Origin: Alphaproteobacteria bacterium | GTDB taxonomy: Bacteria; Pseudomonadota; Alphaproteobacteria; G963923945 | Assembly: GCA_963923945.1 (NCBI GenBank) | Contig: OZ000551.1 | Location: forward strand, 335,671 to 399,670 | Length of the DNA: 64,000 nucleotides | Reading direction: 5' to 3' | Shown here: positions 1 to 64,000 of the stretch, one piece after another | Position numbering within the stretch: the stretch's first letter is position 1 | How the letters are laid out: every line of letters begins with the position of its first letter | The notes under the pieces: generated by a model | Told to the model about the DNA's origin: nothing | Databases searched by the model: none | The model's input: only the letters and a program-made list of their open reading frames with translations | Made by a program: the position numbers and the translations under genes

Positions 1-786
1 ATCCAGGCTACCTTATCAGGAGCGCCAGGGATTGCCATCGGCAATATTATCGGCAGCAATATCGCCAATATTTTGCTCATCCTTGGCGTGAGCGCTTTCC
101 TATCACCAATTATATGCGATTCTGGTTCTTTGCGTCGCGATGGTATGGCGGTGGCGATGAGCGCTTTGATCTGTGTTGGCATCGTCATCACCGGTACCCT
201 CAGCCGTTTATCGGGTGGTATTCTGATTGCCTTGATGCTCGTCTATATCATCTATTCGTATCGTTGTGATCAAAGCGATGTCGACACCACCATCCATGCC
301 GAAGAGGCCGAATCGATCCCGCTGCTTCCAGGCGGCATCATCATGGCTGTTGCGGCACTCATCATCGGGATTACTGGGACTTTGGTTGGGGCACATTTTC
401 TGGTCTCGGCGGCCATTGAGATTGCCTCGGCTCTGGGTGTATCGCAATCGGTTATCGGTCTGAGCATGGTTGCTTTAGGAACGTCTCTGCCCGAATTGGC
501 CACCGCCATCATTGCCGGTTTACGTGGTCAAGCTGCTTTGGCCTTTGGGAATATCGTAGGCAGTAATATTTATAATGTTCTGGCTATACTCGGCGTTACA
601 GCACTGATACAGCCTTTGACGGTGCCACCAGATATTGCCGCGATTGATATTTGGGTGATGTTGGGGGCCACCGGCTTGATGGTTTTGATGGTCCTGCTGA
701 AACAGCCAATTGGCCGCCCCAAAGGGCTGTTGTTATTGGGGCTGTATAGTCTTTATGTTGGTAATTTGGCCTATCGTGGCTTCTGA
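1..786 (+). CDS. yrbG: Ca2+/Na+ antiporter, CaCA (YrbG) family; 5' end lies outside the window
   Basis: Frame 1 is open from base 1 (IQATLSGAPGIAIGNIIGSNIANILLILGVSA). A second copy of the internal alpha-repeat occurs later (AFGNIVGSNIYNVLAILGV). The profile is strongly hydrophobic and multi-TM, with a stop at 784-786. Confidence 0.75.
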   Translation: MQATLSGAPGIAIGNIIGSNIANILLILGVSAFLSPIICDSGSLRRDGMAVAMSALICVGIVITGTLSRLSGGILIALMLVYIIYSYRCDQSDVDTTIHAEEAESIPLLPGGIIMAVAALIIGITGTLVGAHFLVSAAIEIASALGVSQSVIGLSMVALGTSLPELATAIIAGLRGQAALAFGNIVGSNIYNVLAILGVTALIQPLTVPPDIAAIDIWVMLGATGLMVLMVLLKQPIGRPKGLLLLGLYSLYVGNLAYRGF

Positions 787-823
787 TACGGTCAGCGCAT
801 CCGCCACAGTTAGCGCCACGGTT

Positions 824-2674
824 TTAGGCCGAGGGGGAAGGCCCTTTTTCTTTCATCGCCGAGTCGGTGATTTCATGCAAGACGGCCTGCAGATTGCGGA
901 TATCGCCAATCAGAGACGAAGTCGTTTGGCTGATTGTCTTGGATAAACTGCCCACCTGAACCGCTTCACTGGAAACTTCCTCAATCCGCGCCGAGACTTC
1001 TTTGGCTCCTTTAGCGGCCTGTTTGACATTATTGGATATCTCGTCGGTGGCACTGCTCTGCCCTTCAACCGATTGTGCGATATCCTCAATCGCCTTATCA
1101 ATCTCTTCAATCGTGCTGGTAATTGCCTGAATCGCGGCCACCGAATTTTTGGTCACTTCCTGCATCTCGTTGACTTGCTGGGTAATCTCTTCGGTCGATT
1201 GCCGAGTCTGATTGGCCAAGTCCTTGACCTCATTGGCAACCACCGCAAAACCCTTACCCGACTCACCGGCCCGGGCCGCCTCAATGGTGGCATTCAACGC
1301 CAGTAAATTGGTCTGTTCGGCAATCTCACTAATCAGAACCACCACATCCCCGACTTTGGTTGCCGTATCCGACAAGCTCGCGACAACCGAACGGGTATCG
1401 GTGGCTTGGGTCACAGCGGCTTTGGCCACCGTTGCCGAATGGCTGGCTTGGTCGGCAATCTCACGGATCGACTCACTCAAACGCTGGGCGGCCTGGGCCA
1501 TTGCTTGGGTATTGTTCATGGACTGGGTGGCGGCAGCAGCCACAACTTGGGCATTCGATTCAACACGGGTTGCGCCACCGGCCATATCCTCAGCCGCTTT
1601 GGCAACATCATTGGTCATCTCTACTGCCCCTTCAACAACTGAGGCAGTCTTATTATCGACTGTTTGGGCCATATTTTTGACCGCAGCCGTGGTCTGGAGA
1701 CGGGCGGTCTCCGAACGTTCAAGATCAATTTTTGCCGCTTTTTCGGCTTGCCGACGCTGATCCAAAATCGCTTTATGCATCGTCTTGAGAGCATGCAAAA
1801 GTTTCCTTGTCTCTCCCTGACCACTGATTGTGACATCAATATCCAGTTGACCTTCAGCAATCTTTTCAGCTGATTGAATCGCTCCGGTAATCGGCCGCAC
1901 AATGATGCTGGACACAACCAGGGAAATCAACAAGGCCAACAAGCCAACACCATAAAAAGTATATTGAGACTGGATATTGAATTCTTCAGAGACTTGCCGG
2001 ACTGTATTGCCCACTTCCATAGAATGGGCCTCGACTTCTTGGGCCAGTATCAGCTTTTCAAAACCATGCGCAGAGGTTTCTTCCACAAACCCCCCTAACG
2101 TCGACTCCCATTGCTTAATTTGGGTATTGGCGCCATTGATGGCTTCATCATCACGATCTTCGACAACTTTACGAATGAAGACCATAAATCCCTCAGTCTC
2201 GCTGGAAAAATTCACAATTTGCTCACGCAGGGAGTCTGAAATGCTGCGTTCTTCGGCAACTTTGAGATCTTCGAGAAAAGCGCTGTGAATCTCTTCTAAT
2301 TGAGTAAGAAATTCCTCGTAAAGCGGTTGTTGCGCGTCTGTCTCAGCCGCCGCCGGTGCATCAATAGCCTCTTTACCCGCCGAAAGAGCCAAAAGTCTCT
2401 GACGCTCCGAAAACATCGGGAAATCACCCATAAGAAGCGCAATTTTTGCCGATAACTGGGAGAGTTTGGTCTCTGCCGATCGCAAAAAATTGACCGATTG
2501 CAATGGATAATTATAGATATAGACCGCGTTGGTTGACGCCGTTTCGGCCAATTCACTCACATCAATGGCCAACTGGGCGATTTCTGTGGTTTTACGTAAT
2601 TGGTAAAACAGAACGGCACCAACCAGAATGACAACAATTAAGAAACCAATGATGAGTTGAAGGCGTATAGGCAT
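824..2674 (-). CDS. methyl-accepting chemotaxis protein (N-terminal TM, HAMP, MCP signalling domain)
   Basis: 616 aa ORF. N-terminal TM helix ([17 protein letters not shown]), second TM, coiled-coil methylation region. Highly conserved MCP signalling hairpin motif ([25 protein letters not shown]). Confidence 0.9.
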
Positions 2675-2882
2675 GGAGAAAGCACCTTATAAGCAGTCAA
2701 TAGCCCTATCAATAATCTGTCAATAGCCTGTCGTCATTCGGGATTCCGAAAGTCGTCATCAATTTTAGACCTTCTCGTGTCTAAAATTTTGTCCATGACT
2801 CACATGTACATGACTGAGAGAATTAACGAGATGATGATTATTCGACCGCTTTATTCAATTACTTTATTTTACCTTGAGTACT

Positions 2883-3215
2883 TTATTCTACCTCAAGCGT
2901 CATTTTCATTTTGGGGTGAATGCCACAACGCACTTCGTAGGTACCAGCCTCATCCAATGTCAGTTCAGCCGACTTCCCAGGCTTTTGCAACCCACTGTTG
3001 TAACGCATTTTACTGATTAAAATATTATGGGCAACCTTGTCATTGTTCAGGAAAACAAGGGTGTCACCAACTTTAGCCTTGACCGTTTCCGGGTCAAATT
3101 TCTTATCCATTTGCGAAACAGTTACAGACTCGGCCTGGGCGGTGGCCACAAAAAAACAGAGAAAGAAGAGCATCCAAAGAGGAATTTTTTGGCCCCATAT
3201 TTTCCAAAACATCAT
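2883..3215 (-). CDS. type-1 copper cupredoxin (amicyanin/pseudoazurin-like blue copper protein) with signal peptide
   Basis: Start at internal Met gives a signal peptide (MMFWKIWGQKIPLWMLFFLCFFVATAQA). Ligand pattern His...Cys-x-x-His-x-x-Met (VAHNI ... RCGIHPKMKM) is typical of small blue copper proteins. It lies adjacent to cytochrome c peroxidase. Confidence 0.7.
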   Translation of the reverse strand: MMFWKIWGQKIPLWMLFFLCFFVATAQAESVTVSQMDKKFDPETVKAKVGDTLVFLNNDKVAHNILISKMRYNSGLQKPGKSAELTLDEAGTYEVRCGIHPKMKMTLEVE

Positions 3216-3395
3216 TGACGACCTCCAGCTTGATTGGGGATTAAGAATATCAGAGCAGCGACTCACCAACATTCACCTTTCCGACGGTCAGAGATATCCT
3301 TTACCGATACCCATATAATATTAAGTATAGCCAAAAGATAAATGAATGATCGCTGAAAGTCTCGGACTTATTGAATCGGTCCAGCGGATCACTGG

Positions 3396-4553
3396 TTAGT
3401 TGGGCAAAATAGGAAAGGCCACCGGATCGTCTTGACTGGTCAAGGTCTTAAGAAAAGCAATAAGATCGGCCTTTTCACCCGCAGTAAGATCAAGAGGTCG
3501 CATCTCAGAAGAGAGTGAGGGGCGTTCGACAAATTCATCATTATAATGGTCAATGACCGCCTCTAATGTGTTCAAAGAACCGTCATGCATGTATGGCGCC
3601 CGACTGGTTAAATTACGCAAACCAGGGGTCTTAAAGGCATGGCGAAATTGCTCAATGCCGCTGACAACCCCGGCCCGCCCTATATCATCATCAGGCAACC
3701 CAATATCATGGTAGCTATCATCCGTGAAATTCCAGCCAGAATGACAGGCCACACAACGCGCTTTACCGTTGAACAAGTCAAAGCCACGCTTGGCAGCGTC
3801 ATCAATGGCCTGTTCTCGACCATCAACCCAATGGTCAAAAGGCGCTTTATTGGAAACAACCGTACGTTGATAGGTTGCCAACGCCTTGGCAATGTTACCC
3901 TCGGTAAGGCCACTATTGGGAAAAGCGTCATTAAATAGAGCGGCGTAGCCAGGAATTTTCTTCAATTCATCAACCAATGAATCAAGAGGCTGATTCATCT
4001 CATTGCTGTCTCTGATTGGCATCAGGGCTTGCTCTTCCAAGCTCAAGGCACGCCCATCCCAGAAAAACGTCTCTCCCCAGGCCAAATTAAGGATAGTCTG
4101 ACTATGGCGCTTAAGTTTCTGCTCCCCGGCGCCGATAGCGGTGGGGTTGCCATCCTCCCAACCCAAAGAGGGATTATGACAGGTCGAACATGAGGTCGCG
4201 TTGCTCTTTGATAAGCGGGGATCAAAAAACAACATTTTGCCCAATGCCGTCTTCTCAGGCGTATAGGCATTATCCTCAGGAAAGGGAATAAAACGCGGGC
4301 GGGTATATTCTTCTCTTAAGGTATTTTGAGCAACACCCTTTTTAAGCGCCAATTCGTTTGCCGAGGCGGCCCCAAACGGACCCGGCATTAGGGAAAAACT
4401 CAAAAAGGTGAAACTGAAAAAAAGGATCAAAAACAAAGGAAAAAAAGACGCTAAACAAGAGGAACGCCTTAAGAAAAAGCATCTTAAAATCTCATGAAAA
4501 ATCCTGTAAGAATTTCTTAAAAAGAGAATTGCGAAAGAAAACACAAAACACAT
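3396..4553 (-). CDS. ccp: di-haem cytochrome c peroxidase (CCP/MauG family)
   Basis: Two CxxCH haem motifs (CSTCHNP and CVACHSG). Conserved CCP core (FFDPRLS, FKTPGLRN, PYMHDGS). The N-terminus is hydrophobic; the true start may be a non-ATG codon downstream of the annotated Met. Confidence 0.85.
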   Translation of the reverse strand: MCFVFSFAILFLRNSYRIFHEILRCFFLRRSSCLASFFPLFLILFFSFTFLSFSLMPGPFGAASANELALKKGVAQNTLREEYTRPRFIPFPEDNAYTPEKTALGKMLFFDPRLSKSNATSCSTCHNPSLGWEDGNPTAIGAGEQKLKRHSQTILNLAWGETFFWDGRALSLEEQALMPIRDSNEMNQPLDSLVDELKKIPGYAALFNDAFPNSGLTEGNIAKALATYQRTVVSNKAPFDHWVDGREQAIDDAAKRGFDLFNGKARCVACHSGWNFTDDSYHDIGLPDDDIGRAGVVSGIEQFRHAFKTPGLRNLTSRAPYMHDGSLNTLEAVIDHYNDEFVERPSLSSEMRPLDLTAGEKADLIAFLKTLTSQDDPVAFPILPN

Positions 4554-4621
4554 TTGTAGAATAACCTTTTTTGTAGAATAAACTTCCTTAAATTTTACCT
4601 AAACCAATATCAACATTCTGA

Positions 4622-4668
4622 TACTTTTTACATTTTTACATTTTTACATTTTTGTATTTTTCATACTT
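4622..4668. repeat. 9-bp tandem repeat (tacattttt) x about 4 in an AT-rich intergenic island
   Basis: Direct reading: tacatttttacatttttacatttttgtatttttcatac. Confidence 0.8.
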
Positions 4669-5319
4669 ACTAAAATTAAATTATAGTCAGTGAAGCGTTG
4701 ATGAATAAAGCATTCATAAATAAAATATTTGTCAATTTGTCTTCAATTTATTTCTTATCTATTACATTCTAATCACTGGTTATTTCACAATTCTACTGCC
4801 AATATATAACAAGTTTATAAGAAAGAATTAAGAAGAAATTATGTCTTTTTTAAGGATCTTTTCAAGCAACTGGTGCCATGATATGTCGTTGTTTATGTGA
4901 TTTTATACACTTATTACATCAATATAATGTATTTTAAGTTCAATTCCGGCCTTACTTGATTGAGCAGTGGTCGTCAGAGCATTCGACATCGCCGCATCAA
5001 TCTGATGAGACCGATGCAATAACGCTTGATTGCGTACAAAAACCGACTGATGCATGTATTCATATATAATGAAGGGGCTTTACGGTTAATATATTTCTTA
5101 TGATTGATCCCTGTTTTTATATGAATATCTGTGTGAATTTCATATACGAATTTCAGAGGTTTGGTTTTGATTAAAATCAGATTGATGGAGATTAAAAAAT
5201 TTAAAAAATGTGTTCTTTCAAAGGGAACGGCATCTTATCCACAATTAAAGTGATGTTATCGCCAGGATTCACAGCAATGACGTCTTGCCGATTGGTCATC
5301 GGGTCTCTAATTTCGCCTT

Positions 5320-6900
5320 ATGCCAACACCCAGTGACACTCTTTCTTCCTCCCCACACTTTGTTGGGGGGGACCGGCTGTCTACCACTTCTTCTGAAAGT
5401 GATTCAGACAATAAAATCGAGGTTTTGCGTGGGTCTGGAGCTGATTTAGGATCTGATCTCGCTTACCGCAGCCCACCCCATAATTATGATGCTGAGCGGT
5501 CCCTCTTGGGTGCTATTCTTATGAGCAACAGCACCTATGATAAGGTTTGTGACTTTTTAGCACCCGAACATTTTGCCGATCCGCTCAATGGGGATATTTA
5601 TCAAGCTGCGGGCCGCTTGATTGAACGTGGTCAAATCGCCGACGTCCAGACAATACGGGCCTATTTCGAGCATGATGGGGCCTTGGCTGAAATTGGCGGT
5701 GTGGCTTATTTGGTTCGTTTGGCTGAAGAGGCGGTGAGCATCCTGAATGCGGTTGCTTACGGCCGGGTCATTTATGATCTGGCATTGCGCCGTGTGTTGA
5801 TCAGTCTGGGAACCGATCTGGTGAATGACTCCCATGAAGCCGACATTGACCGCCCGGCTGTGACACTGATTGAAGATGCCGAACAAAAACTTTATGATCT
5901 GGCGACTTCCGGTGCCATTGATAAAGGGCCACAGAATTTCTCTACCAGCCTCGGGCAAGCCATCGGCAGCATCGAAGCGGCTTATCAGAGCAGCGGCGCT
6001 CTCACCGGTGTTCCGACCGGCTTCCAAGACCTGGACAAACTTCTGGGCGGCTTGCATCGCTCAGATCTGGTGATTTTGGCTGGCCGCCCCTCAATGGGTA
6101 AGACCGCCCTGGCGACCAATATCGCTTTTCATGTTGCTGATCTTTGGCGGCGCGGTCAAGAAACCGGGGAAAAAACCGGGGCCGGGGTTGCTTTTTTCTC
6201 CCTTGAAATGTCCTCAGAACAGTTGGCGACCCGTATTCTGGCCGAACAGGCGGCCATTCGCTCTGAACAGCTGCGCCGAGGGGCTATCTCGGATGAAGAA
6301 TTTCAGCGTCTGGTTGCGGTATCGGGGCAAATTGAGGATTTACCTCTTTACATTGATGATTCACCAGCCTTGACCATCTCAGCCATGCGCAGCCGGGCCC
6401 GACGTCTCAAGCGGCTGCATGACAATCTGGGTCTGGTGGTGGTTGATTATCTGCAGCTGGTTTCCGCACCCGGCCGTCAGCGTGTGGATAATCGGGTTTT
6501 GGAAGTTGGCGAAATTTCACGTGGTCTCAAGGCACTGGCCAAAGAGCTGGATGTACCGGTTCTGGCTTTATCTCAATTATCGCGCAAAGTTGAAGACCGC
6601 GAAGATAAACGCCCGCAGCTGGCTGATTTACGCGAATCCGGCTCGATTGAACAAGACGCCGATATCGTCATGTTCATCTTTCGTGAAGAATATTATTATG
6701 CCCGCACCAAACCTGAAGAGGGAACCGAGAAACATGATCAATGGCAAGAGAAGATGGAACGGGTTCATAATCTTGCCGAAGTGATTGTCGCCAAGCAACG
6801 TCACGGCCCAATCGGTGATATCAAACTCTATTTTGACGCCATGATGACCAAATTCAGTGACCATATCGAAGAATCCCGCCTGCCGGAATCTTTCGGCTAA
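5320..6900 (+). CDS. dnaB: replicative DNA helicase DnaB
   Basis: 526 aa. Walker A (AGRPSMGKTALATNIA), DnaB C-terminal RecA-like motifs (FSLEMS, VVVDYLQL, ALSQLSR, ESGSIEQDADIV). Confidence 0.95.
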   Translation: MPTPSDTLSSSPHFVGGDRLSTTSSESDSDNKIEVLRGSGADLGSDLAYRSPPHNYDAERSLLGAILMSNSTYDKVCDFLAPEHFADPLNGDIYQAAGRLIERGQIADVQTIRAYFEHDGALAEIGGVAYLVRLAEEAVSILNAVAYGRVIYDLALRRVLISLGTDLVNDSHEADIDRPAVTLIEDAEQKLYDLATSGAIDKGPQNFSTSLGQAIGSIEAAYQSSGALTGVPTGFQDLDKLLGGLHRSDLVILAGRPSMGKTALATNIAFHVADLWRRGQETGEKTGAGVAFFSLEMSSEQLATRILAEQAAIRSEQLRRGAISDEEFQRLVAVSGQIEDLPLYIDDSPALTISAMRSRARRLKRLHDNLGLVVVDYLQLVSAPGRQRVDNRVLEVGEISRGLKALAKELDVPVLALSQLSRKVEDREDKRPQLADLRESGSIEQDADIVMFIFREEYYYARTKPEEGTEKHDQWQEKMERVHNLAEVIVAKQRHGPIGDIKLYFDAMMTKFSDHIEESRLPESFG

Positions 6901-6925
6901 ACCGGCCCGATTCTTATCCTCATCC

Positions 6926-8047
6926 ATGCCATTTGATGATTACAGGGCCGAGCGCAACGGTGCCCTCCTCACCATTGATCTAAATGCGGTTGCCGCCAAC
7001 TGGGCTTATTTACAGGCCCATCTGAGCAAAGAATGTGCTCTTGGCGCGGTGGTCAAGGCCGATGCGTATGGTTTGGGAATGGGGAAAATTGCTCCTCTCT
7101 TGCACCAGTTGGGATGCCGGCATTTTTTTGTCGCCGATCCTGAGGAAGGGATGCGCTTGCGCCGTATTCTCAAGCAGGCGGCGATTTATGTCCTCAATGG
7201 CCCGGCCCGGCCCCAAGATGCCATCAATATGGCTGAAAATCACCTGATCCCGGTTTTGAACGATCAACGCCAATGCGATATATGGCGTCAATACGGCACC
7301 GCTCATGATGCCTTCAAGGTCGTTTTACATGTTGACACCGGGATGAATCGTTTGGGATTTGGTCTGCAAGATTTACGGGATCATACGTCTTCTATTCTGT
7401 CTGATCTCTGCCTGGATTATGTGATGAGTCATCTGGCTTGCGCCGACGACCCGCACCACCCCCTCAACGCCAAGCAACATGCAGAAATCATTGAGGCGGC
7501 AACAATTCTCCAAACCAGCAGGCTCAGCCTGGCCAATTCGCCGGGTATTTTTCTCGGACCCTCCTATCATTTCAGCTTGGCGCGGGCTGGTGGGGCACTT
7601 TATGGCCTCAACCCGACCCCGGGAAAACCCAACCCGATGCAGCCGGTGATCACTTTGGAATCGCCAATTATTCAAATACGCAGCATTGCCCCACCGAACA
7701 GTATTGGCTATGGGGCCAGCTTTACCCTGGATACACCCAAACGGATCGCTACATTGGCGATGGGGTATGCCGATGGCTATCCGCGGTGTTTGGGCAATCG
7801 GGGAAAGGTGCTGGCCGCCGGGACATGGGTGCCGATTGTTGGACGGGTTTCGATGGATTATATCACCCTTGATATTAGCCAAATTCCAGAAGACAATATT
7901 TCTATCGGTGACCGCGTGCAGTTGGTCGGCCCGGGATATGATACCGATGATCTGGCCCGGCAAGCGGGAAGTATCGGCTATGAAATTCTCATCCGTATCG
8001 GCCAATCTTGCCGTCGTGCTTATAAATCGGGTATTGCGATATCATGA
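6926..8047 (+). CDS. alr: alanine racemase
   Basis: PLP-lysine motif AVVKADAYGLG near the N-terminus. Typical length with start at the internal Met (MPFDDYRAERNG) at 6926, just after the dnaB stop. dnaB-alr synteny is conserved in alphaproteobacteria. Confidence 0.9.
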   Translation: MPFDDYRAERNGALLTIDLNAVAANWAYLQAHLSKECALGAVVKADAYGLGMGKIAPLLHQLGCRHFFVADPEEGMRLRRILKQAAIYVLNGPARPQDAINMAENHLIPVLNDQRQCDIWRQYGTAHDAFKVVLHVDTGMNRLGFGLQDLRDHTSSILSDLCLDYVMSHLACADDPHHPLNAKQHAEIIEAATILQTSRLSLANSPGIFLGPSYHFSLARAGGALYGLNPTPGKPNPMQPVITLESPIIQIRSIAPPNSIGYGASFTLDTPKRIATLAMGYADGYPRCLGNRGKVLAAGTWVPIVGRVSMDYITLDISQIPEDNISIGDRVQLVGPGYDTDDLARQAGSIGYEILIRIGQSCRRAYKSGIAIS

Positions 8048-8865
8048 CTCGAGTCTCTCCATCCGCACCAGCCAGCCTTATGAAAGGTTTCATCGGTCTT
8101 CTGGCCCGTATTGGGCGTTTGTTCCTGGGCTTTCTGGCGGCCACCGGGCGGCTGGCTTTATTTGTTCCAATGGTGCTCCGCCATTGTTTCACGCCACCGT
8201 TTTATCCCCGCTTGATTGTCCAGCAAATGGTGAGTATTGGCTATTTCTCTTTGCCGGTGGTTGGGTTGACGGCGGTGTTTACCGGCATGGTTCTGGTTCT
8301 CCAAACCTATACCGGCTTTGCCCGTTTTTCAGCCGAAAGTGCGGTTCCCAATGTCTTGGTCATTTCGATCACCCGCGAATTGGGACCGGTTCTGGCCGGT
8401 TTGATGATTGCGGGTCGGGTGGGTGCAGCCATTGCTGCTGAGATCGGCACCATGCGGGTGACCGAACAAATTGATGCCTTGACCACCCTTTCAACCAACC
8501 CGTTTAAGTATCTCATTGCCCCGCGGGTTATTGCCGGTGTCACCATGCTGCCTTTATTGGTTCTGGTTGCCGATAGCATCGGTGTTTTTGGTGGTTATGT
8601 GATCAGTGTTTATAATCTTGGCTTTAACCCGACCCTCTATCTCAAGAACAGCTGGGGTTTTGTGACCCAAATTGATATTATTTCCGGCTTGGTGAAAGCC
8701 GCTTTATTCGGCTTCATTGTCACGGTGATGGGTTGTTATCACGGTTATCATTCCAAGGGCGGAGCCCAAGGAGTGGGAGCGGCAACGACAACTTCGGTGG
8801 TTTCGTCTTCGATCTTGATTCTCTGCTCCAATTATTTTGTGGCGTCATTATTTTTTGGGACATAA
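8044..8865 (+). CDS. mlaE: phospholipid/organic-solvent ABC transporter permease MlaE
   Basis: 273 aa polytopic membrane protein with the MlaE/Ttg2B signature region (LIAPRVIAGVTMLPLLVLVADSIGVFGGY). Followed by a cognate ATPase. Confidence 0.85.
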   Translation: MTRVSPSAPASLMKGFIGLLARIGRLFLGFLAATGRLALFVPMVLRHCFTPPFYPRLIVQQMVSIGYFSLPVVGLTAVFTGMVLVLQTYTGFARFSAESAVPNVLVISITRELGPVLAGLMIAGRVGAAIAAEIGTMRVTEQIDALTTLSTNPFKYLIAPRVIAGVTMLPLLVLVADSIGVFGGYVISVYNLGFNPTLYLKNSWGFVTQIDIISGLVKAALFGFIVTVMGCYHGYHSKGGAQGVGAATTTSVVSSSILILCSNYFVASLFFGT

Positions 8866-8936
8866 TTTTTTCCTCTTCAATTCAGTCGGCTGAAATAAAA
8901 CAATAAAAATGAATCGATAAGAACGGGTCGATAAAA

Positions 8937-9704
8937 ATGAGCCAAAAAATTCGTATACGTGATCTGCGCAAATCGTTCGGAAGCAAAACGGTTCTTGATG
9001 GCGTATCGCTTGATCTTGAAGCGCATCAGTCTCTGGTGATTATCGGCGGTTCGGGGAGCGGCAAATCGGTTCTTCTGAAATGTATTCTTGGCTTGTTGCG
9101 CCCGGATTCAGGGCAGATTGAGATTGATGGTGAAGATGTTATTGCCGCCTCCCCGGCCCGGCGCAGCCTGCTCAATCAACGTATGGGTATGTTGTTTCAA
9201 AATGGTGCTTTGTTTGACAGCTTGACGGTTTGGGAAAATGTGGCTTTCGGCTTGATGGAAGGCCGTGGCATGCCCCGTCATGATGCTCGGGTGGTGGCCA
9301 TCAAAAAGCTGGCCCAAGTGGGTTTAGAAGAACAGGTTGGAGAATTACGGCCCTCTGAAATATCGGGAGGCATGCAAAAACGGGTCGGTCTGGCCCGGGC
9401 GATTGCCACCGATCCGGAGGTCATTTTTTTTGATGAACCGACCACCGGTCTTGACCCGATTATGGGTGATATCATCAATGACCTGATTGTCCGATGCGTC
9501 AAAGAAGCCAAAGCATCGGCCTTGACGATTACCCATGATATGGCCAGTGCCCGTAAAATTGGTGATCGTATCGCCATGCTCTATCAAGGGAAAATCATCT
9601 GGAGTGGCGCTGCCGCCGAAATTGAGCAGAGCCATAGTCCCCATGTCGATCAATTCATTCATGGCCGGGCTGAAGGGCCGATAAAAATGGCTGTTCGAGC
9701 CTGA
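8937..9704 (+). CDS. mlaF: ABC transporter ATP-binding protein MlaF
   Basis: Walker A GGSGSGKS, ABC signature SGGMQKRVGLARA, Walker B IFFDEPTTGLD, H-loop ITHD. Confidence 0.85.
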   Translation: MSQKIRIRDLRKSFGSKTVLDGVSLDLEAHQSLVIIGGSGSGKSVLLKCILGLLRPDSGQIEIDGEDVIAASPARRSLLNQRMGMLFQNGALFDSLTVWENVAFGLMEGRGMPRHDARVVAIKKLAQVGLEEQVGELRPSEISGGMQKRVGLARAIATDPEVIFFDEPTTGLDPIMGDIINDLIVRCVKEAKASALTITHDMASARKIGDRIAMLYQGKIIWSGAAAEIEQSHSPHVDQFIHGRAEGPIKMAVRA

Positions 9705-9726
9705 TTCTGCCCAGGAGCAGACGATT

Positions 9727-11109
9727 GTGGCAGGACCCCGTTATGTTTGTCAGTTTTGTGGAGCCGGATACGCCAAATGGAGCGGGCGATGCGATTCGTG
9801 CGGGGCCTGGGATGCTATATCGGAAGAGACCCCCCAATCCAACCCACCCATAGGCAGCAAAGCGACCAAATCAGTCGGTAAACCCGGCCATGTGGTCTTT
9901 TCTGATCTTTCCGATTCGGGTGATCAAAAACCCCTGGCACGGCGGCAATCGGGTATCGGCGAGCTGGACCGTGTCTGTGGTGGCGGTTTGGCGGCCGGAT
10001 CAGCCATCCTTGTCGGTGGCGACCCGGGAATCGGTAAATCCACCTTATTGTTACAGTTGGTGGCTGCATTGGCCGATGACGCGGCTTGTGTTTATGTCAC
10101 CGGTGAAGAAGCGATTGATCAAATTCGCCAACGGGCTGGGCGTTTAGGGGCCAAGAACTTAAAAGTTCGGTTGGCCGCCACCGGTGATGTGCGCGGACTG
10201 ATTACCAGCTTAGCGGAGGGAAAACCGCCCGATGTGGTGGTGATTGATTCGATCCAGACCATGTATCTTGATGCTCTGGATGCCGCCCCGGGTACAGTCT
10301 CACAAGTCCGCTCATGCGCTGCAGAAATCATCCGCTTTGCCAAAGCCAGCCGCGCGGTGGTGTTGCTGGTTGGCCATGTCACCAAAGATGGCCAAATCGC
10401 CGGACCGCGGGTGCTTGAACATATGGTGGATACGGTTCTTTATTTTGAGGGTGATCGGGGCCATCAATTCCGCATTTTGCGTGCGGTTAAAAATCGCTAT
10501 GGCGCCACCAATGAAATCGGGGTTTTTGAAATGTCGGATCATGGCTTGGCCGAAGTTGAAAATCCCTCGGCTTTGTTTTTAGCCGAACGCCCAGAAGGGG
10601 TGAGCGGGACCGCAGTCTTTGCCGGTATGGAAGGCAGCCGCCCTCTTCTGACCGAAATTCAAGCCTTGGTCGCCCCAACATCTTTCGGTTCCGCCCGCCG
10701 CACTGTGGTTGGCTGGGATAGCGGGCGGATGGCCATGATTTTGGCGGTTTTGGAGGCCCGCTGCGGCCTGGTTTTAGGGAGTTTTGATGTTTATCTCAAT
10801 GTCGCCGGGGGCCTGCGTTTATCCGAACCGGCGGTTGATCTTGCGGCCGCGGCGGCCATCGTCTCGGCCCAGACCGGCGTTGCCTTACCTGATCATGCGG
10901 TCCTTTTTGGAGAAATTGGCCTATCGGGGGAAATTCGCGGGGTCTCCCACACGCCTGATCGCTTGCGTGAAGCGGCCAAACTCGGCTTTACAACCGCTCT
11001 GGCTCCCCGCCCGCGCCGCCATCATGGCAAAAATATGCCGTTGACTTTGAATAATATATCGCATCTGCGCCAACTGATCACCTTGTTTGAGGGAGGGAAA
11101 ACGGTCTAA
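9727..11109 (+). CDS. radA: DNA repair protein RadA (Sms)
   Basis: N-terminal C4 zinc finger (CQFCGAGYAKWSGRCDSCGAW), RecA-like Walker A (GGDPGIGKST), KNRYG motif, C-terminal Lon-like domain. Confidence 0.95.
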   Translation: MAGPRYVCQFCGAGYAKWSGRCDSCGAWDAISEETPQSNPPIGSKATKSVGKPGHVVFSDLSDSGDQKPLARRQSGIGELDRVCGGGLAAGSAILVGGDPGIGKSTLLLQLVAALADDAACVYVTGEEAIDQIRQRAGRLGAKNLKVRLAATGDVRGLITSLAEGKPPDVVVIDSIQTMYLDALDAAPGTVSQVRSCAAEIIRFAKASRAVVLLVGHVTKDGQIAGPRVLEHMVDTVLYFEGDRGHQFRILRAVKNRYGATNEIGVFEMSDHGLAEVENPSALFLAERPEGVSGTAVFAGMEGSRPLLTEIQALVAPTSFGSARRTVVGWDSGRMAMILAVLEARCGLVLGSFDVYLNVAGGLRLSEPAVDLAAAAAIVSAQTGVALPDHAVLFGEIGLSGEIRGVSHTPDRLREAAKLGFTTALAPRPRRHHGKNMPLTLNNISHLRQLITLFEGGKTV

Positions 11110-11155
11110 AAGGAACACGGCAACCGCCGCCCTTCGCCACCTTAAGAAAACCGTT

Positions 11156-11842
11156 ATGGATAAATTGCCGGCAAATATCGTTGACCTTGTTGTGATAGCC
11201 ATCATGATGCTGTCGGCTCTTTTGGCTTTTTCGCGTGGTTTTACGCGCGAGATTCTCTCAATCACTGGCTGGGTCGCGGCCATTTTTGCAACATTATATG
11301 GTCTTGCCATTATCAGACCTTATGCCCGGGAAGTCATTGCCCATAATCTTTTGGCTGATAGCATCGCCGGGGTGGCGATTTTTGTGATCACCTTGGCCGG
11401 TATTTCCCTGATCAGCGGCATGATCTCACGACGGTTGCGTGAGAGTACGCTTGGGGCACTTGATCGTTCGCTGGGGTTGTTGTTTGGTTTGTTGCGTGGG
11501 GTTGTGTTTGTTTGTCTGGGATATATCTTCATCAACTGGATTCATGAAGAAGAGCGTCCCCCTAATTGGCTGGCTGAGGCCCGCTTTTCACCGGTCCTGG
11601 AAACCGGCGGGCGGTTTCTGCTCTCCTTGGCACCCAAAGGGACAATCCTGGTCAATCAACCACCGGCCAACCAAACAGATCTTTTAGACAGTCTCAGCAC
11701 CCGCCGCGAATCAATACAAAAAGAAGTTGACCGCCTCTCCAACCCCCAGCCTCAACCAGGAAAAACGGCTGAAGAAACCGGTTATAGTCGACAAGAACGC
11801 CAAGAAATGGATCGTCTACATCATAGCCTAGAGAGAAATTAA
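11156..11842 (+). CDS. cvpA: CvpA family membrane protein (colicin V production protein)
   Basis: Start at internal Met (MDKLPANIVDLVVIAIMM). Four predicted TM helices. Conserved radA-cvpA-purF order. Confidence 0.85.
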   Translation: MDKLPANIVDLVVIAIMMLSALLAFSRGFTREILSITGWVAAIFATLYGLAIIRPYAREVIAHNLLADSIAGVAIFVITLAGISLISGMISRRLRESTLGALDRSLGLLFGLLRGVVFVCLGYIFINWIHEEERPPNWLAEARFSPVLETGGRFLLSLAPKGTILVNQPPANQTDLLDSLSTRRESIQKEVDRLSNPQPQPGKTAEETGYSRQERQEMDRLHHSLERN

Positions 11843-13330
11843 ATGGCCTTGGCAACTTTGTTCAATCAACCAACATTCAATCATCGAATCGGTCTGTTGG
11901 GAAACGATAAACTGCAAGAAGAATGCGGTGTTTTCGGAATTTTTGGTCATGTGGATTCGGCGGTGCATACGGCACTCGGCCTGCATGCTTTGCAGCATCG
12001 GGGACAAGAAGCCACCGGCATCGTGAGCTATGACGGGGAAGAATTTCGCGCCCATCGGGCGGTCGGTCTGGTCGGGGATGTGTTTTCACAGCCTGATGTG
12101 ATGCGGCGTCTGAAAGGTCAAGCGGCCATCGGCCACAACCGGTACCCGACCACCGGCGAGCCGATGCTGCGCAATGTCCAGCCGCTATACGCTGATCTGG
12201 GGTTTGGCGGCTTGGCCATTGCCCATAACGGCAATTTGACCAACGCGCTTTCCCTCCGGCGGGAATTGACCCATCACGGCAGCATCTTTCAATCAACCAC
12301 CGATACCGAGGTGATCATCCATCTCATGGCCACCGGTCATGGCGGAGTCACCGACCGCTTGATCAAGGCGGCGCGTTCTTTATATGGTGGTTATGCCTTG
12401 GTGGCTTTGACCAAAGATACCTTATATGGCATGCGCGATCCCTATGGTGTCCGGCCTTTGATTCTGGGCAAACTGGATCAATCTTATATCCTGGCTTCTG
12501 AGACCTGTGCTCTTGATATTATCGGGGCCGACTATATTCGTGATGTCGAACCGGGCGAGATTATTTTCATCGGTCAGGATGGCATGGATAGCGTTCACCC
12601 CTTCCCGCCAATACCCTCAAAACCGTGCCTGTTTGAATATATCTATTTCGCCCGTCCCGATAGCATGATGGGCGGCAAAAGCATTTATGAAACCCGGGTC
12701 AATATGGGGCGGGAACTGGCCCGGGAATGCGGTGTCCCGGCCGATGTGGTCTGCCCGGTTCCCGATTCTGGAACCCCGGCGGCGATTGGCTATGCCGAGC
12801 AGGCCAATATATCTTTTGATCTCGGCATCATCCGCAATCATTATGTGGGACGGACATTTATTGAGCCGAGTGATGAAATCCGCCATCTTGGGGTGCGTTT
12901 GAAACATAACGCCAATCGCGGACCCTTATCGGGTCAGCGGGTGGTCTTGGTCGATGATAGTATTGTTCGTGGCACCACCGCCACCAAAATTGTCCAAATG
13001 GTGCGTGAAGCCGGGGCCAGAGAGGTCCATATGCGCATCGCCAGCCCACCAATCAAATACCCGGATTATTATGGCATTGATACACCATCGCATCAGGAAT
13101 TGCTGGCCGCCAATCATAGCGTTGATGAAATGGAGCGGTATATTGGTGTCGATAGCCTGGGTTTTATTTCTCTTGATGGTCTCTATCGTGCTCTGGGAGC
13201 CAAAAAACGCAACGATCAAGAGCCACAATATACCGATCATTATTTCACCGGTGATTACCCGATTCCCCTCATCGACCTGACCCAAGGTGGGCCATCAGCT
13301 CAACTCTCTTTCCTCAAGGAGACCGGTTGA
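11843..13330 (+). CDS. purF: amidophosphoribosyltransferase
   Basis: Ntn-glutaminase active-site CGVFGIFGH preceded by a short propeptide. PRTase PRPP-binding motif (VVLVDDSIVRGTT). Confidence 0.95.
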   Translation: MALATLFNQPTFNHRIGLLGNDKLQEECGVFGIFGHVDSAVHTALGLHALQHRGQEATGIVSYDGEEFRAHRAVGLVGDVFSQPDVMRRLKGQAAIGHNRYPTTGEPMLRNVQPLYADLGFGGLAIAHNGNLTNALSLRRELTHHGSIFQSTTDTEVIIHLMATGHGGVTDRLIKAARSLYGGYALVALTKDTLYGMRDPYGVRPLILGKLDQSYILASETCALDIIGADYIRDVEPGEIIFIGQDGMDSVHPFPPIPSKPCLFEYIYFARPDSMMGGKSIYETRVNMGRELARECGVPADVVCPVPDSGTPAAIGYAEQANISFDLGIIRNHYVGRTFIEPSDEIRHLGVRLKHNANRGPLSGQRVVLVDDSIVRGTTATKIVQMVREAGAREVHMRIASPPIKYPDYYGIDTPSHQELLAANHSVDEMERYIGVDSLGFISLDGLYRALGAKKRNDQEPQYTDHYFTGDYPIPLIDLTQGGPSAQLSFLKETG

Positions 13331-13397
13331 TCATGACGGCCGATGGGATGATGAATAAACCGGCCCAGCTCTCTTTTCTCAAGGAGACCGGATCAAT

Positions 13398-14105
13398 ATG
13401 AATAAACGATTGCAAGGACGCATCGCGGTGGTGACCGGTGCTTCACGGGGCATCGGTATGGCGGTGGCCACAGCTCTGGGGGCTGAGGGCGCCCATGTGG
13501 TTTTGATTGCCCGCACCCAAGGCGGTTTGGAAGAGGCCGCCGATGCCATTGAAGCCCAAGGCGGAACCACAACCCTCACCCCGATGGATTTGACTGATTT
13601 TCCAGCCATTGACCGTCTAGGGGCGGCGATGGCCGAGCGGCATGGTCATATTGATATTTTGATTGGCAATGCCGGGGCGTTGGGCGTGCTCAGCCCGACC
13701 GGGCATGTTGATCCACCGGTTTGGGAGAACACGTTCAACGTTAATTTTCACGCAAATTGGCGGCTCATTCGCAGCTTGGACCCGTTGCTGCGTCAATCGG
13801 ATGCCGGGCGGCTCCTGTTCACCAGCCTGACCTGTGGTTTTCGTGCCTTGCCGTATTGGAGTGCCTATGCCTGTGGCAAGGCGGCTCTCGATATGCTGGT
13901 CAAGACCTATGCCCGGGAAGTCGCCAAAACCCCGATTCGGGCCAATTTGATGGACCCGGGTTCTGTGGCCACCCAATTAAGGCGGCAAGCCTTTCCGGGG
14001 GCTGATTTTTCGGGTCTCAGCCAACCGGATGATGTGGCTCCGGCTTTTGTTGAGGCGGTTTTGCCCAGCTTCAATCAAACTGGAAAAAATCTCAAAGCCT
14101 ATTGA
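13398..14105 (+). CDS. short-chain dehydrogenase/reductase (SDR family oxidoreductase)
   Basis: TGxxxGIG cofactor motif (VVTGASRGIGMAVA), NAG motif (IGNAG), catalytic YxxxK (YACGK). Confidence 0.85.
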   Translation: MNKRLQGRIAVVTGASRGIGMAVATALGAEGAHVVLIARTQGGLEEAADAIEAQGGTTTLTPMDLTDFPAIDRLGAAMAERHGHIDILIGNAGALGVLSPTGHVDPPVWENTFNVNFHANWRLIRSLDPLLRQSDAGRLLFTSLTCGFRALPYWSAYACGKAALDMLVKTYAREVAKTPIRANLMDPGSVATQLRRQAFPGADFSGLSQPDDVAPAFVEAVLPSFNQTGKNLKAY

Positions 14106-14174
14106 CCCTCTGTTTGTAAAACCGCATGTTCACAACATTGCATGTTTGTAACAGCCTGCTGATCTATTGGCTGC

Positions 14175-15605
14175 TCAAGAAGGGCTGCCAAACATTTCAT
14201 CGGTCATGCTGTCATACCAACCCTGGGCATAGCGTGCCTCGGCGGCCCGAAATTTTGGCCCGGCATCGAGTGGGCTGACACCGCCGGCCCCACTCACGGC
14301 AACAATGCCGTTTTCTGTGGCCCGATACATCCCAGCAATTGAGATCCCATAATCGGGCGCCAACATACTGTAGCAGGTATTGGCAAAAACCGGCTCCAAA
14401 ACCGGTCGGTCATTGAGCAAGGCAACCAAAGCCGCCGCACAAGCCTTGGCTTGACTATTGGCCGAAAAACCTGATTTTGGCATGGCATCAGGGATGATGC
14501 TGTCACCGGCCAAATGAATACCCTCAACCAACCGCGATTGCAGGGTATAGGCATCCACCGGGCACCAACCATCGTCTTCCGCCAAACCGGATTGCACAGC
14601 AATCGCACCAGCTTGCTGAGGCGGGATCACATTGACCACATCACCGCGAATTTTACCCCCACCGTCGGTGATGACGCTGCGTGAATCCGGTTCAACCGCG
14701 ACAACCTCGCCACCACGCCGCTTTGGGACCCATTCAATCATACCCGGGTATAAATCATTCCATCCTTGGATAAATAATTTTTTCTTGGTGAATGTATCTT
14801 TGGCATCAAGAATGAGAATTTTCGAATTTGGCTTATGACGGCTGAGATAGTAAGCGATACAGGCGGCCCGCTCATAGGGGGCGGGTGGACAACGATACGG
14901 ATATTCAGGGACCGTGATGATCACCAAGCCGCCGTCTTCCATGGTCCGTAATTGATCGGTCAATAACAGGGTTTGCGGGCCAGCCTCCCAAGCATGGGGC
15001 ATCACCTCTGCGGCGGCTTGGTCATAACCGGGAAGACCATCCCAGACCATATCAATCCCCGGTGCGACCATAAGACGATCATAAGGAATATTCTGACCGT
15101 CCTGCATCCGGACACGCCGATGGTCATGGTCAATCCCTAAGACGGTGCCGTAAACCATATCAACCCCGCGCGCGGCCAGACCCTGATAATCATGTCGAAT
15201 ATCCCGCATGCGACGAAAACCGCCGATGATATAATTGCTGAACGGACAAGTGAGATAAATTTTTTTCCGGTTGATCAGGGTGACCGTAATCGATGGGTCC
15301 CATTGGCGCAGATAACGGGCCGCGGTTGCCCCGGCAAAACCACCACCGATAATCACCACCCGGGGCCGCGCGCCCACGCCGCATCCCTTAAGAAAAGGCA
15401 ACGCCGCCGCCGCCAGACCCAGGAAACGACGGCGCCCTAAAGACCCGTGAAGAGGTCGAGAACAAGAAAGACCTTGAGAATAAGGGAAACTATGAGAACG
15501 AGAAAAACCACCAGATCTGAGAAAAGAGCGGGGTTTCTTCTGCGTACTGTTGACCGGCATAACCGATGGTGATGACAAAGCCTTCTTAAGCATTGGGGCA
15601 AACAC
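14175..15605 (-). CDS. fccB: flavocytochrome c sulfide dehydrogenase, FAD-binding flavoprotein subunit (FccB/SoxF-like) with Tat signal
   Basis: Twin-arginine motif RRRFLGLAAAALP followed by FAD dinucleotide fold (VVIIGGGFAGATAARYL). Second Rossmann region (ILILDAKD). Immediately preceded by a small c-type cytochrome gene. N-terminal start is uncertain (long leader). Confidence 0.8.
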   Translation of the reverse strand: MFAPMLKKALSSPSVMPVNSTQKKPRSFLRSGGFSRSHSFPYSQGLSCSRPLHGSLGRRRFLGLAAAALPFLKGCGVGARPRVVIIGGGFAGATAARYLRQWDPSITVTLINRKKIYLTCPFSNYIIGGFRRMRDIRHDYQGLAARGVDMVYGTVLGIDHDHRRVRMQDGQNIPYDRLMVAPGIDMVWDGLPGYDQAAAEVMPHAWEAGPQTLLLTDQLRTMEDGGLVIITVPEYPYRCPPAPYERAACIAYYLSRHKPNSKILILDAKDTFTKKKLFIQGWNDLYPGMIEWVPKRRGGEVVAVEPDSRSVITDGGGKIRGDVVNVIPPQQAGAIAVQSGLAEDDGWCPVDAYTLQSRLVEGIHLAGDSIIPDAMPKSGFSANSQAKACAAALVALLNDRPVLEPVFANTCYSMLAPDYGISIAGMYRATENGIVAVSGAGGVSPLDAGPKFRAAEARYAQGWYDSMTDEMFGSPS

Positions 15606-15953
15606 TCACGGCCCAGGATGAGAGGGCTGGGCGGCGAAATAGGTAGCCAAGGCGATGATATCCTCATCAGAAAAAGCAACCATGAACCGTTTCATAATCG
15701 TCCAGGGATGCGGGCCATCACGGAAGGCATAAAGATCGGCTGCCAATTCATCAAAAGGGCGTCCGGCCAAAGACGGAATCGGGCCCGGGCTGACGCCACC
15801 AGGACCATGGCAACCGGTACAGGTCAAAGCCAATGTCTCAACCCCCGGCCCATCAATATGGTGCCGGTCAAAAATCGCCGCTGGAGGCCACAGAAACAAC
15901 CAGAACAAAACCGCTGCCGCCAAACCAAAGAAGGCAACATTTTTACCCATCAT
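15606..15953 (-). CDS. fccA: mono-haem cytochrome c subunit of flavocytochrome c sulfide dehydrogenase (FccA-like)
   Basis: Signal/TM segment (VAFFGLAAAVLFWLFLW) and a single CxxCH (CTGCHGP). Its stop abuts the fccB start. Confidence 0.7.
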   Translation of the reverse strand: MMGKNVAFFGLAAAVLFWLFLWPPAAIFDRHHIDGPGVETLALTCTGCHGPGGVSPGPIPSLAGRPFDELAADLYAFRDGPHPWTIMKRFMVAFSDEDIIALATYFAAQPSHPGP

Positions 15954-16081
15954 CCTCACCCTATCCATACCGGTGATTGGATGCGATTGTCTCTTCAACC
16001 CGATGGTTGGAATTGTTGCTCATCATCGCCTCAGCATTCCTTTGCTGTTGTTTCATGATGATTGGGCCGATCCCTATACGA

Positions 16082-17458
16082 TTATATATAGGGGTTTTTG
16101 CCTTTTTTGAGACGTAAGCGCAACGGTGTCCCCCAAAGACCAAAATCCCGACGCAACCCATTGATCAAAAAACGCTGATAACCGACCGGCACCATATCCG
16201 GGCGGTTGACGAATAACGCAAAGCTGGGCGGGTGAGTCTTGATTTGAGTGATATAGCGAGGCTTGACACGGCGACCATCGCCAGCAAGAGGAGGATCATG
16301 ATGAGCCATCTGGTCATTCAACCAATCATTGAGTCGGGCGGTCGGGATACGGACTCCCCAAGTTTCATAAGTCTGCACAACCGCCGGGCCCAGCTCTTGA
16401 ACCCCTTGCCCATGCAACGCCGATAGCGCCAAGACAGTCACACCGCGCATCTGCGGAAAGGATTGATCAAGACGCTCACGGATGGTGGCCAGAACTTCTG
16501 AACCTTCATTCAGGCAGTCGATTTTATTGACCACCACAATCATCGCCCGACCTTCCTTGGCAATATGCTGAGCAATTCTTAAATCTTGCCGATCCAACTG
16601 CCTTTCACCATCAAGCACCAGAACCGCGACCTGACATAAACGGATAGCTCTTTGCGCCTCACCAACCGCGGCCCGTTCCAAGGGATCGGTCATCCGGGTT
16701 CGCCGACGCATACCGGCTGTATCAATCAATAGCACATCACGATTATTGAAACGATGGGGCAAACGAACAGCATCACGAGTCAAACCCGGCTGGGCACCGG
16801 TGAGCAAGCGGGAATAGCCAAGAAGCCGGTTAATCAGGGTTGATTTTCCGGCATTCGGACGCCCAACAACCGCAATCCGAATCGGGGTGGCTGTATCGAA
16901 AGGGTCAGCCATATCAAGACCATCTTGACGATCCGTCAGCAGGCCGTTGTCAGACTGGTCTTCCCCAAGCAAGCTGAAGAGACGGCGATACAGGTCGATG
17001 ATTCCATCCCCATGCTCAGCCGAAACTGCAATCACATCACCAAGCCCCAAAGCGTTGATTTCATGCAGCCCATCGGGAGCTTGGCGGCCCTCACATTTAT
17101 TGGCCACCGGTAACAGAGGTATGCCGAATTTACGCAAAACCTGTAGAGATTCCCTCTCAAGAGCGGTCACCCCAACCCGGGCGTCCAAGACAAAAAGAGC
17201 GGCATTCGACTCGCTAAGAGCGATCTCTGTTTGCTCACGCATGCGTTTGGCGACCACATCATCGGTCCCCACTTCCCCCAGACCCGCAGTGTCAATGATA
17301 CGGATCGGGATATCATCAATCAAAGCCCTGGCTTCACGCCGATCACGGGTGACGCCAGGGCGATCATGAACCAAGGCCAAACGTTGGCCAACCAAACGGT
17401 TAAATAAAGTCGATTTGCCAACATTGGGGCGGCCAATTATGGCAAGCGTGAAGGGCAT
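16082..17458 (-). CDS. der: ribosome-biogenesis GTPase Der (EngA), tandem GTPase domains
   Basis: Two G-domains with GxxxxGKS (IIGRPNVGKSTLFN and VVGRPNAGKSTLIN), DTAG motifs, C-terminal KH-like domain. Confidence 0.95.
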   Translation of the reverse strand: MPFTLAIIGRPNVGKSTLFNRLVGQRLALVHDRPGVTRDRREARALIDDIPIRIIDTAGLGEVGTDDVVAKRMREQTEIALSESNAALFVLDARVGVTALERESLQVLRKFGIPLLPVANKCEGRQAPDGLHEINALGLGDVIAVSAEHGDGIIDLYRRLFSLLGEDQSDNGLLTDRQDGLDMADPFDTATPIRIAVVGRPNAGKSTLINRLLGYSRLLTGAQPGLTRDAVRLPHRFNNRDVLLIDTAGMRRRTRMTDPLERAAVGEAQRAIRLCQVAVLVLDGERQLDRQDLRIAQHIAKEGRAMIVVVNKIDCLNEGSEVLATIRERLDQSFPQMRGVTVLALSALHGQGVQELGPAVVQTYETWGVRIPTARLNDWLNDQMAHHDPPLAGDGRRVKPRYITQIKTHPPSFALFVNRPDMVPVGYQRFLINGLRRDFGLWGTPLRLRLKKGKNPYI

Positions 17459-17497
17459 CTTGATCAAACATTATGGCGCACAGGAAGCAAAGCCTGG

Positions 17498-18880
17498 TCA
17501 GCGCAAAGCAAAAAGATCGGCTGTTTCATCAAGCAGAACAACTGTTTCTTGCGCAATCGAGGGCGTTAGCGCCACAGGACCAGAGATTTTTGCGATACCC
17601 AAAGGTCGTCCCGTATAAGGGGAAATAGAGAGGATTTCACCATGCGTGCCGACCATGATCAAACGATCACCAGCCAACAAAGGACCATGCCAAACAATCC
17701 GATCTTCACGATCTTCCATATCCTCAAAAAGCTGCAGGCCGACCCCCCAAACAGTGCTGCCATCAACCACTTTTAGGCATAACAACTGCCCGCTATTGGT
17801 CAAAACAAAAAGATAGTCCCCGGCAACCCAGGGGGTCTGGATACCACCGATATTCCGCTCCCATAAGCGCAATCCACTGCGTACATCCAATGCCACCATA
17901 CGCCCGGAATGGGATATAACAAAAACCCGATTGTCGCTGATCACCGGCAACCCCGCAATGTCCGCAATCGAGGACAACGCATCAAAACGATCGACCGCAC
18001 CCAGATTCTCTCGCCACAATTCGCGGCCACTGGCGGCCCGCAAAGCATAAATCTCACCAGAAGAATACGGCAGAATAATCACACCCTCAGCCACAGCCGG
18101 GCTTGTACCACCGAGAATGCTGGCAATTTCAGCGACCCCAACATGCGACCACAGACGCTCCCCAGTATTTTCGTCAAGAGCAAAAACCTGGTTATCAATG
18201 GTAACAACAAAAACCAGACCTTGGTTAACGGTCGGGGCAGCCCGCATCGGTCCGGGAAGCTCGGCCCGCCATATTTCTTCACCACTGGCCGCGTCAAGAG
18301 CAATGGCATAAGCAAAACCTGTTGTCGCAAAAACACGCCCCTTGTCATAAGCCAAGCCGCCACCAAAAGTCTCTTCTTCATCAAGATCCGAACCACTGTC
18401 AATCGACCATAATTGAGCACCGGTTGCAAAATCAAAGGCACTGATTTCGGACTCGGCATCAATGACATAGACCCGCCCGTCGCCAATGATTGGACGGGCC
18501 AAAAGACGCCGCTCAGAACTTGATCCCTCCCCGATATTCACTTGCCATTGCTTTAATAACGGCCCAGAAGCCGCCAAATGACCCATAGCACGACTGGCCG
18601 ACCCCCCTTCTTGCGGCCAGGAAGGATTGACCACCGGCCGCGGCAAAACAACCCGGGCCGGAGACGGATTCAAAGAGGGTGACCCAGCAACAAGGTCATC
18701 GGTTTTGGTTAAAACCGCTATACGTTCACCAGGCAGGATACGCTCATCTTCGTTGCCAAAAACTCCGTCAAACAAGTCACAAGCCGCAAGCATCACACAA
18801 GAGACTACAGCCACCAAAATGACCGATGATCGCTTTTGCCACCGCAAGCAATCAATGACTGAACCCTCAAGATTCATCAT
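17498..18880 (-). CDS. bamB: outer-membrane protein assembly factor BamB (PQQ-like beta-propeller lipoprotein)
   Basis: Lipoprotein signal (VVSCVMLAAC) at the internal Met start. Repeated beta-propeller blades (VYVIDAESEISAFD, VFVVTIDNQVFALD, VFVISHSGRMVALD). Conserved position immediately upstream of der. Confidence 0.8.
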   Translation of the reverse strand: MMNLEGSVIDCLRWQKRSSVILVAVVSCVMLAACDLFDGVFGNEDERILPGERIAVLTKTDDLVAGSPSLNPSPARVVLPRPVVNPSWPQEGGSASRAMGHLAASGPLLKQWQVNIGEGSSSERRLLARPIIGDGRVYVIDAESEISAFDFATGAQLWSIDSGSDLDEEETFGGGLAYDKGRVFATTGFAYAIALDAASGEEIWRAELPGPMRAAPTVNQGLVFVVTIDNQVFALDENTGERLWSHVGVAEIASILGGTSPAVAEGVIILPYSSGEIYALRAASGRELWRENLGAVDRFDALSSIADIAGLPVISDNRVFVISHSGRMVALDVRSGLRLWERNIGGIQTPWVAGDYLFVLTNSGQLLCLKVVDGSTVWGVGLQLFEDMEDREDRIVWHGPLLAGDRLIMVGTHGEILSISPYTGRPLGIAKISGPVALTPSIAQETVVLLDETADLFALR

Positions 18881-18893
18881 CACCAAAACGCAA

Positions 18894-19562
18894 TCATTCG
18901 GCCTGATGAACACCCAGAAGCGATAACATATCTTGGGCCCGAGCATAAATCCCCTGAGGGGTCAAGGAATCATCAATCAGCTGTTCAAAGATCTCAATCT
19001 GGAGAGTCCGATTGCCCTCACGCCCGGCCAGATAGGCCAGAAACTCACGGGCCGAAAAACGCCAAGGAGAGTTTTCAGCCGCCAGAGGCTCCAAAATCGC
19101 CCGCAATTCATCCGGATCGGCCGTATCCAACTCAACCATCGCCCGCAGCAATGTGGCCAAATCACGTAAAGATGAGTCATCGGTCTCATCCAATGACTGC
19201 AGATACAAACCAGACGCTGCATCCGCTTGCTGGTCATCAGCCAGGAGAGCCGCCTCTTGCATCATCGCCAATGTTGCGTATCCAGATCCTGGTGTGGCTT
19301 CGGCGGCCAGTTGCGAAAATTGCTCAGCAGCCAAGCGGGTGTTCCCTTCCGCAGCCAACTGCATAGCGATTGCGTAACGCTCTCCCCATGCGCGATCGCG
19401 CGCCTCACGATAAGACTGCCAACCAACCGCACCGCTGGTGGCAAGAATGACGAAGGCCGCCACCCCAATCACATAAGGCGCAACCAGTTTCCAGAGTTTA
19501 AGACGCTGCTCCTTCTTAAATTCCTCACTGACTTCACGCAAAAATTGATCACTCTCAGACAC
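18894..19562 (-). CDS. YfgM-like tetratricopeptide-repeat membrane protein (single N-terminal TM)
   Basis: N-terminus (FLREVSEEFKKEQRLKLWKLVAPYVIGVAAFVILA) with one TM, then Ala/Leu-rich TPR-like helices. Conserved upstream partner of bamB. Confidence 0.7.
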   Translation of the reverse strand: MSESDQFLREVSEEFKKEQRLKLWKLVAPYVIGVAAFVILATSGAVGWQSYREARDRAWGERYAIAMQLAAEGNTRLAAEQFSQLAAEATPGSGYATLAMMQEAALLADDQQADAASGLYLQSLDETDDSSLRDLATLLRAMVELDTADPDELRAILEPLAAENSPWRFSAREFLAYLAGREGNRTLQIEIFEQLIDDSLTPQGIYARAQDMLSLLGVHQAE

Positions 19563-19785
19563 GTCAAACCCTCAAAAACAGTGATGGATGAATAGCGATT
19601 GATTGAATGGATGGGTCGAAAACACAGTCGAAAACATAGTCTATGTATTCATGCTATATATTCATGGTCAGGAGATACAGCAATGACACAAGAGATTCCC
19701 AAACCGCTCCCCAACCAATATCTTGGCTATGAAACGGCGTTGTCACTGAACCCGAGAAGGGCAAAAAAACAAGGAAAATCATGGG

Positions 19786-20349
19786 TCAATGATTAGTCTG
19801 CCGCCACTTGATTGAACATCCAATGCTGGAAATTTGTTCCCGGGGTCCTTGCCCGGTTTGTGCAATCATCAGCATCGCCTCACGTAATTCCCGTTTGGTT
19901 CCAGGAGGACAAGGTTCACGCCCAGCCGCGTCCAAGCGTCCACGATATTGGAGGCCCAAATCGGCATTGAATCCAAAAAAATCCGGCGTACATATGGCCG
20001 CATAGGCGCGAGCGACATCTTGACTTTCATCAATCAGATAGGGAAAACCAAACCGGTGATCAGCCGCAAAACGGCCCATATTCTCAAAAGAATCATCGGG
20101 GTAAGTCTCAACATCATTGGACATAATCGCCAACGCCTTGACCCCATGATCACGCAAAAAATCGACATCCTCAACAATGCGATCAATCGCCGTACGCACA
20201 TAAGGGCAATGATTACAGATGAACATCACCAAGGTTGCGCTTTCACCAACATGGTCAGCCAGCCGGTAAGTATTGCCGTCAACACCAGGCAGGGAAAAAT
20301 CAACCGCTTGCCAACCAAAATCACAAACCGGATTCATCTGTTCAGCCAT
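19786..20349 (-). CDS. thioredoxin-fold protein (redoxin/peroxiredoxin-like thiol-disulfide oxidoreductase)
   Basis: CxxC motif in a thioredoxin-fold context (LVMFICNHCPYV), 187 aa. Confidence 0.65.
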   Translation of the reverse strand: MAEQMNPVCDFGWQAVDFSLPGVDGNTYRLADHVGESATLVMFICNHCPYVRTAIDRIVEDVDFLRDHGVKALAIMSNDVETYPDDSFENMGRFAADHRFGFPYLIDESQDVARAYAAICTPDFFGFNADLGLQYRGRLDAAGREPCPPGTKRELREAMLMIAQTGQGPREQISSIGCSIKWRQTNH

Positions 20350-20778
20350 TGTTTTTCTCTTGTTTTATTAAGAAACAATCAAACAATAAAAAAATAATCA
20401 GCCCGCTACATGCCGTTTATTGGCCACAATCAGCCGCAAGACAGTTTATGGGTCGGTAGAGCCTCACATTTTCAGCTTGGATTTCTCAGCTTGGATTTCT
20501 AATTGGCGTTCCAAATGGCAAGAAATTTGCTTAAAAAATCTATGCGTAAATATGCTTAAAAAATAAACCCATTTTTATAAACTGACTTTCTTATCAATCT
20601 TTATGAACCGATCCCTTTCATGTGCCAACCCTTTTATGGCTGTTTTATTCACGTGCCAACCTTTTTATGACTGTTTTTTATCGGCTATTTTTTATTGAGT
20701 ATAGAGTATCTTGACTCCGCATACAGCTCATAGCGTCATTGGATCATACCGTCTTTAGATTTTGGCAAGAGGCAGATT

Positions 20779-21462
20779 GTGATTAACTGCGAAAAAATGC
20801 TTCAGTATCGGCATTGCGTCCCCGCCGGTTTAGATGCGCAATCGCCGGTTGATCGGCGACTCCAAACCCGAAAGGGGCGGCGGCGGATTGGAGCGGTGGG
20901 GCTTTTGGTTGCCATCGCTCCTTTATGGAATGGTGGCTGCACACCGGTACAGGCGGTTATCCCGATTGCTGATACCGCCAATTACTTGGCTGAAGAACAA
21001 TTTATAACCGATAAATGGATATCCCAATGGTATGGCAAACAGTGCTCCTTGGCCAATTTTCTTGAAGATCGTGTCATGTGCCGTGACGCCCCACCGGACA
21101 AAATTGTCGCGCCGATTTATTGTTACAGCACCTTAGGGAAACCAGAATGCTTTGAATCTCCGGACCCATTCGACCCCAGACGGCCCCTGCTGGGTGGTTT
21201 GCCCCAACAGAGGCGACAAGCCGAACGCTATCAACAATATCTCAATACCGGGACACGTTGGCCTCTAAAACCGATTGGCCAAGCCGAAACAGCGTTACCA
21301 GCCGCCAAAAGTAACCCCATCAACAACGACACCATGCAAAACAACAATCCCAGAACCAACAACCGCGTCCCTGTTTTGAAAAATGATCTTCCGGATAATA
21401 CCATCGAGTCAGATTCAGTACCCGCCAGCCAGCCCGCTAAACGACCTCAGAACGACTCATAA
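20779..21462 (+). CDS. hypothetical secreted/lipoprotein with Cys-containing core and N/P/Q-rich C-terminal tail
   Basis: Basic n-region plus hydrophobic stretch ending GGC (RRRIGAVGLLVAIAPLWNGGCTP). Four Cys in the mature part. The low-complexity C-terminus lowers coding confidence. Confidence 0.4.
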   Translation: MINCEKMLQYRHCVPAGLDAQSPVDRRLQTRKGRRRIGAVGLLVAIAPLWNGGCTPVQAVIPIADTANYLAEEQFITDKWISQWYGKQCSLANFLEDRVMCRDAPPDKIVAPIYCYSTLGKPECFESPDPFDPRRPLLGGLPQQRRQAERYQQYLNTGTRWPLKPIGQAETALPAAKSNPINNDTMQNNNPRTNNRVPVLKNDLPDNTIESDSVPASQPAKRPQNDS

Positions 21463-21711
21463 TCTCGGTCTTTCCGCCCTTTTCCACCTATTCTTGCCAT
21501 TTTTTGCTCATATATTGAGCCAGAATAATCTCATCTGTGGAGCGGGAATAATGATGAGTCATTATCATTATTGAGATCAATCCCGATTTGCTGTTTTATT
21601 CTGCCATACTCTGTTCCTTTATTATTGCGATAACAGAAGATGGATCTCATGCGATCAGATGATCTGTTGGATGGGTAACGTTGAGAAAAGCGAGAGAGAG
21701 GCGCATGAATA

Positions 21712-21909
21712 ATGACCAAAAATGATCTCCGCGGCGTTGATTTGTCGAAAATCGCCGATGAAGACTTGACTCCCGAGCAAAAAGAAGAGTTAGCCCGCCG
21801 CTTTAAACGGTTTTTTCGAGTCTTGGATCAAAGCCGTCGCGAACAAGAAAAACGCAAAAAAAACCGCCACAAAAACCCACGTAAATGGATTCCTGGCCAG
21901 GATACATAA
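21712..21909 (+). CDS. small highly basic hypothetical protein (65 aa)
   Basis: ORF only. GAGG-like sequence upstream. Lys/Arg-rich C-terminus. Confidence 0.25.
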   Translation: MTKNDLRGVDLSKIADEDLTPEQKEELARRFKRFFRVLDQSRREQEKRKKNRHKNPRKWIPGQDT

Positions 21910-22057
21910 ACGATCAAGCAAAAGCAGTCCCCAAGATGGTTAATAGGACGGCCTCGCACTGCCCCAGCGCTTTTTGAAATGTTGGGGATACCGATAAATC
22001 CGGAGAGACTGCGGCGTTCATCTTTAATAAAACATCTCTCAATATTATTCTTATTAT

Positions 22058-22420
22058 CTATTCTTCGAGTGGATGCATATAGCTGGAATAACCCCTCTGG
22101 CCTTCTTTTGACGCCAGACGCTGCCGACCCATAACCCCGTTAAAGATATAATCGCGCCACCCTGAATCCCATTCAATAACCAGGCTGCCGCCTTCTGCCT
22201 CATGCCATTGCCCTTTCCAGCCTTCGGCATAATCGGTCATCGCTGTGCCGTCGGGATAGACATCAATCCGGTAGCTTCCGCCCCAAGAATCGGCGGTCTC
22301 CCAAGACCCTTCCCAACCGGCAAAGGCCGGAAAAGACAACCAAACAGCCAGCCCAAACGTGAAAAGACAAGACAAAACAAGGCCAGGCGGAGGTAAAAAT
22401 CTCTGTGAAAAAATGGTCAT
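22058..22420 (-). CDS. hypothetical small secreted Trp/Gly-rich protein
   Basis: Internal Met start gives signal peptide (LVLSCLFTFGLAVWLSFPAFA). Repeated W-x-G-x-W motifs (GWEGSWETADSWGGSY, GWKGQWHEAEGG, EWDSGWRDY). Confidence 0.4.
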   Translation of the reverse strand: MTIFSQRFLPPPGLVLSCLFTFGLAVWLSFPAFAGWEGSWETADSWGGSYRIDVYPDGTAMTDYAEGWKGQWHEAEGGSLVIEWDSGWRDYIFNGVMGRQRLASKEGQRGYSSYMHPLEE

Positions 22421-22614
22421 CAGATTGGATTCTTTCTTACTGAAGTCATTTTGTTGATCATCAATATCATTCATTAAAATCATGGTCAGATTAAGATCAT
22501 CACGGCATTGGATAGCATCATTCAAGGGTTGTCTTATAGCATCATCAGACAGAATGATCATGGGTTCTCACACGGCGCCGACAAAACCGCCCGATCATGG
22601 GATGATCAAACCCA

Positions 22615-25041
22615 TCACACCCTCCGTAAGGTCCCCCCGGTTGCATCGGCGACCGCCGCTTCGATAGACGCTGCGACATCATCAATCATGGCATCGGTGA
22701 GTGTCCCTTTACGGGGTTGCAAACGCACTGATAGGGCGACTGATTTTTTGCCTTTCGGGACTCCTTGATCGGTATAAATATCGAAAATTTCTACCCTGTC
22801 GACCAGATTTTTGCCGCCTTTACGGGCCGCAACCACCACATCGGCGGCTGGTGTTGCCTCATCCACCAAAAAAGCAAAATCACGCATGACCGGCTGATAC
22901 GCAGACACATGAAGAGCCGGACGGGATGGTTTTTTCTTTGCTATCGGGACAGCATCAATAAAAATTTCAAACGCCGCGGGCGACCCAGCCAAATCAAATG
23001 CTTTGGCAACCAAAGGATGGACAACACCAAATTGGGCCAAAATATTTCTCGGACCCCAACACAAACATCCCGATTGTCCAGGATGAAACCAATCCGGCCC
23101 TGGGGCTTGGGTTTTTAGCGTGTCAATCGTCACCCCGAGAGCTTTGAGCACCGCCAAAACATCGGCTTTAACATCAAACGCATTGACCGGACGGGCCGGA
23201 CCCGACCAATGCCGAGTGACCGCATCGCCAACCCGCAGACCGGATACCATTTTATGTTGTTGTCCCGGTTGACCACCGGTGAAAGCCGGCCCAATTTCAA
23301 ACAAGCCAAAATCAACCTGACCCCGCGCCAAGTTACGGGAGGCAGCAGCAATCAAAGAAGCCAGAGGAGTCGGGCGCAGCTGGTCAAGATTTTGGCTGAT
23401 CGGATTGAGAAGACGCAAATCCTCACCGCCACCACCAAACAGCTGGGCATGATCACAATCCATGAAAGACCAGTTGACCGTCTCCATCAAACCCCGTACC
23501 GCCAAAGCGCGGGCAACCCGGCCCAAGCGACCATAAGCCGGATCACCGGCCGGGCCAGGCAACCGGCCATCATGATTCATCGCTACCGCCGGAATGGCAT
23601 CAAAACCATGCACCCGCAAAATCTCCTCAACCAAATCGGCCTCACCGGCGATATCACCGCGCCAACTGGGTGGCGTCACCCGCCATATTGGTTCTTGATC
23701 ACTCTGGTTGTTTGAGGAGTCCAGATCACGGCTGGCAATTTCACAACCCAATGACTCGAGAATGGATCGGCATCGGGTTGCTGGCAGATCAATCCCGCCC
23801 AGAGCGGCCACCTTACCCGGACGCCAAGCAATCTCGCGGCGCCAATCGGGGGCCGATCCGGCCCTATAAGGTTTGCTGGCTTCACCGCCGCATAAATCGA
23901 TCATCATCGCTGTTGCGGCATCCATTCCTTGGCCCACGCTGGCCGGGTCAACGCCGCGCTCAAACCGGTAGCGGGCGCTTGTTTCAAGATGCAAAAGACG
24001 CCCTGTTGTCGCCGTACGGGTGGGATCAAAGCTGGCGCATTCCAGGATGACATCAGTGGTTGTCAATTCACAGCAACTGCTCTGGCCGCCGATGACACCG
24101 CCCAAACTCAGGATACCGTTTTCATCGGCAATCACGGTCATCCCGGCGGCTAATCGATATTCATGCCCATCCAGAGCGGCCAAGGTTTCCCCATCAAGAG
24201 ACGCCCGCACAGTCAAATCACCGGCAATCTTGGCGGCATCAAAAACATGCAGCGGCCGGGCCTGATCAATGGTCAGATAATTGGTCACATCAACCAAAGC
24301 CGAAATCGGTCGCAACCCGGCCGCCAACAGCCGTTCCTGAAGCCAAGCCGGGCTGGGACCATTTTTGACCCCGCGAATGAGCCGAATCTGAAATTCAGGA
24401 CAGGCCCGCCGATCATCAAGCTCCAGCCGAACCGCAACCGGGCAAGCAAATCCGGGCCGGGCTTGAGATACGGCAAGCGGCTTCAGTTCACCAAGACCGG
24501 CTGCGGCAAGATCACGGGCAATACCACGCACACCGGTGCAATCGGGTCGATTGGGGGTCAAAGCAATCTCAATAATCGGCCCGGCCCGGCCAAGCAGAGC
24601 TTGAGCAGCCGCCATACCCGGCTTGGAATCCCCATCAAGCTCAATAATGCCGTCATGATCATCCCCCAGGGCCAGTTCACGGGCTGAACACAGCATGCCT
24701 TGGCTTTCGACACCCCGGATGACACTGGCTTTGAGAATATGGCCATCGGCTGGAATCATGCTCCCCGGGGCGGCAAAGATACTCTTTAGTCCAACCCTTA
24801 CATTGGGAGCACCACACACCACCGCGACCAGCCCGGCCCCGGCCTCAACCGAACAAATACGCAAACGATCGGCATTGGGATGCGGCTCAACCGCCTGAAT
24901 TTCCCCGACCACCAAATCTTTCAGATTCGGCTCTTCAACCTTTTCAACCTCAAGACCAAGAGCGGTGAGGGTGGCGGTGATCTCAGCCAAACTGGCACCG
25001 GTTTCCAGATGATCCTTCAGCCAATCAAGGGAAAATCTCAC
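22615..25041 (-). CDS. pheT: phenylalanine--tRNA ligase beta subunit
   Basis: 808 aa. Conserved PheT N-terminus (MRFSLDWLKDHLE) and tRNA-binding domain. Overlaps pheS by 4 bp. Confidence 0.95.
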   Translation of the reverse strand: MRFSLDWLKDHLETGASLAEITATLTALGLEVEKVEEPNLKDLVVGEIQAVEPHPNADRLRICSVEAGAGLVAVVCGAPNVRVGLKSIFAAPGSMIPADGHILKASVIRGVESQGMLCSARELALGDDHDGIIELDGDSKPGMAAAQALLGRAGPIIEIALTPNRPDCTGVRGIARDLAAAGLGELKPLAVSQARPGFACPVAVRLELDDRRACPEFQIRLIRGVKNGPSPAWLQERLLAAGLRPISALVDVTNYLTIDQARPLHVFDAAKIAGDLTVRASLDGETLAALDGHEYRLAAGMTVIADENGILSLGGVIGGQSSCCELTTTDVILECASFDPTRTATTGRLLHLETSARYRFERGVDPASVGQGMDAATAMMIDLCGGEASKPYRAGSAPDWRREIAWRPGKVAALGGIDLPATRCRSILESLGCEIASRDLDSSNNQSDQEPIWRVTPPSWRGDIAGEADLVEEILRVHGFDAIPAVAMNHDGRLPGPAGDPAYGRLGRVARALAVRGLMETVNWSFMDCDHAQLFGGGGEDLRLLNPISQNLDQLRPTPLASLIAAASRNLARGQVDFGLFEIGPAFTGGQPGQQHKMVSGLRVGDAVTRHWSGPARPVNAFDVKADVLAVLKALGVTIDTLKTQAPGPDWFHPGQSGCLCWGPRNILAQFGVVHPLVAKAFDLAGSPAAFEIFIDAVPIAKKKPSRPALHVSAYQPVMRDFAFLVDEATPAADVVVAARKGGKNLVDRVEIFDIYTDQGVPKGKKSVALSVRLQPRKGTLTDAMIDDVAASIEAAVADATGGTLRRV

Positions 25042-26129
25042 GGTGATAAGCCCCCGATCATCGATGGGGTATCCAGCGGCGAAAATCCGTAATGGGCCAG
25101 CCAGCGCAGATCAGAATCAAAGAATGTCCGCAGATCAGCGATGCCGTATTTCAACATGGCGATCCGCTCAACCCCCAAACCAAAGGCAAAGCCTTGCCAG
25201 CGTTCCGGATCAATGCCGCAGGCGGTCAAGACATGGGGATGCACCATGCCGCACCCCATAATTTCTAACCAGTCCCCACCATCACCGATGGTCAAAACCC
25301 CCTCAGCACGGCTGCAGCCAATATCAACCTCAGCCGAAGGTTCGGTAAAGGGAAAAAAACTCGGCCGGAAGCGCAAAGGCAAATCATCAATCTCAAAAAA
25401 AGCCCGGCAAAATGCCGCAACACAGCCTTTGAGATGCCCCATATGTATTGATTCTTCAATAACCAGAGCCTCAATCTGATGAAACATCGGTGTATGGGTT
25501 ATATCCGAATCACTCCGATAGACCCGGCCTGGTGCGATTACCCGCAACGGCGGCGGGGTTTCTTGTAAAGTCCGAATCTGGACCGGTGAAGTATGGGTGC
25601 GCAAAACCGGCCGCTGGCCATCCGCACCAACCGGTAAATAAAAGGTATCATGCATCTGGCGGGCCGGATGATCAGCCGGAATATTGAGGGCGGTAAAATT
25701 ATGAAAATCATCCTCAATATCCGGACCCTCAACCACCTTGAAATGCATCTCACCCAAAATCGCCACCGCCTCATCAATGGTCTGGGTAATCGGATGGAGA
25801 CGGCCAATCTCAAATGCCTGGCGGGGCGGCATCAAAGAAGGATCAATCGATTCGGCGGCCAAGCGGCTATTGAGGTCACGGTACTCAATCGCGGCCTTGC
25901 GAGTCTGCAACTCTTGAGCAATATCTTCTTTGAGGATATTGAGTGCAGCCCCCCGTTCCCGGCGGGCTGCCGCATCCAAAGAACCGATGCCGCGCATGAG
26001 GGCCGACACTTCGCCTTTCTTACCCAAAATCTCAACCCGCACCGCCTCAATATCAGCCACGGTTTGGGCAGCATGAATGCGATCAAGAAGAGCGCGTTTT
26101 AAGGTGTCAAAATCAGTCATGAGTCGCAA
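25038..26129 (-). CDS. pheS: phenylalanine--tRNA ligase alpha subunit
   Basis: Class II aaRS motifs (RTHTSPVQIR, FRPSFFPFTEPSAEVD, GFAFGLGVERIAMLKYGI). Confidence 0.95.
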   Translation of the reverse strand: MRLMTDFDTLKRALLDRIHAAQTVADIEAVRVEILGKKGEVSALMRGIGSLDAAARRERGAALNILKEDIAQELQTRKAAIEYRDLNSRLAAESIDPSLMPPRQAFEIGRLHPITQTIDEAVAILGEMHFKVVEGPDIEDDFHNFTALNIPADHPARQMHDTFYLPVGADGQRPVLRTHTSPVQIRTLQETPPPLRVIAPGRVYRSDSDITHTPMFHQIEALVIEESIHMGHLKGCVAAFCRAFFEIDDLPLRFRPSFFPFTEPSAEVDIGCSRAEGVLTIGDGGDWLEIMGCGMVHPHVLTACGIDPERWQGFAFGLGVERIAMLKYGIADLRTFFDSDLRWLAHYGFSPLDTPSMIGGLSP

Positions 26130-26306
26130 CCGAGAAAGGATCAGCAGCGCAGAAAATCAGCAATGTGAAAGGGTCAGCAACGCAAATGCGGAACCGAAGA
26201 ATGGCTGTTCAAGGATTCGGGGACTGAATGAAGGAAATCCTCTCAAAAATCAACCATAGTGAACCAGCCTCTATCCTATAAAAGGGCCACCCAAACAACA
26301 ACCGGG

Positions 26307-26663
26307 TCAGTCGAGAGCTTTTTGAACCTCGGCGGCCAACACCGCGAAAGTTTCCGGTTCTCGAGCCGCCATATCAGCCAAAATTTTGCGATCAAGATCA
26401 ATACCCGCCCGTTTGACGCCGTTCATAAATTGGCAATAGGTCAGGCCATGCTGACGGGCCCCAGCATTGATGCGCTGAATCCACAAACCGCGAAAAAAGC
26501 GTTTGCGGGTCCGGCGATCACGATAGGCATATTGCCCGGCCCGCTCAACCGCTTGGACCGCGGTGCGGAAGGTGTTCTTGCGCCGTCCACGATACCCCTT
26601 GGCCTGTTTGATGATTTTTTTATGTCGGGCATGGGATGTCACACCCCGCATGATACGTGCCAT
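26307..26663 (-). CDS. rplT: 50S ribosomal protein L20
   Basis: 118 aa. Conserved L20 sequence ([29 protein letters not shown] ... [21 protein letters not shown]). Confidence 0.95.
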
Positions 26664-26666
26664 AGC

Positions 26667-26864
26667 TCACCCATAAGGCATAAAGGATTTCACAATACGG
26701 GCATCACAATCTTTCAAAATCATCGATGCCCGGGCTCTACGTTTCATTTTTTGGGGTCGTTTGATCATGCCGTGGCGTTTGCCCGCCGGTTTGGCACGCA
26801 GCTGACCCGAAGCGGTCAGGCGGAAGCGTTTTTTGGCACCGCTTTTTGTTTTGAGTTTCGGCAT
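26667..26864 (-). CDS. rpmI: 50S ribosomal protein L35
   Basis: Internal Met start [20 protein letters not shown] gives a canonical 65 aa L35. Confidence 0.9.
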
Positions 26865-27049
26865 AATCCATCCTTTATTTTTTACCAATGCCACGTTTTT
26901 TTGCCAAACGGTCTTTTTTTCCAGGCGATCTTTTTGCCAGGCGGCCATACCATTGGTATCAGCAACAGCGTGCCGGTTTATAGTCCCGTGTCACGAGAAT
27001 TGCAAGTCTATCGGGGGGGGTGTTTTTCAATACATTTCAGCAAACCGCC

Positions 27050-29803
27050 CTATGATGCCGATTGGCGGTCATCACCGCGGCTTTCCATGCGGAACGCCGC
27101 ATCAATCAGCCTGCGGGTATAGGGGTTTTTGGGGGCATCAAAAATATGTGCGGTTGGTCCCCGTTCAATCACCTGCCCGGCCCGCATGACCAGGATATCA
27201 TCGGCCAAAGCCCTGACCACTTTGAGATCATGGCTGATAAACAGATAGGCCAGATCATATTTTTCCTGCAATTCCCGTAACAGATCAATGATTTGGGCCT
27301 GAACCGAAACATCAAGGGCGCTGGTTGGCTCATCAAGAACCAGAAATTGCGGCTTTAAGATCAAGGCCCGGGCAATCGCCACCCGTTGGCGTTGACCACC
27401 GGAAAATTCATGGGGATAGCGGTCGCCATCAGCCGGCGATAAACCCACCTCCTCCAGAGCCTGATCAATCAGAGCCTGACCGGCTTGCGCATCCGTAGCC
27501 AGTTGATGAACCGCCAACCCTTCGCCGATGATTTCCCTGATCGAGAGGCGCGGATTGAGGGAGGCAAAAGGATCCTGGAAAACGATTTGCATTTGTCGGC
27601 GCAACGGCCGCAACGCTTTTGACCGGATCTGATCAATCGGTTGGCCATCAAAAAAGATCGAGCCACGACCCAAGCCCAGCCGCAACAACGCCAAAGCCAG
27701 CGATGTCTTGCCGCAACCACTCTCCCCGACAACCCCCAAGCTGCGGCCCGGTCGCAAAGCAAAATCCACCCCATCAACCGCTTTGACATAACCGTGAACG
27801 CGGCGCAAAAAACCGCGCTTGATCGGATGCCAGACCTTGAGATCCCGGGCTTCCAGAAGCGGTGCAGCAGAGCCAACCGGACGCGGCGGATGGGGTTGCG
27901 GTTCGCTGGCCAAAAGATGCCGGGTATAGGGATGGTTCGGTTGCACCAACACCGTTTCACGTTGACCGTTTTCGACAATCAAACCATGGCGCATGACATA
28001 GACTCGTTGGGCCATCTTGCGAACCACCGCCAAATCATGGGTGATCAGCAATAGAGCCATGCCGAGACGGCTTTGTAAGGCTTTAAGCAAATCAAGAATC
28101 TGAGCCTGAATGGTCACATCAAGGGCTGTGGTTGGCTCATCAGCAATCAGGAGATCCGGCTCATTGGCCAGAGCCATGGCAATCATCACCCGCTGACGCT
28201 GGCCACCGGAAAGCTCATGGGGATAGCTCTTCAAAAAACGCTCCCCATCACCAAGGCCCACCATATCCAGCAATTCAAGAATTCTGTGCCGCAGGGCCTC
28301 ATCGGCCAATTCACGATGCAAAATAAGGGCCTCACCGATTTGTTTTTCCACATTATGCAGAGGATTCAGCGATGTCATCGGTTCTTGAAAAATCATGCTG
28401 ATATGATTGCCACGTATCGTGTTCATCTCACCGGTCGGTGTGCCGATAATTTCTTGTCCCTCAAAACGAATGCTGCCGGAAGGGTGGCGGGCCCGGGGAT
28501 AGGGCAACAACTGCATGATAGACAAGGCAGTAACCGATTTTCCCGAACCACTCTCACCAACCAGGGCAACGGTTTCACCGCACCGGATATCAAAGGAAAC
28601 ACCCCGGACCGCTTCAACCACCGCCCCACCCGGCGGGGCAAAAACAACCCGTAAATCATCGACCGCAATCAATGGTGACCCCCCGGATATGGAGTCTTCG
28701 CCCTTGGTCTCTTTGGCATTCTTTTTATCACTATCCGATGATGTTTCGGTTTCCTTCCCGGCCAGACCGGTTCGGCGCGGATCAAAGGCATCTCGGGCCG
28801 CTTCACCGATGAAAACCAACAGACTGAGCATGAAAGCCAGAACGCAAAAAGCGGTGATGCCCAGCCAGGGAGCCTGAAGATTGGCTTTTCCTTGGGCCAG
28901 CATCTCACCAAGCGAAGGAGAGCCTGGCGGCAACCCAAACCCCAAAAAATCCAACGCGGTCAAGGTGGTGATGGAACCGCTGAGAATAAAAGGTAAGAAT
29001 GTCAATGTGGCGACCATGGCATTGGGAAGCAGATGCCGCACAATGATCACCGGGGTGGCCACCCCCAAAGCCCGGGCGGCCCGCACATATTCAAAATTAC
29101 GGGCCCGCAAAAATTCAGCCCGGACCACCCCCTCCAAGGCCATCCAGCTGAACAGCAACATGATGACCAGCAAGCTCCAAAAACCCGGCTCAATAAAGCT
29201 GGCCAAAATGATCAAAAGAAACAGGACCGGCAATCCCGCCCAAATTTCGATAAAACGCTGAAATAAAAGATCGGTCAACCCACCGAAATAGCCTTGGAGG
29301 GCTCCAGCAGCAATCCCCAGAATCGAGCTTGAAAGCGTCAACAACAAACCAAAAAGAATCGAGATACGAAACCCATAAATCAGACGCGCCAGAACATCAC
29401 GTCCCTGGTCATCGGTACCCAGCCAGTTATCGGCACTTGGTGCCGATGGTGCAGGCGTTGCGAGATCATAATTGATGGTATCATAAGAAAAAGGAATGAG
29501 CGGCCACAGCATCCATCCTCGATCTTGGATCAAATCAACCACAACAGGATCACGGTAATCGGCCTCACTCTCAAACTCACCGCCAAATATGGTCTCCGGA
29601 TAACGTTCCATAATCGGCGCATAAAAAGCCCCATCATAATAAACCAAAATCGGTTTATCATTGGCGATCAGCTCGGCAAACAAACTGACGATGAAAAGGG
29701 TTGTAAAGATGATGAAGCTGCCATAGCCGCGTTTGATGGATTTGAAATTAAGCCAACGACGGCGATTGAGAGGCGATAGATAGCGGGTTGTTGACAGGAC
29801 CAC
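27050..29803 (-). CDS. yejEF: fused peptide ABC transporter: OppC/YejE-type permease domain + tandem double ATPase (YejF/OppDF-type)
   Basis: Single 917 aa ORF. N-terminal roughly 345 aa is polytopic with the ABC permease EAA-loop region (YVRAARALGVATPVIIVRHLLPN). An acidic/Ser-rich linker (ETETSSDSDKKNAKETKGEDS) follows. Then two complete ABC ATPase cassettes (Walker A GESGSGKS twice, signatures LSGGQRQRV twice, Walker B LLIADEPTTALD and LVLDEPTSALD). Confidence 0.8.
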   Translation of the reverse strand: MVLSTTRYLSPLNRRRWLNFKSIKRGYGSFIIFTTLFIVSLFAELIANDKPILVYYDGAFYAPIMERYPETIFGGEFESEADYRDPVVVDLIQDRGWMLWPLIPFSYDTINYDLATPAPSAPSADNWLGTDDQGRDVLARLIYGFRISILFGLLLTLSSSILGIAAGALQGYFGGLTDLLFQRFIEIWAGLPVLFLLIILASFIEPGFWSLLVIMLLFSWMALEGVVRAEFLRARNFEYVRAARALGVATPVIIVRHLLPNAMVATLTFLPFILSGSITTLTALDFLGFGLPPGSPSLGEMLAQGKANLQAPWLGITAFCVLAFMLSLLVFIGEAARDAFDPRRTGLAGKETETSSDSDKKNAKETKGEDSISGGSPLIAVDDLRVVFAPPGGAVVEAVRGVSFDIRCGETVALVGESGSGKSVTALSIMQLLPYPRARHPSGSIRFEGQEIIGTPTGEMNTIRGNHISMIFQEPMTSLNPLHNVEKQIGEALILHRELADEALRHRILELLDMVGLGDGERFLKSYPHELSGGQRQRVMIAMALANEPDLLIADEPTTALDVTIQAQILDLLKALQSRLGMALLLITHDLAVVRKMAQRVYVMRHGLIVENGQRETVLVQPNHPYTRHLLASEPQPHPPRPVGSAAPLLEARDLKVWHPIKRGFLRRVHGYVKAVDGVDFALRPGRSLGVVGESGCGKTSLALALLRLGLGRGSIFFDGQPIDQIRSKALRPLRRQMQIVFQDPFASLNPRLSIREIIGEGLAVHQLATDAQAGQALIDQALEEVGLSPADGDRYPHEFSGGQRQRVAIARALILKPQFLVLDEPTSALDVSVQAQIIDLLRELQEKYDLAYLFISHDLKVVRALADDILVMRAGQVIERGPTAHIFDAPKNPYTRRLIDAAFRMESRGDDRQSAS

Positions 29804-29994
29804 GACCTCACATTACGCGTCTTTGGTCTGAAAAACTTTGGCCTAAAAGACGCATAATAATAATGGAAAATTGATAACCGGGTATAGAATAAGGAGATAC
29901 GTTAATATGTCAAAAATATGTTAAAATTTGAATGGACCTTCCTGTAGATGAACAACCCGGTAGTATGGGAACGTCTCTTAACCTTAGTGAGCAC

Positions 29995-31233
29995 TCAAGA
30001 AAAGTGAGCACTCAAGAAAACAAACTCAAAAAAACAATCCGTGATAGAGTGGTCATCGGGAACATGAAGCGATGCACGTTTCCAGGGGTCGGTATTGGGA
30101 ATGAACAAGCACAAAGCATTTTGCATGGTCATCCTCCGACAGGCGGCCGCTTGTTGAGCCAAATATCCAGTTGGGCACTGTGGCGCATTTTTGATCAGCT
30201 TCTCGGCAATTTGTTCCAATGTTTCAAAAAGTTCTTTTGTCTCTTTTGTCTCTTTGTGATCTTCATTGGCGTTGCCCCTGAGATTGTCGACCGTGTTATC
30301 GGCGTTGTTCTGCGCAGCATCATCGACATTGTTCCGGGATGATGGGGCAGTGTGGGTATTGAGACCAACAACATAGGTGTTGATATCACTCATTTGCTCC
30401 AGCAATTCGATGGCAGATGAAAAAGACGGTGCTTCGATACCAAACTCTTCCAAGAGCTTTTGTTTCAGCCGCAGGATTATTTCTTTGGTCATATGAGCAG
30501 CATCAACAACCGATTGATGAAATCCGGCCGAGGCGTGCTGGGTTGCTGAAAGAAATTTTTTCTGGGCGGGGTCCGTTGGACTGGATTCTGCTGAATTGGA
30601 TGAAATATCTGCCGATGGTTCTGATGAAATTTTCACCGATGGATCCCAAATTGCACGCGAACATTTTAATGTTGCCATTGAAAAGGGGTGTTCAGCCCAT
30701 GGTGATACAGGAGTGATTTCCCCGGCATAAGGACATAAATTGACCAATAAGAGAGGTTCGGGGAGTTTTTGTTCCAACCAAAAAAATGGTGCCAATCGCC
30801 GTTCTGGATCACCATGAACGGCGGGGTGGATATCATCCCAAAACATGGCGCAAAGATCGGCCAACAACTGCAGACCATCTTGAAGACCACGAAAACCATC
30901 GGTATGAAGGAGAGATACCGAAAACCAGATTGTGAGTAAGATATCTTTACTCTGATTCTCTAAAGCATCATGGCAAATAGATCGAACATGATTCCAGTCG
31001 GGTTTGATGAGATGTTCGCCATCAACCGCGGTCGCCGACAGTGATTTTCCCTTTACTATCTCCGTTTGAATTTGGTGATAGGCATCTTCATATCTTAAAT
31101 ATTTACCGGTCGACATTTCAGAGGAAATCGGTGCCAGAAGGGCCATCGGATCGAAAACCACATACCGAGATTCTTGGTTTAGGAATTTTTGACTGCTGTT
31201 GATCATGCGAAACTCCTGGAACCGATATGCCAT
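29995..31233 (-). CDS. tssA: type VI secretion system protein TssA-like (ImpA_N domain protein)
   Basis: N-terminal ImpA_N hallmarks (MALLAPISSEMSTGKYLRYEDAYHQIQTEI; DWNHVRSICHDALENQSKDILLTIWFSVSLLHTDGFRGLQDGLQLLADLCAMFWDDIHP). C-terminal conserved segment resembles short TssA proteins (PQCPTGYLAQQAAACRRMT). The true start is probably an internal Met (M10 or M30 of the ORF). Confidence 0.75.
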   Translation of the reverse strand: MAYRFQEFRMINSSQKFLNQESRYVVFDPMALLAPISSEMSTGKYLRYEDAYHQIQTEIVKGKSLSATAVDGEHLIKPDWNHVRSICHDALENQSKDILLTIWFSVSLLHTDGFRGLQDGLQLLADLCAMFWDDIHPAVHGDPERRLAPFFWLEQKLPEPLLLVNLCPYAGEITPVSPWAEHPFSMATLKCSRAIWDPSVKISSEPSADISSNSAESSPTDPAQKKFLSATQHASAGFHQSVVDAAHMTKEIILRLKQKLLEEFGIEAPSFSSAIELLEQMSDINTYVVGLNTHTAPSSRNNVDDAAQNNADNTVDNLRGNANEDHKETKETKELFETLEQIAEKLIKNAPQCPTGYLAQQAAACRRMTMQNALCLFIPNTDPWKRASLHVPDDHSITDCFFEFVFLSAHFS

Positions 31234-31248
31234 GTTGCGGAAATATGA

Positions 31249-32298
31249 TCATGGATGGATGACCTCCAATTGTCGTTGATGATTTTCAGCCGCAACCGCG
31301 ATAATCAATGGTCTGGTGATCCACTCTTCCCGCATGATGATGCGGAAACTCTCTTCACGGTTTTCAAAAGCGTGGATTTTGTAGTGTCCGCCGATAATTT
31401 CCTCGAGAGCTGCCCGGATATGGATGCCAACCTCTTGGAAACAGAGGTAACTCTCTTGGTGATCAAATGGTTTGAGAGTCGGGGGTGCTTCCTGGTCACG
31501 AAGATGGTCGATATGTCCAAGGATGGCACATAAATCCAGATAGATATGAAAAGGATGGGGATTGGCTTTTAATCGGGCATCAGCCACCAGTAATCCCGCA
31601 GATAGGGATTGAACAAAAAACCGGTATTCGAGTTTGCTAATTCTGTTGGTGGGCTTTGAATCGCGACGGTTTTCCACCAATCTCCATATGGCTTTCCGGA
31701 TATCCGAGAGGATAGCATCAATGTAACGCCATTGATCACTATTGGTCTCAATTTGTAGAGTCGGCGGGAAGTAATCAGTTTGCGAAAATCGCCCTTGTTG
31801 GCATCGAATACGTGCAATGATGAGTCGGTTCCCTAACGCCTCGCCTTGGTCAAGAATGGCAAGATTGATCGGTGATTTATAGACTGTAATGGGGGCGGTT
31901 TGGTCGCTGGATTCGGTGATTTGGATTTCCGTAAAATCTTGGTATGCACCATCATCGGCCGATGTCTTACCGATACAGATATTCAGCTCTTCGCCGTTGG
32001 TTTTATCGGTTGGTAACGTAATACTCATCGGCGTTTGTTGAGAATCGCTACGTATGATTTGTCAATCGGGAAGAACGGCATCAGCCACAACAAGGGTAAA
32101 GACTCCTTGCGGAATCGTATCGGCATCAATTTTGTAGGAATGGACTCCCCAGGGAAAAGGGATGGCACTGGCGGTGTGGTGGAAGGCAACATTGGCCAGC
32201 CGACTGGTGAGATGATTCATGTGCCCAGCAGAGAGCATCATCCCATCTTGCCAAAAAATTTCCTGATCAAGATTGGTTGGCTCAATCAATGTTCGCAA
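31249..32298 (-). pseudogene. tssK: type VI secretion baseplate protein TssK-like, interrupted by an in-frame TGA (at 32062-32064) and C-terminally short
   Basis: Upstream ORF (78 aa) has a TssK-like N-terminus (IFWQDGMMLSAGHMNHLTSRLA). The same reading frame continues after a TGA with a 259 aa ORF containing a TssK-like HPYxLYLxLCxL motif (NPHPFHIYLDLCAILGHIDHL). The combined length of about 349 aa is shorter than canonical TssK (about 445 aa). Confidence 0.55.
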
Positions 32299-32928
32299 GC
32301 CCTATCATCTTTTGTCTTTTGTTGTCTTTTGAACATTCATTCTTCAAGTCCATTTCACCGATATGACGGTGACGACACGAATGTTACGACGGAACCATAT
32401 TTTTTGTCGTGCCTGGCATCATAGAGAAACTTTCACAGCCAAAAATACCATATTCATGGGACAACCGGAGAGTCCCCGACATGATCAAGGGTCGCGCATG
32501 ACTGCCCGAATGTGAGGACTATGATCATTATGTTTGTCCCGGAGTCTGTCCGATTGAACGTCATGAACAGACCAGATGTGAAGCTATGGGTGCCGTTCTC
32601 TCAAGGAGAGAGTGGTGCTTGATGCATAACCGGATACAAACAAATGAGCCCGCATCATGGCTCTTAGCAGGATGAAAAATTGGGTGATTCTTTTAGGAGA
32701 AGACTCCTTTTTCCTCGGCGCTTGATCATAAATGTCAGCCGCTTGATTTTCTGGTTGCCAAATTCTTTGATTGACTGTCGGGCCATGCCTGCAGAAAGCC
32801 GCACATCTGTATTATCAAGCAGCACCGCACCGGGCCTGAAGCAAGGTCTGGACTTCGAGTCTCAGCACAACGACAAGCATCGGTGCGTATGGATGATTGG
32901 CTTTTTGAGTGTCGGCTTTTATTGGCTT

Positions 32929-32973
32929 AGCAGACCATTTCATGTCTCCCCTTTTAGGAGAGACATGAAATGG
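32929..32973 (-). terminator. perfect 16-bp inverted repeat (hairpin) immediately downstream of yejB
   Basis: accatttcatgtctcc-cctttt-aggagacatgaaatggt. No clear U-tract follows on the minus strand, so it may be a structural or regulatory hairpin rather than an intrinsic terminator. Confidence 0.35.
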
Positions 32974-32986
32974 TTAATCCCATCGC

Positions 32987-34120
32987 CTAATATTTATCTT
33001 GACTTTCGAAATCGATACGCGGGTCAACCAGGACATAAACCAAGTCATTGATCAATTTAAGAACCAAACCAAACAGAGTAAAAATATATAAGGTTCCAAA
33101 CATAACCGGGTAATCACGGCCCAAAGCCGCCTCAAAGCCCAGCAGCCCCAGACCATCGAGTGAAAAAATGACCTCAATCAATAAAGACCCGGTAAACAGA
33201 ATACTGAGAAAAGCACCCGGAAAACCCGAAATGACAATCAGCATGGCGTTGCGGAAAACATGGCCATAAAGCACCCGGTTTTCGGTCAAACCCTTGGCCC
33301 GGGCGGTCATGACGTATTGCTTGTTGATTTCTTCAAGAAAAGAATTCTTGGTCAGCATAGTCAAGCTGGCAAACCCACCCACAACCATCGCGGTCACCGG
33401 CAAACAAATATGCCAGAAATAATCAAGAATGCGGGCCGACCAACTCAGCTCTTCCCAATCGGGAGAAGTGAGGCCGCGTAAAGGAAAAATATCCAGAAAG
33501 CTGCCCCCGGCAAACAGGACAATCAATAAAATAGCAAACAAAAAACCGGGGATGGCATAGCCGATAATCACCACCGCCGAGCTCCAAAGGTCAAACCGGC
33601 TGCCGTCAAGAACCGCTTTGCGCACACCCAACGGAATTGACACACAATACACCAGGAGGGTTGTCCAAAGACCCAGCGAAATGGAAACCGGCATCTTATC
33701 AATGATCAAGTCAATCACCGCCCGGTCACGGTAAAAACTCTCGCCAAAATCGAACAACACATAATTTTTGAGCATCAGCCAAAAACGCTCAATAGCCGGT
33801 TTATCAAAACCATATTGCTTCTCAAGATCAGCAATCAAAGCTGGGTCAATGCCCCGTGACCCGCGGTATTTATCGCTCACCGCCGAACCACCCGATGATG
33901 CTTGACCGCGTAAATCGCCGCCATCAGCACCCGAAAGGCGGGCGGTGAGATCAATGTTTGTGCCCTTGAGTTCAGCCAGAACCCGCTCCACCGGACCACC
34001 GGGTGCAGCCTGAACAATCACAAAATTAACGATTAAAATCCCCAGCAGTGTCGGAATGATCAACAGCATCCGACGCAGAATATAGGCGACCATATGGTGA
34101 TACCCCCAAGCTGAAAACAA
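32987..34120 (-). CDS. yejB: peptide ABC transporter permease (YejB/OppB/DppB family)
   Basis: 377 aa. N-terminal TM ([32 protein letters not shown]) typical of OppB-type permeases. EAA loop region ([26 protein letters not shown]). Confidence 0.85.
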
Positions 34121-34127
34121 TCACATG

Positions 34128-36206
34128 TCAGCGTCGGCGGCCCGCTTGAATCAAGAAAGCAACCATCGCAAAACAGACAATCATCAGCCACACAATATCC
34201 CAGGTAAATCCCGATGATTCCTCGGCGTCTAAAGACTGTTCTTCGGGTGCTGACTGGGGTCCCGTATCAACAGCCGCTTGATCAATACCCTCTAATGCGC
34301 CCGGGTTGACATCGCCATCAATCAAGGCCGCTTTAACCGGATCAAACCACCAAAAATCCAGACCCAGCGCATAATCCGGCGTGATGGCCGGTCGATCATA
34401 GAAATCCCAATAGGCGACTCGAAAACTGCGCAGATGATAATGGGGAATCACATAATATCCCCAGAGCAAAACCCGATCGAGGGCGCGGGTACGGGCAATC
34501 AAACTCTCCCGGTCCGGGGCGGCAATAATCTGATCCACCAAGGCATCAACCACCGGGTCGGAAACCCCAGCCATATTACGGCTACCGGGGCGGTTGGCGG
34601 CATCACTGCTCCACATATCCAGCTGTTCGTTACCCGGTGATAAGGATTGAGGGAACAAACCAACCGCCATATCAAAGTCGAAATTTTCCATACGTTTTTG
34701 ATATTGTGAGTCATCTTGTACAGTGCGCAAGCGGGTGATGACACCCAACCGTTCGAGATTTTTCCGAAACGGGTTGGTAATCCGTTCAAACAGGGGGGAG
34801 CGCAACAGAATCTCAAATTCCATCACCATGCCGGTTTGGCTGTTGGTCAAGACCCCATCACTTATCTCCCAGCCGGCTTGTTGCAAAAGGCGCCGGGCCA
34901 GACGCAAATTATCGCGGATTCCCTCAGCACTGTTTGGGGCCTGATAGACCGCCTCAAAAACCTCAGAAGGCACCTGATCCCGATAGGGTTCAAGAATGGC
35001 CAATTCTTCTTGCCCCGGCAGACCGCTGGCCGCCAATTCTGAATTGGAAAAATAGCTCTGGGTGCGGGTATAAGCATCGTAAAACAGGTTGCGGTTCGAC
35101 CATTCAAAATCAAAGGCCAAAGAAAGAGCCAGACGCACCCGCGGATCGCCGAAAATCGCCTTGCGGGTGTTGAAAACATAGCCTTGCATACCGGTTGAAT
35201 TGGCATGGGTAATTTCCTCAACTTTAACCAGACCCTGCTCACGGGCCGGAAAATTATAGCCGGTCGCCCACGTCTTGGAGGCATTTTCCAACCGAAAATC
35301 ATAATCTCCAGCCTTGAAGGCCTCCAAAGATACGGTTTGATCACGATAGAGATCGTAAACAATACGATCAAAATTGTAGCGGCCGGCATTGACCGCCAAG
35401 TCGCGGCCCCAATAATCCGGATCACGCGCATAGGTGATCGAACGGCCCGGATCAACAGCACTGATCCGATAAGGACCACTGCCAACCGGTGGGTCTAAAG
35501 TGGTTTCCGAAAAATCACGCTCAGACCAATAGGCTTTTGATAAAATCGGCACACCGCTGCCGATAATCAGCGGCAATTCCCGGTTATTTCCCGGTTTAAA
35601 ACGGAATGTAACCTCCCCCGGGCCGCTTTCCTCAACCGATTCCACACCGGCAAAATAAGACCGATAAAAAGGATGACCATATTTCATAATGGTCTCAAAG
35701 GAGAATATGACATCATCAACCGTAATCGGCCGACCATCATGGAAACGCGCCTGTGGATGCAATCGGAAAGAGACCCAGCTGCGGTCTTCGGGCATGCGGA
35801 CAGTTTCGGCAATCCGGCCATATTGGGCAAAGGCCTCATCACTTGAGGGGTCCATCAATGTCTCAAAGAGGTAAGATAAACCGGGTGCGGAAACCCCCTT
35901 GAGGATATAGGGGTTGAGATTATCAAAGCTGCCAATCCGGGCCAGACGCATCATTCCACCCTTGGGAGCGGCCGGGTTGGCATATTGATAATGGGTGAAA
36001 TCAGCCGGGTATTTCGGTTCCCCATGCATGGCCACACCATGACGCCATACCGGTTCTTCAGCCACAGCCCCAAAGGCCGTTGCCATCCCAAGCCCCACCA
36101 GGGTGGTCATCTGAATACCAACCCGAGTTAATTGAGAAATAATATGACCGATACCGCTCTTTTTTAGCGGTTTTATTGGTTTAACCGGTTTGATCATTTT
36201 CATCAT
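34128..36206 (-). CDS. yejA: extracellular solute-binding protein family 5 (YejA-like peptide-binding protein) with a C-terminal extension containing a TM helix
   Basis: About 600 aa SBP_bac_5-type core (WSFRLHPQARFHDGRPITVDDVIFSFE; GSGPYRIS). N-terminal signal-like segment. The last roughly 50 aa form an acidic linker plus a hydrophobic helix and RRR (FTWDIVWLMIVCFAMVAFLIQAGRRR). Confidence 0.8.
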   Translation of the reverse strand: MMKMIKPVKPIKPLKKSGIGHIISQLTRVGIQMTTLVGLGMATAFGAVAEEPVWRHGVAMHGEPKYPADFTHYQYANPAAPKGGMMRLARIGSFDNLNPYILKGVSAPGLSYLFETLMDPSSDEAFAQYGRIAETVRMPEDRSWVSFRLHPQARFHDGRPITVDDVIFSFETIMKYGHPFYRSYFAGVESVEESGPGEVTFRFKPGNNRELPLIIGSGVPILSKAYWSERDFSETTLDPPVGSGPYRISAVDPGRSITYARDPDYWGRDLAVNAGRYNFDRIVYDLYRDQTVSLEAFKAGDYDFRLENASKTWATGYNFPAREQGLVKVEEITHANSTGMQGYVFNTRKAIFGDPRVRLALSLAFDFEWSNRNLFYDAYTRTQSYFSNSELAASGLPGQEELAILEPYRDQVPSEVFEAVYQAPNSAEGIRDNLRLARRLLQQAGWEISDGVLTNSQTGMVMEFEILLRSPLFERITNPFRKNLERLGVITRLRTVQDDSQYQKRMENFDFDMAVGLFPQSLSPGNEQLDMWSSDAANRPGSRNMAGVSDPVVDALVDQIIAAPDRESLIARTRALDRVLLWGYYVIPHYHLRSFRVAYWDFYDRPAITPDYALGLDFWWFDPVKAALIDGDVNPGALEGIDQAAVDTGPQSAPEEQSLDAEESSGFTWDIVWLMIVCFAMVAFLIQAGRRR

Positions 36207-36239
36207 TTTGATTATTCACCCTATCTTACTGAATCATTT

Positions 36240-37031
36240 TTATGTCTTTGCCCCATCATTCAAGATATCCAGAATCGGGGCCTGCAGCCCGGCATCACCA
36301 ACCGCCAGAATGCGACCATCGGAGTTGAGATCGAGCGGGCGGCCCGCCCAATCGCTGATTCGCCCTCCCGCCGCCTCAACAACCGGCGCTAAGGCCAGAA
36401 AATCGCATGGCTTCATGGTTGATTCAGCAACAACATCAATCATGCCACTGGCCAGAAGACCATAAGCATAACAATCAAGGCCGTATTGTGGCCATTTTAC
36501 CGCCCGACACAAAATATCAAAAGCCGCTTTATCGGGTTGTGGGAACATATGGGGGCTGGTCGCGTATAGCATAGCCCTGTCCAGAGATGCACAGGATCGG
36601 GTCCGGCATGGCATGTTATTGAAGGTGGCACCAGAGCCGGTCATCCCAGCCCAGCGTTCTTGGGTGATTGGATGATCAATAACCCCTAAAATGGCTGTCC
36701 CTTGCCGTAACAATCCGATGAGTGTACCAAAAAGGGGCCGCCCGGTAATAAAGCCCGCCGTCCCGTCAATCGGGTCAAGCACCCAGACATATTCGGCGTT
36801 TTGGTTATGGGGACTAAACTCCTCACCGATAATGCCGTGATGGGGATATGTTGCAGCAATTTTTTCGCGAAAAATTGTCTCAATTTCACGGTCAATAGCT
36901 GTCACCGGACTATGATCTGACTTATCATCCACGGCCATCGGTTGGCGGAAGTGACGCCGCAAGATCAAGCCGCTGTGATCAGCCAAGGCTTTGGCAAAAA
37001 CCAAATATTCCTGAAATGGACCCGCCTTCAT
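36240..37031 (-). CDS. inositol monophosphatase family protein (possible histidinol-phosphatase HisN)
   Basis: IMPase motifs (PVTAIDREIE, WVLDPIDGTAGF, WDLAP-like region near the C-terminus). 263 aa. Confidence 0.75.
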   Translation of the reverse strand: MKAGPFQEYLVFAKALADHSGLILRRHFRQPMAVDDKSDHSPVTAIDREIETIFREKIAATYPHHGIIGEEFSPHNQNAEYVWVLDPIDGTAGFITGRPLFGTLIGLLRQGTAILGVIDHPITQERWAGMTGSGATFNNMPCRTRSCASLDRAMLYATSPHMFPQPDKAAFDILCRAVKWPQYGLDCYAYGLLASGMIDVVAESTMKPCDFLALAPVVEAAGGRISDWAGRPLDLNSDGRILAVGDAGLQAPILDILNDGAKT

Positions 37032-37215
37032 AGCCGGATGTCATAACAGATCAGTAAGGGGTTGTCGCGATGGTTGTCGCAATCGTTATCACAACACCCA
37101 CGTGATGTCTTTTGCATCTGCATGGTCGCTTTTTGATCGTGGGTATGATTAATGCCAATACCCCAACCGACAACCACTACGCTGCAAAACCGGGGATACT
37201 GTTTGACTCGGTATC

Positions 37216-37800
37216 TTATTCAGCCGATGAAGGAAGATCACTCAGGCTGCGTAAATAGGCAATCAGATCGGCTCGCTGGGCGGGATCACGAATACCCTTG
37301 AAGATCATTTTAGTGCCCGGCGCATATGTTTTGGGATTAGCCAAAAAACCATCCAGTTCCTGATCATTCCAAACACCGGCCAATTGGCTCAAAGCCCCAG
37401 AATATGTAAAATCCGGATGCTTGGCTTGGGCGGCCCCGACAATCCCCCACAGAGGGGGGCCGATTTTGGCTTGCCCACCCGGTTCAAAATCGTGGCAGGC
37501 CCGGCATTTTTTAGCCACTTTAACCCCCGCTTGCGGATCACCGGCCGCCCCCATCGCCGCTGAATTGGTTGGCTGCTCAACCACCGCGATCCCGGCCGCC
37601 TCCAGAACTGGCGGCGCATCTGCCGCATCCGCCAACGCGGTTGCCGAGACCGGATAGGCATTGCTCTGCGGAGTCACCGGATGCACGAGATGGTCCCCCA
37701 CCACCCGGGCCAGGGTCGGAATAAGAAGAGCAATCAGAACCGCTGCGAAAATTTTATTACGTTCCAATGTTGCAATATCCCAATGTTGCAATATCCCCAC
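37216..37800 (-). CDS. membrane-anchored mono-haem c-type cytochrome (cytochrome c2/c552-like)
   Basis: N-terminal TM (IFAAVLIALLIPTL). Single CxxCH (CRACHDF). C-terminal Met ligand region (GTKMIFKG). The N-terminal coding region contains a 16-bp direct repeat. Confidence 0.75.
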   Translation of the reverse strand: MGILQHWDIATLERNKIFAAVLIALLIPTLARVVGDHLVHPVTPQSNAYPVSATALADAADAPPVLEAAGIAVVEQPTNSAAMGAAGDPQAGVKVAKKCRACHDFEPGGQAKIGPPLWGIVGAAQAKHPDFTYSGALSQLAGVWNDQELDGFLANPKTYAPGTKMIFKGIRDPAQRADLIAYLRSLSDLPSSAE

Positions 37801-37914
37801 ATCACGCGATTTTATTCCCAGATTTTATCCCATAATCCCGCAATCATATTGCATCTATCCAAACAGAAGAGCCAACCATGATATCTAAATGATTTTTCCA
37901 TTCATCATGATATT

Positions 37915-38022
37915 TTCTTGTCATGTTTCTTGTCATGTTTCTTGTCATGTTTCTTGTCATGTTTCTTGTCATGTTTCTTGTCATGTTTCTTGTCATGTTT
38001 CTTGTCATGTTTCTTGTCATGA
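37915..38022. repeat. 12-bp tandem repeat (tcttgtcatgtt) x about 9
   Basis: Direct reading. Perfect head-to-tail copies in the divergent intergenic region between the cytochrome c gene and kdsB. The 76-aa ORF MFLVMFLV... is just its translation. Confidence 0.9.
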
Positions 38023-38194
38023 TTGTCTATTTTTACATGTTTTTTAACGGACTTTATTTTTACGCGCCTTATGAGAGTCGACAACTTTGTTATTATGATG
38101 CTCTTTCTGAAATATCCTATAAAAAATTTAAAATGTTCTGTAAAAAATATTGAAAAATCAGATAAAAATTAACCCTAATCCGTAAAATTATATC

Positions 38195-38941
38195 TTGTCG
38201 TACCCGCTACGCCCGATCATTGTCATTCCCAGCCGTATGGCCGCACGCCGCTTGCCGGGCAAACCTCTGGCCGATATCGTCGGCCAGCCAATGGTTGTCC
38301 GGGTATGGCGCAACGCCCAAAAGGCGGGCGTTGGCCCAGTGGTGGTCGCGTGCGACGAAGAGGCGATTGCCGAGGCGATCATCAGCCAAGGCGGGATGGC
38401 TATTCTCACCGACCCTGACATGCCCTCAGGATCAGACCGGGTACGGGCGGCCATTGAGATGCATGATCCGGCCAAATATTATACGGTTGTTATCAATCTG
38501 CAAGGGGATTTACCCCTGTTGCCGCCGGCTTATCTGCGCGATGTTCTGCGCCCTCTGGATCAAGAGACAGTCGATATCGCCACCTTGGTTTGTCCGATCC
38601 AAGAAGATTGGGAACGCCATAACCCCCATGTTGTCAAAGCGGCGGTGGGTTTTGGTAAAGGCGAGAAAACCGCCCGGGTTGTTTATTTCAGCCGGTCGCC
38701 CATTCCCGGTGGGGAAGGACCGCTTTATCATCATATTGGTCTTTATGCTTATCGCCGGACGGCTTTGGAGACCTTTGCTGATTTGCCCGAGGGAATCTTG
38801 GAGCAACGGGAAAAACTGGAGCAATTACGCGCGATAGAAAACGGCATGCGCATTGATGCGGTTTGCGTTGACAGCCCGAGCCCAGGGGTTGATACTCCCG
38901 AAGATCTTGCGCGGATTCGCGGCATGTTTTCCCAAATTTGA
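38195..38941 (+). CDS. kdsB: 3-deoxy-manno-octulosonate cytidylyltransferase (CMP-KDO synthetase)
   Basis: N-terminal IIVIPSRMAARRLPGKPL and LQGDLPL motif. 248 aa. Confidence 0.9.
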   Translation: MSYPLRPIIVIPSRMAARRLPGKPLADIVGQPMVVRVWRNAQKAGVGPVVVACDEEAIAEAIISQGGMAILTDPDMPSGSDRVRAAIEMHDPAKYYTVVINLQGDLPLLPPAYLRDVLRPLDQETVDIATLVCPIQEDWERHNPHVVKAAVGFGKGEKTARVVYFSRSPIPGGEGPLYHHIGLYAYRRTALETFADLPEGILEQREKLEQLRAIENGMRIDAVCVDSPSPGVDTPEDLARIRGMFSQI

Positions 38942-38957
38942 GGGCCAGATTCTGGCC

Positions 38958-39878
38958 ATGACTTCAGCGCCAACAATAAAAAAGAATTCAGCAAAAAAGC
39001 CGTCAAGCAAAAACCCTCCGGGTGTTATTGCTTTTCAGGGGATTGCAGGAGCCTACTCGGACCTGGCTTGTCGGGATGTTTTTCCCGCTCATCCGACCCA
39101 ACCTTGCCGATCTTTTGAAGAAACCCTTGAAGCGGTTCAATCGGCAAAAGCGGATATGGCGGTCATCCCGATTGAAAATGCTATTGCCGGACGGGTGGCT
39201 GAAATTCATCAGATTTTACCCCATACTGAACTCTCGATTATTGCCGAACATTATCAGCCGGTCAGCCATTGCCTGCTCGGGCTGCCCGGGGCGCGGATTG
39301 AGAATATCAGGACCATCCGCAGCCATATTCATGCTTTGTCGCAATGCCGGGACATTATTCGCGCGCTTGATTGTGCGGTGGTGGTCTCGGCAGATACCGC
39401 CGGTGCAGCCCTCGAAGTGGCCCAAGCAGGCGACCCATCGCAAGCGGCCATCGCGTCTTTCTTGGCCGCGGAAACCTATGGCTTGGATATCTTGAAAACC
39501 GCCGTTGAAGATGTGGCGGGCAATGTGACCCGCTTTTTGGTTTTGGCGCGCCAACCGCTACCCTCTCTGCCGTTATCAGAGCCGGTTATCACCAGCTTTA
39601 TCTTTTTTGTTCGCAATGTTCCGGCAGCCATTTACAAGGCATTAGGGGGATTTGCCACCAATGCGGTCAATATGACTCGTTTGGAAAGTTTCATGATCGG
39701 TGGCAGTTTCAGCCAAGCACAGTTTTTTGCCGATATTGAGGGGCAACCCGGCCAAGCAAGCGTTGATCTTGCTTTTGAGGAATTGCGCTTTTTCTCCCGT
39801 AAAGTCCGTATTTTGGGGACGTATCCCGCCCATCCTTTCCGGCGCCGTGATCCAAACAGTCCAAGCGATGCTGACTAG
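38958..39878 (+). CDS. pheA: prephenate dehydratase
   Basis: Start at internal Met (MTSAPTIKK). PDT domain (VIAFQGIAGAYSDLA, AVIPIENAIAGRV) and C-terminal ACT domain with TRF motif (GNVTRFLVLA). Confidence 0.85.
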   Translation: MTSAPTIKKNSAKKPSSKNPPGVIAFQGIAGAYSDLACRDVFPAHPTQPCRSFEETLEAVQSAKADMAVIPIENAIAGRVAEIHQILPHTELSIIAEHYQPVSHCLLGLPGARIENIRTIRSHIHALSQCRDIIRALDCAVVVSADTAGAALEVAQAGDPSQAAIASFLAAETYGLDILKTAVEDVAGNVTRFLVLARQPLPSLPLSEPVITSFIFFVRNVPAAIYKALGGFATNAVNMTRLESFMIGGSFSQAQFFADIEGQPGQASVDLAFEELRFFSRKVRILGTYPAHPFRRRDPNSPSDAD

Positions 39879-39883
39879 AAATT

Positions 39884-39948
39884 CACAGTAAAAATCTACA
39901 GCAAAAATCTACAGCAAAAATCTACAGTAAAAATCTGCGCTAAAAATC
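39884..39948. repeat. 13-bp imperfect tandem repeat (acagcaaaaatct) x about 5
   Basis: Direct reading, in the convergent gap between pheA and the membrane protein gene. Confidence 0.7.
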
Positions 39949-39976
39949 CGTCAGCAGTCAGATTTTTCTCATAGAA

Positions 39977-41173
39977 TCACTCAAACCAGAAAAACCAGCC
40001 ATACCCGACCAATAAGGCCGGAACGGCACTATACAATGTCGCAACAATCGCCGCACCAGGGGCAAGAGCAATCGCCGGGAACAACGCATCACCATCATTG
40101 GAAATGGCGTTACCAAGCTGAGCCGACAACGGCACAACCCCATTGAGATACAGGGTTGTGACCACCACCTGCGGACCACAACCAGGCAAAAAACCGACAA
40201 TGACCCCCAGCAAAGGGGCCAAAGCCGCAACCGCTTGAAAATAACTTTTGAGGTCAAAACCGGTAAAATAAATCAGGCTTTCATAGGCAAGAAAACCGCC
40301 AACAACCCAAACCGTCACGAAATTGGTATCGGCAATCACCCGGTTGCTGACCGGATCATCCGGTCGCACGGCGGTCGCAAAACCCATTGCTGGACCCGGC
40401 TGAGCCAACCACATCAGGATGCATAGGGCACCGCCAACAAAACCGATCATCATCGTTGGTCCATAAACCGCCAATGAGCCAAAGAAAGCGTCTGTCTCAA
40501 TTTGGGCGGCCGCCAAAACCCCCAAGATCATCCCTGGCCCCAACAGCATAAGCCAACCGCGCCGCAACAGCGAACCCAATAGAGGTTGATCTTGATCTTT
40601 ATCAGCAAAATGATCAACAGCACCAGGTGCTTTGGGGCGCAAAAAATCAGCATTATGGATGGCATCAACCACATAGCCGGAAACAGTCCCAACCACCAAA
40701 CTAAGCACAAAAATTGCCAGGCCGGTCAATGGCTCACGGGCCAATAATAGAAACGCCGCATCTCCCATAGTGGCGATTAAGACCGCAACCATAGAACCAA
40801 AACGCACCCGGCCGGTGATGTATTGGGTCATGACGATAATCGCCCCCCCACAACCAGGCAAGGCACCGAGAAAAGCCGCCAACGGCACTTGCCAAGAACG
40901 ATAACGGGCCATCAAAGAAGCGGTATCAATGCGCAAATGGCGCTCCAAAATATAAAAGATGAGCAAGGTTGCCGCGACAAAAACACTCACCTGCAGATAA
41001 GCGTCAGCAACACTGCTGATAACAATCTTGAAAAAGACCGGGTCAGCGGTCCCCAAGGCAAAAAATAAGCACAGCACAACCACCAGCTTGGCCGGAAGCG
41101 ACCAAGAAAAAACAACACCCGATTGGGATTCGCGTCTGAAATCCCGCCATAAACGAATGGCCTTTGCGACCAT
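39977..41173 (-). CDS. polytopic integral membrane protein with internal duplication (two LPGCG motifs); putative transporter of unknown family
   Basis: 398 aa, about 10 hydrophobic helices. Repeated motifs ALPGCGGAIIVMTQY and FLPGCGPQVVVTTLY indicate an inverted-repeat transporter architecture. Confidence 0.5.
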   Translation of the reverse strand: MVAKAIRLWRDFRRESQSGVVFSWSLPAKLVVVLCLFFALGTADPVFFKIVISSVADAYLQVSVFVAATLLIFYILERHLRIDTASLMARYRSWQVPLAAFLGALPGCGGAIIVMTQYITGRVRFGSMVAVLIATMGDAAFLLLAREPLTGLAIFVLSLVVGTVSGYVVDAIHNADFLRPKAPGAVDHFADKDQDQPLLGSLLRRGWLMLLGPGMILGVLAAAQIETDAFFGSLAVYGPTMMIGFVGGALCILMWLAQPGPAMGFATAVRPDDPVSNRVIADTNFVTVWVVGGFLAYESLIYFTGFDLKSYFQAVAALAPLLGVIVGFLPGCGPQVVVTTLYLNGVVPLSAQLGNAISNDGDALFPAIALAPGAAIVATLYSAVPALLVGYGWFFWFE

Positions 41174-41558
41174 GTCAAAGGCTCCCCATGGCTATAGCGC
41201 CATTGATGAAGGCGTTTTTATGCAACCTGAGTTCTCCAAACAAAAACTTAAAACCGCTTGAAACCTGTAAAACCCCATAATTTAAGACTGCAACCATCTG
41301 AAAATCTTGAAAACACGAACAGGCTGACCAAAATCAACTTGATGGCCAACCACTCAAGCGACAACATCATCAAACAACAGAATCAAACAGTATCGCGATA
41401 CGGTGTTGCAATTAAGAATGCGTCTTAATAACAGCAATTTAGACTAAGTATAAGACGCAGTATCTCCAAAAGGCAAGCCCTTTGAAATGAGAAAATAAAA
41501 CCGGCTTTCTCTTCAGAGAAAGCATTGCAAAATTATCTCTAAAGCGGGATAGTTCGGT

Positions 41559-41656
41559 TCGGGAGGCCGCCCACGGACGGTCATCTCGCCAACCCGGTCA
41601 GGTCCGGAAGGAAGCAGCCGTAACGAGTTTTGCCCGGGTCGTTGGTGCGGTCTCTC
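41559..41656 (+). ncRNA. ffs: signal recognition particle RNA (4.5S RNA)
   Basis: Contains the near-invariant SRP domain IV sequence GGUCAGGUCCGGAAGGAAGCAGCC. The 5' (gggaggccgcccacgg) and 3' (ggtgcggtctctc) ends can pair. A T-rich tract follows. It lies immediately upstream of dnaX as in many bacteria. Confidence 0.8.
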
Positions 41657-41878
41657 ATCTTTTATTTTTGAATATCCATTAACATTTTTGAACATCCATT
41701 AACAACGTACCCCATAAAAATGATTGGGCCATTGATACGTTATGCCCTTTTGAACGGTGATATGTTTTTAAGAATGGGAAAATCTTATCGCAATCTTATC
41801 AATGGTCTTTTATTGTTGGCTTTATTCCATTGAGACAATCAGAATGATGCGATCAGTTCTCTTTGCTTATGCCACCCC

Positions 41879-43396
41879 TTGAAAGGGCAAAAACATAAAG
41901 AGGGAAAAAACCTGCAGCCTTCTCCTTCCACTCCCTATCGGGTTCTGGCCCGCAAATACCGGCCAGAAACTTTCGCTGATCTGATTGGCCAAGATGTGCT
42001 GGTCAGAGTTTTGACCACCGCCATAGAACATGGGCGCCTGGCCCAGGCTTTTCTATTCACCGGGGTGCGTGGGGTCGGCAAAACAACCGCCGCGCGTATT
42101 CTGGCGCGTGCTTTAAATTGTGAAGGTCCTGGCGATCAAGAGGGTCCGCGTCAAGAGCCCTGCGGTCAGTGTTCCCATTGTCGGGATATTACCGAGGGAC
42201 GGCATGTCGATGTCATGGAAATGGACGCCGCTTCGCGTACCGGGGTTGATGACATTCGTGAAATCATTGAAGGCGCGCAGTATCGACCGGTTTCAGCTCG
42301 ATGCAAAGTCTATATCATTGATGAAGTGCATATGCTCTCCAAGAATGCTTTTAACGCTTTGCTGAAAACGCTTGAAGAGCCGCCGCCGCATATTGTTTTT
42401 ATTTTCGCGACCACCGAAATACGTAGGGTTCCGGTCACCGTGGTCTCACGCTGTCAACGCTTTGACTTGCGGCGGGTGGAAAGTGAGATCTTGGCCAGTC
42501 ATTTATGTGATATTGCCAAAAAAGAAGGGTTTGCCCTATCGGTCCAAGCCGCGGCCATGCTGGCCCGGGCCGCCGAAGGATCGGTCAGGGATGGCCTTTC
42601 GCTTCTGGATACAGCCATTTCCGGGGACGCTGATACAACCATTGATGCGGAAAATATTCAGGATATCTTGGGTCTCACTGATCGCAGCATCTTATTTGAC
42701 CTCTTGGATCATATGATGGCCGGTCGACCCAGAGAGGTTTTGGATCTCTATCAATCTTTGCTGAAAAACGGCAGTGATCCGGAGGTCATTTTGGGTGATC
42801 TGCTGGAATCGGTCCATTGGCTCACCCGGATGCGCATCACCCCGGTAATGGAAGAGCGGAATGATATCCCTGAGGAACAGATCAAACGTGGCAAGGACAT
42901 GGCACCTTCTTTGACCATACCGGTCCTCAGCCGGGCCTGGCAAATCTTGCTCAAAGGGTTTCAGGAAACCCGTCTCTCCCCCTCACCCGCAATCGCCGCA
43001 GAAATGGCCTTGATCCGCCTGACTTATGCCGCTGATATGCCTGATCCAGCCACTTTGATGCGTCGGATCAATGATCAAACACATTGTTCAGAACAACCAA
43101 GCTCAAACCGCGACCACCCTGCTATTGATACTCAAAAGACTACCAACCCAGAGACCGCAAACCGGGAAACTGAAAGTCATCCATCATCGACATCGGTGCC
43201 GGTTGAGCAATCGGACCCATCCCAGACTCCAGAATCTCACCCCCCTAAGACAGCAAACCAAGCCCATCAAGAGGCCACAAGTGGAAAAAGCAAAACCCAA
43301 AAAACCACCCGTCAACAGATTGAAACCAATCCCTTGGTGGATGCTGTCCTCACCCTGTTTCCCGGATCACAAATCAAAACCATCGCCCCAGAATGA
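41879..43396 (+). CDS. dnaX: DNA polymerase III subunit gamma/tau
   Basis: AAA+ Walker A (GVRGVGKTTAARILA), Zn module (CGQCSHCRDI), Walker B (YIIDEVHMLS), sensor (SRCQRF). Pro/Gln/Thr-rich C-terminal tail. Confidence 0.95.
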   Translation: MKGQKHKEGKNLQPSPSTPYRVLARKYRPETFADLIGQDVLVRVLTTAIEHGRLAQAFLFTGVRGVGKTTAARILARALNCEGPGDQEGPRQEPCGQCSHCRDITEGRHVDVMEMDAASRTGVDDIREIIEGAQYRPVSARCKVYIIDEVHMLSKNAFNALLKTLEEPPPHIVFIFATTEIRRVPVTVVSRCQRFDLRRVESEILASHLCDIAKKEGFALSVQAAAMLARAAEGSVRDGLSLLDTAISGDADTTIDAENIQDILGLTDRSILFDLLDHMMAGRPREVLDLYQSLLKNGSDPEVILGDLLESVHWLTRMRITPVMEERNDIPEEQIKRGKDMAPSLTIPVLSRAWQILLKGFQETRLSPSPAIAAEMALIRLTYAADMPDPATLMRRINDQTHCSEQPSSNRDHPAIDTQKTTNPETANRETESHPSSTSVPVEQSDPSQTPESHPPKTANQAHQEATSGKSKTQKTTRQQIETNPLVDAVLTLFPGSQIKTIAPE

Positions 43397-43483
43397 ATTT
43401 GACCTGCTCACCAGGCTTCTTATCCCGACTCATTCATCATCAACCCCTATTGACCAACCCCTCTATATAAGGAGAGCGAACCG

Positions 43484-43801
43484 ATGAAGAATATTTCTCA
43501 AATGTTGAAACAAGCCCAACAAATCCAAGAAAAAATGGCCGAAGCGCAAAGCAAGCTCAGTGAGATTGAAATCACCGGTGAGGCCGGCGGCGGCATGGTT
43601 GAGATCACCTTGAATGGTCAAGCCGCAGCCCAGCGGGTTAAGATTGATCCCAGCCTGGCTGATGATATTGAAATTTTAGAAGATCTGGTTGTTGCCGCCC
43701 TCAATGATGCACGGACCAAATTAGAGACCAAAATGGCCGAAGAAATGAGTGCGGTTACCGGTGGGGTTGATCTGCCGTTTGGTCTCAAAATGCCGTTTTA
43801 G
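43484..43801 (+). CDS. ybaB: nucleoid-associated protein YbaB/EbfC
   Basis: 105 aa with the characteristic N-terminus (MLKQAQQIQEKMAEAQSKL ... GEAGGGMVEITLNGQ). Confidence 0.9.
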   Translation: MKNISQMLKQAQQIQEKMAEAQSKLSEIEITGEAGGGMVEITLNGQAAAQRVKIDPSLADDIEILEDLVVAALNDARTKLETKMAEEMSAVTGGVDLPFGLKMPF

Positions 43802-43855
43802 GGTTCTTCCTTTTAGGGTTCTTCCTTTTAGGGTTCTTCCTTTTAGGGTTCTTGA
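43795..43855. repeat. 15-bp tandem repeat (ttttagggttcttcc) x about 4 spanning the ybaB stop codon
   Basis: Direct reading: gttttagggttcttccttttagggttcttccttttagggttcttccttttagggttcttgacg. Confidence 0.85.
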
Positions 43856-44475
43856 CGTGCCTTAATGATGGTTTGGATTCAGTGACCACGGATTCGCTTG
43901 AACGGCTGATTGATCTTTTTGCCGCTCTTCCGGGGTTGGGACCACGCTCGGCCCGCCGGGCGGTCCTTTATTTGATCCAGCGCCGTCAATCCTTGATCCC
44001 CCAATTCGTTCAAAACCTCAAGGAAGTTGCAGAAAAACTCTCCTTTTGCCAGTTTTGTAACAATCTTGACACCGTCAATCCTTGTACCATCTGTGCTGAT
44101 CCGCGCAGGGAAGAAACCATGCTGTGTGTGGTTGAAGATGTGGCCGATTTGTGGGCCCTCGAACGGGCTGGAATTTTCAAAGGACGCTACCATGTTCTGG
44201 GTGGCGTTCTTTCGGCAATGGACGGGGTCGGGCCGGAGGACTTACGCATCCCGCAACTGATTGCCCGCGCGCAATCAGCCAACATTCAAGAAGTGGTCCT
44301 GGCCACCAACGCCACCGTCGATGGTCAAACCACCGCTCATTATATCGCTGACCATTTGGGGGCGTTGGATATCACCGTGTCACGGCTGGCTCAGGGGCTG
44401 CCGGTGGGGGGTGAATTGGATTATCTTGATGCCGGGACGCTGACCGCTGCCTTGAAAGCCCGCCGCCGCCTTTAA
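43852..44475 (+). CDS. recR: recombination protein RecR
   Basis: HhH (LPGLGPRSARRAV), C4 zinc finger (CQFCNNL...CTICAD), Toprim domain. Start codon is non-ATG (TTG at 43852, or GTG at about 43882 giving MTTDSLERLI). Confidence 0.9.
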   Translation: MTCLNDGLDSVTTDSLERLIDLFAALPGLGPRSARRAVLYLIQRRQSLIPQFVQNLKEVAEKLSFCQFCNNLDTVNPCTICADPRREETMLCVVEDVADLWALERAGIFKGRYHVLGGVLSAMDGVGPEDLRIPQLIARAQSANIQEVVLATNATVDGQTTAHYIADHLGALDITVSRLAQGLPVGGELDYLDAGTLTAALKARRRL

Positions 44476-44549
44476 AAAAGTGATCATGTTTTTGCCCAAC
44501 ACCCGGTGGCCAACACCATCTTCGGTCGCTTGAAACATTGATGAAATCA

Positions 44550-45707
44550 TCACTTAAAATCGGCATCATTGGAAACCTGCTGTTGGGCTGTGATCATATC
44601 GATTGGACTCTCATCTTGACCGGGAGCAGCCTCATCACCCGCCGATAAGCCAGGCATCAGATCCAAATCAACAATCTGCTGACCGCGCCGATAGATTTTT
44701 TCGCCTGATTTTTCAATACCATCAATAACCGCATCGGCTTGATTGAAAGATTTGCGCAATTTGCTGATACGTTCAGTGATGCGCCGAACATCATCCAATA
44801 ATATACCGACTTCCTTCTGGATGCGCCCGGCTTGCTCACGCATCCGTTGATCGCGGATAATCGCCCGCATGGTACCGACAACCGCCCAAAATGTGGTTGG
44901 CGAAACGATGAGCACCCTTTTTTTGCGGGCCTCTTCGGTGAGGCCAGAATGATGGGCGTGAATTTCGGAATAAATCGCCTCACTGGGCACAAACATGAGG
45001 GCGAACTCGGCTGTTTCCCCGGAAATAATATATTTTTCAGCAATCGCCTTGATATGCCGCTTGATGCTGGCGGCAAAAGCCTTGCGATAACCTTCAAAGG
45101 ATACCGGATCGGTATGAGGAGAAATCAAGTCCCGATAGGCTTCAAGAGGAAATTTAGCATCAATTGCCACCGGTCCGGTGGGTGGCGGTATTTTGAGCAG
45201 ACAATCGGGCCGCTTGCCATTGCTCAACACAACCTGAAAATCATGATAGTCAAGAGGCAATTGATCACGTATGATATCTTCTAAACGTTCCTCACCAAAC
45301 CGACCCCGGGCTTGCTTATTGGAGAGAATATCGCGCAAATCGACCACCTGCTTTGATAAATCGGTCATATTGCGCTGGGCAGCATCAATGACCGCCAAAC
45401 GCTCCCCCAAAGCGGTGAGTTGGCTCTCATTTTTTTCAGCATTTTCCGATAAACTCTTACCAACCCGTGCCGTGACAGCATCCAAACGTTCATAAAGGGT
45501 GCGCCCCAGTTCTTTTTCTTGACTCTGGAGCTGCTCTCTCAATTGCCGATGAAGCAACTCTTGTGAGCGGGAAAGATGCTCTAAGTTTTGTTCAATATCA
45601 TACAGGTTGGCGTGAGGATGGGGCCGCCGCCACAGCCAAACCATCACAGTCAATAATGCGGCCAACACTACAATGGCGGCGACCGCGACAAGCCATATAA
45701 TATCCAT
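44550..45707 (-). CDS. rmuC: DNA recombination protein RmuC
   Basis: N-terminal TM then long coiled-coil, C-terminal RmuC nuclease-like region (FALMFVPSEAIY, VSPTTFWAVV). Confidence 0.85.
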   Translation of the reverse strand: MDIIWLVAVAAIVVLAALLTVMVWLWRRPHPHANLYDIEQNLEHLSRSQELLHRQLREQLQSQEKELGRTLYERLDAVTARVGKSLSENAEKNESQLTALGERLAVIDAAQRNMTDLSKQVVDLRDILSNKQARGRFGEERLEDIIRDQLPLDYHDFQVVLSNGKRPDCLLKIPPPTGPVAIDAKFPLEAYRDLISPHTDPVSFEGYRKAFAASIKRHIKAIAEKYIISGETAEFALMFVPSEAIYSEIHAHHSGLTEEARKKRVLIVSPTTFWAVVGTMRAIIRDQRMREQAGRIQKEVGILLDDVRRITERISKLRKSFNQADAVIDGIEKSGEKIYRRGQQIVDLDLMPGLSAGDEAAPGQDESPIDMITAQQQVSNDADFK

Positions 45708-45969
45708 CGTTATGACCAGCCCCTCGAATCATCGGTTGGCGACACCCGATGGCCTTTCTGTGTATAGGCCGCTTTATCTTTTAAATAAATCTTTGTCACC
45801 ATCCTCATCCGTTTCATCATCCCCTGTAAAAATCCATAGGTGATAAAAATGGTCATAGAGGATAAAATCACCACAATCAGAATCACCGCAACCAAAATCA
45901 TCATAACCAAAAATGCCCTTGAGGGTGATCATACCGACCATATCAATGATGCAATAACCAACCACCGTA

Positions 45970-46782
45970 ATGATAGATCAAAAAATCCATAACCAGGATA
46001 TCACGGCAGCGACTATTGGTCGCAATGGTGATCTTACTGGCCGCCGGGCCATTCTGCAGGGGCTGGCCAGCTATGGGATCATGGCCCCAACCATGATCAA
46101 CAGTATCATCAGCGATGCATCGGCTGGGTTGGGATCATCGCAGCCGATATATCCAGGCATCACCCGGCATCAGATCAGCCGGGATGATGACATCTCTCAA
46201 ATGCCGTGCATATATCCGTTGCCTTTTGGCTGCCATGATCAAGCAAGCGGCCCGCCGCCCCGGGGATTTTTTAAGGATGGATTTTTTAAGGATGGGTTTT
46301 TTAAGCCGGATCATCGAACCACGATCCAGCATGCTTTTCCCGAATTCCGATCATGGATAAACCAAAACCCAACAGAACAAGCCCAGGCCATCCATCACTG
46401 GTTTAACCAGGCCCCCTATCGTCCAGAGCCGGTGAAGCGCGCCTTATCCCTCCCGTCAGTATCACCGGCATCCTTCCTGAGACAAGGCGGTGACAGCGAA
46501 GATCATGCCTTTATGCGCTATCTGGCTTTGTTGCATCTGGGATTTCATCCTGAACGCTTGCGCATCACCGCCCTGGCCTTGCCAGCCAGTCGCCGGTCCA
46601 CTCCAAAGCGGTACCTCCACACCGTCTTATGCGTTTATTATAATCGTGATATCATGGTTCTTGATCCTTGGCATCCGGACCTCTATTCCCACCAAAACGT
46701 CTTTGGCTATCGACTGTTATTGATGTTCAATCATCAACGCCGATGGCTCTGTCGCCCACAAATGTTTGAAACAGGCGGTTAA
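45970..46782 (+). CDS. transglutaminase-like cysteine peptidase (BTLCP, COG3672) homologue with Tat-like signal; catalytic Cys apparently replaced by Ser
   Basis: RRAILQGLASYGIMA twin-arginine-like N-terminus. C-terminal region resembles the BTLCP core (GGDSEDHAFMRYLALLHLGF ... HTVLCVYY ... IMVLDPW) but with GDSED where the family has GDCED. Internal 15-bp tandem repeat encodes GFFKDGFFKDGFFK. Confidence 0.55.
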   Translation: MIDQKIHNQDITAATIGRNGDLTGRRAILQGLASYGIMAPTMINSIISDASAGLGSSQPIYPGITRHQISRDDDISQMPCIYPLPFGCHDQASGPPPRGFFKDGFFKDGFFKPDHRTTIQHAFPEFRSWINQNPTEQAQAIHHWFNQAPYRPEPVKRALSLPSVSPASFLRQGGDSEDHAFMRYLALLHLGFHPERLRITALALPASRRSTPKRYLHTVLCVYYNRDIMVLDPWHPDLYSHQNVFGYRLLLMFNHQRRWLCRPQMFETGG

Positions 46783-46796
46783 ACAGAGAGGTCCCC

Positions 46797-47327
46797 ATGA
46801 CCGCGCATTCCATCCTGATTGCTCCCCATCCGGCTCTCAAGACCGATTGCACCCCGATTGATCAGATTGATGACGGGGTGCGCTCCTTGATGGATGATCT
46901 CCTGGAAAGCATGCGCCAGGCTGATAACGGTATTGGTCTGGCGGCCCCGCAAATCGGTATCACTCGCCGGGTGGTGGTGATTGATCTGCATCAAGGCGAA
47001 CAGCCGGATGCAATTTTGAAAATGGCTAATCCTGAGGTGATCTGGTCGTCGGACACCCCAGCCATTCATGAAGAAGGCTGCTTATCCATCCCCGATTATT
47101 ATGCTGAGGTTGAACGATCGGCCAAAATCCGGGTCCGCTATCAGGACCAGACCGGCCAGACCCAAGAAACTGAGGCCGATGACTATCTGGCGGTCTGTCT
47201 GCAGCATGAGATTGATCATTTGAACGGCGTGTTGTTCATTGATCATCTCTCATCACTTAAACGCAATATTGCCCTGCGTAAGATGCGTAAGCTGAAAAAA
47301 AGTACCAACAAACCAGCCAAGACGTAG
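46797..47327 (+). CDS. def: peptide deformylase
   Basis: Motifs GIGLAAPQIG, EGCLSIP, QHEIDHLNG. Confidence 0.95.
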   Translation: MTAHSILIAPHPALKTDCTPIDQIDDGVRSLMDDLLESMRQADNGIGLAAPQIGITRRVVVIDLHQGEQPDAILKMANPEVIWSSDTPAIHEEGCLSIPDYYAEVERSAKIRVRYQDQTGQTQETEADDYLAVCLQHEIDHLNGVLFIDHLSSLKRNIALRKMRKLKKSTNKPAKT

Positions 47328-47460
47328 AAAGAGAGTCGGACATAAAAGAAAGTCGGACATAAAAGAGTCTTAGAGGGAAAAAACCCGCAAGCCCCATAGT
47401 TTTTCTTTCATGATCATGATCATGATGATCGGTATACAATCGGCACAACATTGGCATAAT

Positions 47461-48387
47461 ATGCGTATTGCTTATTTTGGAACCCCTGATTTTGCTATCC
47501 CAGGCTTGGCCACTTTGTGGGATCAAGGGCATGAGATTGCGGCAGTTTATACCCAGCCACCGCGTCCGGCTGGCCGCGGTCAAAAGCCACGCCCTTCGGC
47601 GGTTGAAGAATTTGGCCGTCGGCATGAGATTCCGGTTCAAACACCGACCAATCTCCATGAGTCAGTGGTTCAAGATGGCTTGCGTTCGCTTGATATTGCG
47701 GTGGCGGTGGTGGCTGCTTATGGTTTGATTTTGCCTTCGACAATCTTGGATATTCCGACCTTTGGTTGTTTGAATATTCATGCCTCTTTGCTGCCGCGTT
47801 GGCGCGGAGCGGCACCGATTGCACGGGCTATCCTGGCCGGAGATGATAAAACCGGTGTCACCATCATGCAGATGGAGGACGGTCTTGATAGCGGCCCCAT
47901 CCGGTTGGCGCAGGCGATCTCTTTGGATGGCCGGGAAACCGCCGCCAGCCTGCATGATCGCTTGGCAAAACTGGGCGGGCGGCTGATTGGTGATGTGGTT
48001 TTAGGACTGGAGAGTGGCCGCTTCCCGCCACAGCTTCAGCCCGATTCTGGAGTCACATATGCGCATAAATTGGATAAAGCCGAGGGTCATCTTGATTGGT
48101 CCGGGTCGGCGGTTGATCTTGAACGGCGTATCCGGGCTTTTTCCCCCCGGCCCGGGGCATGGTGTCGGGTCGCTTCAACGCAAGAGACCATCAAAATTCT
48201 TGAGGCTGTAGTGATTGCCCAAACAACCGATAACGCCCCAGGCACGGTCGTTGATGATCGCTTGACGGTTGCCTGTGGAGAGGGATGCCTCAGGGTTAGC
48301 CGCGCCCAACGCCCCGGCAAACGCCCCTTAGCCTCCGCCGACCTCTTGCGCGGTTGGTCGCTGGCAGCCGGAACCTGTCTCGAATAA
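47461..48387 (+). CDS. fmt: methionyl-tRNA formyltransferase
   Basis: Start at internal Met MRIAYFGTPDFA. Formyltransferase motifs (LNIHASLLPRWRGAAPI). Confidence 0.9.
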   Translation: MRIAYFGTPDFAIPGLATLWDQGHEIAAVYTQPPRPAGRGQKPRPSAVEEFGRRHEIPVQTPTNLHESVVQDGLRSLDIAVAVVAAYGLILPSTILDIPTFGCLNIHASLLPRWRGAAPIARAILAGDDKTGVTIMQMEDGLDSGPIRLAQAISLDGRETAASLHDRLAKLGGRLIGDVVLGLESGRFPPQLQPDSGVTYAHKLDKAEGHLDWSGSAVDLERRIRAFSPRPGAWCRVASTQETIKILEAVVIAQTTDNAPGTVVDDRLTVACGEGCLRVSRAQRPGKRPLASADLLRGWSLAAGTCLE

Positions 48388-48444
48388 GAAACCGTCTTGA
48401 ATAAGAAACCGTCTTGAATAACGCGAAAAGTTTGGACCCGCATC

Positions 48445-49182
48445 ATGCCGCGCTATAAAGTGGTGATTGAATATGATGGTAGCCTCTTTGTCGGCTGGCA
48501 ACGCCAGGAAAATGGACTCTCGGTTCAGGAAGTCCTGGAAACAGCTGCCGTGAAACTCTGCGGTGTCCCGGTTACTTTTTTTGCCGCCGGACGCACCGAT
48601 GCCGGGGTCCATGCCTGGGGCCAGGTGGCCCATATTGACTGGCCACAAACAATCCCCGAACAGACATTATGCAACGCCATCAATCATCATTTGGGCGACC
48701 ATCGGGTGGCGGTGCTGCATGCTGAATGGACCGATGATGCTTTTGATGCCCGCCTTTCGGCCCGCCAGCGGGCCTATCATTATCGAATCATCAATCGCCG
48801 CGCCCCCTTGACCATGGATACAGGGAAAGCTTGGCAGATTGCTTCTCCCTTGGATGTTGAGGCCATGCAAGCGGCCGCCGATCTCCTGGTCGGCCACCAT
48901 GATTTTACATCGTTTCGCTCAACCCATTGTATGGCCCGCTCACCACTTAAAACCCTGGATCAGTTGGCTGTGACCCGAAGTGGTGATGAAATCCGGATTG
49001 AGGCGCGGGCGCGTTCCTTCATGCATAACCAGGTGCGGATTATTGCCGGAAGCCTCAAGCGGGTTGGGGAAGGAAAATGGCAGAGCGCGGATATGGGCAA
49101 GGCTCTGGCAGCCCGTGATCGCTCTGCTGCTGGACCAACCGCGCCCCCCCAGGGCCTCTATCTACTCGAGGTGGTGTATTGA
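48445..49182 (+). CDS. truA: tRNA pseudouridine(38-40) synthase
   Basis: N-terminal YKVVIEYDGSLFVGWQRQ and catalytic Asp region (FFAAGRTDAGVHA). Confidence 0.9.
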   Translation: MPRYKVVIEYDGSLFVGWQRQENGLSVQEVLETAAVKLCGVPVTFFAAGRTDAGVHAWGQVAHIDWPQTIPEQTLCNAINHHLGDHRVAVLHAEWTDDAFDARLSARQRAYHYRIINRRAPLTMDTGKAWQIASPLDVEAMQAAADLLVGHHDFTSFRSTHCMARSPLKTLDQLAVTRSGDEIRIEARARSFMHNQVRIIAGSLKRVGEGKWQSADMGKALAARDRSAAGPTAPPQGLYLLEVVY

Positions 49183-49191
49183 TGAAAAATC

Positions 49192-50364
49192 CTAAGCAAA
49201 AAAAGCCTCAAGAAAAGAGCAATAAATCGCAGTCAAGGAATTGATATCGCTGAGTGGGACCTGTTCATCAATCTGATGCATACTCGAGCCAACCAGGCCA
49301 AATTCCACCACCGGGCAATAAGCCTGAATAAAGCGGGCATCCGAAGTGCCCCCGGTTGTCCCGCGTTGGGGTTGGCGTCCGGTCACCTTGACAACGGCTT
49401 GGGTTAGGAGATCACACAAAGGGCCAGGGGATGAAAGAAAGGATTCGCTGCTGGTGGTGATATCCAGCCCATAATCCTGTAATGATGCCGCGCACCGCTC
49501 ACGGAGCCACTCTTCCAGAGACGAACCGCTATGCTGATCATTGAAGCGGATATTGATCTGGGCCACCGCCTGGGCGGGGATCACATTGCCCGCTTGATTG
49601 CCCACATCAATCGAGGTGATCTGCAAGCGTGACGGTTCAAAATAAGGGCTCCCTTGATCGAGTTCAACCGCCAGCAGATCACCCAAGAAAGCAACCAATT
49701 CAGGGATAGGATTGCGGGCCCGTTCAGGATAAGCGACATGTCCTTGCACACCGCACACCGCCAAACGGGCGTTCAGGCTGCCGCGGCGTCCAACCTTGAT
49801 CATATCCCCCAAAACGCTGGAATTGGTCGGTTCACCGACCAGGCAGGCATCAAAATGCTCCCCCGCGCCAGCCAATTCTTTCAACGCTCGAGCCGTGCCA
49901 TTGACCGCCCGGCCTTCTTCATCACTGGTGACCAAGATGCTGATGGTCCCGGCAAAATCACCCCCACAATGGTCAAGAAATTGACCCACCGCGGCAACAA
50001 AACAGGCAACCGCGGTTTTCATGTCGCAGGCCCCACGTCCGTAAAGAATGCCCTCTTCGATCATGGCAGCAAAAGGCGGATGCCGCCAAGCGGCCTCATC
50101 ACCCGCCGGCACAACATCCAGATGACCAGAAAAACAAAGATGCCGACCAGCCCGACCATCACGCTGACCATCACGCCGGGCATAAAGATTATGGACGTGT
50201 TCGCCAGCATTTTTTCCCTGGGATTCGGCAAAAACCAAATCCCGACAGGAAAACCCCCATTGCTCCAGAGGGGCGCGCACCACCTCCATCACCCCTTCTG
50301 TTTGTGGGGTGATGCTCGGACAGCGGATCAATGATTGCGCCAAGGCAACCGCATCCATATTCAC
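49192..50364 (-). CDS. dapE: succinyl-diaminopimelate desuccinylase (M20 peptidase)
   Basis: N-terminus (ALAQSLIRCPSITP), metal ligands (GHLDVVP, GACDMK), dimerisation domain. Confidence 0.9.
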   Translation of the reverse strand: MNMDAVALAQSLIRCPSITPQTEGVMEVVRAPLEQWGFSCRDLVFAESQGKNAGEHVHNLYARRDGQRDGRAGRHLCFSGHLDVVPAGDEAAWRHPPFAAMIEEGILYGRGACDMKTAVACFVAAVGQFLDHCGGDFAGTISILVTSDEEGRAVNGTARALKELAGAGEHFDACLVGEPTNSSVLGDMIKVGRRGSLNARLAVCGVQGHVAYPERARNPIPELVAFLGDLLAVELDQGSPYFEPSRLQITSIDVGNQAGNVIPAQAVAQINIRFNDQHSGSSLEEWLRERCAASLQDYGLDITTSSESFLSSPGPLCDLLTQAVVKVTGRQPQRGTTGGTSDARFIQAYCPVVEFGLVGSSMHQIDEQVPLSDINSLTAIYCSFLEAFFA

Positions 50365-50432
50365 CGTCCAATCTCCATCCGGTTACAGAGAAAAGGGAAA
50401 ACAGACATAAGGTTCATAAAATTTATGGGGGT

Positions 50433-51293
50433 TCATGTCCGCAGGAGGTCATTAATCGCGGTTTTTTTGCGGGTTTTTTCATCGACTTGTTTGACGATCA
50501 CCGCACAATACAAACTCGGACCCGGGGAACCATCGGCTAGAGGCTGCCCTGGCAACGCGCCAGGAACCACCACCGAGTAGGCCGGGACCCGACCATAGGT
50601 GATCACACCGCTGGCCCGATCGATAATCTTGGTTGATGCGCCGATATAGACCCCCATAGAGATGACGCTGCCCACCTCGACAATCACCCCTTCAGCAATT
50701 TCCGAACGCGCGCCGATGAAACAATCATCCTCAATGATCACCGGGGCGGCCTGCAACGGCTCCAACACGCCACCGATTCCCGCGCCACCGGAAATATGAC
50801 AATCGCGGCCAATTTGGGCACATGAACCCACCGTTGCCCAGGTATCAATCATTGAACCGGGGCCAACATAGGCCCCGATATTGACAAAGCAGGGCATCAA
50901 AACGACATCTTCAGCCACATAGGCCGAATAACGTACAGTTGCCGGCGGAACCGCGCGATACCCAGCTTTTTTCCAATGGTCCAACGACCAGCCAGCCGAT
51001 TTAGGCGCTACCTTATCATACCAACTGCTGGCCCCATGATGCTGATCATCACACGGCCCGCCATCCATGAGACGGTTATCATTCAAACGAAAAGAAAGCA
51101 GGACGGCTTTTTTCAACCATTCATGCACCCGCCAGATGCCATCAATTTTTTCAGCCACCCGCCACACCCCAGAATCTAATTTTTCCAGACAGTGGTCAAC
51201 CGCTTGACGAATATCACCATCGGTATGCGGGGTGATATCATGCCGTTGTTCCCAGGCGGCTTCGATGATGGCTCTTGGAGAAGGATGCGACAT
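50433..51293 (-). CDS. dapD: 2,3,4,5-tetrahydropyridine-2,6-dicarboxylate N-succinyltransferase
   Basis: Conserved N-terminal helical domain ([35 protein letters not shown]) and hexapeptide-repeat C-terminus. Start at internal Met MSHPSP. Confidence 0.9.
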
Positions 51294-51521
51294 ACAAAAA
51301 ACCAAAGATCAAAAAACCAAAGATGAAACACAGAAGAAAAAAGACCACGCCTTAAACCCATGCTAGACTCGGGCTAAGGCAATCCATCAAGACCACTCTT
51401 GAAGACCCGCTTTGTAAAAACCGTTATTGGCCCCAAGTCGGGGCACTTTGATCCAGACGCTGCCGCCTGTCAACGGCACCTCACAATGTGTCAGAGATCG
51501 GGCTGATGAAGCCAGGATTCG

Positions 51522-52208
51522 TCACCACATATCGGGACTGGGGGCTTGCTGTTGCAGCACAGCCTCAATCCAGCCGACTAAATCATCGGTGATATGGTCA
51601 ATTTGTTGTCCTTCTGTTTGCTCTCCAACCGCATGGATATGGTTACGCACCCACACCGTGGTCATACCCAGATCAGCAGCTGGAGCCAGATTACGGGGAA
51701 TATCTTCAAAAAAAATGCTGCGCGACGGCTCAATATTGTAACGTTTCAGCAACCGCTGATAGGTTTGCGGGTCTGGTTTGGGTCGATAATTGGCCTGAAT
51801 AATATCGAAAATACCAGAAAACGCCTCCTGAAAGCCCAGAAGGGCCAACAATTTATCGGCATAAGGCGCCACCCCGTTGGTAAAGATAAATTTTCGGCCC
51901 GGTAATTGAGACACTGCCCGAGCCAAAGAAGGGGCCGCCACAACGGACGAAAAGTCAATATCATGAACATAATTGAGGAAAGCCTGCGGATCAGCGCCAT
52001 GATGAAGCATCAAGCCATGCAACGCAGTCCCATAACGCTGAAAATATTCTTCTTGCAGACGCTTGGCTTCATCAAGCGATACACCAAGCTCCCGTTCAAT
52101 ATAGCCGCATATACGGGCATTGATCTGCGAAAAAATACCGCTTTCAGCCGGATAAAGGGTGTTATCAAGATCAAACACCCAAGACTCAATATGAGAAAGA
52201 TTTAGCAT
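51522..52208 (-). CDS. HAD-superfamily hydrolase (pyrimidine 5'-nucleotidase type)
   Basis: HAD motif I (VFDLDNTLY) and motif IV (FFEDIPRNL). Confidence 0.75.
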   Translation of the reverse strand: MLNLSHIESWVFDLDNTLYPAESGIFSQINARICGYIERELGVSLDEAKRLQEEYFQRYGTALHGLMLHHGADPQAFLNYVHDIDFSSVVAAPSLARAVSQLPGRKFIFTNGVAPYADKLLALLGFQEAFSGIFDIIQANYRPKPDPQTYQRLLKRYNIEPSRSIFFEDIPRNLAPAADLGMTTVWVRNHIHAVGEQTEGQQIDHITDDLVGWIEAVLQQQAPSPDMW

Positions 52209-52566
52209 AGAAAAAAGGACCAGTGTTAAATACTAACAAATAAATACGCAAACAAAAACAAACCATTTAACAATAATAAAGAAATATAGTTAAATAAAAA
52301 TCACAAAAGACGAAGGTGAGACAAAAATAACTGGATAAAAATTGTAAATGAAATCATCTCATACATAAAATGCGTGCTCTCTAACTAATAGAAGCAGCAT
52401 CCTTTCATCACCGCACCCGTCGGGCGACCAATCAGTGGTTGTCGCAACCATATGGGTTATCGATTATATTTTGGTTATCCATTATATTTTTCCCTATATC
52501 GGGTTAGCATAAGCAGCCTTTGACCACCAATACGGTTTTGTCTCTTGCTCTGGGAAAATTTCTAAA

Positions 52567-54327
52567 ATGAGTCCATCCAAGGCAGCCCGACCCTCCTCCA
52601 AGATGACCCGATCAAAGAGAGATCCCCGACCGGTTCTAAGGCCCGACTCGCACTCTAACAATGTGTGCGATGACGCAGCTCCATGCGATGATATGACATT
52701 GCAAACGGTTTTGCTCAGCTTGGGTGCCCATGCTTTGGCCATTGATCATGAGGCCCGATTGGTCTGGGCTGATCCAGCATTAAATCCGCTTTATCCAAGC
52801 TTGGCCGATGATGCGATTCGCGCCCGCATACGGGCTCAGATTGACCGTCTGCGTAACGGCCAACCGGCCGAACGTATCACCCTCAACCCCGCCAGCACCA
52901 AAACGGCCCGTCACTGGGAGATGGATATCTTCGCATGGACACCGCCAGCCAATACCACAAGCCGTATCGCGGCGGTCGCTTTATGCCGGGATTCTTCTTT
53001 GGAATATAATTTACGCTTGGCTCTTATGGAGTCGCGTCAACGCTATAAAGATTTGGTTGAATCCTCCAGCGATTTTACCTGGGAATGTGATCCTGAGGGG
53101 ACATTTATCTTTGTCTCACCTGGTGGTGCCTGGGGGTATGAGGCCGATGAATTGATTGGTCGGCGGGGTGATACTCTGCTCTTAGAGCGTGAGGAGGACT
53201 CTCCCTTCACCACCCGTCGACCGATTGAGAATATGGAGGTTTGGTTATGCTCCAAGGAGGGCCAAGATATTTGCGCCCTGGTTGCCTGTGTTCCGCTTTA
53301 TGACGATGATGATCAATGGCGTGGTGCGCGCGGGCTCTGCCGCGATATCACCGCCTTGCGGGAGCGTGAAAGAGAACTCGACCAAACCCGCCAACGCGAT
53401 TTATTGCTGGCCTATATTGTCCGGGCTATTCGGGATGTTGCCAACCCCAAAGATATGCTGAATGCGGCGGTTGCTGTGAGTGCCAAAGGTCTGGCTGCGC
53501 GGGCCTGTCGTTTGTATCGCTGTCAGGACAACAACTGTTGGCATCAAGCGGCTGAATATGGTGATCCACCTTCTGATACCGATATTCTTGAAACCCGTTT
53601 GAATGATCCAGGGACCCTGATTCGCCTTGATCATGCCACCCATCAACCGATTGCCTTAAAAACCCAATATCAGAGCCGAATCAACGGCGCCTTGGTTTTA
53701 TGGCGACGGGATGATCAAGAATGGAGCGAAGATGAAATAGACATTATCAGCGAGATTGCCAGCCAGTTGGGAATTGCCATTGAGCAGGCCGATCATCATG
53801 AAACACTTGAGCGACTGTCAACCCGTGACTCCTTGACCGGTCTTTATAATCGGCGGGCTTTTATGGATATCATGAAACGTCGGATTGCCCATATCCAGAG
53901 AACCCGGCGGCCTGGTGCTTTATGTTACATCGATTTTGATAATTTCAAAATTGTCAATGACTCGCGGGGGCATCAAGATGGTGACCGCGCATTAAAAAAG
54001 CTGTCTGAGCTGCTGGTCGAGCACACCCGAGCCAATGATCTGGTCGCTCGGCTTGGCGGTGATGAATTCGCATTATGGCTTGAAGAAACCAGTGAAAAAG
54101 GCGCAAAAGCCAGCGCGCGTAAATTACTGGAGCATTCCGGTTGTTTATCCTCTCTATCTGGCTCCCCCGATAAACCTTTGGGCATTTCGGTTGGTGTGGC
54201 GATTTATCATCCCGGTTCAAAAGAAAGCCTTCAATCTTTGCTGCAACGGGCTGATGAAGCCATGTATCGCATCAAAAAGAAAACCAAGGGAAATTTTGCT
54301 CTTGCTCCCCCAGCCAATAATGATTGA
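52567..54327 (+). CDS. diguanylate cyclase with N-terminal PAS/GAF-like sensor region (GGDEF domain protein)
   Basis: C-terminal GGDEF domain (RDSLTGLYNRRAF ... IDFDNFKIVNDSRGHQDGD ... ARLGGDEFALWL). The N-terminal start is uncertain (several in-frame Met). Confidence 0.85.
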   Translation: MSPSKAARPSSKMTRSKRDPRPVLRPDSHSNNVCDDAAPCDDMTLQTVLLSLGAHALAIDHEARLVWADPALNPLYPSLADDAIRARIRAQIDRLRNGQPAERITLNPASTKTARHWEMDIFAWTPPANTTSRIAAVALCRDSSLEYNLRLALMESRQRYKDLVESSSDFTWECDPEGTFIFVSPGGAWGYEADELIGRRGDTLLLEREEDSPFTTRRPIENMEVWLCSKEGQDICALVACVPLYDDDDQWRGARGLCRDITALRERERELDQTRQRDLLLAYIVRAIRDVANPKDMLNAAVAVSAKGLAARACRLYRCQDNNCWHQAAEYGDPPSDTDILETRLNDPGTLIRLDHATHQPIALKTQYQSRINGALVLWRRDDQEWSEDEIDIISEIASQLGIAIEQADHHETLERLSTRDSLTGLYNRRAFMDIMKRRIAHIQRTRRPGALCYIDFDNFKIVNDSRGHQDGDRALKKLSELLVEHTRANDLVARLGGDEFALWLEETSEKGAKASARKLLEHSGCLSSLSGSPDKPLGISVGVAIYHPGSKESLQSLLQRADEAMYRIKKKTKGNFALAPPANND

Positions 54328-54497
54328 GAATCATCATTGATTACTTTAATGATAACATTACGTTAACAATCATATCATCTTAATCATAACATTATGTTAA
54401 AAATGATATTGTCTTGCTCGCATTCCCTGACCGGACAAGCCGCCAGAAGCGATGATAACAAAAATCGCGACAACAGAAACAGTGGCAAAGGATAGCG

Positions 54498-56117
54498 GTG
54501 GTCGAAAATAGCGACATTGTCATCAATCTTCTCCAATCGCTGGCCAAGGGTGAACCGCTCAGCTACGGTGAAGAAAAACGTCTGGCCCGCCATGAGGATA
54601 GCCGGGTTCGCCGTCAGCTGGCGGCCCGTACCGATGGACGTCCGGAAATTCTATATTATCTGGCCGGGGACTCAGACAGTAAGGTTCGACGCGAAATCGC
54701 CATCAACAACAATGCGCCCCATCACGCCGATATTTTGCTGGCTCAGGATCATGATGTTGATGTGCGTTCTGATCTGGCGCTTAAAATTGGTCGCTTGGCG
54801 CCGAATCTGGCCCAATCACAATCAGATCATCTGGCTCAATTAACTGTTAAAGCCTTGGAAATTTTGGCCCGTGATGAAATCGTCAAAGTGCGTAAAATCC
54901 TCGCTGAAACCCTAAAAGATATTGCCCAAGCCCCACCGCATATTGTGCGCTGTTTGGCTGAAGATTCGGAACTGGAGGTCTGCGGACCGATTTTACGTTA
55001 TTCACCATTGCTTGACGAAAATGATCTTCTGGAAATTGTCCTTGGCAACCCGGCGCAAGGAGCTTTAGCGGAAATTTCCAAACGCACCCGCTTGCCGGAA
55101 GCCATCTGTGACGCCATTGTTGATGCCGGGCAGCGGGATGCCATCACCGCCTTGTTGAGCAATGAGAGCGCCCAAATTCGTGAAAAAACCCTTGATCACA
55201 TCATCAATCAAGCCCCAAGTCATCAAGAATGGCATGAACCATTGGCCAAACGCCCCGGCCTGAGCGCAAAAGCTGCCAAAAAAATCTCAACCTTTTTGGC
55301 CGATTCATTGCTTGAAGTGATGCGTTCGCGTACTGACTTCAATCCCGAAACATTAAACGCCGTGGAAAACGAATTCCGGCGCCGGTTGGCGGGCAACACC
55401 CCGGCCTCTCCTGATCCGATTCCAGAAACGCACGCTGAGGATCAACTCTCGTGGCAAGACTTCCTTTCCAAAGCCCGCCAACTCGATCAATCCGGAGCGC
55501 TTTCTGAGGACGTCATTCAGCAATCAGTGGACAATGGACAAAGCCATTTCGTTCTGGCCGCCTTAACTGTCAAAACCTCTCTGGCACCGGAATTGATTCG
55601 CCGCATTTTTGACTCAAAAAACCCGCAAGGGATTGTCGCCATTCTGCGTAAAGCCAAGATGAGCGCGCGCTTGACTCGCCTCATCCAAAAGAAAACAGCC
55701 CGGGTGCCGCCCAAAGATATCATTGACCCAGAAACCAACCCCATGAAAGAAGAAGATATTGAATGGCAAATCGGCTTGTTTAAGAAAATGTTTTCCTCTC
55801 GAAAAAGCCAAAAATCCAGCGACAAAAAGAAACCAAAAACCGATGATATTTATGATCCGCAATGGTCGAAGAAAAAAACACACCCTGCCGTAAAAGAGCT
55901 GGACTGGGAACGGCAATCCCAAACACCGCCATTCGATGATCAAAAAATCAAATCCCGAAAAGCCACGTTCCAGAAATCTCAATTCCGGGAAACCACGTCC
56001 GGGAAAACCGAAAACCAAAAAGTTCTTGAACCCGATTGGGCACAACCACAAAACACCCAAAATGGTGGCAAAAAACCATCCCAAACCATTGAGCCAGACT
56101 GGGCCACCAATGAATAA
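54498..56117 (+). CDS. HEAT/armadillo-like repeat protein (DUF2336-like) with low-complexity basic C-terminal tail
   Basis: Repeated (R/K)VRR.(I/L)A motifs (DSRVRRQLAARTD; DSKVRREIAINNNAP; DVDVRSDLALKI; IVKVRKILAETL). The C-terminus contains three EPDWA-type repeats. Confidence 0.5.
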   Translation: MVENSDIVINLLQSLAKGEPLSYGEEKRLARHEDSRVRRQLAARTDGRPEILYYLAGDSDSKVRREIAINNNAPHHADILLAQDHDVDVRSDLALKIGRLAPNLAQSQSDHLAQLTVKALEILARDEIVKVRKILAETLKDIAQAPPHIVRCLAEDSELEVCGPILRYSPLLDENDLLEIVLGNPAQGALAEISKRTRLPEAICDAIVDAGQRDAITALLSNESAQIREKTLDHIINQAPSHQEWHEPLAKRPGLSAKAAKKISTFLADSLLEVMRSRTDFNPETLNAVENEFRRRLAGNTPASPDPIPETHAEDQLSWQDFLSKARQLDQSGALSEDVIQQSVDNGQSHFVLAALTVKTSLAPELIRRIFDSKNPQGIVAILRKAKMSARLTRLIQKKTARVPPKDIIDPETNPMKEEDIEWQIGLFKKMFSSRKSQKSSDKKKPKTDDIYDPQWSKKKTHPAVKELDWERQSQTPPFDDQKIKSRKATFQKSQFRETTSGKTENQKVLEPDWAQPQNTQNGGKKPSQTIEPDWATNE

Positions 56118-56229
56118 ACAACACCAAAATCAATGATTGAGATGGATGATCAGTGATTGCCGATTGTAACGATGAACGGGTTTTAAGGCATGGTTCTAAG
56201 GGCGCGGACCCGCTGACCATTTAAACCCC

Positions 56230-57141
56230 TTAACGTCGCCGAATCATGGTGCCAGCACCATGCTCAGTAAACAATTCAATCAGCAACGCATGTGGCACCC
56301 GGCCATCCAGGATGACCGCCGCTTCGACCCCGCCTTGTACAGCCATGATACAGGTCTCAACCTTAGGGAGCATACCGCCTTTAATGCTCCCATCAGCGAT
56401 CAACCTCTGCGCATCTTGGACCGATAATTCAGTGAGTAAATGACCCTCTTGATCAAGAATGCCCTCAACATCGGTGAGCAAAAACAACCGCTTGGCAGTC
56501 ACTGCCTCGGCGATGGCTCCGGCCGCGGTATCCGCATTGATGTTATAGGTTTGTCGCTCATTTCCCACGCCAATCGGGGCAATGACCGGAATCAAATCCG
56601 ATTCTTTGAACAAATTGAGAATATATGGATTGACTTGCGTTGGCTCGCCAACAAACCCAAGATCAAGAACCTTTTCAATATTTGAGTCTTCATCACGGAC
56701 TCGGCGGGTCAATTTTTGGGCCAAAATCAAGCCGCCATCTTTTCCCGAAAGACCCAGCGCGGTGCCGCCTGCACACTGAATGTTCCAAACAATATCTTTA
56801 TTAATCGCTCCGGATAAAACCATTTCAACAATATCAACGGTTTCAGTATCGGTCACCCGCAAGCCATCAATAAAGCGGTTTTTGATTTTAAGCCGCTCAA
56901 GCATGTGGCCGATTTGCGGCCCCCCACCATGCACCACCACCGGATTGATACCCACTTGCTTCAACAGGACGATATCAGCAGCGAACAAACGGGCTAAATC
57001 GGCCTCTCCCATCGTCGAGCCACCAAATTTGATGACGAAAGAAGACCCCGCATAACGCCGCATAAAGGGCAGAGCTTGGGATAATGTTTTGGCCTGCTCC
57101 AGCCATTGATCTTGGTTGGTTGGGTTGATCTTGACCATCAC
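56230..57141 (-). CDS. argB: acetylglutamate kinase
   Basis: AAK family. VIKFGGS motif, VVHGGGPQI. Confidence 0.95.
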
Positions 57142-57531
57142 ACGACCTTATACGTGAATAGTGGATACATAAATGCTGGTAAAAATAAAATACGAAAAAA
57201 TAAGAGACCGCGTTTGACGTATTTTATCCTCAAATTTTATCCTCAAAAAAAGACGCTCTAAAATAGGCACGTCACAACATTATACTAGGCAAAAACATTC
57301 TGAATGACTAAGTAGAGGAAAGATATGGTACAATAGAGATAGAAAAGAGATAAAAGAGATGGAAAAGAGATAAAAAATGAGAAACGGATCAAACAATCAA
57401 TCCCTTTTCTTATTTGTATTGACTGAATAATAGACCGTCTGCAATCGTTTTCATTGATCATTTGGGTTGATTCTGTTCATTTTAACCAGGTTCATTCCAA
57501 CCCTATTCATTTTAACAGAGAGGATCCGGGC

Positions 57532-59256
57532 ATGAGTGAAGCCGCCCTTAACATAACTCCCGACCGCGTTGGCAATGAGGACGGGGTCACCCACTCTTTT
57601 GATCATGATCTTTCTGATTTGGCGGCTCTCCTATCGGCCTGCCAGGCAAGTCTGGGACCGGTTGGCGATGTCACGCGCGCGGCCCGGGAAGCGGTTAAGA
57701 CTCTGGTTATTGGCAGCAATGGTAAAATCGACCCCGCCGCCTTGGAACAGCATCAATATGCGGTCCACGGCTTGGCGTGGCTGGAAACCTATGACTGTGC
57801 CCTACGTGAGATGCATATTTGGGCACAGAGGCTGCAAGAAAATGGAAAATTGGGAACCCTTGAATCCCTGATTTTACGCTGTGCCTTTGGTGAATATCTG
57901 GCCCAAATCAAAGGCGGCATCATGATGAGCCAAAGTGAGGTGATCCGCTTGGCGGATATGGGTCTTTCAGACCATCAATGGGCCGCTTTGAACAGCCCAG
58001 AGATTGGTGCTCTGGTTGCTTCGGGGACCGCGGTTTCAACCCGTCTGAATCTGGCTGAAGCGATGGCCGATGGTTCATTCGGTGATCCTGGTTTGGGTGA
58101 TGAAACCCTGGATATGATTCGGGATCAGTTTCACCGCTTCAGTGATGAAGAGGTCCTCCCGCAGGCCCATGAATGGCATCTGGCCGACCGGTTGATCCCT
58201 CTTGATGTGATTGAAAAAATGTCTGATCTGGGGGTTTTCGGCTTGGCTATCCCGGAGGAATATGGTGGCTTAGGTATGGGTAAGGTTGCCATGTGCGTGG
58301 TAACCGAAGAATTATCACGCGGCTTTCTGGCTGCCGGTTCCTTGGGCACGCGGGCCGAAATTGCTGCTGAATTGATCCGTCTTGGTGGCACTGAAGAACA
58401 AAAAGCCACATGGTTGCCGCGGATTGCATCGGGAGAGGTTTTGACCACCGCCGTCTTTACCGAACCCAATACCGGTTCTGATCTGGGTTCCCTGGCGACA
58501 CGGGCCAAAAAAGACGGTGATGACTATGTGATCACCGGAGCCAAAACCTGGATTACCCACGGGGCGCGCTCCGATTTGATGACCGTGTTGGCCCGCACCG
58601 ACTCGCAAGAGAAGGGATATCGGGGTTTAAGTATGTTCCTGGCTGAAAAACCCCGTGGCAGTGACGATAATCCTTTCCCGGCTGATGGGATGAGCGGCGG
58701 TGAGATTGAGGTTCTGGGATATCGGGGGATGAAAGAATATGAGATCGCTTTTGATCAATTCCGCGTCCCGGCCGACAATCTACTCGGCCATATTGAAGGC
58801 CAGGGGTTTAAGCAGCTGATGGAAACATTCGAATCAGCGCGTATTCAAACCGCGGCCCGGGCGGTTGGAGTGGCGCAAAACGCCCTGGAGATTGGCTTGC
58901 GCTACGCCCAAGAACGCCGCCAATTCGGTAAAGCCATTGTTGCCTTCCCGCGTATTGCGGCCAAATTGGCCTGGATGGCGGTGGAAACAATGATTGCCCG
59001 CCAACTGACATATTTTTCAGCCCGGGAAAAAGATTCAGAAAGACGCTGTGATATTGAGGCTGGTATGGCTAAGCTCTTGGCGGCCCGGGTCGCCTGGTGT
59101 AATGCCGATAGTGCCCTGCAAATTCATGGTGGCAATGGCTATGCCTTGGAATACCCGATCAGCCGGATTCTTTGTGATGCGCGTATCTTGAATATCTTTG
59201 AGGGGGCAGCAGAAATTCAAGCGCAAGTGGTTGCGCGCGGCCTCATGACCCGCTAA
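57532..59256 (+). CDS. long-form acyl-CoA dehydrogenase family protein
   Basis: ACAD N-, middle and C-terminal domains (LGVFGLAIPEEYGGLGMG, TEPNTGSDLGSL, TWITHGA, IFEGAAEIQ). About 575-600 aa with N-terminal extension. Start probably at internal MSEAALNITP. Confidence 0.85.
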   Translation: MSEAALNITPDRVGNEDGVTHSFDHDLSDLAALLSACQASLGPVGDVTRAAREAVKTLVIGSNGKIDPAALEQHQYAVHGLAWLETYDCALREMHIWAQRLQENGKLGTLESLILRCAFGEYLAQIKGGIMMSQSEVIRLADMGLSDHQWAALNSPEIGALVASGTAVSTRLNLAEAMADGSFGDPGLGDETLDMIRDQFHRFSDEEVLPQAHEWHLADRLIPLDVIEKMSDLGVFGLAIPEEYGGLGMGKVAMCVVTEELSRGFLAAGSLGTRAEIAAELIRLGGTEEQKATWLPRIASGEVLTTAVFTEPNTGSDLGSLATRAKKDGDDYVITGAKTWITHGARSDLMTVLARTDSQEKGYRGLSMFLAEKPRGSDDNPFPADGMSGGEIEVLGYRGMKEYEIAFDQFRVPADNLLGHIEGQGFKQLMETFESARIQTAARAVGVAQNALEIGLRYAQERRQFGKAIVAFPRIAAKLAWMAVETMIARQLTYFSAREKDSERRCDIEAGMAKLLAARVAWCNADSALQIHGGNGYALEYPISRILCDARILNIFEGAAEIQAQVVARGLMTR

Positions 59257-59318
59257 TCCGTATCATCCATAAGGCCGGTTCATGCGCGCAAACGGTTAAC
59301 GTCAACGACAGGGTCGCC

Positions 59319-59513
59319 ATGCAAACTTTTCTCGGCATTCTTCTTGCCTTGGCAATGGGTGCCACCGTCGTCTCTCTCATGGCTGGCTTGGCATCAATGG
59401 GCAAACCGGCCAAATCTGGAAAAGCCGATAGCAACATCTGGATGCGGCGTCGGGTTGGCTTTCAACTCCTGGCTTTGATTATTTTGGGGCTGTTGTTTTT
59501 CCTTTATTCATAA
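59319..59513 (+). CDS. small two-TM membrane protein (twin transmembrane helix small protein-like)
   Basis: 64 aa. Two hydrophobic helices separated by a basic loop (GKPAKSGKADSNIWMRRR). Confidence 0.4.
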   Translation: MQTFLGILLALAMGATVVSLMAGLASMGKPAKSGKADSNIWMRRRVGFQLLALIILGLLFFLYS

Positions 59514-59547
59514 TTTTTCTCATACCGGCAAAAGGCCTTACTCTTTA

Positions 59548-60114
59548 GTGATAAAACTTGACAAAATTTATACGCGTGGCGGCGATCACGGCCAAACGTC
59601 TCTGGGTGATGGCAGCCGGGTTAAAAAACATATCCCACGGGTCAGCACCTATGGAGACGTAGATGAGGCCAACGCTGCTATCGGCCTGGCCCGCCTCCAT
59701 ACCCAAGGGGATGCCGATGCCATGCTGGAACGGATTCAAAATGATCTGTTTGATCTGGGGGCTGATTTATGCGTCCCGGAAGGGGAGGGGAAAAAGTCAA
59801 CCCAGTCCTTGCGGGTGAGTGCGCATCACGTTGAACGTTTAGAAAAAGAAATTGATCGACTCAATGAAACCCTACCCCCTTTGACGTCATTCATTCTGCC
59901 TGGGGGAACACCGGCTTCATCTTATCTGCATCTGGCCCGGACGATTGTCCGGCGTGCTGAGCGGGCCGCCACCGCCTTGGCGGAAGATGAAACCATCAAC
60001 CCCCAAGCGATCATGTATCTCAACCGGCTCTCGGATCATTTGTTTGTCTTGGTCCGCCATTTGAATGATAACGGCGCGCAAGATGTCCTCTGGACTCCGG
60101 GAGCCAATCGATAG
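59548..60114 (+). CDS. ATP:cob(I)alamin adenosyltransferase, PduO/MMAB type
   Basis: N-terminal IYTRGGDHGQTSL and EANAAIGLAR motifs characteristic of the PduO-type family. 188 aa. Confidence 0.85.
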   Translation: MIKLDKIYTRGGDHGQTSLGDGSRVKKHIPRVSTYGDVDEANAAIGLARLHTQGDADAMLERIQNDLFDLGADLCVPEGEGKKSTQSLRVSAHHVERLEKEIDRLNETLPPLTSFILPGGTPASSYLHLARTIVRRAERAATALAEDETINPQAIMYLNRLSDHLFVLVRHLNDNGAQDVLWTPGANR

Positions 60115-60235
60115 CATCTTATTTCTGTTGATGAAAACCCATCTGATTTTATAAAAAATGCATACAGATAAAAACCTCATGAAGATCAAAATCTATTGAG
60201 GAAAAAATATTGGAGAAGACGATAGTGGAGAAGAC

Positions 60236-60991
60236 GTGATGAAACTTCTGGTCGCCGTTAAAAGGGTGATTGATTATAATGTTCGGGTACGGGTGAAAAC
60301 CGACCGCAGCGGCGTTGAGACAAATAATGTCAAAATGTCGATGAATCCCTTCGATGAGATTGCGGTTGAGGAAGCGGTACGGCTCAAAGAAGCTGGGATT
60401 GTCAGCGATATTGTTGCGGTATCCATCGGCCCGCAACCGTGTCAGGAGACCATCCGCACCGCCCTGGCCATCGGGGCCGACCGCGGCATTCATGTCGAAG
60501 CAGCCGCCGATATGGAACCCTTGTCGGTGGCCCATATTTTGAAAGCCCTGGTTGACCGGGAAACCCCAATCCTGGTTATTCTGGGCAAACAAGCCATTGA
60601 TGATGACAGCAACCAAACCGGTCAGATGATGGCGGCTTTGCTGGGCTGGCCCCAGGGAACATTCGCCTCAAAATTAACCCTCACGGATGGTTATGCTGAA
60701 GTAACCCGGGAGATTGATGGCGGTTTACAGACCTTGCGCCTCAAGACTCCGGCGGTCATCACCACCGATTTACGCCTCAATGAGCCGCGTTACGCCTCTC
60801 TCCCCAATATCATGAAAGCCAAAAAGAAACCGCTTGAGATTCTGACCCCGGCTGACTTAGGGGTTGATCCAACCCCGCGTCTAAAAACCTTGCAAGTGGA
60901 AGAACCACCGCCCCGCCCGCCCGGTGTGATGGTCGCTGATATTGATCAACTGATTGATAAATTGCGCAATGAAGCCAAAGTCATTTCTTGA
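60236..60991 (+). CDS. etfB: electron transfer flavoprotein beta subunit
   Basis: [16 protein letters not shown]-terminus and conserved EtfB fold. Followed by etfA. Confidence 0.95.
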
Positions 60992-61027
60992 CATTTTTGC
61001 CTCTTAAAATTCTGTTAAGGAGCCCTC

Positions 61028-61969
61028 ATGCCCATTCTTTTGATCGCCGAACATGATCATAACAGCTTGCGCCCGGTGACGTTAAACGCGGTATCATGCG
61101 GTTTGGAGATTAGCAATGATCTTCATATCCTGGTGGCCGGACATAACTGCGCTGCTGCGGCCCGCGCCGCCGCCGCCATTCCAGGGGTGACCAAGGTTCT
61201 GCAGGCTGATAACCGGCTCTTGACCCATCAACTGGCTGAAATAATGGCGCCGTTGGTCATGAATGTGGCTGAAGGATACAGCCATATTCTGGCCCCGGCA
61301 TCAACCTTTGGAAAAAATTTGATGCCGCGGATTGCCGCATTGCTCAACGTTATGCAGATTTCTGATGTGATGGCGGTGATTGATGATCAAACCTTCAAAC
61401 GACCCATTTACGCCGGCAACGCGGTTGCGACGGTTCAATCGGGTGACTCGATTAAGGTGATGACGGTGCGGGCCACCACCTTTGAGGCCGCCCTCACCCA
61501 AGGCGGAACCGCCCCAATAGAAGAGATTTCACCGGAAAAAATCCCCGAACCGGATGCGACAATTTCCGAATTTGTCGGAGAGGAATTGAGCGCATCGGAT
61601 CGTCCTGAACTCACCGCCGCCTCGATTGTGATATCCGGTGGCCGGGGCTTACAAAGCGGGGACAATTTCAAACTGCTCGAAGGAATTGCCGATAAATTGG
61701 GGGCGGCCATCGGGGCCAGCCGGGCCGCTGTTGATTCCGGATTCGTCCCCAATGATTGGCAAGTCGGCCAAACCGGTAAAATCGTTGCGCCTGATCTGTA
61801 TATCGCGGTTGGTATTTCCGGGGCGATTCAGCATCTGGCCGGGATCAAGGATGCCAAAGTCATCGTAGCGATCAATAAAGATGAGGAAGCACCGATTTTT
61901 CAAATCGCTGATTATGGTTTATGTGCTGATTTATTCCAAGCCTTGCCGGAACTCGAAAGCAAGTTATAA
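61028..61969 (+). CDS. etfA: electron transfer flavoprotein alpha subunit
   Basis: C-terminal FAD-binding motifs ([26 protein letters not shown]). Confidence 0.95.
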
Positions 61970-61977
61970 AACAGGTT

Positions 61978-62880
61978 ATGAAGACAGCTGAGGCCATCAA
62001 CAACATTGCCATCATTGGGGCTGGCCGTATGGGATGCGGGATTGCCCAAGTCTTTGCCTTAAATGGCTTCCAGGTGCGGGTGAGCGAACAGGACCCCCAG
62101 CGTCTGGAAACAGCCCCATCCGCAATCAATGAGAGTTTGGCCTATCAAGTCACCAGAAAATACATCAAGCCTGAGGATAAAAAGCGGGCATTGGCACAGA
62201 TTGATCTTGTTTCTTCCCATAAAGCCTCTTTTCATAAATCTCTAAAAAATTGCGATCTGGTCATCGAAGTGATCAATGAAAATGAAGAGGAAAAATGCGC
62301 CCTCTGGCAGAGTATGGCACCCCATCTCTCGCCGGAAGCCATTCTGGCCTCAGCCACCTCCGGCATTTCAATCACCCGCCTGGGGGCGGCTTCTGGACAT
62401 GCGGAGCATTTCATCGGCCTGCATTTTATGAATCCAGCCCCGGCCATGAAGCTGGTTGAGGTTGTGCGTGGCATCGCCACCAGCCAAGCGGTCATTCATG
62501 TCTGCCGTGATCTGGTGGAAAAGATCGGTAAAATTTCGATTATGTCGGAGGATTTTCCCGCCTTCATCGTCAATCGGATTGTGTTGACCATGATCAATGA
62601 GGCCATTCATACCTTGTATGAGGGAGTTGGCTCTGTCGAATCGATTGATTCAGCCATGCGTTTTGGTGCCAACCATCCCATGGGACCGCTGGCCTTGGCT
62701 GATTTTATGGGTCTTGATACCTGTCTGCATAGTATTGAAACCCTGCATAAGGAATTGGCCGATAGCAAATATCGCCCCTGCCCCTTGCTGGTCAAATATG
62801 TCGAGGCCGGCTGGCTTGGGGTCCAGTCCGGGCGCGGCTTTTACGATTATTCCGGCAAGACCCCGACCCCGACCCGCTAA
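61978..62880 (+). CDS. hbd: 3-hydroxybutyryl-CoA / 3-hydroxyacyl-CoA dehydrogenase
   Basis: NAD Rossmann (IAIIGAGRMGCGIAQV) and HFMNPAP motif. Confidence 0.9.
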   Translation: MKTAEAINNIAIIGAGRMGCGIAQVFALNGFQVRVSEQDPQRLETAPSAINESLAYQVTRKYIKPEDKKRALAQIDLVSSHKASFHKSLKNCDLVIEVINENEEEKCALWQSMAPHLSPEAILASATSGISITRLGAASGHAEHFIGLHFMNPAPAMKLVEVVRGIATSQAVIHVCRDLVEKIGKISIMSEDFPAFIVNRIVLTMINEAIHTLYEGVGSVESIDSAMRFGANHPMGPLALADFMGLDTCLHSIETLHKELADSKYRPCPLLVKYVEAGWLGVQSGRGFYDYSGKTPTPTR

Positions 62881-62971
62881 ACCCGGCGATAAGGGTCCCG
62901 GCCACCTTTCTTTGAGCAACCCCCATCGCGTGGCTTCGGGATGCTGGTTCTGGCCGCTTTGGTGCCTGAAT

Positions 62972-64000
62972 TCATTTCATCAGATCGTAAAAACGACCCC
63001 AGTCCTTGTACTTGCGTTTGTGGATTCGATCATCGCGAACACCTCTGAGAACGTTAATCATATCCCGGCGCACATATTCATTGTTGCGATGATAACTGTG
63101 CTCAAAGAAATCTGCCCCCGCTTGATGATCAATAACCGCTGTACAATCGATTTGGGTGAACATGCGCGGCAATTTACAAGGTCGGCTGGGCCCTTTGGCC
63201 CCCAGACGGGCTGGATTCCCCTTGTAACGGTCACTCCACTCAAGAACCTTGTCCTCGGCATTGTAATAGATCGATACGCGCTGCCCCAAATGTTCGAGAA
63301 AACCCAAGCCGCGCCTTTTTTCCAACGCATCGGTATCCGTGTCGGCGGCGATGAGCAATATCTGATCAAACAACTGCATTGGTTTTTCCGGATACATCAC
63401 TGCCAGAGCCTGACCGAGAGCATAGGCCCCCATGCTATGGGCCATCAGATGAATCTTTTGCTTGCAAAGCTGCTCTTTGCGCATTTTTTTAATAAAATCA
63501 GCCGCCTTGAGAAGGCCCCGCTTGATGGCTGTTGCTGAATCCTTGGCATCATCACGGTCACTGCGGTAAGCCAGAAGCTTCCCATCGGAGGGCCAGCTGA
63601 ACACCAACCAATTCATCTTTTCGCCTCCATCTTCAAACCATCTCTTCAATGCGGCGGCTTTGGTGAGGGATTCTTCAAATGTGGTGTTAAACCCGTGAAT
63701 ATAAAACATGGTGTCGGTCTCTTTCTCCTGCATGATCTTATGCAGATTGTCGAACAATTCCTGACTGCCCAAAATATGCTTGTCTGGATTCGGGTCCTCC
63801 ACATCTTCATAGAAAATTTCCGGTTTTTCCGAGATGGTGCCATAATCGGTAACCTCAGCGCGGCCAAACCGGATACCGCCTGAAAAACCACCGCCAAAAT
63901 ATCCGGCATTCTTAAGACTGCCGCCGGGCTTCTTGGCCCCGACCAAACCACCACCAAACCCGGGCGGAGGATTGGTTCCGGACTTACCATAATCGGGCAC
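62972..64000 (-). CDS. alpha/beta-hydrolase (DUF900-like, GHSMG nucleophile elbow) with Gly-rich N-terminal region; 5' end beyond the window
   Basis: Open to the window edge. HSMG lipase/esterase pentapeptide (LMAHSMGAY). Gly-rich N-terminal low-complexity (GFGGGLVGAKKPGGSLKNAGYFGGGFSGG). Confidence 0.6.
   Translation of the reverse strand: MPDYGKSGTNPPPGFGGGLVGAKKPGGSLKNAGYFGGGFSGGIRFGRAEVTDYGTISEKPEIFYEDVEDPNPDKHILGSQELFDNLHKIMQEKETDTMFYIHGFNTTFEESLTKAAALKRWFEDGGEKMNWLVFSWPSDGKLLAYRSDRDDAKDSATAIKRGLLKAADFIKKMRKEQLCKQKIHLMAHSMGAYALGQALAVMYPEKPMQLFDQILLIAADTDTDALEKRRGLGFLEHLGQRVSIYYNAEDKVLEWSDRYKGNPARLGAKGPSRPCKLPRMFTQIDCTAVIDHQAGADFFEHSYHRNNEYVRRDMINVLRGVRDDRIHKRKYKDWGRFYDLMK

What the first reader, a model, noticed from the sequence alone, without database searches (positions are those of the whole stretch)
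29995..32298. Orphan type VI secretion gene pair (tssK-like + tssA) inserted inside a yejABEF-type peptide ABC transporter operon
A roughly 3.2 kb segment sits between yejB and the yejE/yejF genes, and in the canonical locus those genes are contiguous.
- The segment encodes a clear ImpA_N/TssA protein and a TssK-like baseplate protein.
- No TssB/C, Hcp, VgrG, TssM, TssL, ClpV or any other T6SS component appears in the 64 kb window.
- The insert is flanked by about 600 bp of non-coding DNA and a perfect hairpin.
- It could be the remnant of a decayed T6SS island, or a two-gene module recruited next to a microcin-C-type peptide importer. Either would be unusual, because tssA and tssK are not normally found as an isolated pair.
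- The co-directional arrangement upstream of yejEF suggests co-transcription.
Basis: partly seen in the sequence, partly recalled or inferred. Interest (0 to 1): 0.8.

Follow-up and report, generated by a model that had tools for sequence, protein, structure and literature searches.

The report
Decayed type VI secretion island remnant
The tssK/tssA pair inside the yej peptide-transporter operon is what is left of an 18-kb type VI secretion gene island that a sister genome still carries whole at the same spot, so it is ordinary gene-cluster decay and not a new two-gene module.

Summary
A 3,183-bp, lower-GC segment (29804-32986) lies between yejB and a fused yejE-yejF gene. It encodes a clear ImpA_N/TssA protein and TssK-like sequence, and the 64-kb window has no other T6SS gene.

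The "TssK" is a pseudogene. It has an in-frame GGA->TGA nonsense codon at 32062-32064 and has lost its 3' end.

The closest relative found (ENA contig ctg11637l; YejEF 89% identical) has a complete 18.3-kb compact T6SS island at the same yejB|yejE junction. Its genes are tssK, a tssL-tssM fusion, tssA, a tssB-tssC fusion, hcp, tssE, tssF, tssG, vgrG, a LuxR/GerE regulator, a PAAR-like gene and small ORFs.

Aligning the two gives two clean deletions in the window:
- 2.1 kb: the tssK 3' end plus tssLM. The last ~18 codons of tssLM survive.
- About 12.8 kb: tssBC through the end of the island. This deletion also removed the native tssA stop codon.

A slightly more distant relative (OZ240684.1) has an empty site, with yejB 4-5 nt from yejE.

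dN/dS and relative-rate tests show no relaxation even in the dead tssK. The decay is therefore recent, and the open tssA frame says nothing about function.

Verdict: a T6SS island remnant, a known kind of event. Interest is low.

The parts
34128..36206 (-). yejA-type periplasmic peptide-binding protein (692 aa)
   Evidence: PF00496 SBP_bac_5, E 8.9e-64. 84% aa identity to the relative's ortholog.
32987..34120 (-). yejB-type permease. It is the left border of the island site.
   Evidence: PF00528, E 5.5e-33. 95% identical to the sister genome and 91% to OZ240684.1. dN/dS 0.05.
32934..32974 (.). Near-perfect hairpin just after the yejB stop. It is specific to the window.
   Evidence: 19-nt arms, 95% complementary, 3-nt loop. 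dG -37.5 kcal/mol, z -7.6. Unique in the window. Not present after yejB in the relative. Not called a terminator because it has no T run.
32299..32986 (-). Non-coding leader of the former T6SS island
   Evidence: No ORF with a family match. Only a 71-nt patch aligns to the relative.
32400..32470 (-). 71-nt patch, 90% identical to the sister genome. It holds the box TGTCCCATGAATATGGTATT at 32444-32463 and is the likely promoter/operator of the T6SS cluster.
   Evidence: blastn, 90.1% over 71 nt. The 16-mer occurs once in the window. Among 85 loci it occurs only in the 3 that carry this T6SS type, always upstream of tssK; in L084 it is a perfect palindrome. A second box lies inside the relative's island, and there are T6SS-linked metagenome hits.
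31249..32298 (-). tssK pseudogene: an N-terminal piece (32062-32298) and a main piece (31249-32028) in the same frame, with the 3' end missing
   Evidence: PF05936 profile positions 15-53 and 85-343 of 429. 84% nt identity to the relative's tssK over 1,057 nt with no indels. GGA (Gly) in the relative is TGA here. The relative's TssK is 432 aa and matches profile positions 15-397.
32062..32064 (-). In-frame nonsense codon (TGA) in tssK
   Evidence: The nucleotide alignment shows GAT GGA CAA in the relative and GAT TGA CAA in the window.
31203..31259 (-). Relic of the 3' end of the deleted tssL-tssM fusion gene. Deletion junction 1 lies at 31259/31260.
   Evidence: Window 31255-30054 aligns to relative 9952-11099. 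By eye the homology extends to relative position 9948. Relative positions 7835-9947 (2,113 bp) are absent. tblastn matches tssLM residues 615-636 here.
29995..31206 (-). tssA (ImpA_N family, short TssA type). The reading frame is open (403 aa from ATG 31206; the ORF extends to 31233). The last 11 residues are foreign.
   Evidence: PF06812, 103.7 bits; TIGR03363, 153.1 bits against a cut-off of 160.85. 69% aa identity to P0002, which sits in a full T6SS cluster. The closest solved structure is 6hs5_A TssA, E 4.3e-14. The C-terminus reads ...TDCFFEFVFLSAHFS* here and ...TDRF* in the relative.
29924..30030 (-). Deletion junction 2: about 105 nt with no counterpart in the relative, including a 17-nt tandem duplication (29986-30019) that supplies the present tssA stop codon
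   Evidence: Homology to the relative ends at the native tssA stop (relative ~11135) and resumes at relative ~23935-23991. About 12.8 kb carrying tssBC through orf146 is absent. Direct repeat D4.
29886..29913 (-). Sigma-70-like promoter candidate for yejEF, inside a patch conserved with the sister genome (29855-29923)
   Evidence: TTGACA-16-TATTCT, 10 of 12 matches. The patch is 75.7% identical to relative 23991-24060, which has TTGACA...TATGCT. It is absent from OZ240684.1, where about 5 nt separate yejB and yejE.
27050..29803 (-). Fused yejE-yejF (permease plus double ATPase, 917 aa). It is the right border of the island site.
   Evidence: NF011596, 488 bits (cut-off 439); NF011713 YejF, 704.6 bits; PF00528 plus two PF00005 domains. 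89% identical to the sister genome (P0005). Such fusions are common. dN/dS 0.10.

Best explanation
The segment is the decaying stump of a horizontally acquired, compact type VI secretion island.

Inferred history:
- An island of about 18 kb inserted between yejB and yejE in the common ancestor of this genome and its sister lineage.
- Its gene order was: LuxR-box promoter, tssK, tssL-tssM fusion, tssA, tssB-tssC fusion, hcp, tssE, tssF, tssG, vgrG, then regulator, PAAR-like and accessory genes.
- The island split the yej operon. yejEF has since been expressed from a promoter at the island's right end (inferred).

Three events in the window's lineage killed the system (shown by alignment):
- A 2.1-kb deletion fused the truncated tssK to the last ~18 codons of tssLM.
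- A deletion of about 12.8 kb removed everything from the tssA stop codon to near the island's right end.
- A G->T change turned a conserved Gly codon of tssK into TGA.

tssA remains an open frame only because the decay is recent (inferred). It most likely has no function. No secretion apparatus can be built from this locus.
For: - Same site, full island in the sister. On ENA contig ctg11637l, yejA-yejB is followed by tssK, a DotU+IcmF_N fusion, tssA, a VipA+VipB fusion, hcp, tssE, tssF, tssG, vgrG, a GerE regulator, DUF4280 and small ORFs, then yejEF-rpmI-rplT-pheST. The island is 18.3 kb.
- Deletions mapped. Window 32316-31260 matches relative 6778-7834 (84%). Window 31255-30054 matches relative 9952-11099 (74.5%). 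Nothing in the window matches relative ~11135-23935.
- A relic of the tssLM 3' end is present.
- Nonsense mutation GGA->TGA.
- The TssK HMM match stops at 343/429 in the window and reaches 397/429 in the relative.
- Empty site in OZ240684.1, with a 4-5 nt yejB-yejE gap. The two genes are adjacent (gap of about 200 nt or less) in all but one of the roughly 65 other species where yejE lies downstream of yejB in the fetched locus.
- The window and the island-bearing relative are sisters relative to OZ240684.1 in 5 of 5 proteins.
- Foreign composition: the island GC is 0.455-0.458 against flanks of about 0.50-0.53, and GC3 is 0.44-0.47 against 0.53-0.56.
- The same gene order occurs at an unrelated locus in GCA_021772895.1 and on a Logan contig, so tssK-tssLM-tssA-tssBC is the native arrangement.
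- The decay is recent. The tssK fragment has dN/dS 0.196 and tssA 0.214. Tajima relative-rate tests show no acceleration in the window lineage for either gene.
- No other T6SS gene is in the 64 kb.
- T6SS clusters reduced by large deletions, with tssA, hcp or tssBC left behind, are documented in E. coli ST410 and Enterobacter (PMC10711316, PMC10763514).
Against: - tssA is still an uninterrupted 403-codon frame with a good Shine-Dalgarno sequence, and its pairwise dN/dS (0.21) looks like purifying selection. Retention by selection is therefore not excluded.
- The upstream promoter/operator patch is 90% conserved.
- Only 64 kb of a genome of about 2.1 Mb could be read. A second T6SS elsewhere that might use this tssA cannot be excluded. 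The sheath search listed only the best 120 of 3,515 hits.
- The order of events rests on three genomes only. A clean loss of the island in OZ240684.1 is equally compatible with the data.
- Raw reads were not available to rule out a base-call error at the TGA codon.
Confidence: 0.88

Rival explanations
1. Orphan tssA is kept by selection. After the island collapsed, TssA stayed useful, either by serving a second T6SS encoded elsewhere in the genome or by doing something unrelated to secretion. It would be expressed from the surviving LuxR-box promoter through the dead tssK.
For: - Open 403-codon frame with AGGAG 7 nt upstream of the ATG.
- No excess of window-specific substitutions: 15 against 16.
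- dN/dS 0.21.
- The upstream patch with the box is 90% conserved.
- In E. coli ST410-B a tssA2/hcp pair also persists after a 21-kb deletion.
Against: - The demonstrably dead tssK fragment gives the same statistics (dN/dS 0.196; 10 against 9 unique changes). These numbers reflect the time before inactivation, not present selection.
- The native stop codon is lost and 11 foreign residues are added to the C-terminal end. In established TssA biology that end mediates ring formation.
- The cluster's GerE/LuxR regulator gene is deleted.
- No sheath homolog on a 2,099,932-bp contig appears among the best 120 hits.
- Only 3 TssA homologs exist among 5.8 billion clusters, so there is no orphan-TssA family.
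Confidence: 0.08
2. A two-gene tssK-tssA module was recruited on purpose into the yej peptide-import operon and is co-transcribed with yejEF.
For: Same strand as yejAB and yejEF. No strong terminator was predicted between tssA and yejEF.
Against: - tssK carries a nonsense codon and lacks its C-terminal part.
- A stub of tssLM lies between the two genes.
- The sister genome has 15 genes at this site, some on the opposite strand, so the pair is a deletion product.
- No T6SS gene lies next to yejB in 80 other species.
- A conserved promoter-like site precedes yejEF.
Confidence: 0.02
3. Assembly or sequencing artefact: the island is complete in the real genome and the window sequence is a collapsed or mis-joined assembly.
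For: The genome is apparently a metagenome-derived single contig of about 2.1 Mb. Reads were not available.
Against: - Both junctions are embedded in continuous sequence with conserved flanks.
- The two deletions are independent.
- The junction regions show no repeats that would promote collapse.
- The nonsense change is a substitution, not a homopolymer error.
Confidence: 0.02

Closest known systems
Deletion-degraded T6SS loci in Enterobacteriaceae: E. coli ST410-B/H24, and the Enterobacter bugandensis T6SS-i2 remnants
   Same: A complete tss cluster in related strains is reduced elsewhere by one or two large deletions of about 20 kb without mobile elements at the junction. A few tss genes (tssA2 plus tssD2, or tssBC) and gene stubs remain at the same chromosomal site (PMC10711316; PMC10763514).
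   Different: Here the comparison is between genomes that differ by about 16-17% in nucleotide sequence at this locus, not between clones. The host is an uncultured alphaproteobacterium with a genome of about 2.1 Mb. The island sits inside an ABC-transporter operon. The survivors are a tssK fragment plus tssA.
Short-form TssA (TIGR03363 type, e.g. P. aeruginosa TssA1; B. cenocepacia TssA N-terminal structure 6HS5)
   Same: An ImpA_N domain at the N-terminus. The TIGR03363 match covers profile positions 5-342 of 353. There is sequence similarity to 6hs5_A (E 4.3e-14). TssA1 is described as a ring bound to the sheath and baseplate (PMC4969574, listed; abstract only).
   Different: The score is just below the equivalog cut-off (153.1 against 160.85). 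The C-terminus is altered by the deletion. There are no partner proteins at the locus. Ring formation was not tested.
Compact T6SS clusters with fused tssL-tssM(N-terminal part only) and fused tssB-tssC (sister contig ctg11637l; GCA_021772895.1; Logan SRR29093012)
   Same: The window's tssK and tssA are orthologs of genes 1 and 3 of this cluster type: 82% and 66-69% aa identity to the sister, and 39% and 32% to GCA_021772895.1. The same upstream box is shared.
   Different: The window has lost 11 or more of the cluster's genes, including all sheath, tube, spike, baseplate-wedge and membrane components.
YejABEF (microcin C-type peptide ABC importer)
   Same: Order yejA-yejB-yejE-yejF. Matches to NF011596 (above cut-off) and NF011713.
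   Different: - yejE and yejF are fused, which is common elsewhere.
- The operon is interrupted by the island remnant.
- The YejF equivalog score is below its cut-off (704.6 against 834).
- The substrate is unknown.

Membership tests
TssA (ImpA_N family, PF06812 / TIGR03363) | N-terminal ImpA_N domain above the Pfam gathering score | tested here: met
   103.7 bits against a cut-off of 26.9, residues 33-154, profile positions 1-118 of 119.
TssA (ImpA_N family, PF06812 / TIGR03363) | Full-length equivalog score (TIGR03363) at or above the curated cut-off | tested here: not met
   153.1 bits against a cut-off of 160.85, although the match covers profile positions 5-342 of 353. This is a narrow miss for a divergent lineage. 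The ortholog P0002 lies in a complete cluster.
TssA (ImpA_N family, PF06812 / TIGR03363) | Encoded within, or used by, a T6SS gene cluster | tested here: not met
   The window has no sheath, tube, spike, baseplate-wedge or membrane-complex genes. The rest of the genome could not be read.
TssA (ImpA_N family, PF06812 / TIGR03363) | Oligomeric ring formed through the C-terminal domain | not testable with these tools
   The C-terminal 11 residues are replaced or extended relative to the ortholog. No structure or assembly test was run.
TssK baseplate subunit (PF05936 / TIGR03353) | Sequence match to the family model | tested here: inconclusive
   PF05936 gives 60.5 bits (cut-off 23.4) for the 259-aa piece and 22.8 bits for the 78-aa piece. 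TIGR03353 gives 65.1 and 42.8 bits, both below the cut-off of 100. Homology is clear, but equivalog status fails because the gene is fragmentary.
TssK baseplate subunit (PF05936 / TIGR03353) | One uninterrupted full-length reading frame including the C-terminal domain | tested here: not met
   There is an in-frame TGA at 32062-32064. The match ends at profile position 343 of 429, whereas the relative's 432-aa protein reaches 397.
Functional type VI secretion system | The core set TssA-TssM (sheath, Hcp, VgrG, TssEFGK baseplate, TssLM membrane part) is present | tested here: not met
   At this locus only tssA and a broken tssK are present. The sister genome has tssK, LM, A, BC, hcp, E, F, G and vgrG at the same site. 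The whole genome was not testable.
YejABEF-type peptide ABC importer | Family-5 binding protein, two permeases and a double-ATPase subunit in one locus | tested here: met
   PF00496, PF00528 twice and PF00005 twice; NF011596 at 488 bits (cut-off 439). All parts are under purifying selection, with dN/dS 0.05-0.15.
YejABEF-type peptide ABC importer | Contiguous yejB-yejE (single operon) | tested here: not met
   A 3,183-bp remnant lies between them. In OZ240684.1 the gap is 4-5 nt.

The most novel reading that the evidence does not exclude
The open tssA frame, still preceded by the conserved LuxR-type box, is retained by selection as a stand-alone protein. It would either work in trans for another contractile system in this small genome or have a role unrelated to secretion. 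That would make it a rare case of a T6SS assembly factor outliving its machine.
Probability: 0.07. Interest if true: 0.5.

Novelty: new member of a known kind. Interest (0 to 1): 0.18.

Why it matters
It matters little on its own. This is a clear worked example of how a secretion-system island is acquired and then dismantled in a small-genome alphaproteobacterial lineage. Three evolutionary states are available for the same site: empty, full and stump.

Its practical value is for annotation:
- The locus should be called a tssK pseudogene plus a probably non-functional tssA. It should not be counted as a T6SS or as a new module.
- The yej transporter should be treated as a split but still selected operon.

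The more interesting leads are in the relatives: a compact T6SS type with fused TssL-TssM(N) and fused TssB-TssC, and a conserved palindromic box at its promoters.

Tried and rejected
- Exact-sequence look-ups of the window's own TssA (both starts) and YejEF found no contig on record. The source genome and the rest of its 2.1 Mb could not be read, and cluster look-up gave no name.
- The sheath (TssBC) homolog search was meant to reveal a second T6SS in the same genome. Among the best 120 hits it found no protein on a contig of 2,099,932 bp (or of 2,069,867 bp). The list is cut off at about E 1e-192 out of 3,515 hits, so the result is inconclusive.
- dN/dS and Tajima relative-rate tests were meant to separate 'tssA under selection' from 'tssA decaying'. 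They cannot discriminate, because the certainly dead tssK fragment gives the same values.
- The hairpin is not a repeated element (one copy in the window) and was not called an intrinsic terminator. It is absent from the relative, so it is not an island end or attachment site.
- No direct repeats flank the insert, and no integrase or transposase was seen at the island in the window or the relative.
- A selenocysteine or read-through reading of the TGA was rejected. The relative has GGA (Gly) there, the gene is also 3'-truncated, and its partners are gone.
- The metagenome scan for the box gave mostly chance hits: 32 of 35 had no T6SS gene nearby.
- Rfam and tRNA scans found nothing at the locus. 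There is no tRNA in the window, and the only RNA hit is SRP RNA at 41562-41658.
- The literature search for the compact fused T6SS type found no description.
Full report
**1. What is in the sequence**

All genes of the region lie on the minus strand, in this order:
- yejA (36206-34128)
- yejB (34120-32987)
- 688 nt without a credible gene
- a 78-aa ORF (32298-32062)
- a 259-aa ORF (32028-31249)
- a 412-aa ORF (31233-29995)
- a 191-nt gap
- a single 917-aa ORF (29803-27050)
- rplT, rpmI, pheS and pheT

Family matches:
- The 412-aa ORF is an ImpA_N protein (PF06812, 103.7 bits, E 8.9e-30). It matches the short-form TssA model TIGR03363 over almost its whole length, at 153.1 bits against a cut-off of 160.85.
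- The 259-aa and 78-aa ORFs both match TssK. PF05936 covers profile positions 85-343 and 15-53 of 429. TIGR03353 gives E 6.3e-18 and 3.7e-11.
- The 917-aa ORF is a YejE permease fused to the double-ATPase YejF.

Such fusions are common among its database homologs.

The inserted 3,183 bp have GC 0.458, against 0.50-0.53 in the yej genes. Third-position GC is 0.44-0.47 against 0.53-0.56.

No other T6SS gene is in the 64 kb. tblastn with 29 proteins of two related T6SS clusters hit only this locus. Pfam scans of 40 other ORFs returned unrelated, mostly housekeeping functions. The observation therefore stands, with corrections that follow.

**2. TssK is a pseudogene**

The two TssK pieces are in the same reading frame and are separated by a TGA at 32064-32062. 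In the nucleotide alignment with the closest relative, that codon is GGA (Gly). The alignment runs 1,057 nt at 84% identity with no indels. The match to the family model stops at position 343 of 429. The relative's intact 432-aa TssK reaches position 397.

**3. The relatives explain the locus**

A search of 5.8 billion protein clusters found only three TssA homologs:
- the window's own protein, on a contig of 2,099,932 bp
- P0002, at 66-69% identity
- a distant one

P0002 lies on ENA contig ctg11637l. There, yejA-yejB is followed by:
- tssK
- a DotU+IcmF_N (TssL-TssM N-terminal part) fusion of 636 aa
- tssA
- a TssB-TssC fusion of 778 aa
- hcp, tssE, tssF, tssG and vgrG
- a 107-aa ORF
- a GerE/LuxR regulator
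- a DUF4280 (PAAR-like) gene and three small ORFs
- then yejEF, rpmI, rplT and pheST

. Stitching the two fetched pieces gives an island of 18.3 kb exactly between yejB and yejEF.

The nearest genome in the species-representative collection is OZ240684.1, a 2.07-Mb alphaproteobacterial MAG chromosome. It has nothing at the site: the yejB stop and the yejE start are about 5 nt apart.

In five proteins the window is closer to the island-bearing contig than either is to OZ240684.1. For example, YejEF identities are 89.3% against 83.9% and 84.8%.

In roughly 65 other species where yejE lies downstream of yejB in the fetched locus, the gap is about 200 nt or less, with one exception of 621 nt. None of the 80 yejB loci carries a T6SS gene.

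**4. Mapping the decay**

| Window | Relative | Identity / note |
|---|---|---|
| 32316-31260 | 6778-7834 | 84% |
| 31259-30031 | 9948-11134 | 74.5% over the blastn block 31255-30054 = 9952-11099; the block ends were extended by eye |
| 29923-29855 | 23991-24060 | 75.7%; just upstream of yejEF |

*Deletion 1.* It removed relative positions 7835-9947 (2,113 bp). That is the last ~260 nt of tssK and nearly all of tssLM. The final ~18 codons of tssLM, including the ATGA overlap with the tssA start, are still present at 31259-31203. tblastn detects them.

*Deletion 2.* It removed about 12.8 kb, from the tssA stop codon to near the right end of the island.
- The native stop was lost. The frame runs 11 codons further, giving ...TDCFFEFVFLSAHFS against ...TDRF in the relative.
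- It ends in a 17-nt tandem duplication at 29986-30019.

A stub of the gene that once lay between tssK and tssA excludes the idea that the pair is an ancestral or purpose-built module.

**5. How recent, and is tssA alive?**

Pairwise dN/dS between the window and the sister:

| Gene | dN/dS |
|---|---|
| tssK fragment | 0.196 |
| tssA | 0.214 |
| yejB | 0.05 |
| yejEF | 0.10 |
| yejA | 0.15 |

Relative-rate tests with two outgroup clusters show equal numbers of lineage-specific changes. For TssA the counts are 15 against 16, and for TssK 10 against 9.

The certainly dead tssK shows no relaxation. The inactivating events must therefore be recent compared with the divergence (dS about 0.5-0.9). 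An intact tssA frame is what one expects by chance after so short a time. These tests cannot show present selection on tssA. I judge it a relic (about 0.9), and keep a small probability for retention.

**6. Consequences for the yej operon**

The island has split yejAB from yejEF since before the two lineages diverged, yet all parts remain under purifying selection.

A sigma-70-like site (TTGACA-16-TATTCT, 29913-29886) lies in the only patch upstream of yejEF that is conserved with the sister. No such site exists in the empty-site genome. I infer that yejEF is transcribed from this promoter and does not depend on read-through from tssA. This was not tested.

**7. The upstream leader**

Of the 688 non-coding nt, only 32470-32400 is conserved with the sister (90%). 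This patch contains TGTCCCATGAATATGGTATT.
- The 16-mer occurs once in the window. Among 85 loci held, it occurs only in the three that carry this T6SS type, always upstream of tssK.
- In GCA_021772895.1 it is the perfect palindrome TGTCCCAT-GAAT-ATGGGACA.
- A second copy lies in the divergent promoter region of the PAAR-like operon inside the sister's island.
- Three of 35 metagenome hits lie next to gerE, tssK or the PAAR-like operon of such clusters. The other 32 look like chance.

This is most simply the operator of the cluster's GerE/LuxR regulator, a gene that the window has lost.

But it has one G-T pair and no T-tract, is unique in the window, and is absent from the sister. Its role is unknown, and it is not an island boundary.

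**8. Comparison with what is known**

Loss of T6SS clusters through large deletions, leaving a few tss genes and stubs at the original site, is documented:
- E. coli ST410-B: a 21-kb deletion, with tssA2 and tssD2 retained next to rhsG and tssM remnants (PMC10711316).
- Enterobacter: tssBC remnants and a deleted i2 cluster (PMC10763514).

The window is a new instance of this known process in an uncultured alphaproteobacterium. TssA itself is of the short TIGR03363 type, and its closest solved relative by sequence is 6hs5_A. Membership of the TssK family as a functional gene fails, because of the nonsense codon and the truncation. Membership of a functional T6SS fails at this locus.

**9. Verdict**

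Novelty is low (a new member of a known kind) and interest is about 0.18.

Limits:
- Only 64 kb of the genome could be read.
- Reads were not available.
- The evolutionary polarity rests on three genomes.

Noticed in passing
window 32444-32463 (minus strand); L001 6573-6592; L084 5564-5583; L085 514-533; L083 ~7892-7911; L112 4800; L097 299; L114 1797: A conserved palindromic box, TGTCCCAT-N4-ATGGGACA, sits upstream of tssK, of the PAAR-like operon and of gerE in this compact T6SS family. It is probably the operator of the cluster-encoded GerE/LuxR regulator. In the window the box survives but the regulator gene is gone.
   Followed up: partly
L001 8094-10004 and 11153-13489; L084 7007-8914 and 10001-12331; L085 1911-3788 and 4828-7158: The relatives' T6SS is an unusually compact type. 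TssL is fused to only the N-terminal part of TssM (625-636 aa, with no periplasmic IcmF domains detected). TssB is fused to TssC (~776 aa). No ClpV or TssJ gene is in the cluster. Fused TssBC proteins are numerous in the database. A literature search found no description of this type.
   Followed up: partly
window 27050-29803: yejE and yejF are fused into one 917-aa permease-ATPase protein. Well over 100 database homologs of about 900 aa have the same architecture, so this is a widespread variant and not an error.
   Followed up: yes
L006, L015, L016, L018, L021, L025, L028, L033, L036, L038, L043, L054, L060 (downstream of the yejB match): In about 13 of 80 other species, no yejE is found within the (up to) 10 kb fetched downstream of a close yejB homolog. 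The yejB|yejE junction is therefore a recurrent break point of the operon in other lineages too. What follows yejB there was not examined.
   Followed up: no
window 32934-32974: A strong, unique 19-bp-stem hairpin (dG -37.5 kcal/mol) lies directly after the yejB stop codon. It has no T-tract and is absent from the sister genome. Its function is unknown.
   Followed up: partly
L083 ~9900-9990 (relative, upstream of yejEF): A tandem array of about 15-nt units (ATTATCATTACTGCC-like, about 5 copies) lies just upstream of yejEF in the sister genome. It is absent from the window.
   Followed up: no
window 37923-38153: A plus-strand ORF begins with MFLV repeated about eight times (MFLVMFLVMFLV...). 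This indicates a 12-nt tandem repeat in the intergenic region between the cytochrome c gene and the cytidylyltransferase gene.
   Followed up: no
window 41562-41658: Bacterial small SRP RNA (Rfam RF00169, 69.8 bits), just upstream of dnaX. There is no tRNA gene in the whole 64 kb.
   Followed up: yes

What the first reader, a model, noticed from the sequence alone, without database searches (positions are those of the whole stretch)
32029..32064. In-frame TGA splits the tssK-like reading frame; the protein also lacks the C-terminal head region
The 78-aa TssK-like N-terminal ORF and the 259-aa downstream ORF are in the same frame, separated by a single TGA (...VLPD*QIIRSDSQQTPMSITL...).
- Both halves carry TssK-like motifs, so this is one gene with either a nonsense mutation, a sequencing error, or a recoded stop.
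- Even read through, it is about 100 aa shorter than canonical TssK, which suggests loss of the receptor-binding head domain.
- Together these point to ongoing pseudogenisation of a T6SS remnant, or a minimal shoulder-only TssK.
Basis: seen in the sequence. Interest (0 to 1): 0.55.

Follow-up and report, generated by a model that had tools for sequence, protein, structure and literature searches.

The report
Decaying remnant of a T6SS island
The stop codon inside the tssK-like gene looks like a real inactivating point mutation in the leftover of a type VI secretion gene island that this genome has mostly deleted, so this is an ordinary, recent pseudogene.

Summary
On the minus strand, one tssK reading frame (TTG start 32289, end 31249) is interrupted by one in-frame TGA at 32064-32062.

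The only close orthologue (82% identical, ENA metagenome contig) is intact. It has GGA (Gly) at that codon, in a conserved A-V-L-P-D-G motif, so the stop is a single G-to-T change.

The missing C-terminus is also real. A 2.1 kb deletion removed the last 86 tssK codons together with almost all of the next gene, a tssL-tssM fusion.

In the relative, tssK opens an 18.3 kb T6SS island inserted between the yejB and yejEF transporter genes. The window keeps only 3.2 kb of it: broken tssK and an intact tssA. A second deletion of about 12.9 kb removed sheath, tube, baseplate, spike, regulator and PAAR-like genes. A third related genome has the empty site.

TGA is the commonest normal stop in the window, there is no SECIS-like hairpin, and the orthologous residue is Gly. 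Recoding is therefore excluded.

dN/dS (0.20) and relative-rate tests show no acceleration, so the decay is recent.

Interest is low.

The parts
31249..32289 (-). tssK pseudogene. It has a TTG start at 32289-32287 and 75 sense codons before the premature TGA. After the TGA come 267 codons homologous to TssK, then 3 junction-derived codons (I-H-P) and a new TGA stop at 31251-31249.
   Evidence: Translation. Pfam PF05936 on both halves. 82% identity to the intact orthologue P0001. A profile of the family matches solved TssK shoulder and neck domains at E 5e-23.
32062..32064 (-). Premature stop codon TGA at codon 76. It replaces Gly of the conserved A-V-L-P-D-G motif in the N-terminal shoulder domain. 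It is a single G-to-T change relative to GGA in the orthologue, and the next base is C.
   Evidence: Codon-by-codon comparison. Gly at this column in 8 of 9 other TssK sequences. The position aligns to IMPDG of PDB 5y0e TssK.
31255..31262 (-). Junction of deletion 1. Relative to the orthologous island, 2,117 bp are missing: the last 86 codons of tssK and all but the last ~50 nt of the tssL-tssM fusion gene.
   Evidence: blastn: window 31260 aligns to L001 10979, and window 31255 aligns to L001 13097. Junction read base by base. Exact string located.
31207..31254 (-). Leftover 3' end of the deleted tssL-tssM gene (about 16 codons), now non-coding spacer between the tssK pseudogene and tssA.
   Evidence: DNA alignment to L001 13097-13145. 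tblastn of the relative's TssLM residues 615-636 hits window 31271-31206 at E 0.003.
29995..31206 (-). tssA (ImpA_N domain), an intact 403-codon frame. The probable start is the ATG at 31206, which matches the orthologue's start. The ORF list's 412-aa version starts 27 nt upstream, inside the tssLM leftover.
   Evidence: Pfam PF06812, 103.7 bits. 66-69% aa identity to the relative's TssA, with all 5 indels in frame and dN/dS 0.21. No rate acceleration against outgroup L004.
29924..29994 (-). Junction region of deletion 2. About 12.9 kb of the relative's island is missing here: tssB-tssC fusion, hcp, tssE, tssF, tssG, vgrG, a GerE/LuxR regulator, DUF4280 (PAAR-like) and four unknown genes. It is replaced by ~70 nt that do not align.
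   Evidence: blastn against the merged relative contig: window 30054 aligns to rel 14244, and window 29923 aligns to rel 27136. tblastn of all island proteins finds none in the window.
32290..32986 (-). Left arm of the island: non-coding DNA between yejB and tssK. It does not align to the relative except for a 71-bp block (32470-32400, 90% identical). That block holds the operator-like motif TGTCCCATGAATATGG (32463-32448).
   Evidence: The same 16-mer lies upstream of tssK in the unrelated locus L004, where it is part of the palindrome TGTCCCAT-GAAT-ATGGGACA next to a GerE-family regulator gene.
32987..34120 (-). yejB-like ABC permease: the left flank of the island insertion site.
   Evidence: Pfam BPD_transp_1. 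95% aa identity to the relative. In locus L003 its stop lies 4 bp from the yejEF start.
27050..29803 (-). yejE-yejF fusion (permease plus duplicated ATPase): the right flank of the island insertion site. A promoter-like site lies upstream at 29913-29886.
   Evidence: Pfam. Orthologues P0004 (89%) and P0005 (84%). Promoter-like TTGACA-16-TATTCT, conserved in the relative.

Best explanation
This is a recently inactivated tssK, sitting in the decaying remnant of a horizontally acquired type VI secretion (T6SS) island.

**History**
- An ancestor of this genome and of its closest known relative carried a compact T6SS island of about 18 kb, inserted exactly between yejB and yejEF of an ABC-transporter operon.
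- In the window's lineage three lesions accumulated:
  1. A 2.1 kb deletion fused codon 343 of tssK to the last ~50 nt of tssL-tssM. This removed two thirds of the TssK head domain and the membrane-complex gene it binds.
  2. A deletion of about 12.9 kb removed sheath, tube, baseplate, spike, PAAR-like, regulator and putative effector genes.
  3. A G-to-T transversion turned Gly76 (GGA) of the conserved PDG motif into TGA.

**Consequence**
- Translation from the TTG start ends after 75 residues.
- Rare read-through (the context is TGA-C) or re-initiation at the ATG at 32028 would still give a protein without a complete head domain. It would have no TssF/TssG, TssL/M, sheath or tube to work with.
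- The locus therefore cannot build a T6SS.

**What is shown and what is inferred**
- Shown: the stop, both deletions, the intact orthologue, the full island, the empty site, and the normal use of TGA as a stop.
- Inferred: the order of the events, that they are recent, and that the remnant is not expressed usefully.
For: **The stop and the orthologue**
- One frame, one internal TGA.
- Both halves match TssK (PF05936), and the family profile matches solved TssK structures at E 5e-23.
- The intact 82%-identical orthologue has GGA at that codon.
- That Gly is conserved in 8 of 9 further family members.

**The island and the deletions**
- The orthologue's contig has tssK, tssL::tssM, tssA, tssB::tssC, hcp, tssE, tssF, tssG, vgrG and more between yejB and yejEF.
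- The same gene order occurs in an unrelated genome, L004.
- The window lacks relative positions 10980-13096 and about 14283-27135.
- No other island protein matches anywhere in the window.
- A third related genome (L003) has yejB and yejEF 4 bp apart, which is the empty site.

**Genetic code**
- TGA terminates 20 of 42 long ORFs in the window.

**Timing**
- tssK dN/dS is 0.20 with no indel in 343 codons, against 0.05-0.15 for flanking genes.
- Lineage-specific amino-acid changes are balanced, as in the controls:

| Gene | Window-specific | Relative-specific |
|---|---|---|
| tssK (outgroup P0123) | 11 | 10 |
| tssK (outgroup P0124) | 7 | 8 |
| tssA | 15 | 18 |
| yejA (control) | 35 | 32 |
| yejB (control) | 5 | 5 |
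| yejEF (control) | 34 | 29 |

This fits inactivation late on the window's branch.
Against: - No reads are available, so a base-call error at 32064 cannot be excluded.
- tssK and tssA show no measurable relaxation of constraint, and tssA is fully intact. That is expected for very recent decay, but it is also what continued function of the remnant would give.
- Only 64 kb of a 2.1 Mb genome was searched, so a second T6SS elsewhere in the genome is not excluded.
- Only one close orthologue exists in the searched collections, so polarity at the TGA rests on it plus distant homologues.
Confidence: 0.87

Rival explanations
1. Sequencing or assembly error. The true base at 32064 (minus strand) is G, so the codon is GGA and tssK has no internal stop. 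The gene is then only 3'-truncated.
For: - A single-base difference from the orthologue's GGA is all that separates the two states.
- The flanking codons are conserved, and the gene shows no other sign of decay: no indel in 343 codons and dN/dS 0.20.
Against: - The site is not in a homopolymer (GAT TGA CAA). Indel errors cluster in homopolymers, and substitution errors are rare in finished single-contig assemblies (general knowledge).
- The public annotation of the same genome also starts its protein after the stop (P0002, 259 aa, from a 2,099,932-bp contig), so the deposited sequence carries the same base.
- The gene is disabled by the 2.1 kb deletion in any case.
Confidence: 0.07
2. The remnant is still used. 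A truncated TssK (shoulder and neck, made by read-through or as two pieces) together with the intact TssA has been kept for some role outside a complete T6SS, or serves a second T6SS elsewhere in the genome.
For: - tssA keeps a 403-codon open frame despite 25% nucleotide divergence and five in-frame indels, with dN/dS 0.21.
- Neither gene evolves faster in the window's lineage than in the lineage with the full island.
- The 71-bp promoter/operator-like block upstream of tssK is 90% conserved in DNA that otherwise does not align.
- TGA followed by C is a leaky stop context in E. coli (general knowledge).
Against: - The stop removes a conserved motif residue at codon 76.
- The ATG-initiated 259-aa piece would lack the N-terminal residues that bind TssG in EAEC TssK (PMC6300606).
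- The head domain's partner TssL/M and the island's GerE-family regulator are deleted.
- No full-length family member lacks the head: the top representatives listed are about 420-490 aa (a few shorter, partial-looking entries appear further down), apart from this genome's own fragment.
- The balanced rates are equally explained by recent decay.
Confidence: 0.05
3. Recoded stop. The TGA is read as an amino acid: selenocysteine, Gly as in genetic code 25, or programmed read-through.
For: - The orthologous residue is Gly, and code 25 reads UGA as Gly, which is a coincidence worth checking.
- There is a precedent for rescue of an interrupted T6SS gene by recoding: transcriptional frameshifting in Citrobacter rodentium tssM (PMC4256274).
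Against: - TGA is the most frequent terminator of long ORFs in the window (20 of 42), and long genes are open under code 11.
- The 65 nt after the TGA fold no better than shuffles (z = -0.96; 32 of 200 shuffles fold as well).
- The homologous position is Gly or Ser, never Cys, in relatives.
- No tRNA gene at all lies in the window.
- The Citrobacter case is a slippery poly-A tract, not a substitution.
Confidence: 0.01

Closest known systems
TssK (Pfam PF05936 T6SS_VasE; e.g. EAEC Sci-1 TssK, PDB 5M30/5MWN/6N38)
   Same: - N-terminal W-x-D-G-M motif and PDG motif.
- The shoulder and neck region aligns to residues 8-324 of EAEC TssK by profile (E 7e-22).
- The orthologue is 429 aa, against 445 aa for EAEC TssK.
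- It is encoded next to tssL/tssM and tssA in the ancestral island.
   Different: - The family is very divergent. The next relatives are at 41% and 35% identity, and the rest at 29% or less.
- A single-sequence search against PDB is only marginal (E 0.09).
- The window copy has a stop at codon 76 and lacks the last 86 residues.
Degraded or remnant T6SS clusters in other bacteria (for example loss of T6SS clusters in laboratory E. coli, bioRxiv 10.1101/2025.02.08.637259; patchy gain and loss of T6SS clusters in P. aeruginosa, PMC11751169)
   Same: - A horizontally acquired T6SS cluster is lost piecemeal by large deletions and point mutations.
- Presence, absence and partial states are seen among close relatives.
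   Different: - The three states here are one locus in three uncultured genomes of about 2.1 Mb, and the island splits the yejABEF operon.
- The cited works were seen only as titles, abstracts or short passages. The comparison is therefore general.
Interrupted tssM of Citrobacter rodentium rescued by transcriptional frameshifting (PMC4256274)
   Same: A core T6SS gene carries a premature interruption inside an otherwise conserved frame.
   Different: - There, the rest of the cluster is intact and a slippery tract restores the frame.
- Here, the lesion is a base substitution to TGA, there is no slippery tract, and most of the cluster is deleted.

Membership tests
TssK (PF05936, T6SS baseplate protein) | Significant match to the family profile | tested here: met
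   - C piece: 60.5 bits against a cutoff of 23.4.
- N piece: 22.8 bits, just below the cutoff.
- Intact orthologue: 93.8 bits over profile positions 15-397.
TssK (PF05936, T6SS baseplate protein) | Homology to solved TssK shoulder (beta-sandwich) and neck (helical) domains | tested here: met
   A profile of 10 family members matches 6n38, 5y0e, 5m30 and 5mwn at E 5e-23 to 8e-22, chain residues 8-324. No structure was predicted here.
TssK (PF05936, T6SS baseplate protein) | Complete open reading frame including the C-terminal head domain that binds TssL/TssM | tested here: not met
   There is a TGA at codon 76. The frame ends at residue 343 of 429 because of a 2.1 kb deletion. It is a pseudogene of the family, not a working member.
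Functional T6SS gene cluster | Presence of the core genes tssB, tssC, hcp, tssE, tssF, tssG, vgrG, tssL and tssM beside tssK and tssA | tested here: not met
   tblastn of all the relative's island proteins against the 64 kb window finds only tssK, tssA and a 22-codon tail of tssLM. The rest of the 2.1 Mb genome could not be searched.
Selenoprotein gene / UGA recoding | SECIS hairpin just downstream of the UGA; Cys or Sec at the homologous position; or UGA not used as a stop in the genome | tested here: not met
   - Fold z-score is -0.96.
- The homologous residue is Gly.
- TGA ends 20 of 42 long ORFs.
Pseudogene (recently inactivated) | Disabling lesion relative to intact orthologues | tested here: met
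   Nonsense codon and 3' truncation, against an intact orthologue and full-length distant homologues.
Pseudogene (recently inactivated) | Relaxed selection (raised dN/dS or faster lineage-specific change) | tested here: inconclusive
   - dN/dS is 0.20, against 0.05-0.15 in flanking genes.
- Relative-rate counts are balanced: 11 v 10 and 7 v 8.
- This is compatible with very recent inactivation. By a rough estimate of mine, the gene has been neutral for under about 15% of the window's branch.
Pseudogene (recently inactivated) | The lesion is real in the DNA, not a sequencing error | not testable with these tools
   No reads are available. The deposited annotation of the same genome begins its protein after the stop (P0002).

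The most novel reading that the evidence does not exclude
The intact tssA, perhaps together with a read-through or two-piece shoulder-neck TssK, is kept under purifying selection as an orphan module with a role outside a complete T6SS. It is not simply waiting to decay.

A separate novelty lies in the ancestral island, seen intact in the relative and in L004. It may be an undescribed compact T6SS subtype with these features:
- fused TssB-TssC;
- TssL fused to only the N-terminal part of TssM;
- no ClpV or TssJ in the cluster.
Probability: 0.07. Interest if true: 0.5.

Novelty: new member of a known kind. Interest (0 to 1): 0.2.

Why it matters
For this genome the result is an annotation point.
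- The 259-aa "TssK" protein and the tssA gene should not be read as evidence of a working T6SS.
- tssK should be marked as a pseudogene, with a TTG start, a premature TGA and a 3' deletion.

More generally, the locus gives a clean three-state series at one chromosomal site in close relatives: the empty site, the full 18 kb island, and a 3 kb remnant. This dates the loss as recent and shows how a secretion island is shed from a small (2.1 Mb) genome: by a few large deletions plus point mutations.

It also shows that the yejABEF operon tolerated being split. None of this is surprising to a specialist.

Tried and rejected
**Searches that found nothing**
1. Two scans of the species-representative genome collection for relatives of this TssK. 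Neither the window's own genome nor a relative is in that collection, so the organism could not be named.
2. An exact-pattern scan around the TGA and a peptide-pattern scan of JGI metagenomes. There are no further orthologues, so no population-level check of the TGA was possible.
3. An exact-sequence look-up of the window's own 259-aa protein and 412-aa TssA ORF. This gave no contig record, accession or name.
4. Remnants of other island genes in the 3.4 kb region, searched at very permissive thresholds. The result was only noise, apart from the tssLM tail.
5. Literature searches for natural TssB-TssC or TssL-TssM fusions. Nothing relevant turned up.

**Ideas tested and rejected**
6. Selenocysteine or recoding. 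Rejected on the fold, the codon usage and the Gly orthologous residue.
7. Relaxed selection. dN/dS and relative-rate tests gave no clear signal. I read this as recent decay rather than as evidence of function.
8. Known RNA families. The whole-window Rfam search found none in the intergenic DNA, only SRP RNA elsewhere.

**Not attempted**
9. Structure prediction. Only two usable sequences could be submitted, and profile matches to solved TssK already settled the homology.

Full report
**1. The observation**

The gene is on the minus strand. Translating window 32310-31249 (-) gives a single frame reading ...FTLVVADAVLPD*QIIRSDSQQTPMSITLPTD..., ending ...QRQLEVIHP*. The internal stop is TGA at 32064-32062, followed by C. 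The mechanical ORF list shows the two pieces in one frame, 32062..32298 (78 aa) and 31249..32028 (259 aa).

Both pieces hit Pfam PF05936 (T6SS_VasE = TssK) in colinear order:
- N piece: profile positions 15-53, 22.8 bits, just under the 23.4 cutoff.
- C piece: profile positions 85-343 of 429, 60.5 bits.

Its coordinates cover the TGA and the 11 codons up to the ATG that gene callers use for the 259-aa protein.

**2. The intact orthologue**

A search of 5.8 billion proteins found only two relatives:
- the 259-aa piece itself (P0002, from a 2,099,932-bp NCBI/ENA contig, evidently this genome);
- P0001, 412 aa and 82% identical, from an ENA metagenome contig of 106 kb.

P0001 aligns across the stop without any gap for 326 residues. 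At the stop, the window reads GAT TGA CAA and the relative reads GAT GGA CAA, which is one G-to-T transversion.

The 17 residues upstream of P0001's annotated Met are identical in both genomes (IEPTNLDQEIFWQDGM, after the start codon). The only start candidate shared by both is a TTG, at window 32289-32287. The ancestral protein therefore had 429 residues, and the stop is codon 76.

An exhaustive HMMER scan of 1.84 billion representatives shows that this TssK lineage is isolated. The next relatives are at 41% and 35% identity and the rest at 29% or less. The top hits listed are full-length proteins of about 420-490 aa, with a few shorter entries further down the list. In an alignment with eight of them, the codon-76 Gly lies in a conserved A-[VI]-[LMF]-P-D-G motif: Ala and Pro are invariant, and Gly is present in 8 of the 9 other sequences. 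The motif aligns to IMPDG of the solved TssK 5y0e.

**3. The missing C-terminus is a deletion**

P0001 continues for 86 residues after ...QRQLEV. tblastn finds no trace of those residues in any frame of the window.

DNA alignment shows the breakpoints. Window 31260 corresponds to L001 10979, and window 31255 corresponds to L001 13097. So 2,117 bp are absent. Read base by base, the junction is GAGGTCA|TCCATCCATGA. It adds three codons (I-H-P) and a new TGA.

The lost segment holds the end of tssK and almost the whole next gene. That gene is a 636-aa fusion of DotU (TssL) with the N-terminal domain of IcmF (TssM). Its last ~50 nt survive at window 31254-31207.

A family profile aligns to residues 8-324 of EAEC TssK (5m30) at E 7e-22. 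[quoted passage not shown] By this alignment the head begins near residue 300 of the 429-aa form. The window's frame thus keeps shoulder, neck and about 43 head residues, and lacks the remaining two thirds of the head along with the head's binding partner.

**4. The surroundings: a T6SS island in three states**

*The full island.* In the relative's contig the genes run as follows: inositol monophosphatase, yejA-like binding protein, yejB-like permease, then tssK, tssL::tssM, tssA, tssB::tssC (778 aa), hcp, tssE, tssF, tssG, vgrG, a 107-aa protein, a GerE/LuxR regulator, DUF4280 (PAAR-like) and three unknowns, then the yejE-yejF fusion, rpmI, rplT and pheST. The island is 18.3 kb.

*The remnant.* The window has the same flanks, at 82-95% amino-acid identity, but only 3.2 kb between yejB and yejEF:
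- 0.7 kb of non-coding DNA;
- the tssK pseudogene;
- tssA.

Besides the 2.1 kb deletion, about 12.9 kb after tssA is gone. Window 30054 corresponds to rel 14244, and window 29923 to rel 27136. None of the relative's other island proteins matches anywhere in the 64 kb window.

*The empty site.* A third, slightly more distant genome (L003, a 2.07 Mb contig; its yejEF is 84% identical) has the yejB stop and the yejEF start 4 bp apart.

*Mobility.* The same island gene order occurs in an unrelated context (next to pnp and rpsO) in NCBI assembly GCA_021772895.1 (L004). The island is therefore a mobile, conserved unit. The tssK-tssLM-tssA order is ancestral, and the window's tssK-tssA adjacency is derived.

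**5. Recoding and artefact**

- TGA ends 20 of 42 long ORFs in the window, and long genes are open under code 11.
- The 65 nt downstream of the TGA fold no better than shuffles (z = -0.96).
- The homologous residue is Gly, not Cys.
- No tRNA gene lies in the window.

Selenocysteine, code 25 and other reassignments are therefore excluded as far as sequence allows.

A base-call error cannot be excluded without reads. However, the site is not a homopolymer, the deposited annotation carries the same stop, and the deletions disable the gene regardless.

**6. Timing**

Nei-Gojobori estimates between the window and the relative:

| Gene | dN/dS |
|---|---|
| tssK, whole | 0.20 |
| tssK, before the stop | 0.10 |
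| tssK, after the stop | 0.22 |
| tssA | 0.21 |
| Seven flanking genes | 0.05-0.15 |

dS is about 0.5-0.9. tssK has no indel in 343 codons.

Amino-acid relative-rate counts:

| Gene | Window-specific | Relative-specific |
|---|---|---|
| tssK (outgroup P0123) | 11 | 10 |
| tssK (outgroup P0124) | 7 | 8 |
| tssA (outgroup L004 TssA) | 15 | 18 |
| yejA (control) | 35 | 32 |
| yejB (control) | 5 | 5 |
| yejEF (control) | 34 | 29 |

There is no acceleration in the window's lineage. My inference is that all three lesions are recent relative to the split from the relative. A rough calculation puts neutral evolution at under about 15% of the window's branch.

The same data are also what continued selection on the remnant would give. 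I keep that as a low-probability rival. It is weakened by three points:
- the stop destroys a conserved motif;
- the ATG-initiated piece would lack the N-terminal residues that bind TssG (PMC6300606);
- all partners and the island's regulator are deleted.

**7. How it works, or fails to**

Translation from the TTG ends after 75 residues. Read-through at TGA-C or re-initiation would give a TssK without a complete head domain, in a cell that, on the evidence of this window, has no sheath, tube, baseplate wedge, spike or membrane complex. The locus cannot assemble a T6SS.

A 71-bp block upstream of tssK (32470-32400) remains 90% identical to the relative, within DNA that otherwise does not align. 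It contains TGTCCCATGAATATGG. In L004 this motif is part of a perfect palindrome, TGTCCCAT-GAAT-ATGGGACA, next to a GerE-family regulator gene. I infer that this is the island's operator and promoter region. The window has lost the regulator gene, which argues (by inference only) against useful expression.

yejEF has its own promoter-like site (TTGACA-16-TATTCT, 29913-29886), conserved in the relative. That would explain how the split transporter operon still functions.

**8. Comparison with what is known, and verdict**

The gene is a pseudogenised member of the TssK family. Profile and structural-homology criteria are met, and the intact-frame, head-domain and cluster-context criteria are not. 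Piecemeal loss of T6SS clusters is well known. This case is a new instance, nicely documented by the empty, full and remnant series, but not a new kind of thing. Interest is low (0.2).

The only items that might deserve separate attention are the unusual compact island of the relative and the intact orphan tssA.

Noticed in passing
L001 8965-21239 and L002 1-10000 (relative's contig); L004 5040-18203: The intact island is a compact T6SS with unusual fusions. TssB and TssC form one 776-778 aa protein (VipA+VipB+VipB_2). TssL is fused to only the N-terminal domain of TssM (635-636 aa, with no periplasmic part). No ClpV or TssJ gene lies in the cluster. The gene order is the same in two unrelated genomic contexts. 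Fused TssB-TssC proteins of 640-860 aa are common in the protein database, including a 683-aa one named from Pseudomonas aeruginosa. Literature searches found no description of such fusions.
   Followed up: partly
L003 8893-12754: A related 2.07 Mb genome has the empty insertion site. The yejB stop and the yejEF start are 4 bp apart, with no trace of the island.
   Followed up: yes
window 32400-32470 (motif at 32448-32463); L001 9711-9781; L004 5564-5579: A 71-bp block upstream of tssK is 90% conserved between the window and the relative, in intergenic DNA that otherwise does not align. Its core, TGTCCCATGAATATGG, recurs upstream of tssK in L004 as the palindrome TGTCCCAT-GAAT-ATGGGACA, beside a GerE/LuxR-family gene. 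It is probably the island's operator.
   Followed up: partly
window 32935-32973, minus strand: A strong hairpin lies 14 nt after the yejB stop. It has 17-nt arms (CCATTTCATGTCTCTCC / GGGGAGACATGAAATGG) and a 5-nt loop, with no T-run after it. It is not found elsewhere in the window or in the relative. Its function is unknown.
   Followed up: partly
window 29987-30016, minus strand: A 13-nt repeat, CTTGAGTGCTCAC, occurs twice with a 17-nt period at the end of tssA. The tssA stop codon lies inside the second copy. The window's TssA consequently has a different, 12-residue longer C-terminus than the relative's. It sits next to the junction of the 12.9 kb deletion.
   Followed up: no
window 29886-29913, minus strand: A promoter-like site (TTGACA, 16 nt, TATTCT) lies about 85 nt upstream of yejEF. 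It is conserved in the relative (TTGACA ... TATGCT). It may drive yejEF now that the island separates it from yejAB.
   Followed up: no
window 27050-29803, minus strand: yejE (permease) and yejF (duplicated ATPase) are fused into one 917-aa protein. This fused form is widespread: 7,961 of the 8,000 candidates scored reached E <= 1e-100, and the best 120 listed are about 885-960 aa, several named YejF/YejE by JGI.
   Followed up: no
window 32238 and 32289; window 31206 and 31233; L001 9950-10001: Gene starts are probably mis-called. The conserved TssK N-terminus requires a TTG start 17 codons upstream of the ATG used for P0001. The longest tssA ORF (412 aa) starts inside the tssLM leftover, whereas the orthologous start is the ATG at 31206.
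   Followed up: yes
window 41562-41658, plus strand: Bacterial small SRP RNA (Rfam RF00169, 69.8 bits) is the only Rfam family found in the window. No tRNA genes occur in 64 kb.
   Followed up: no
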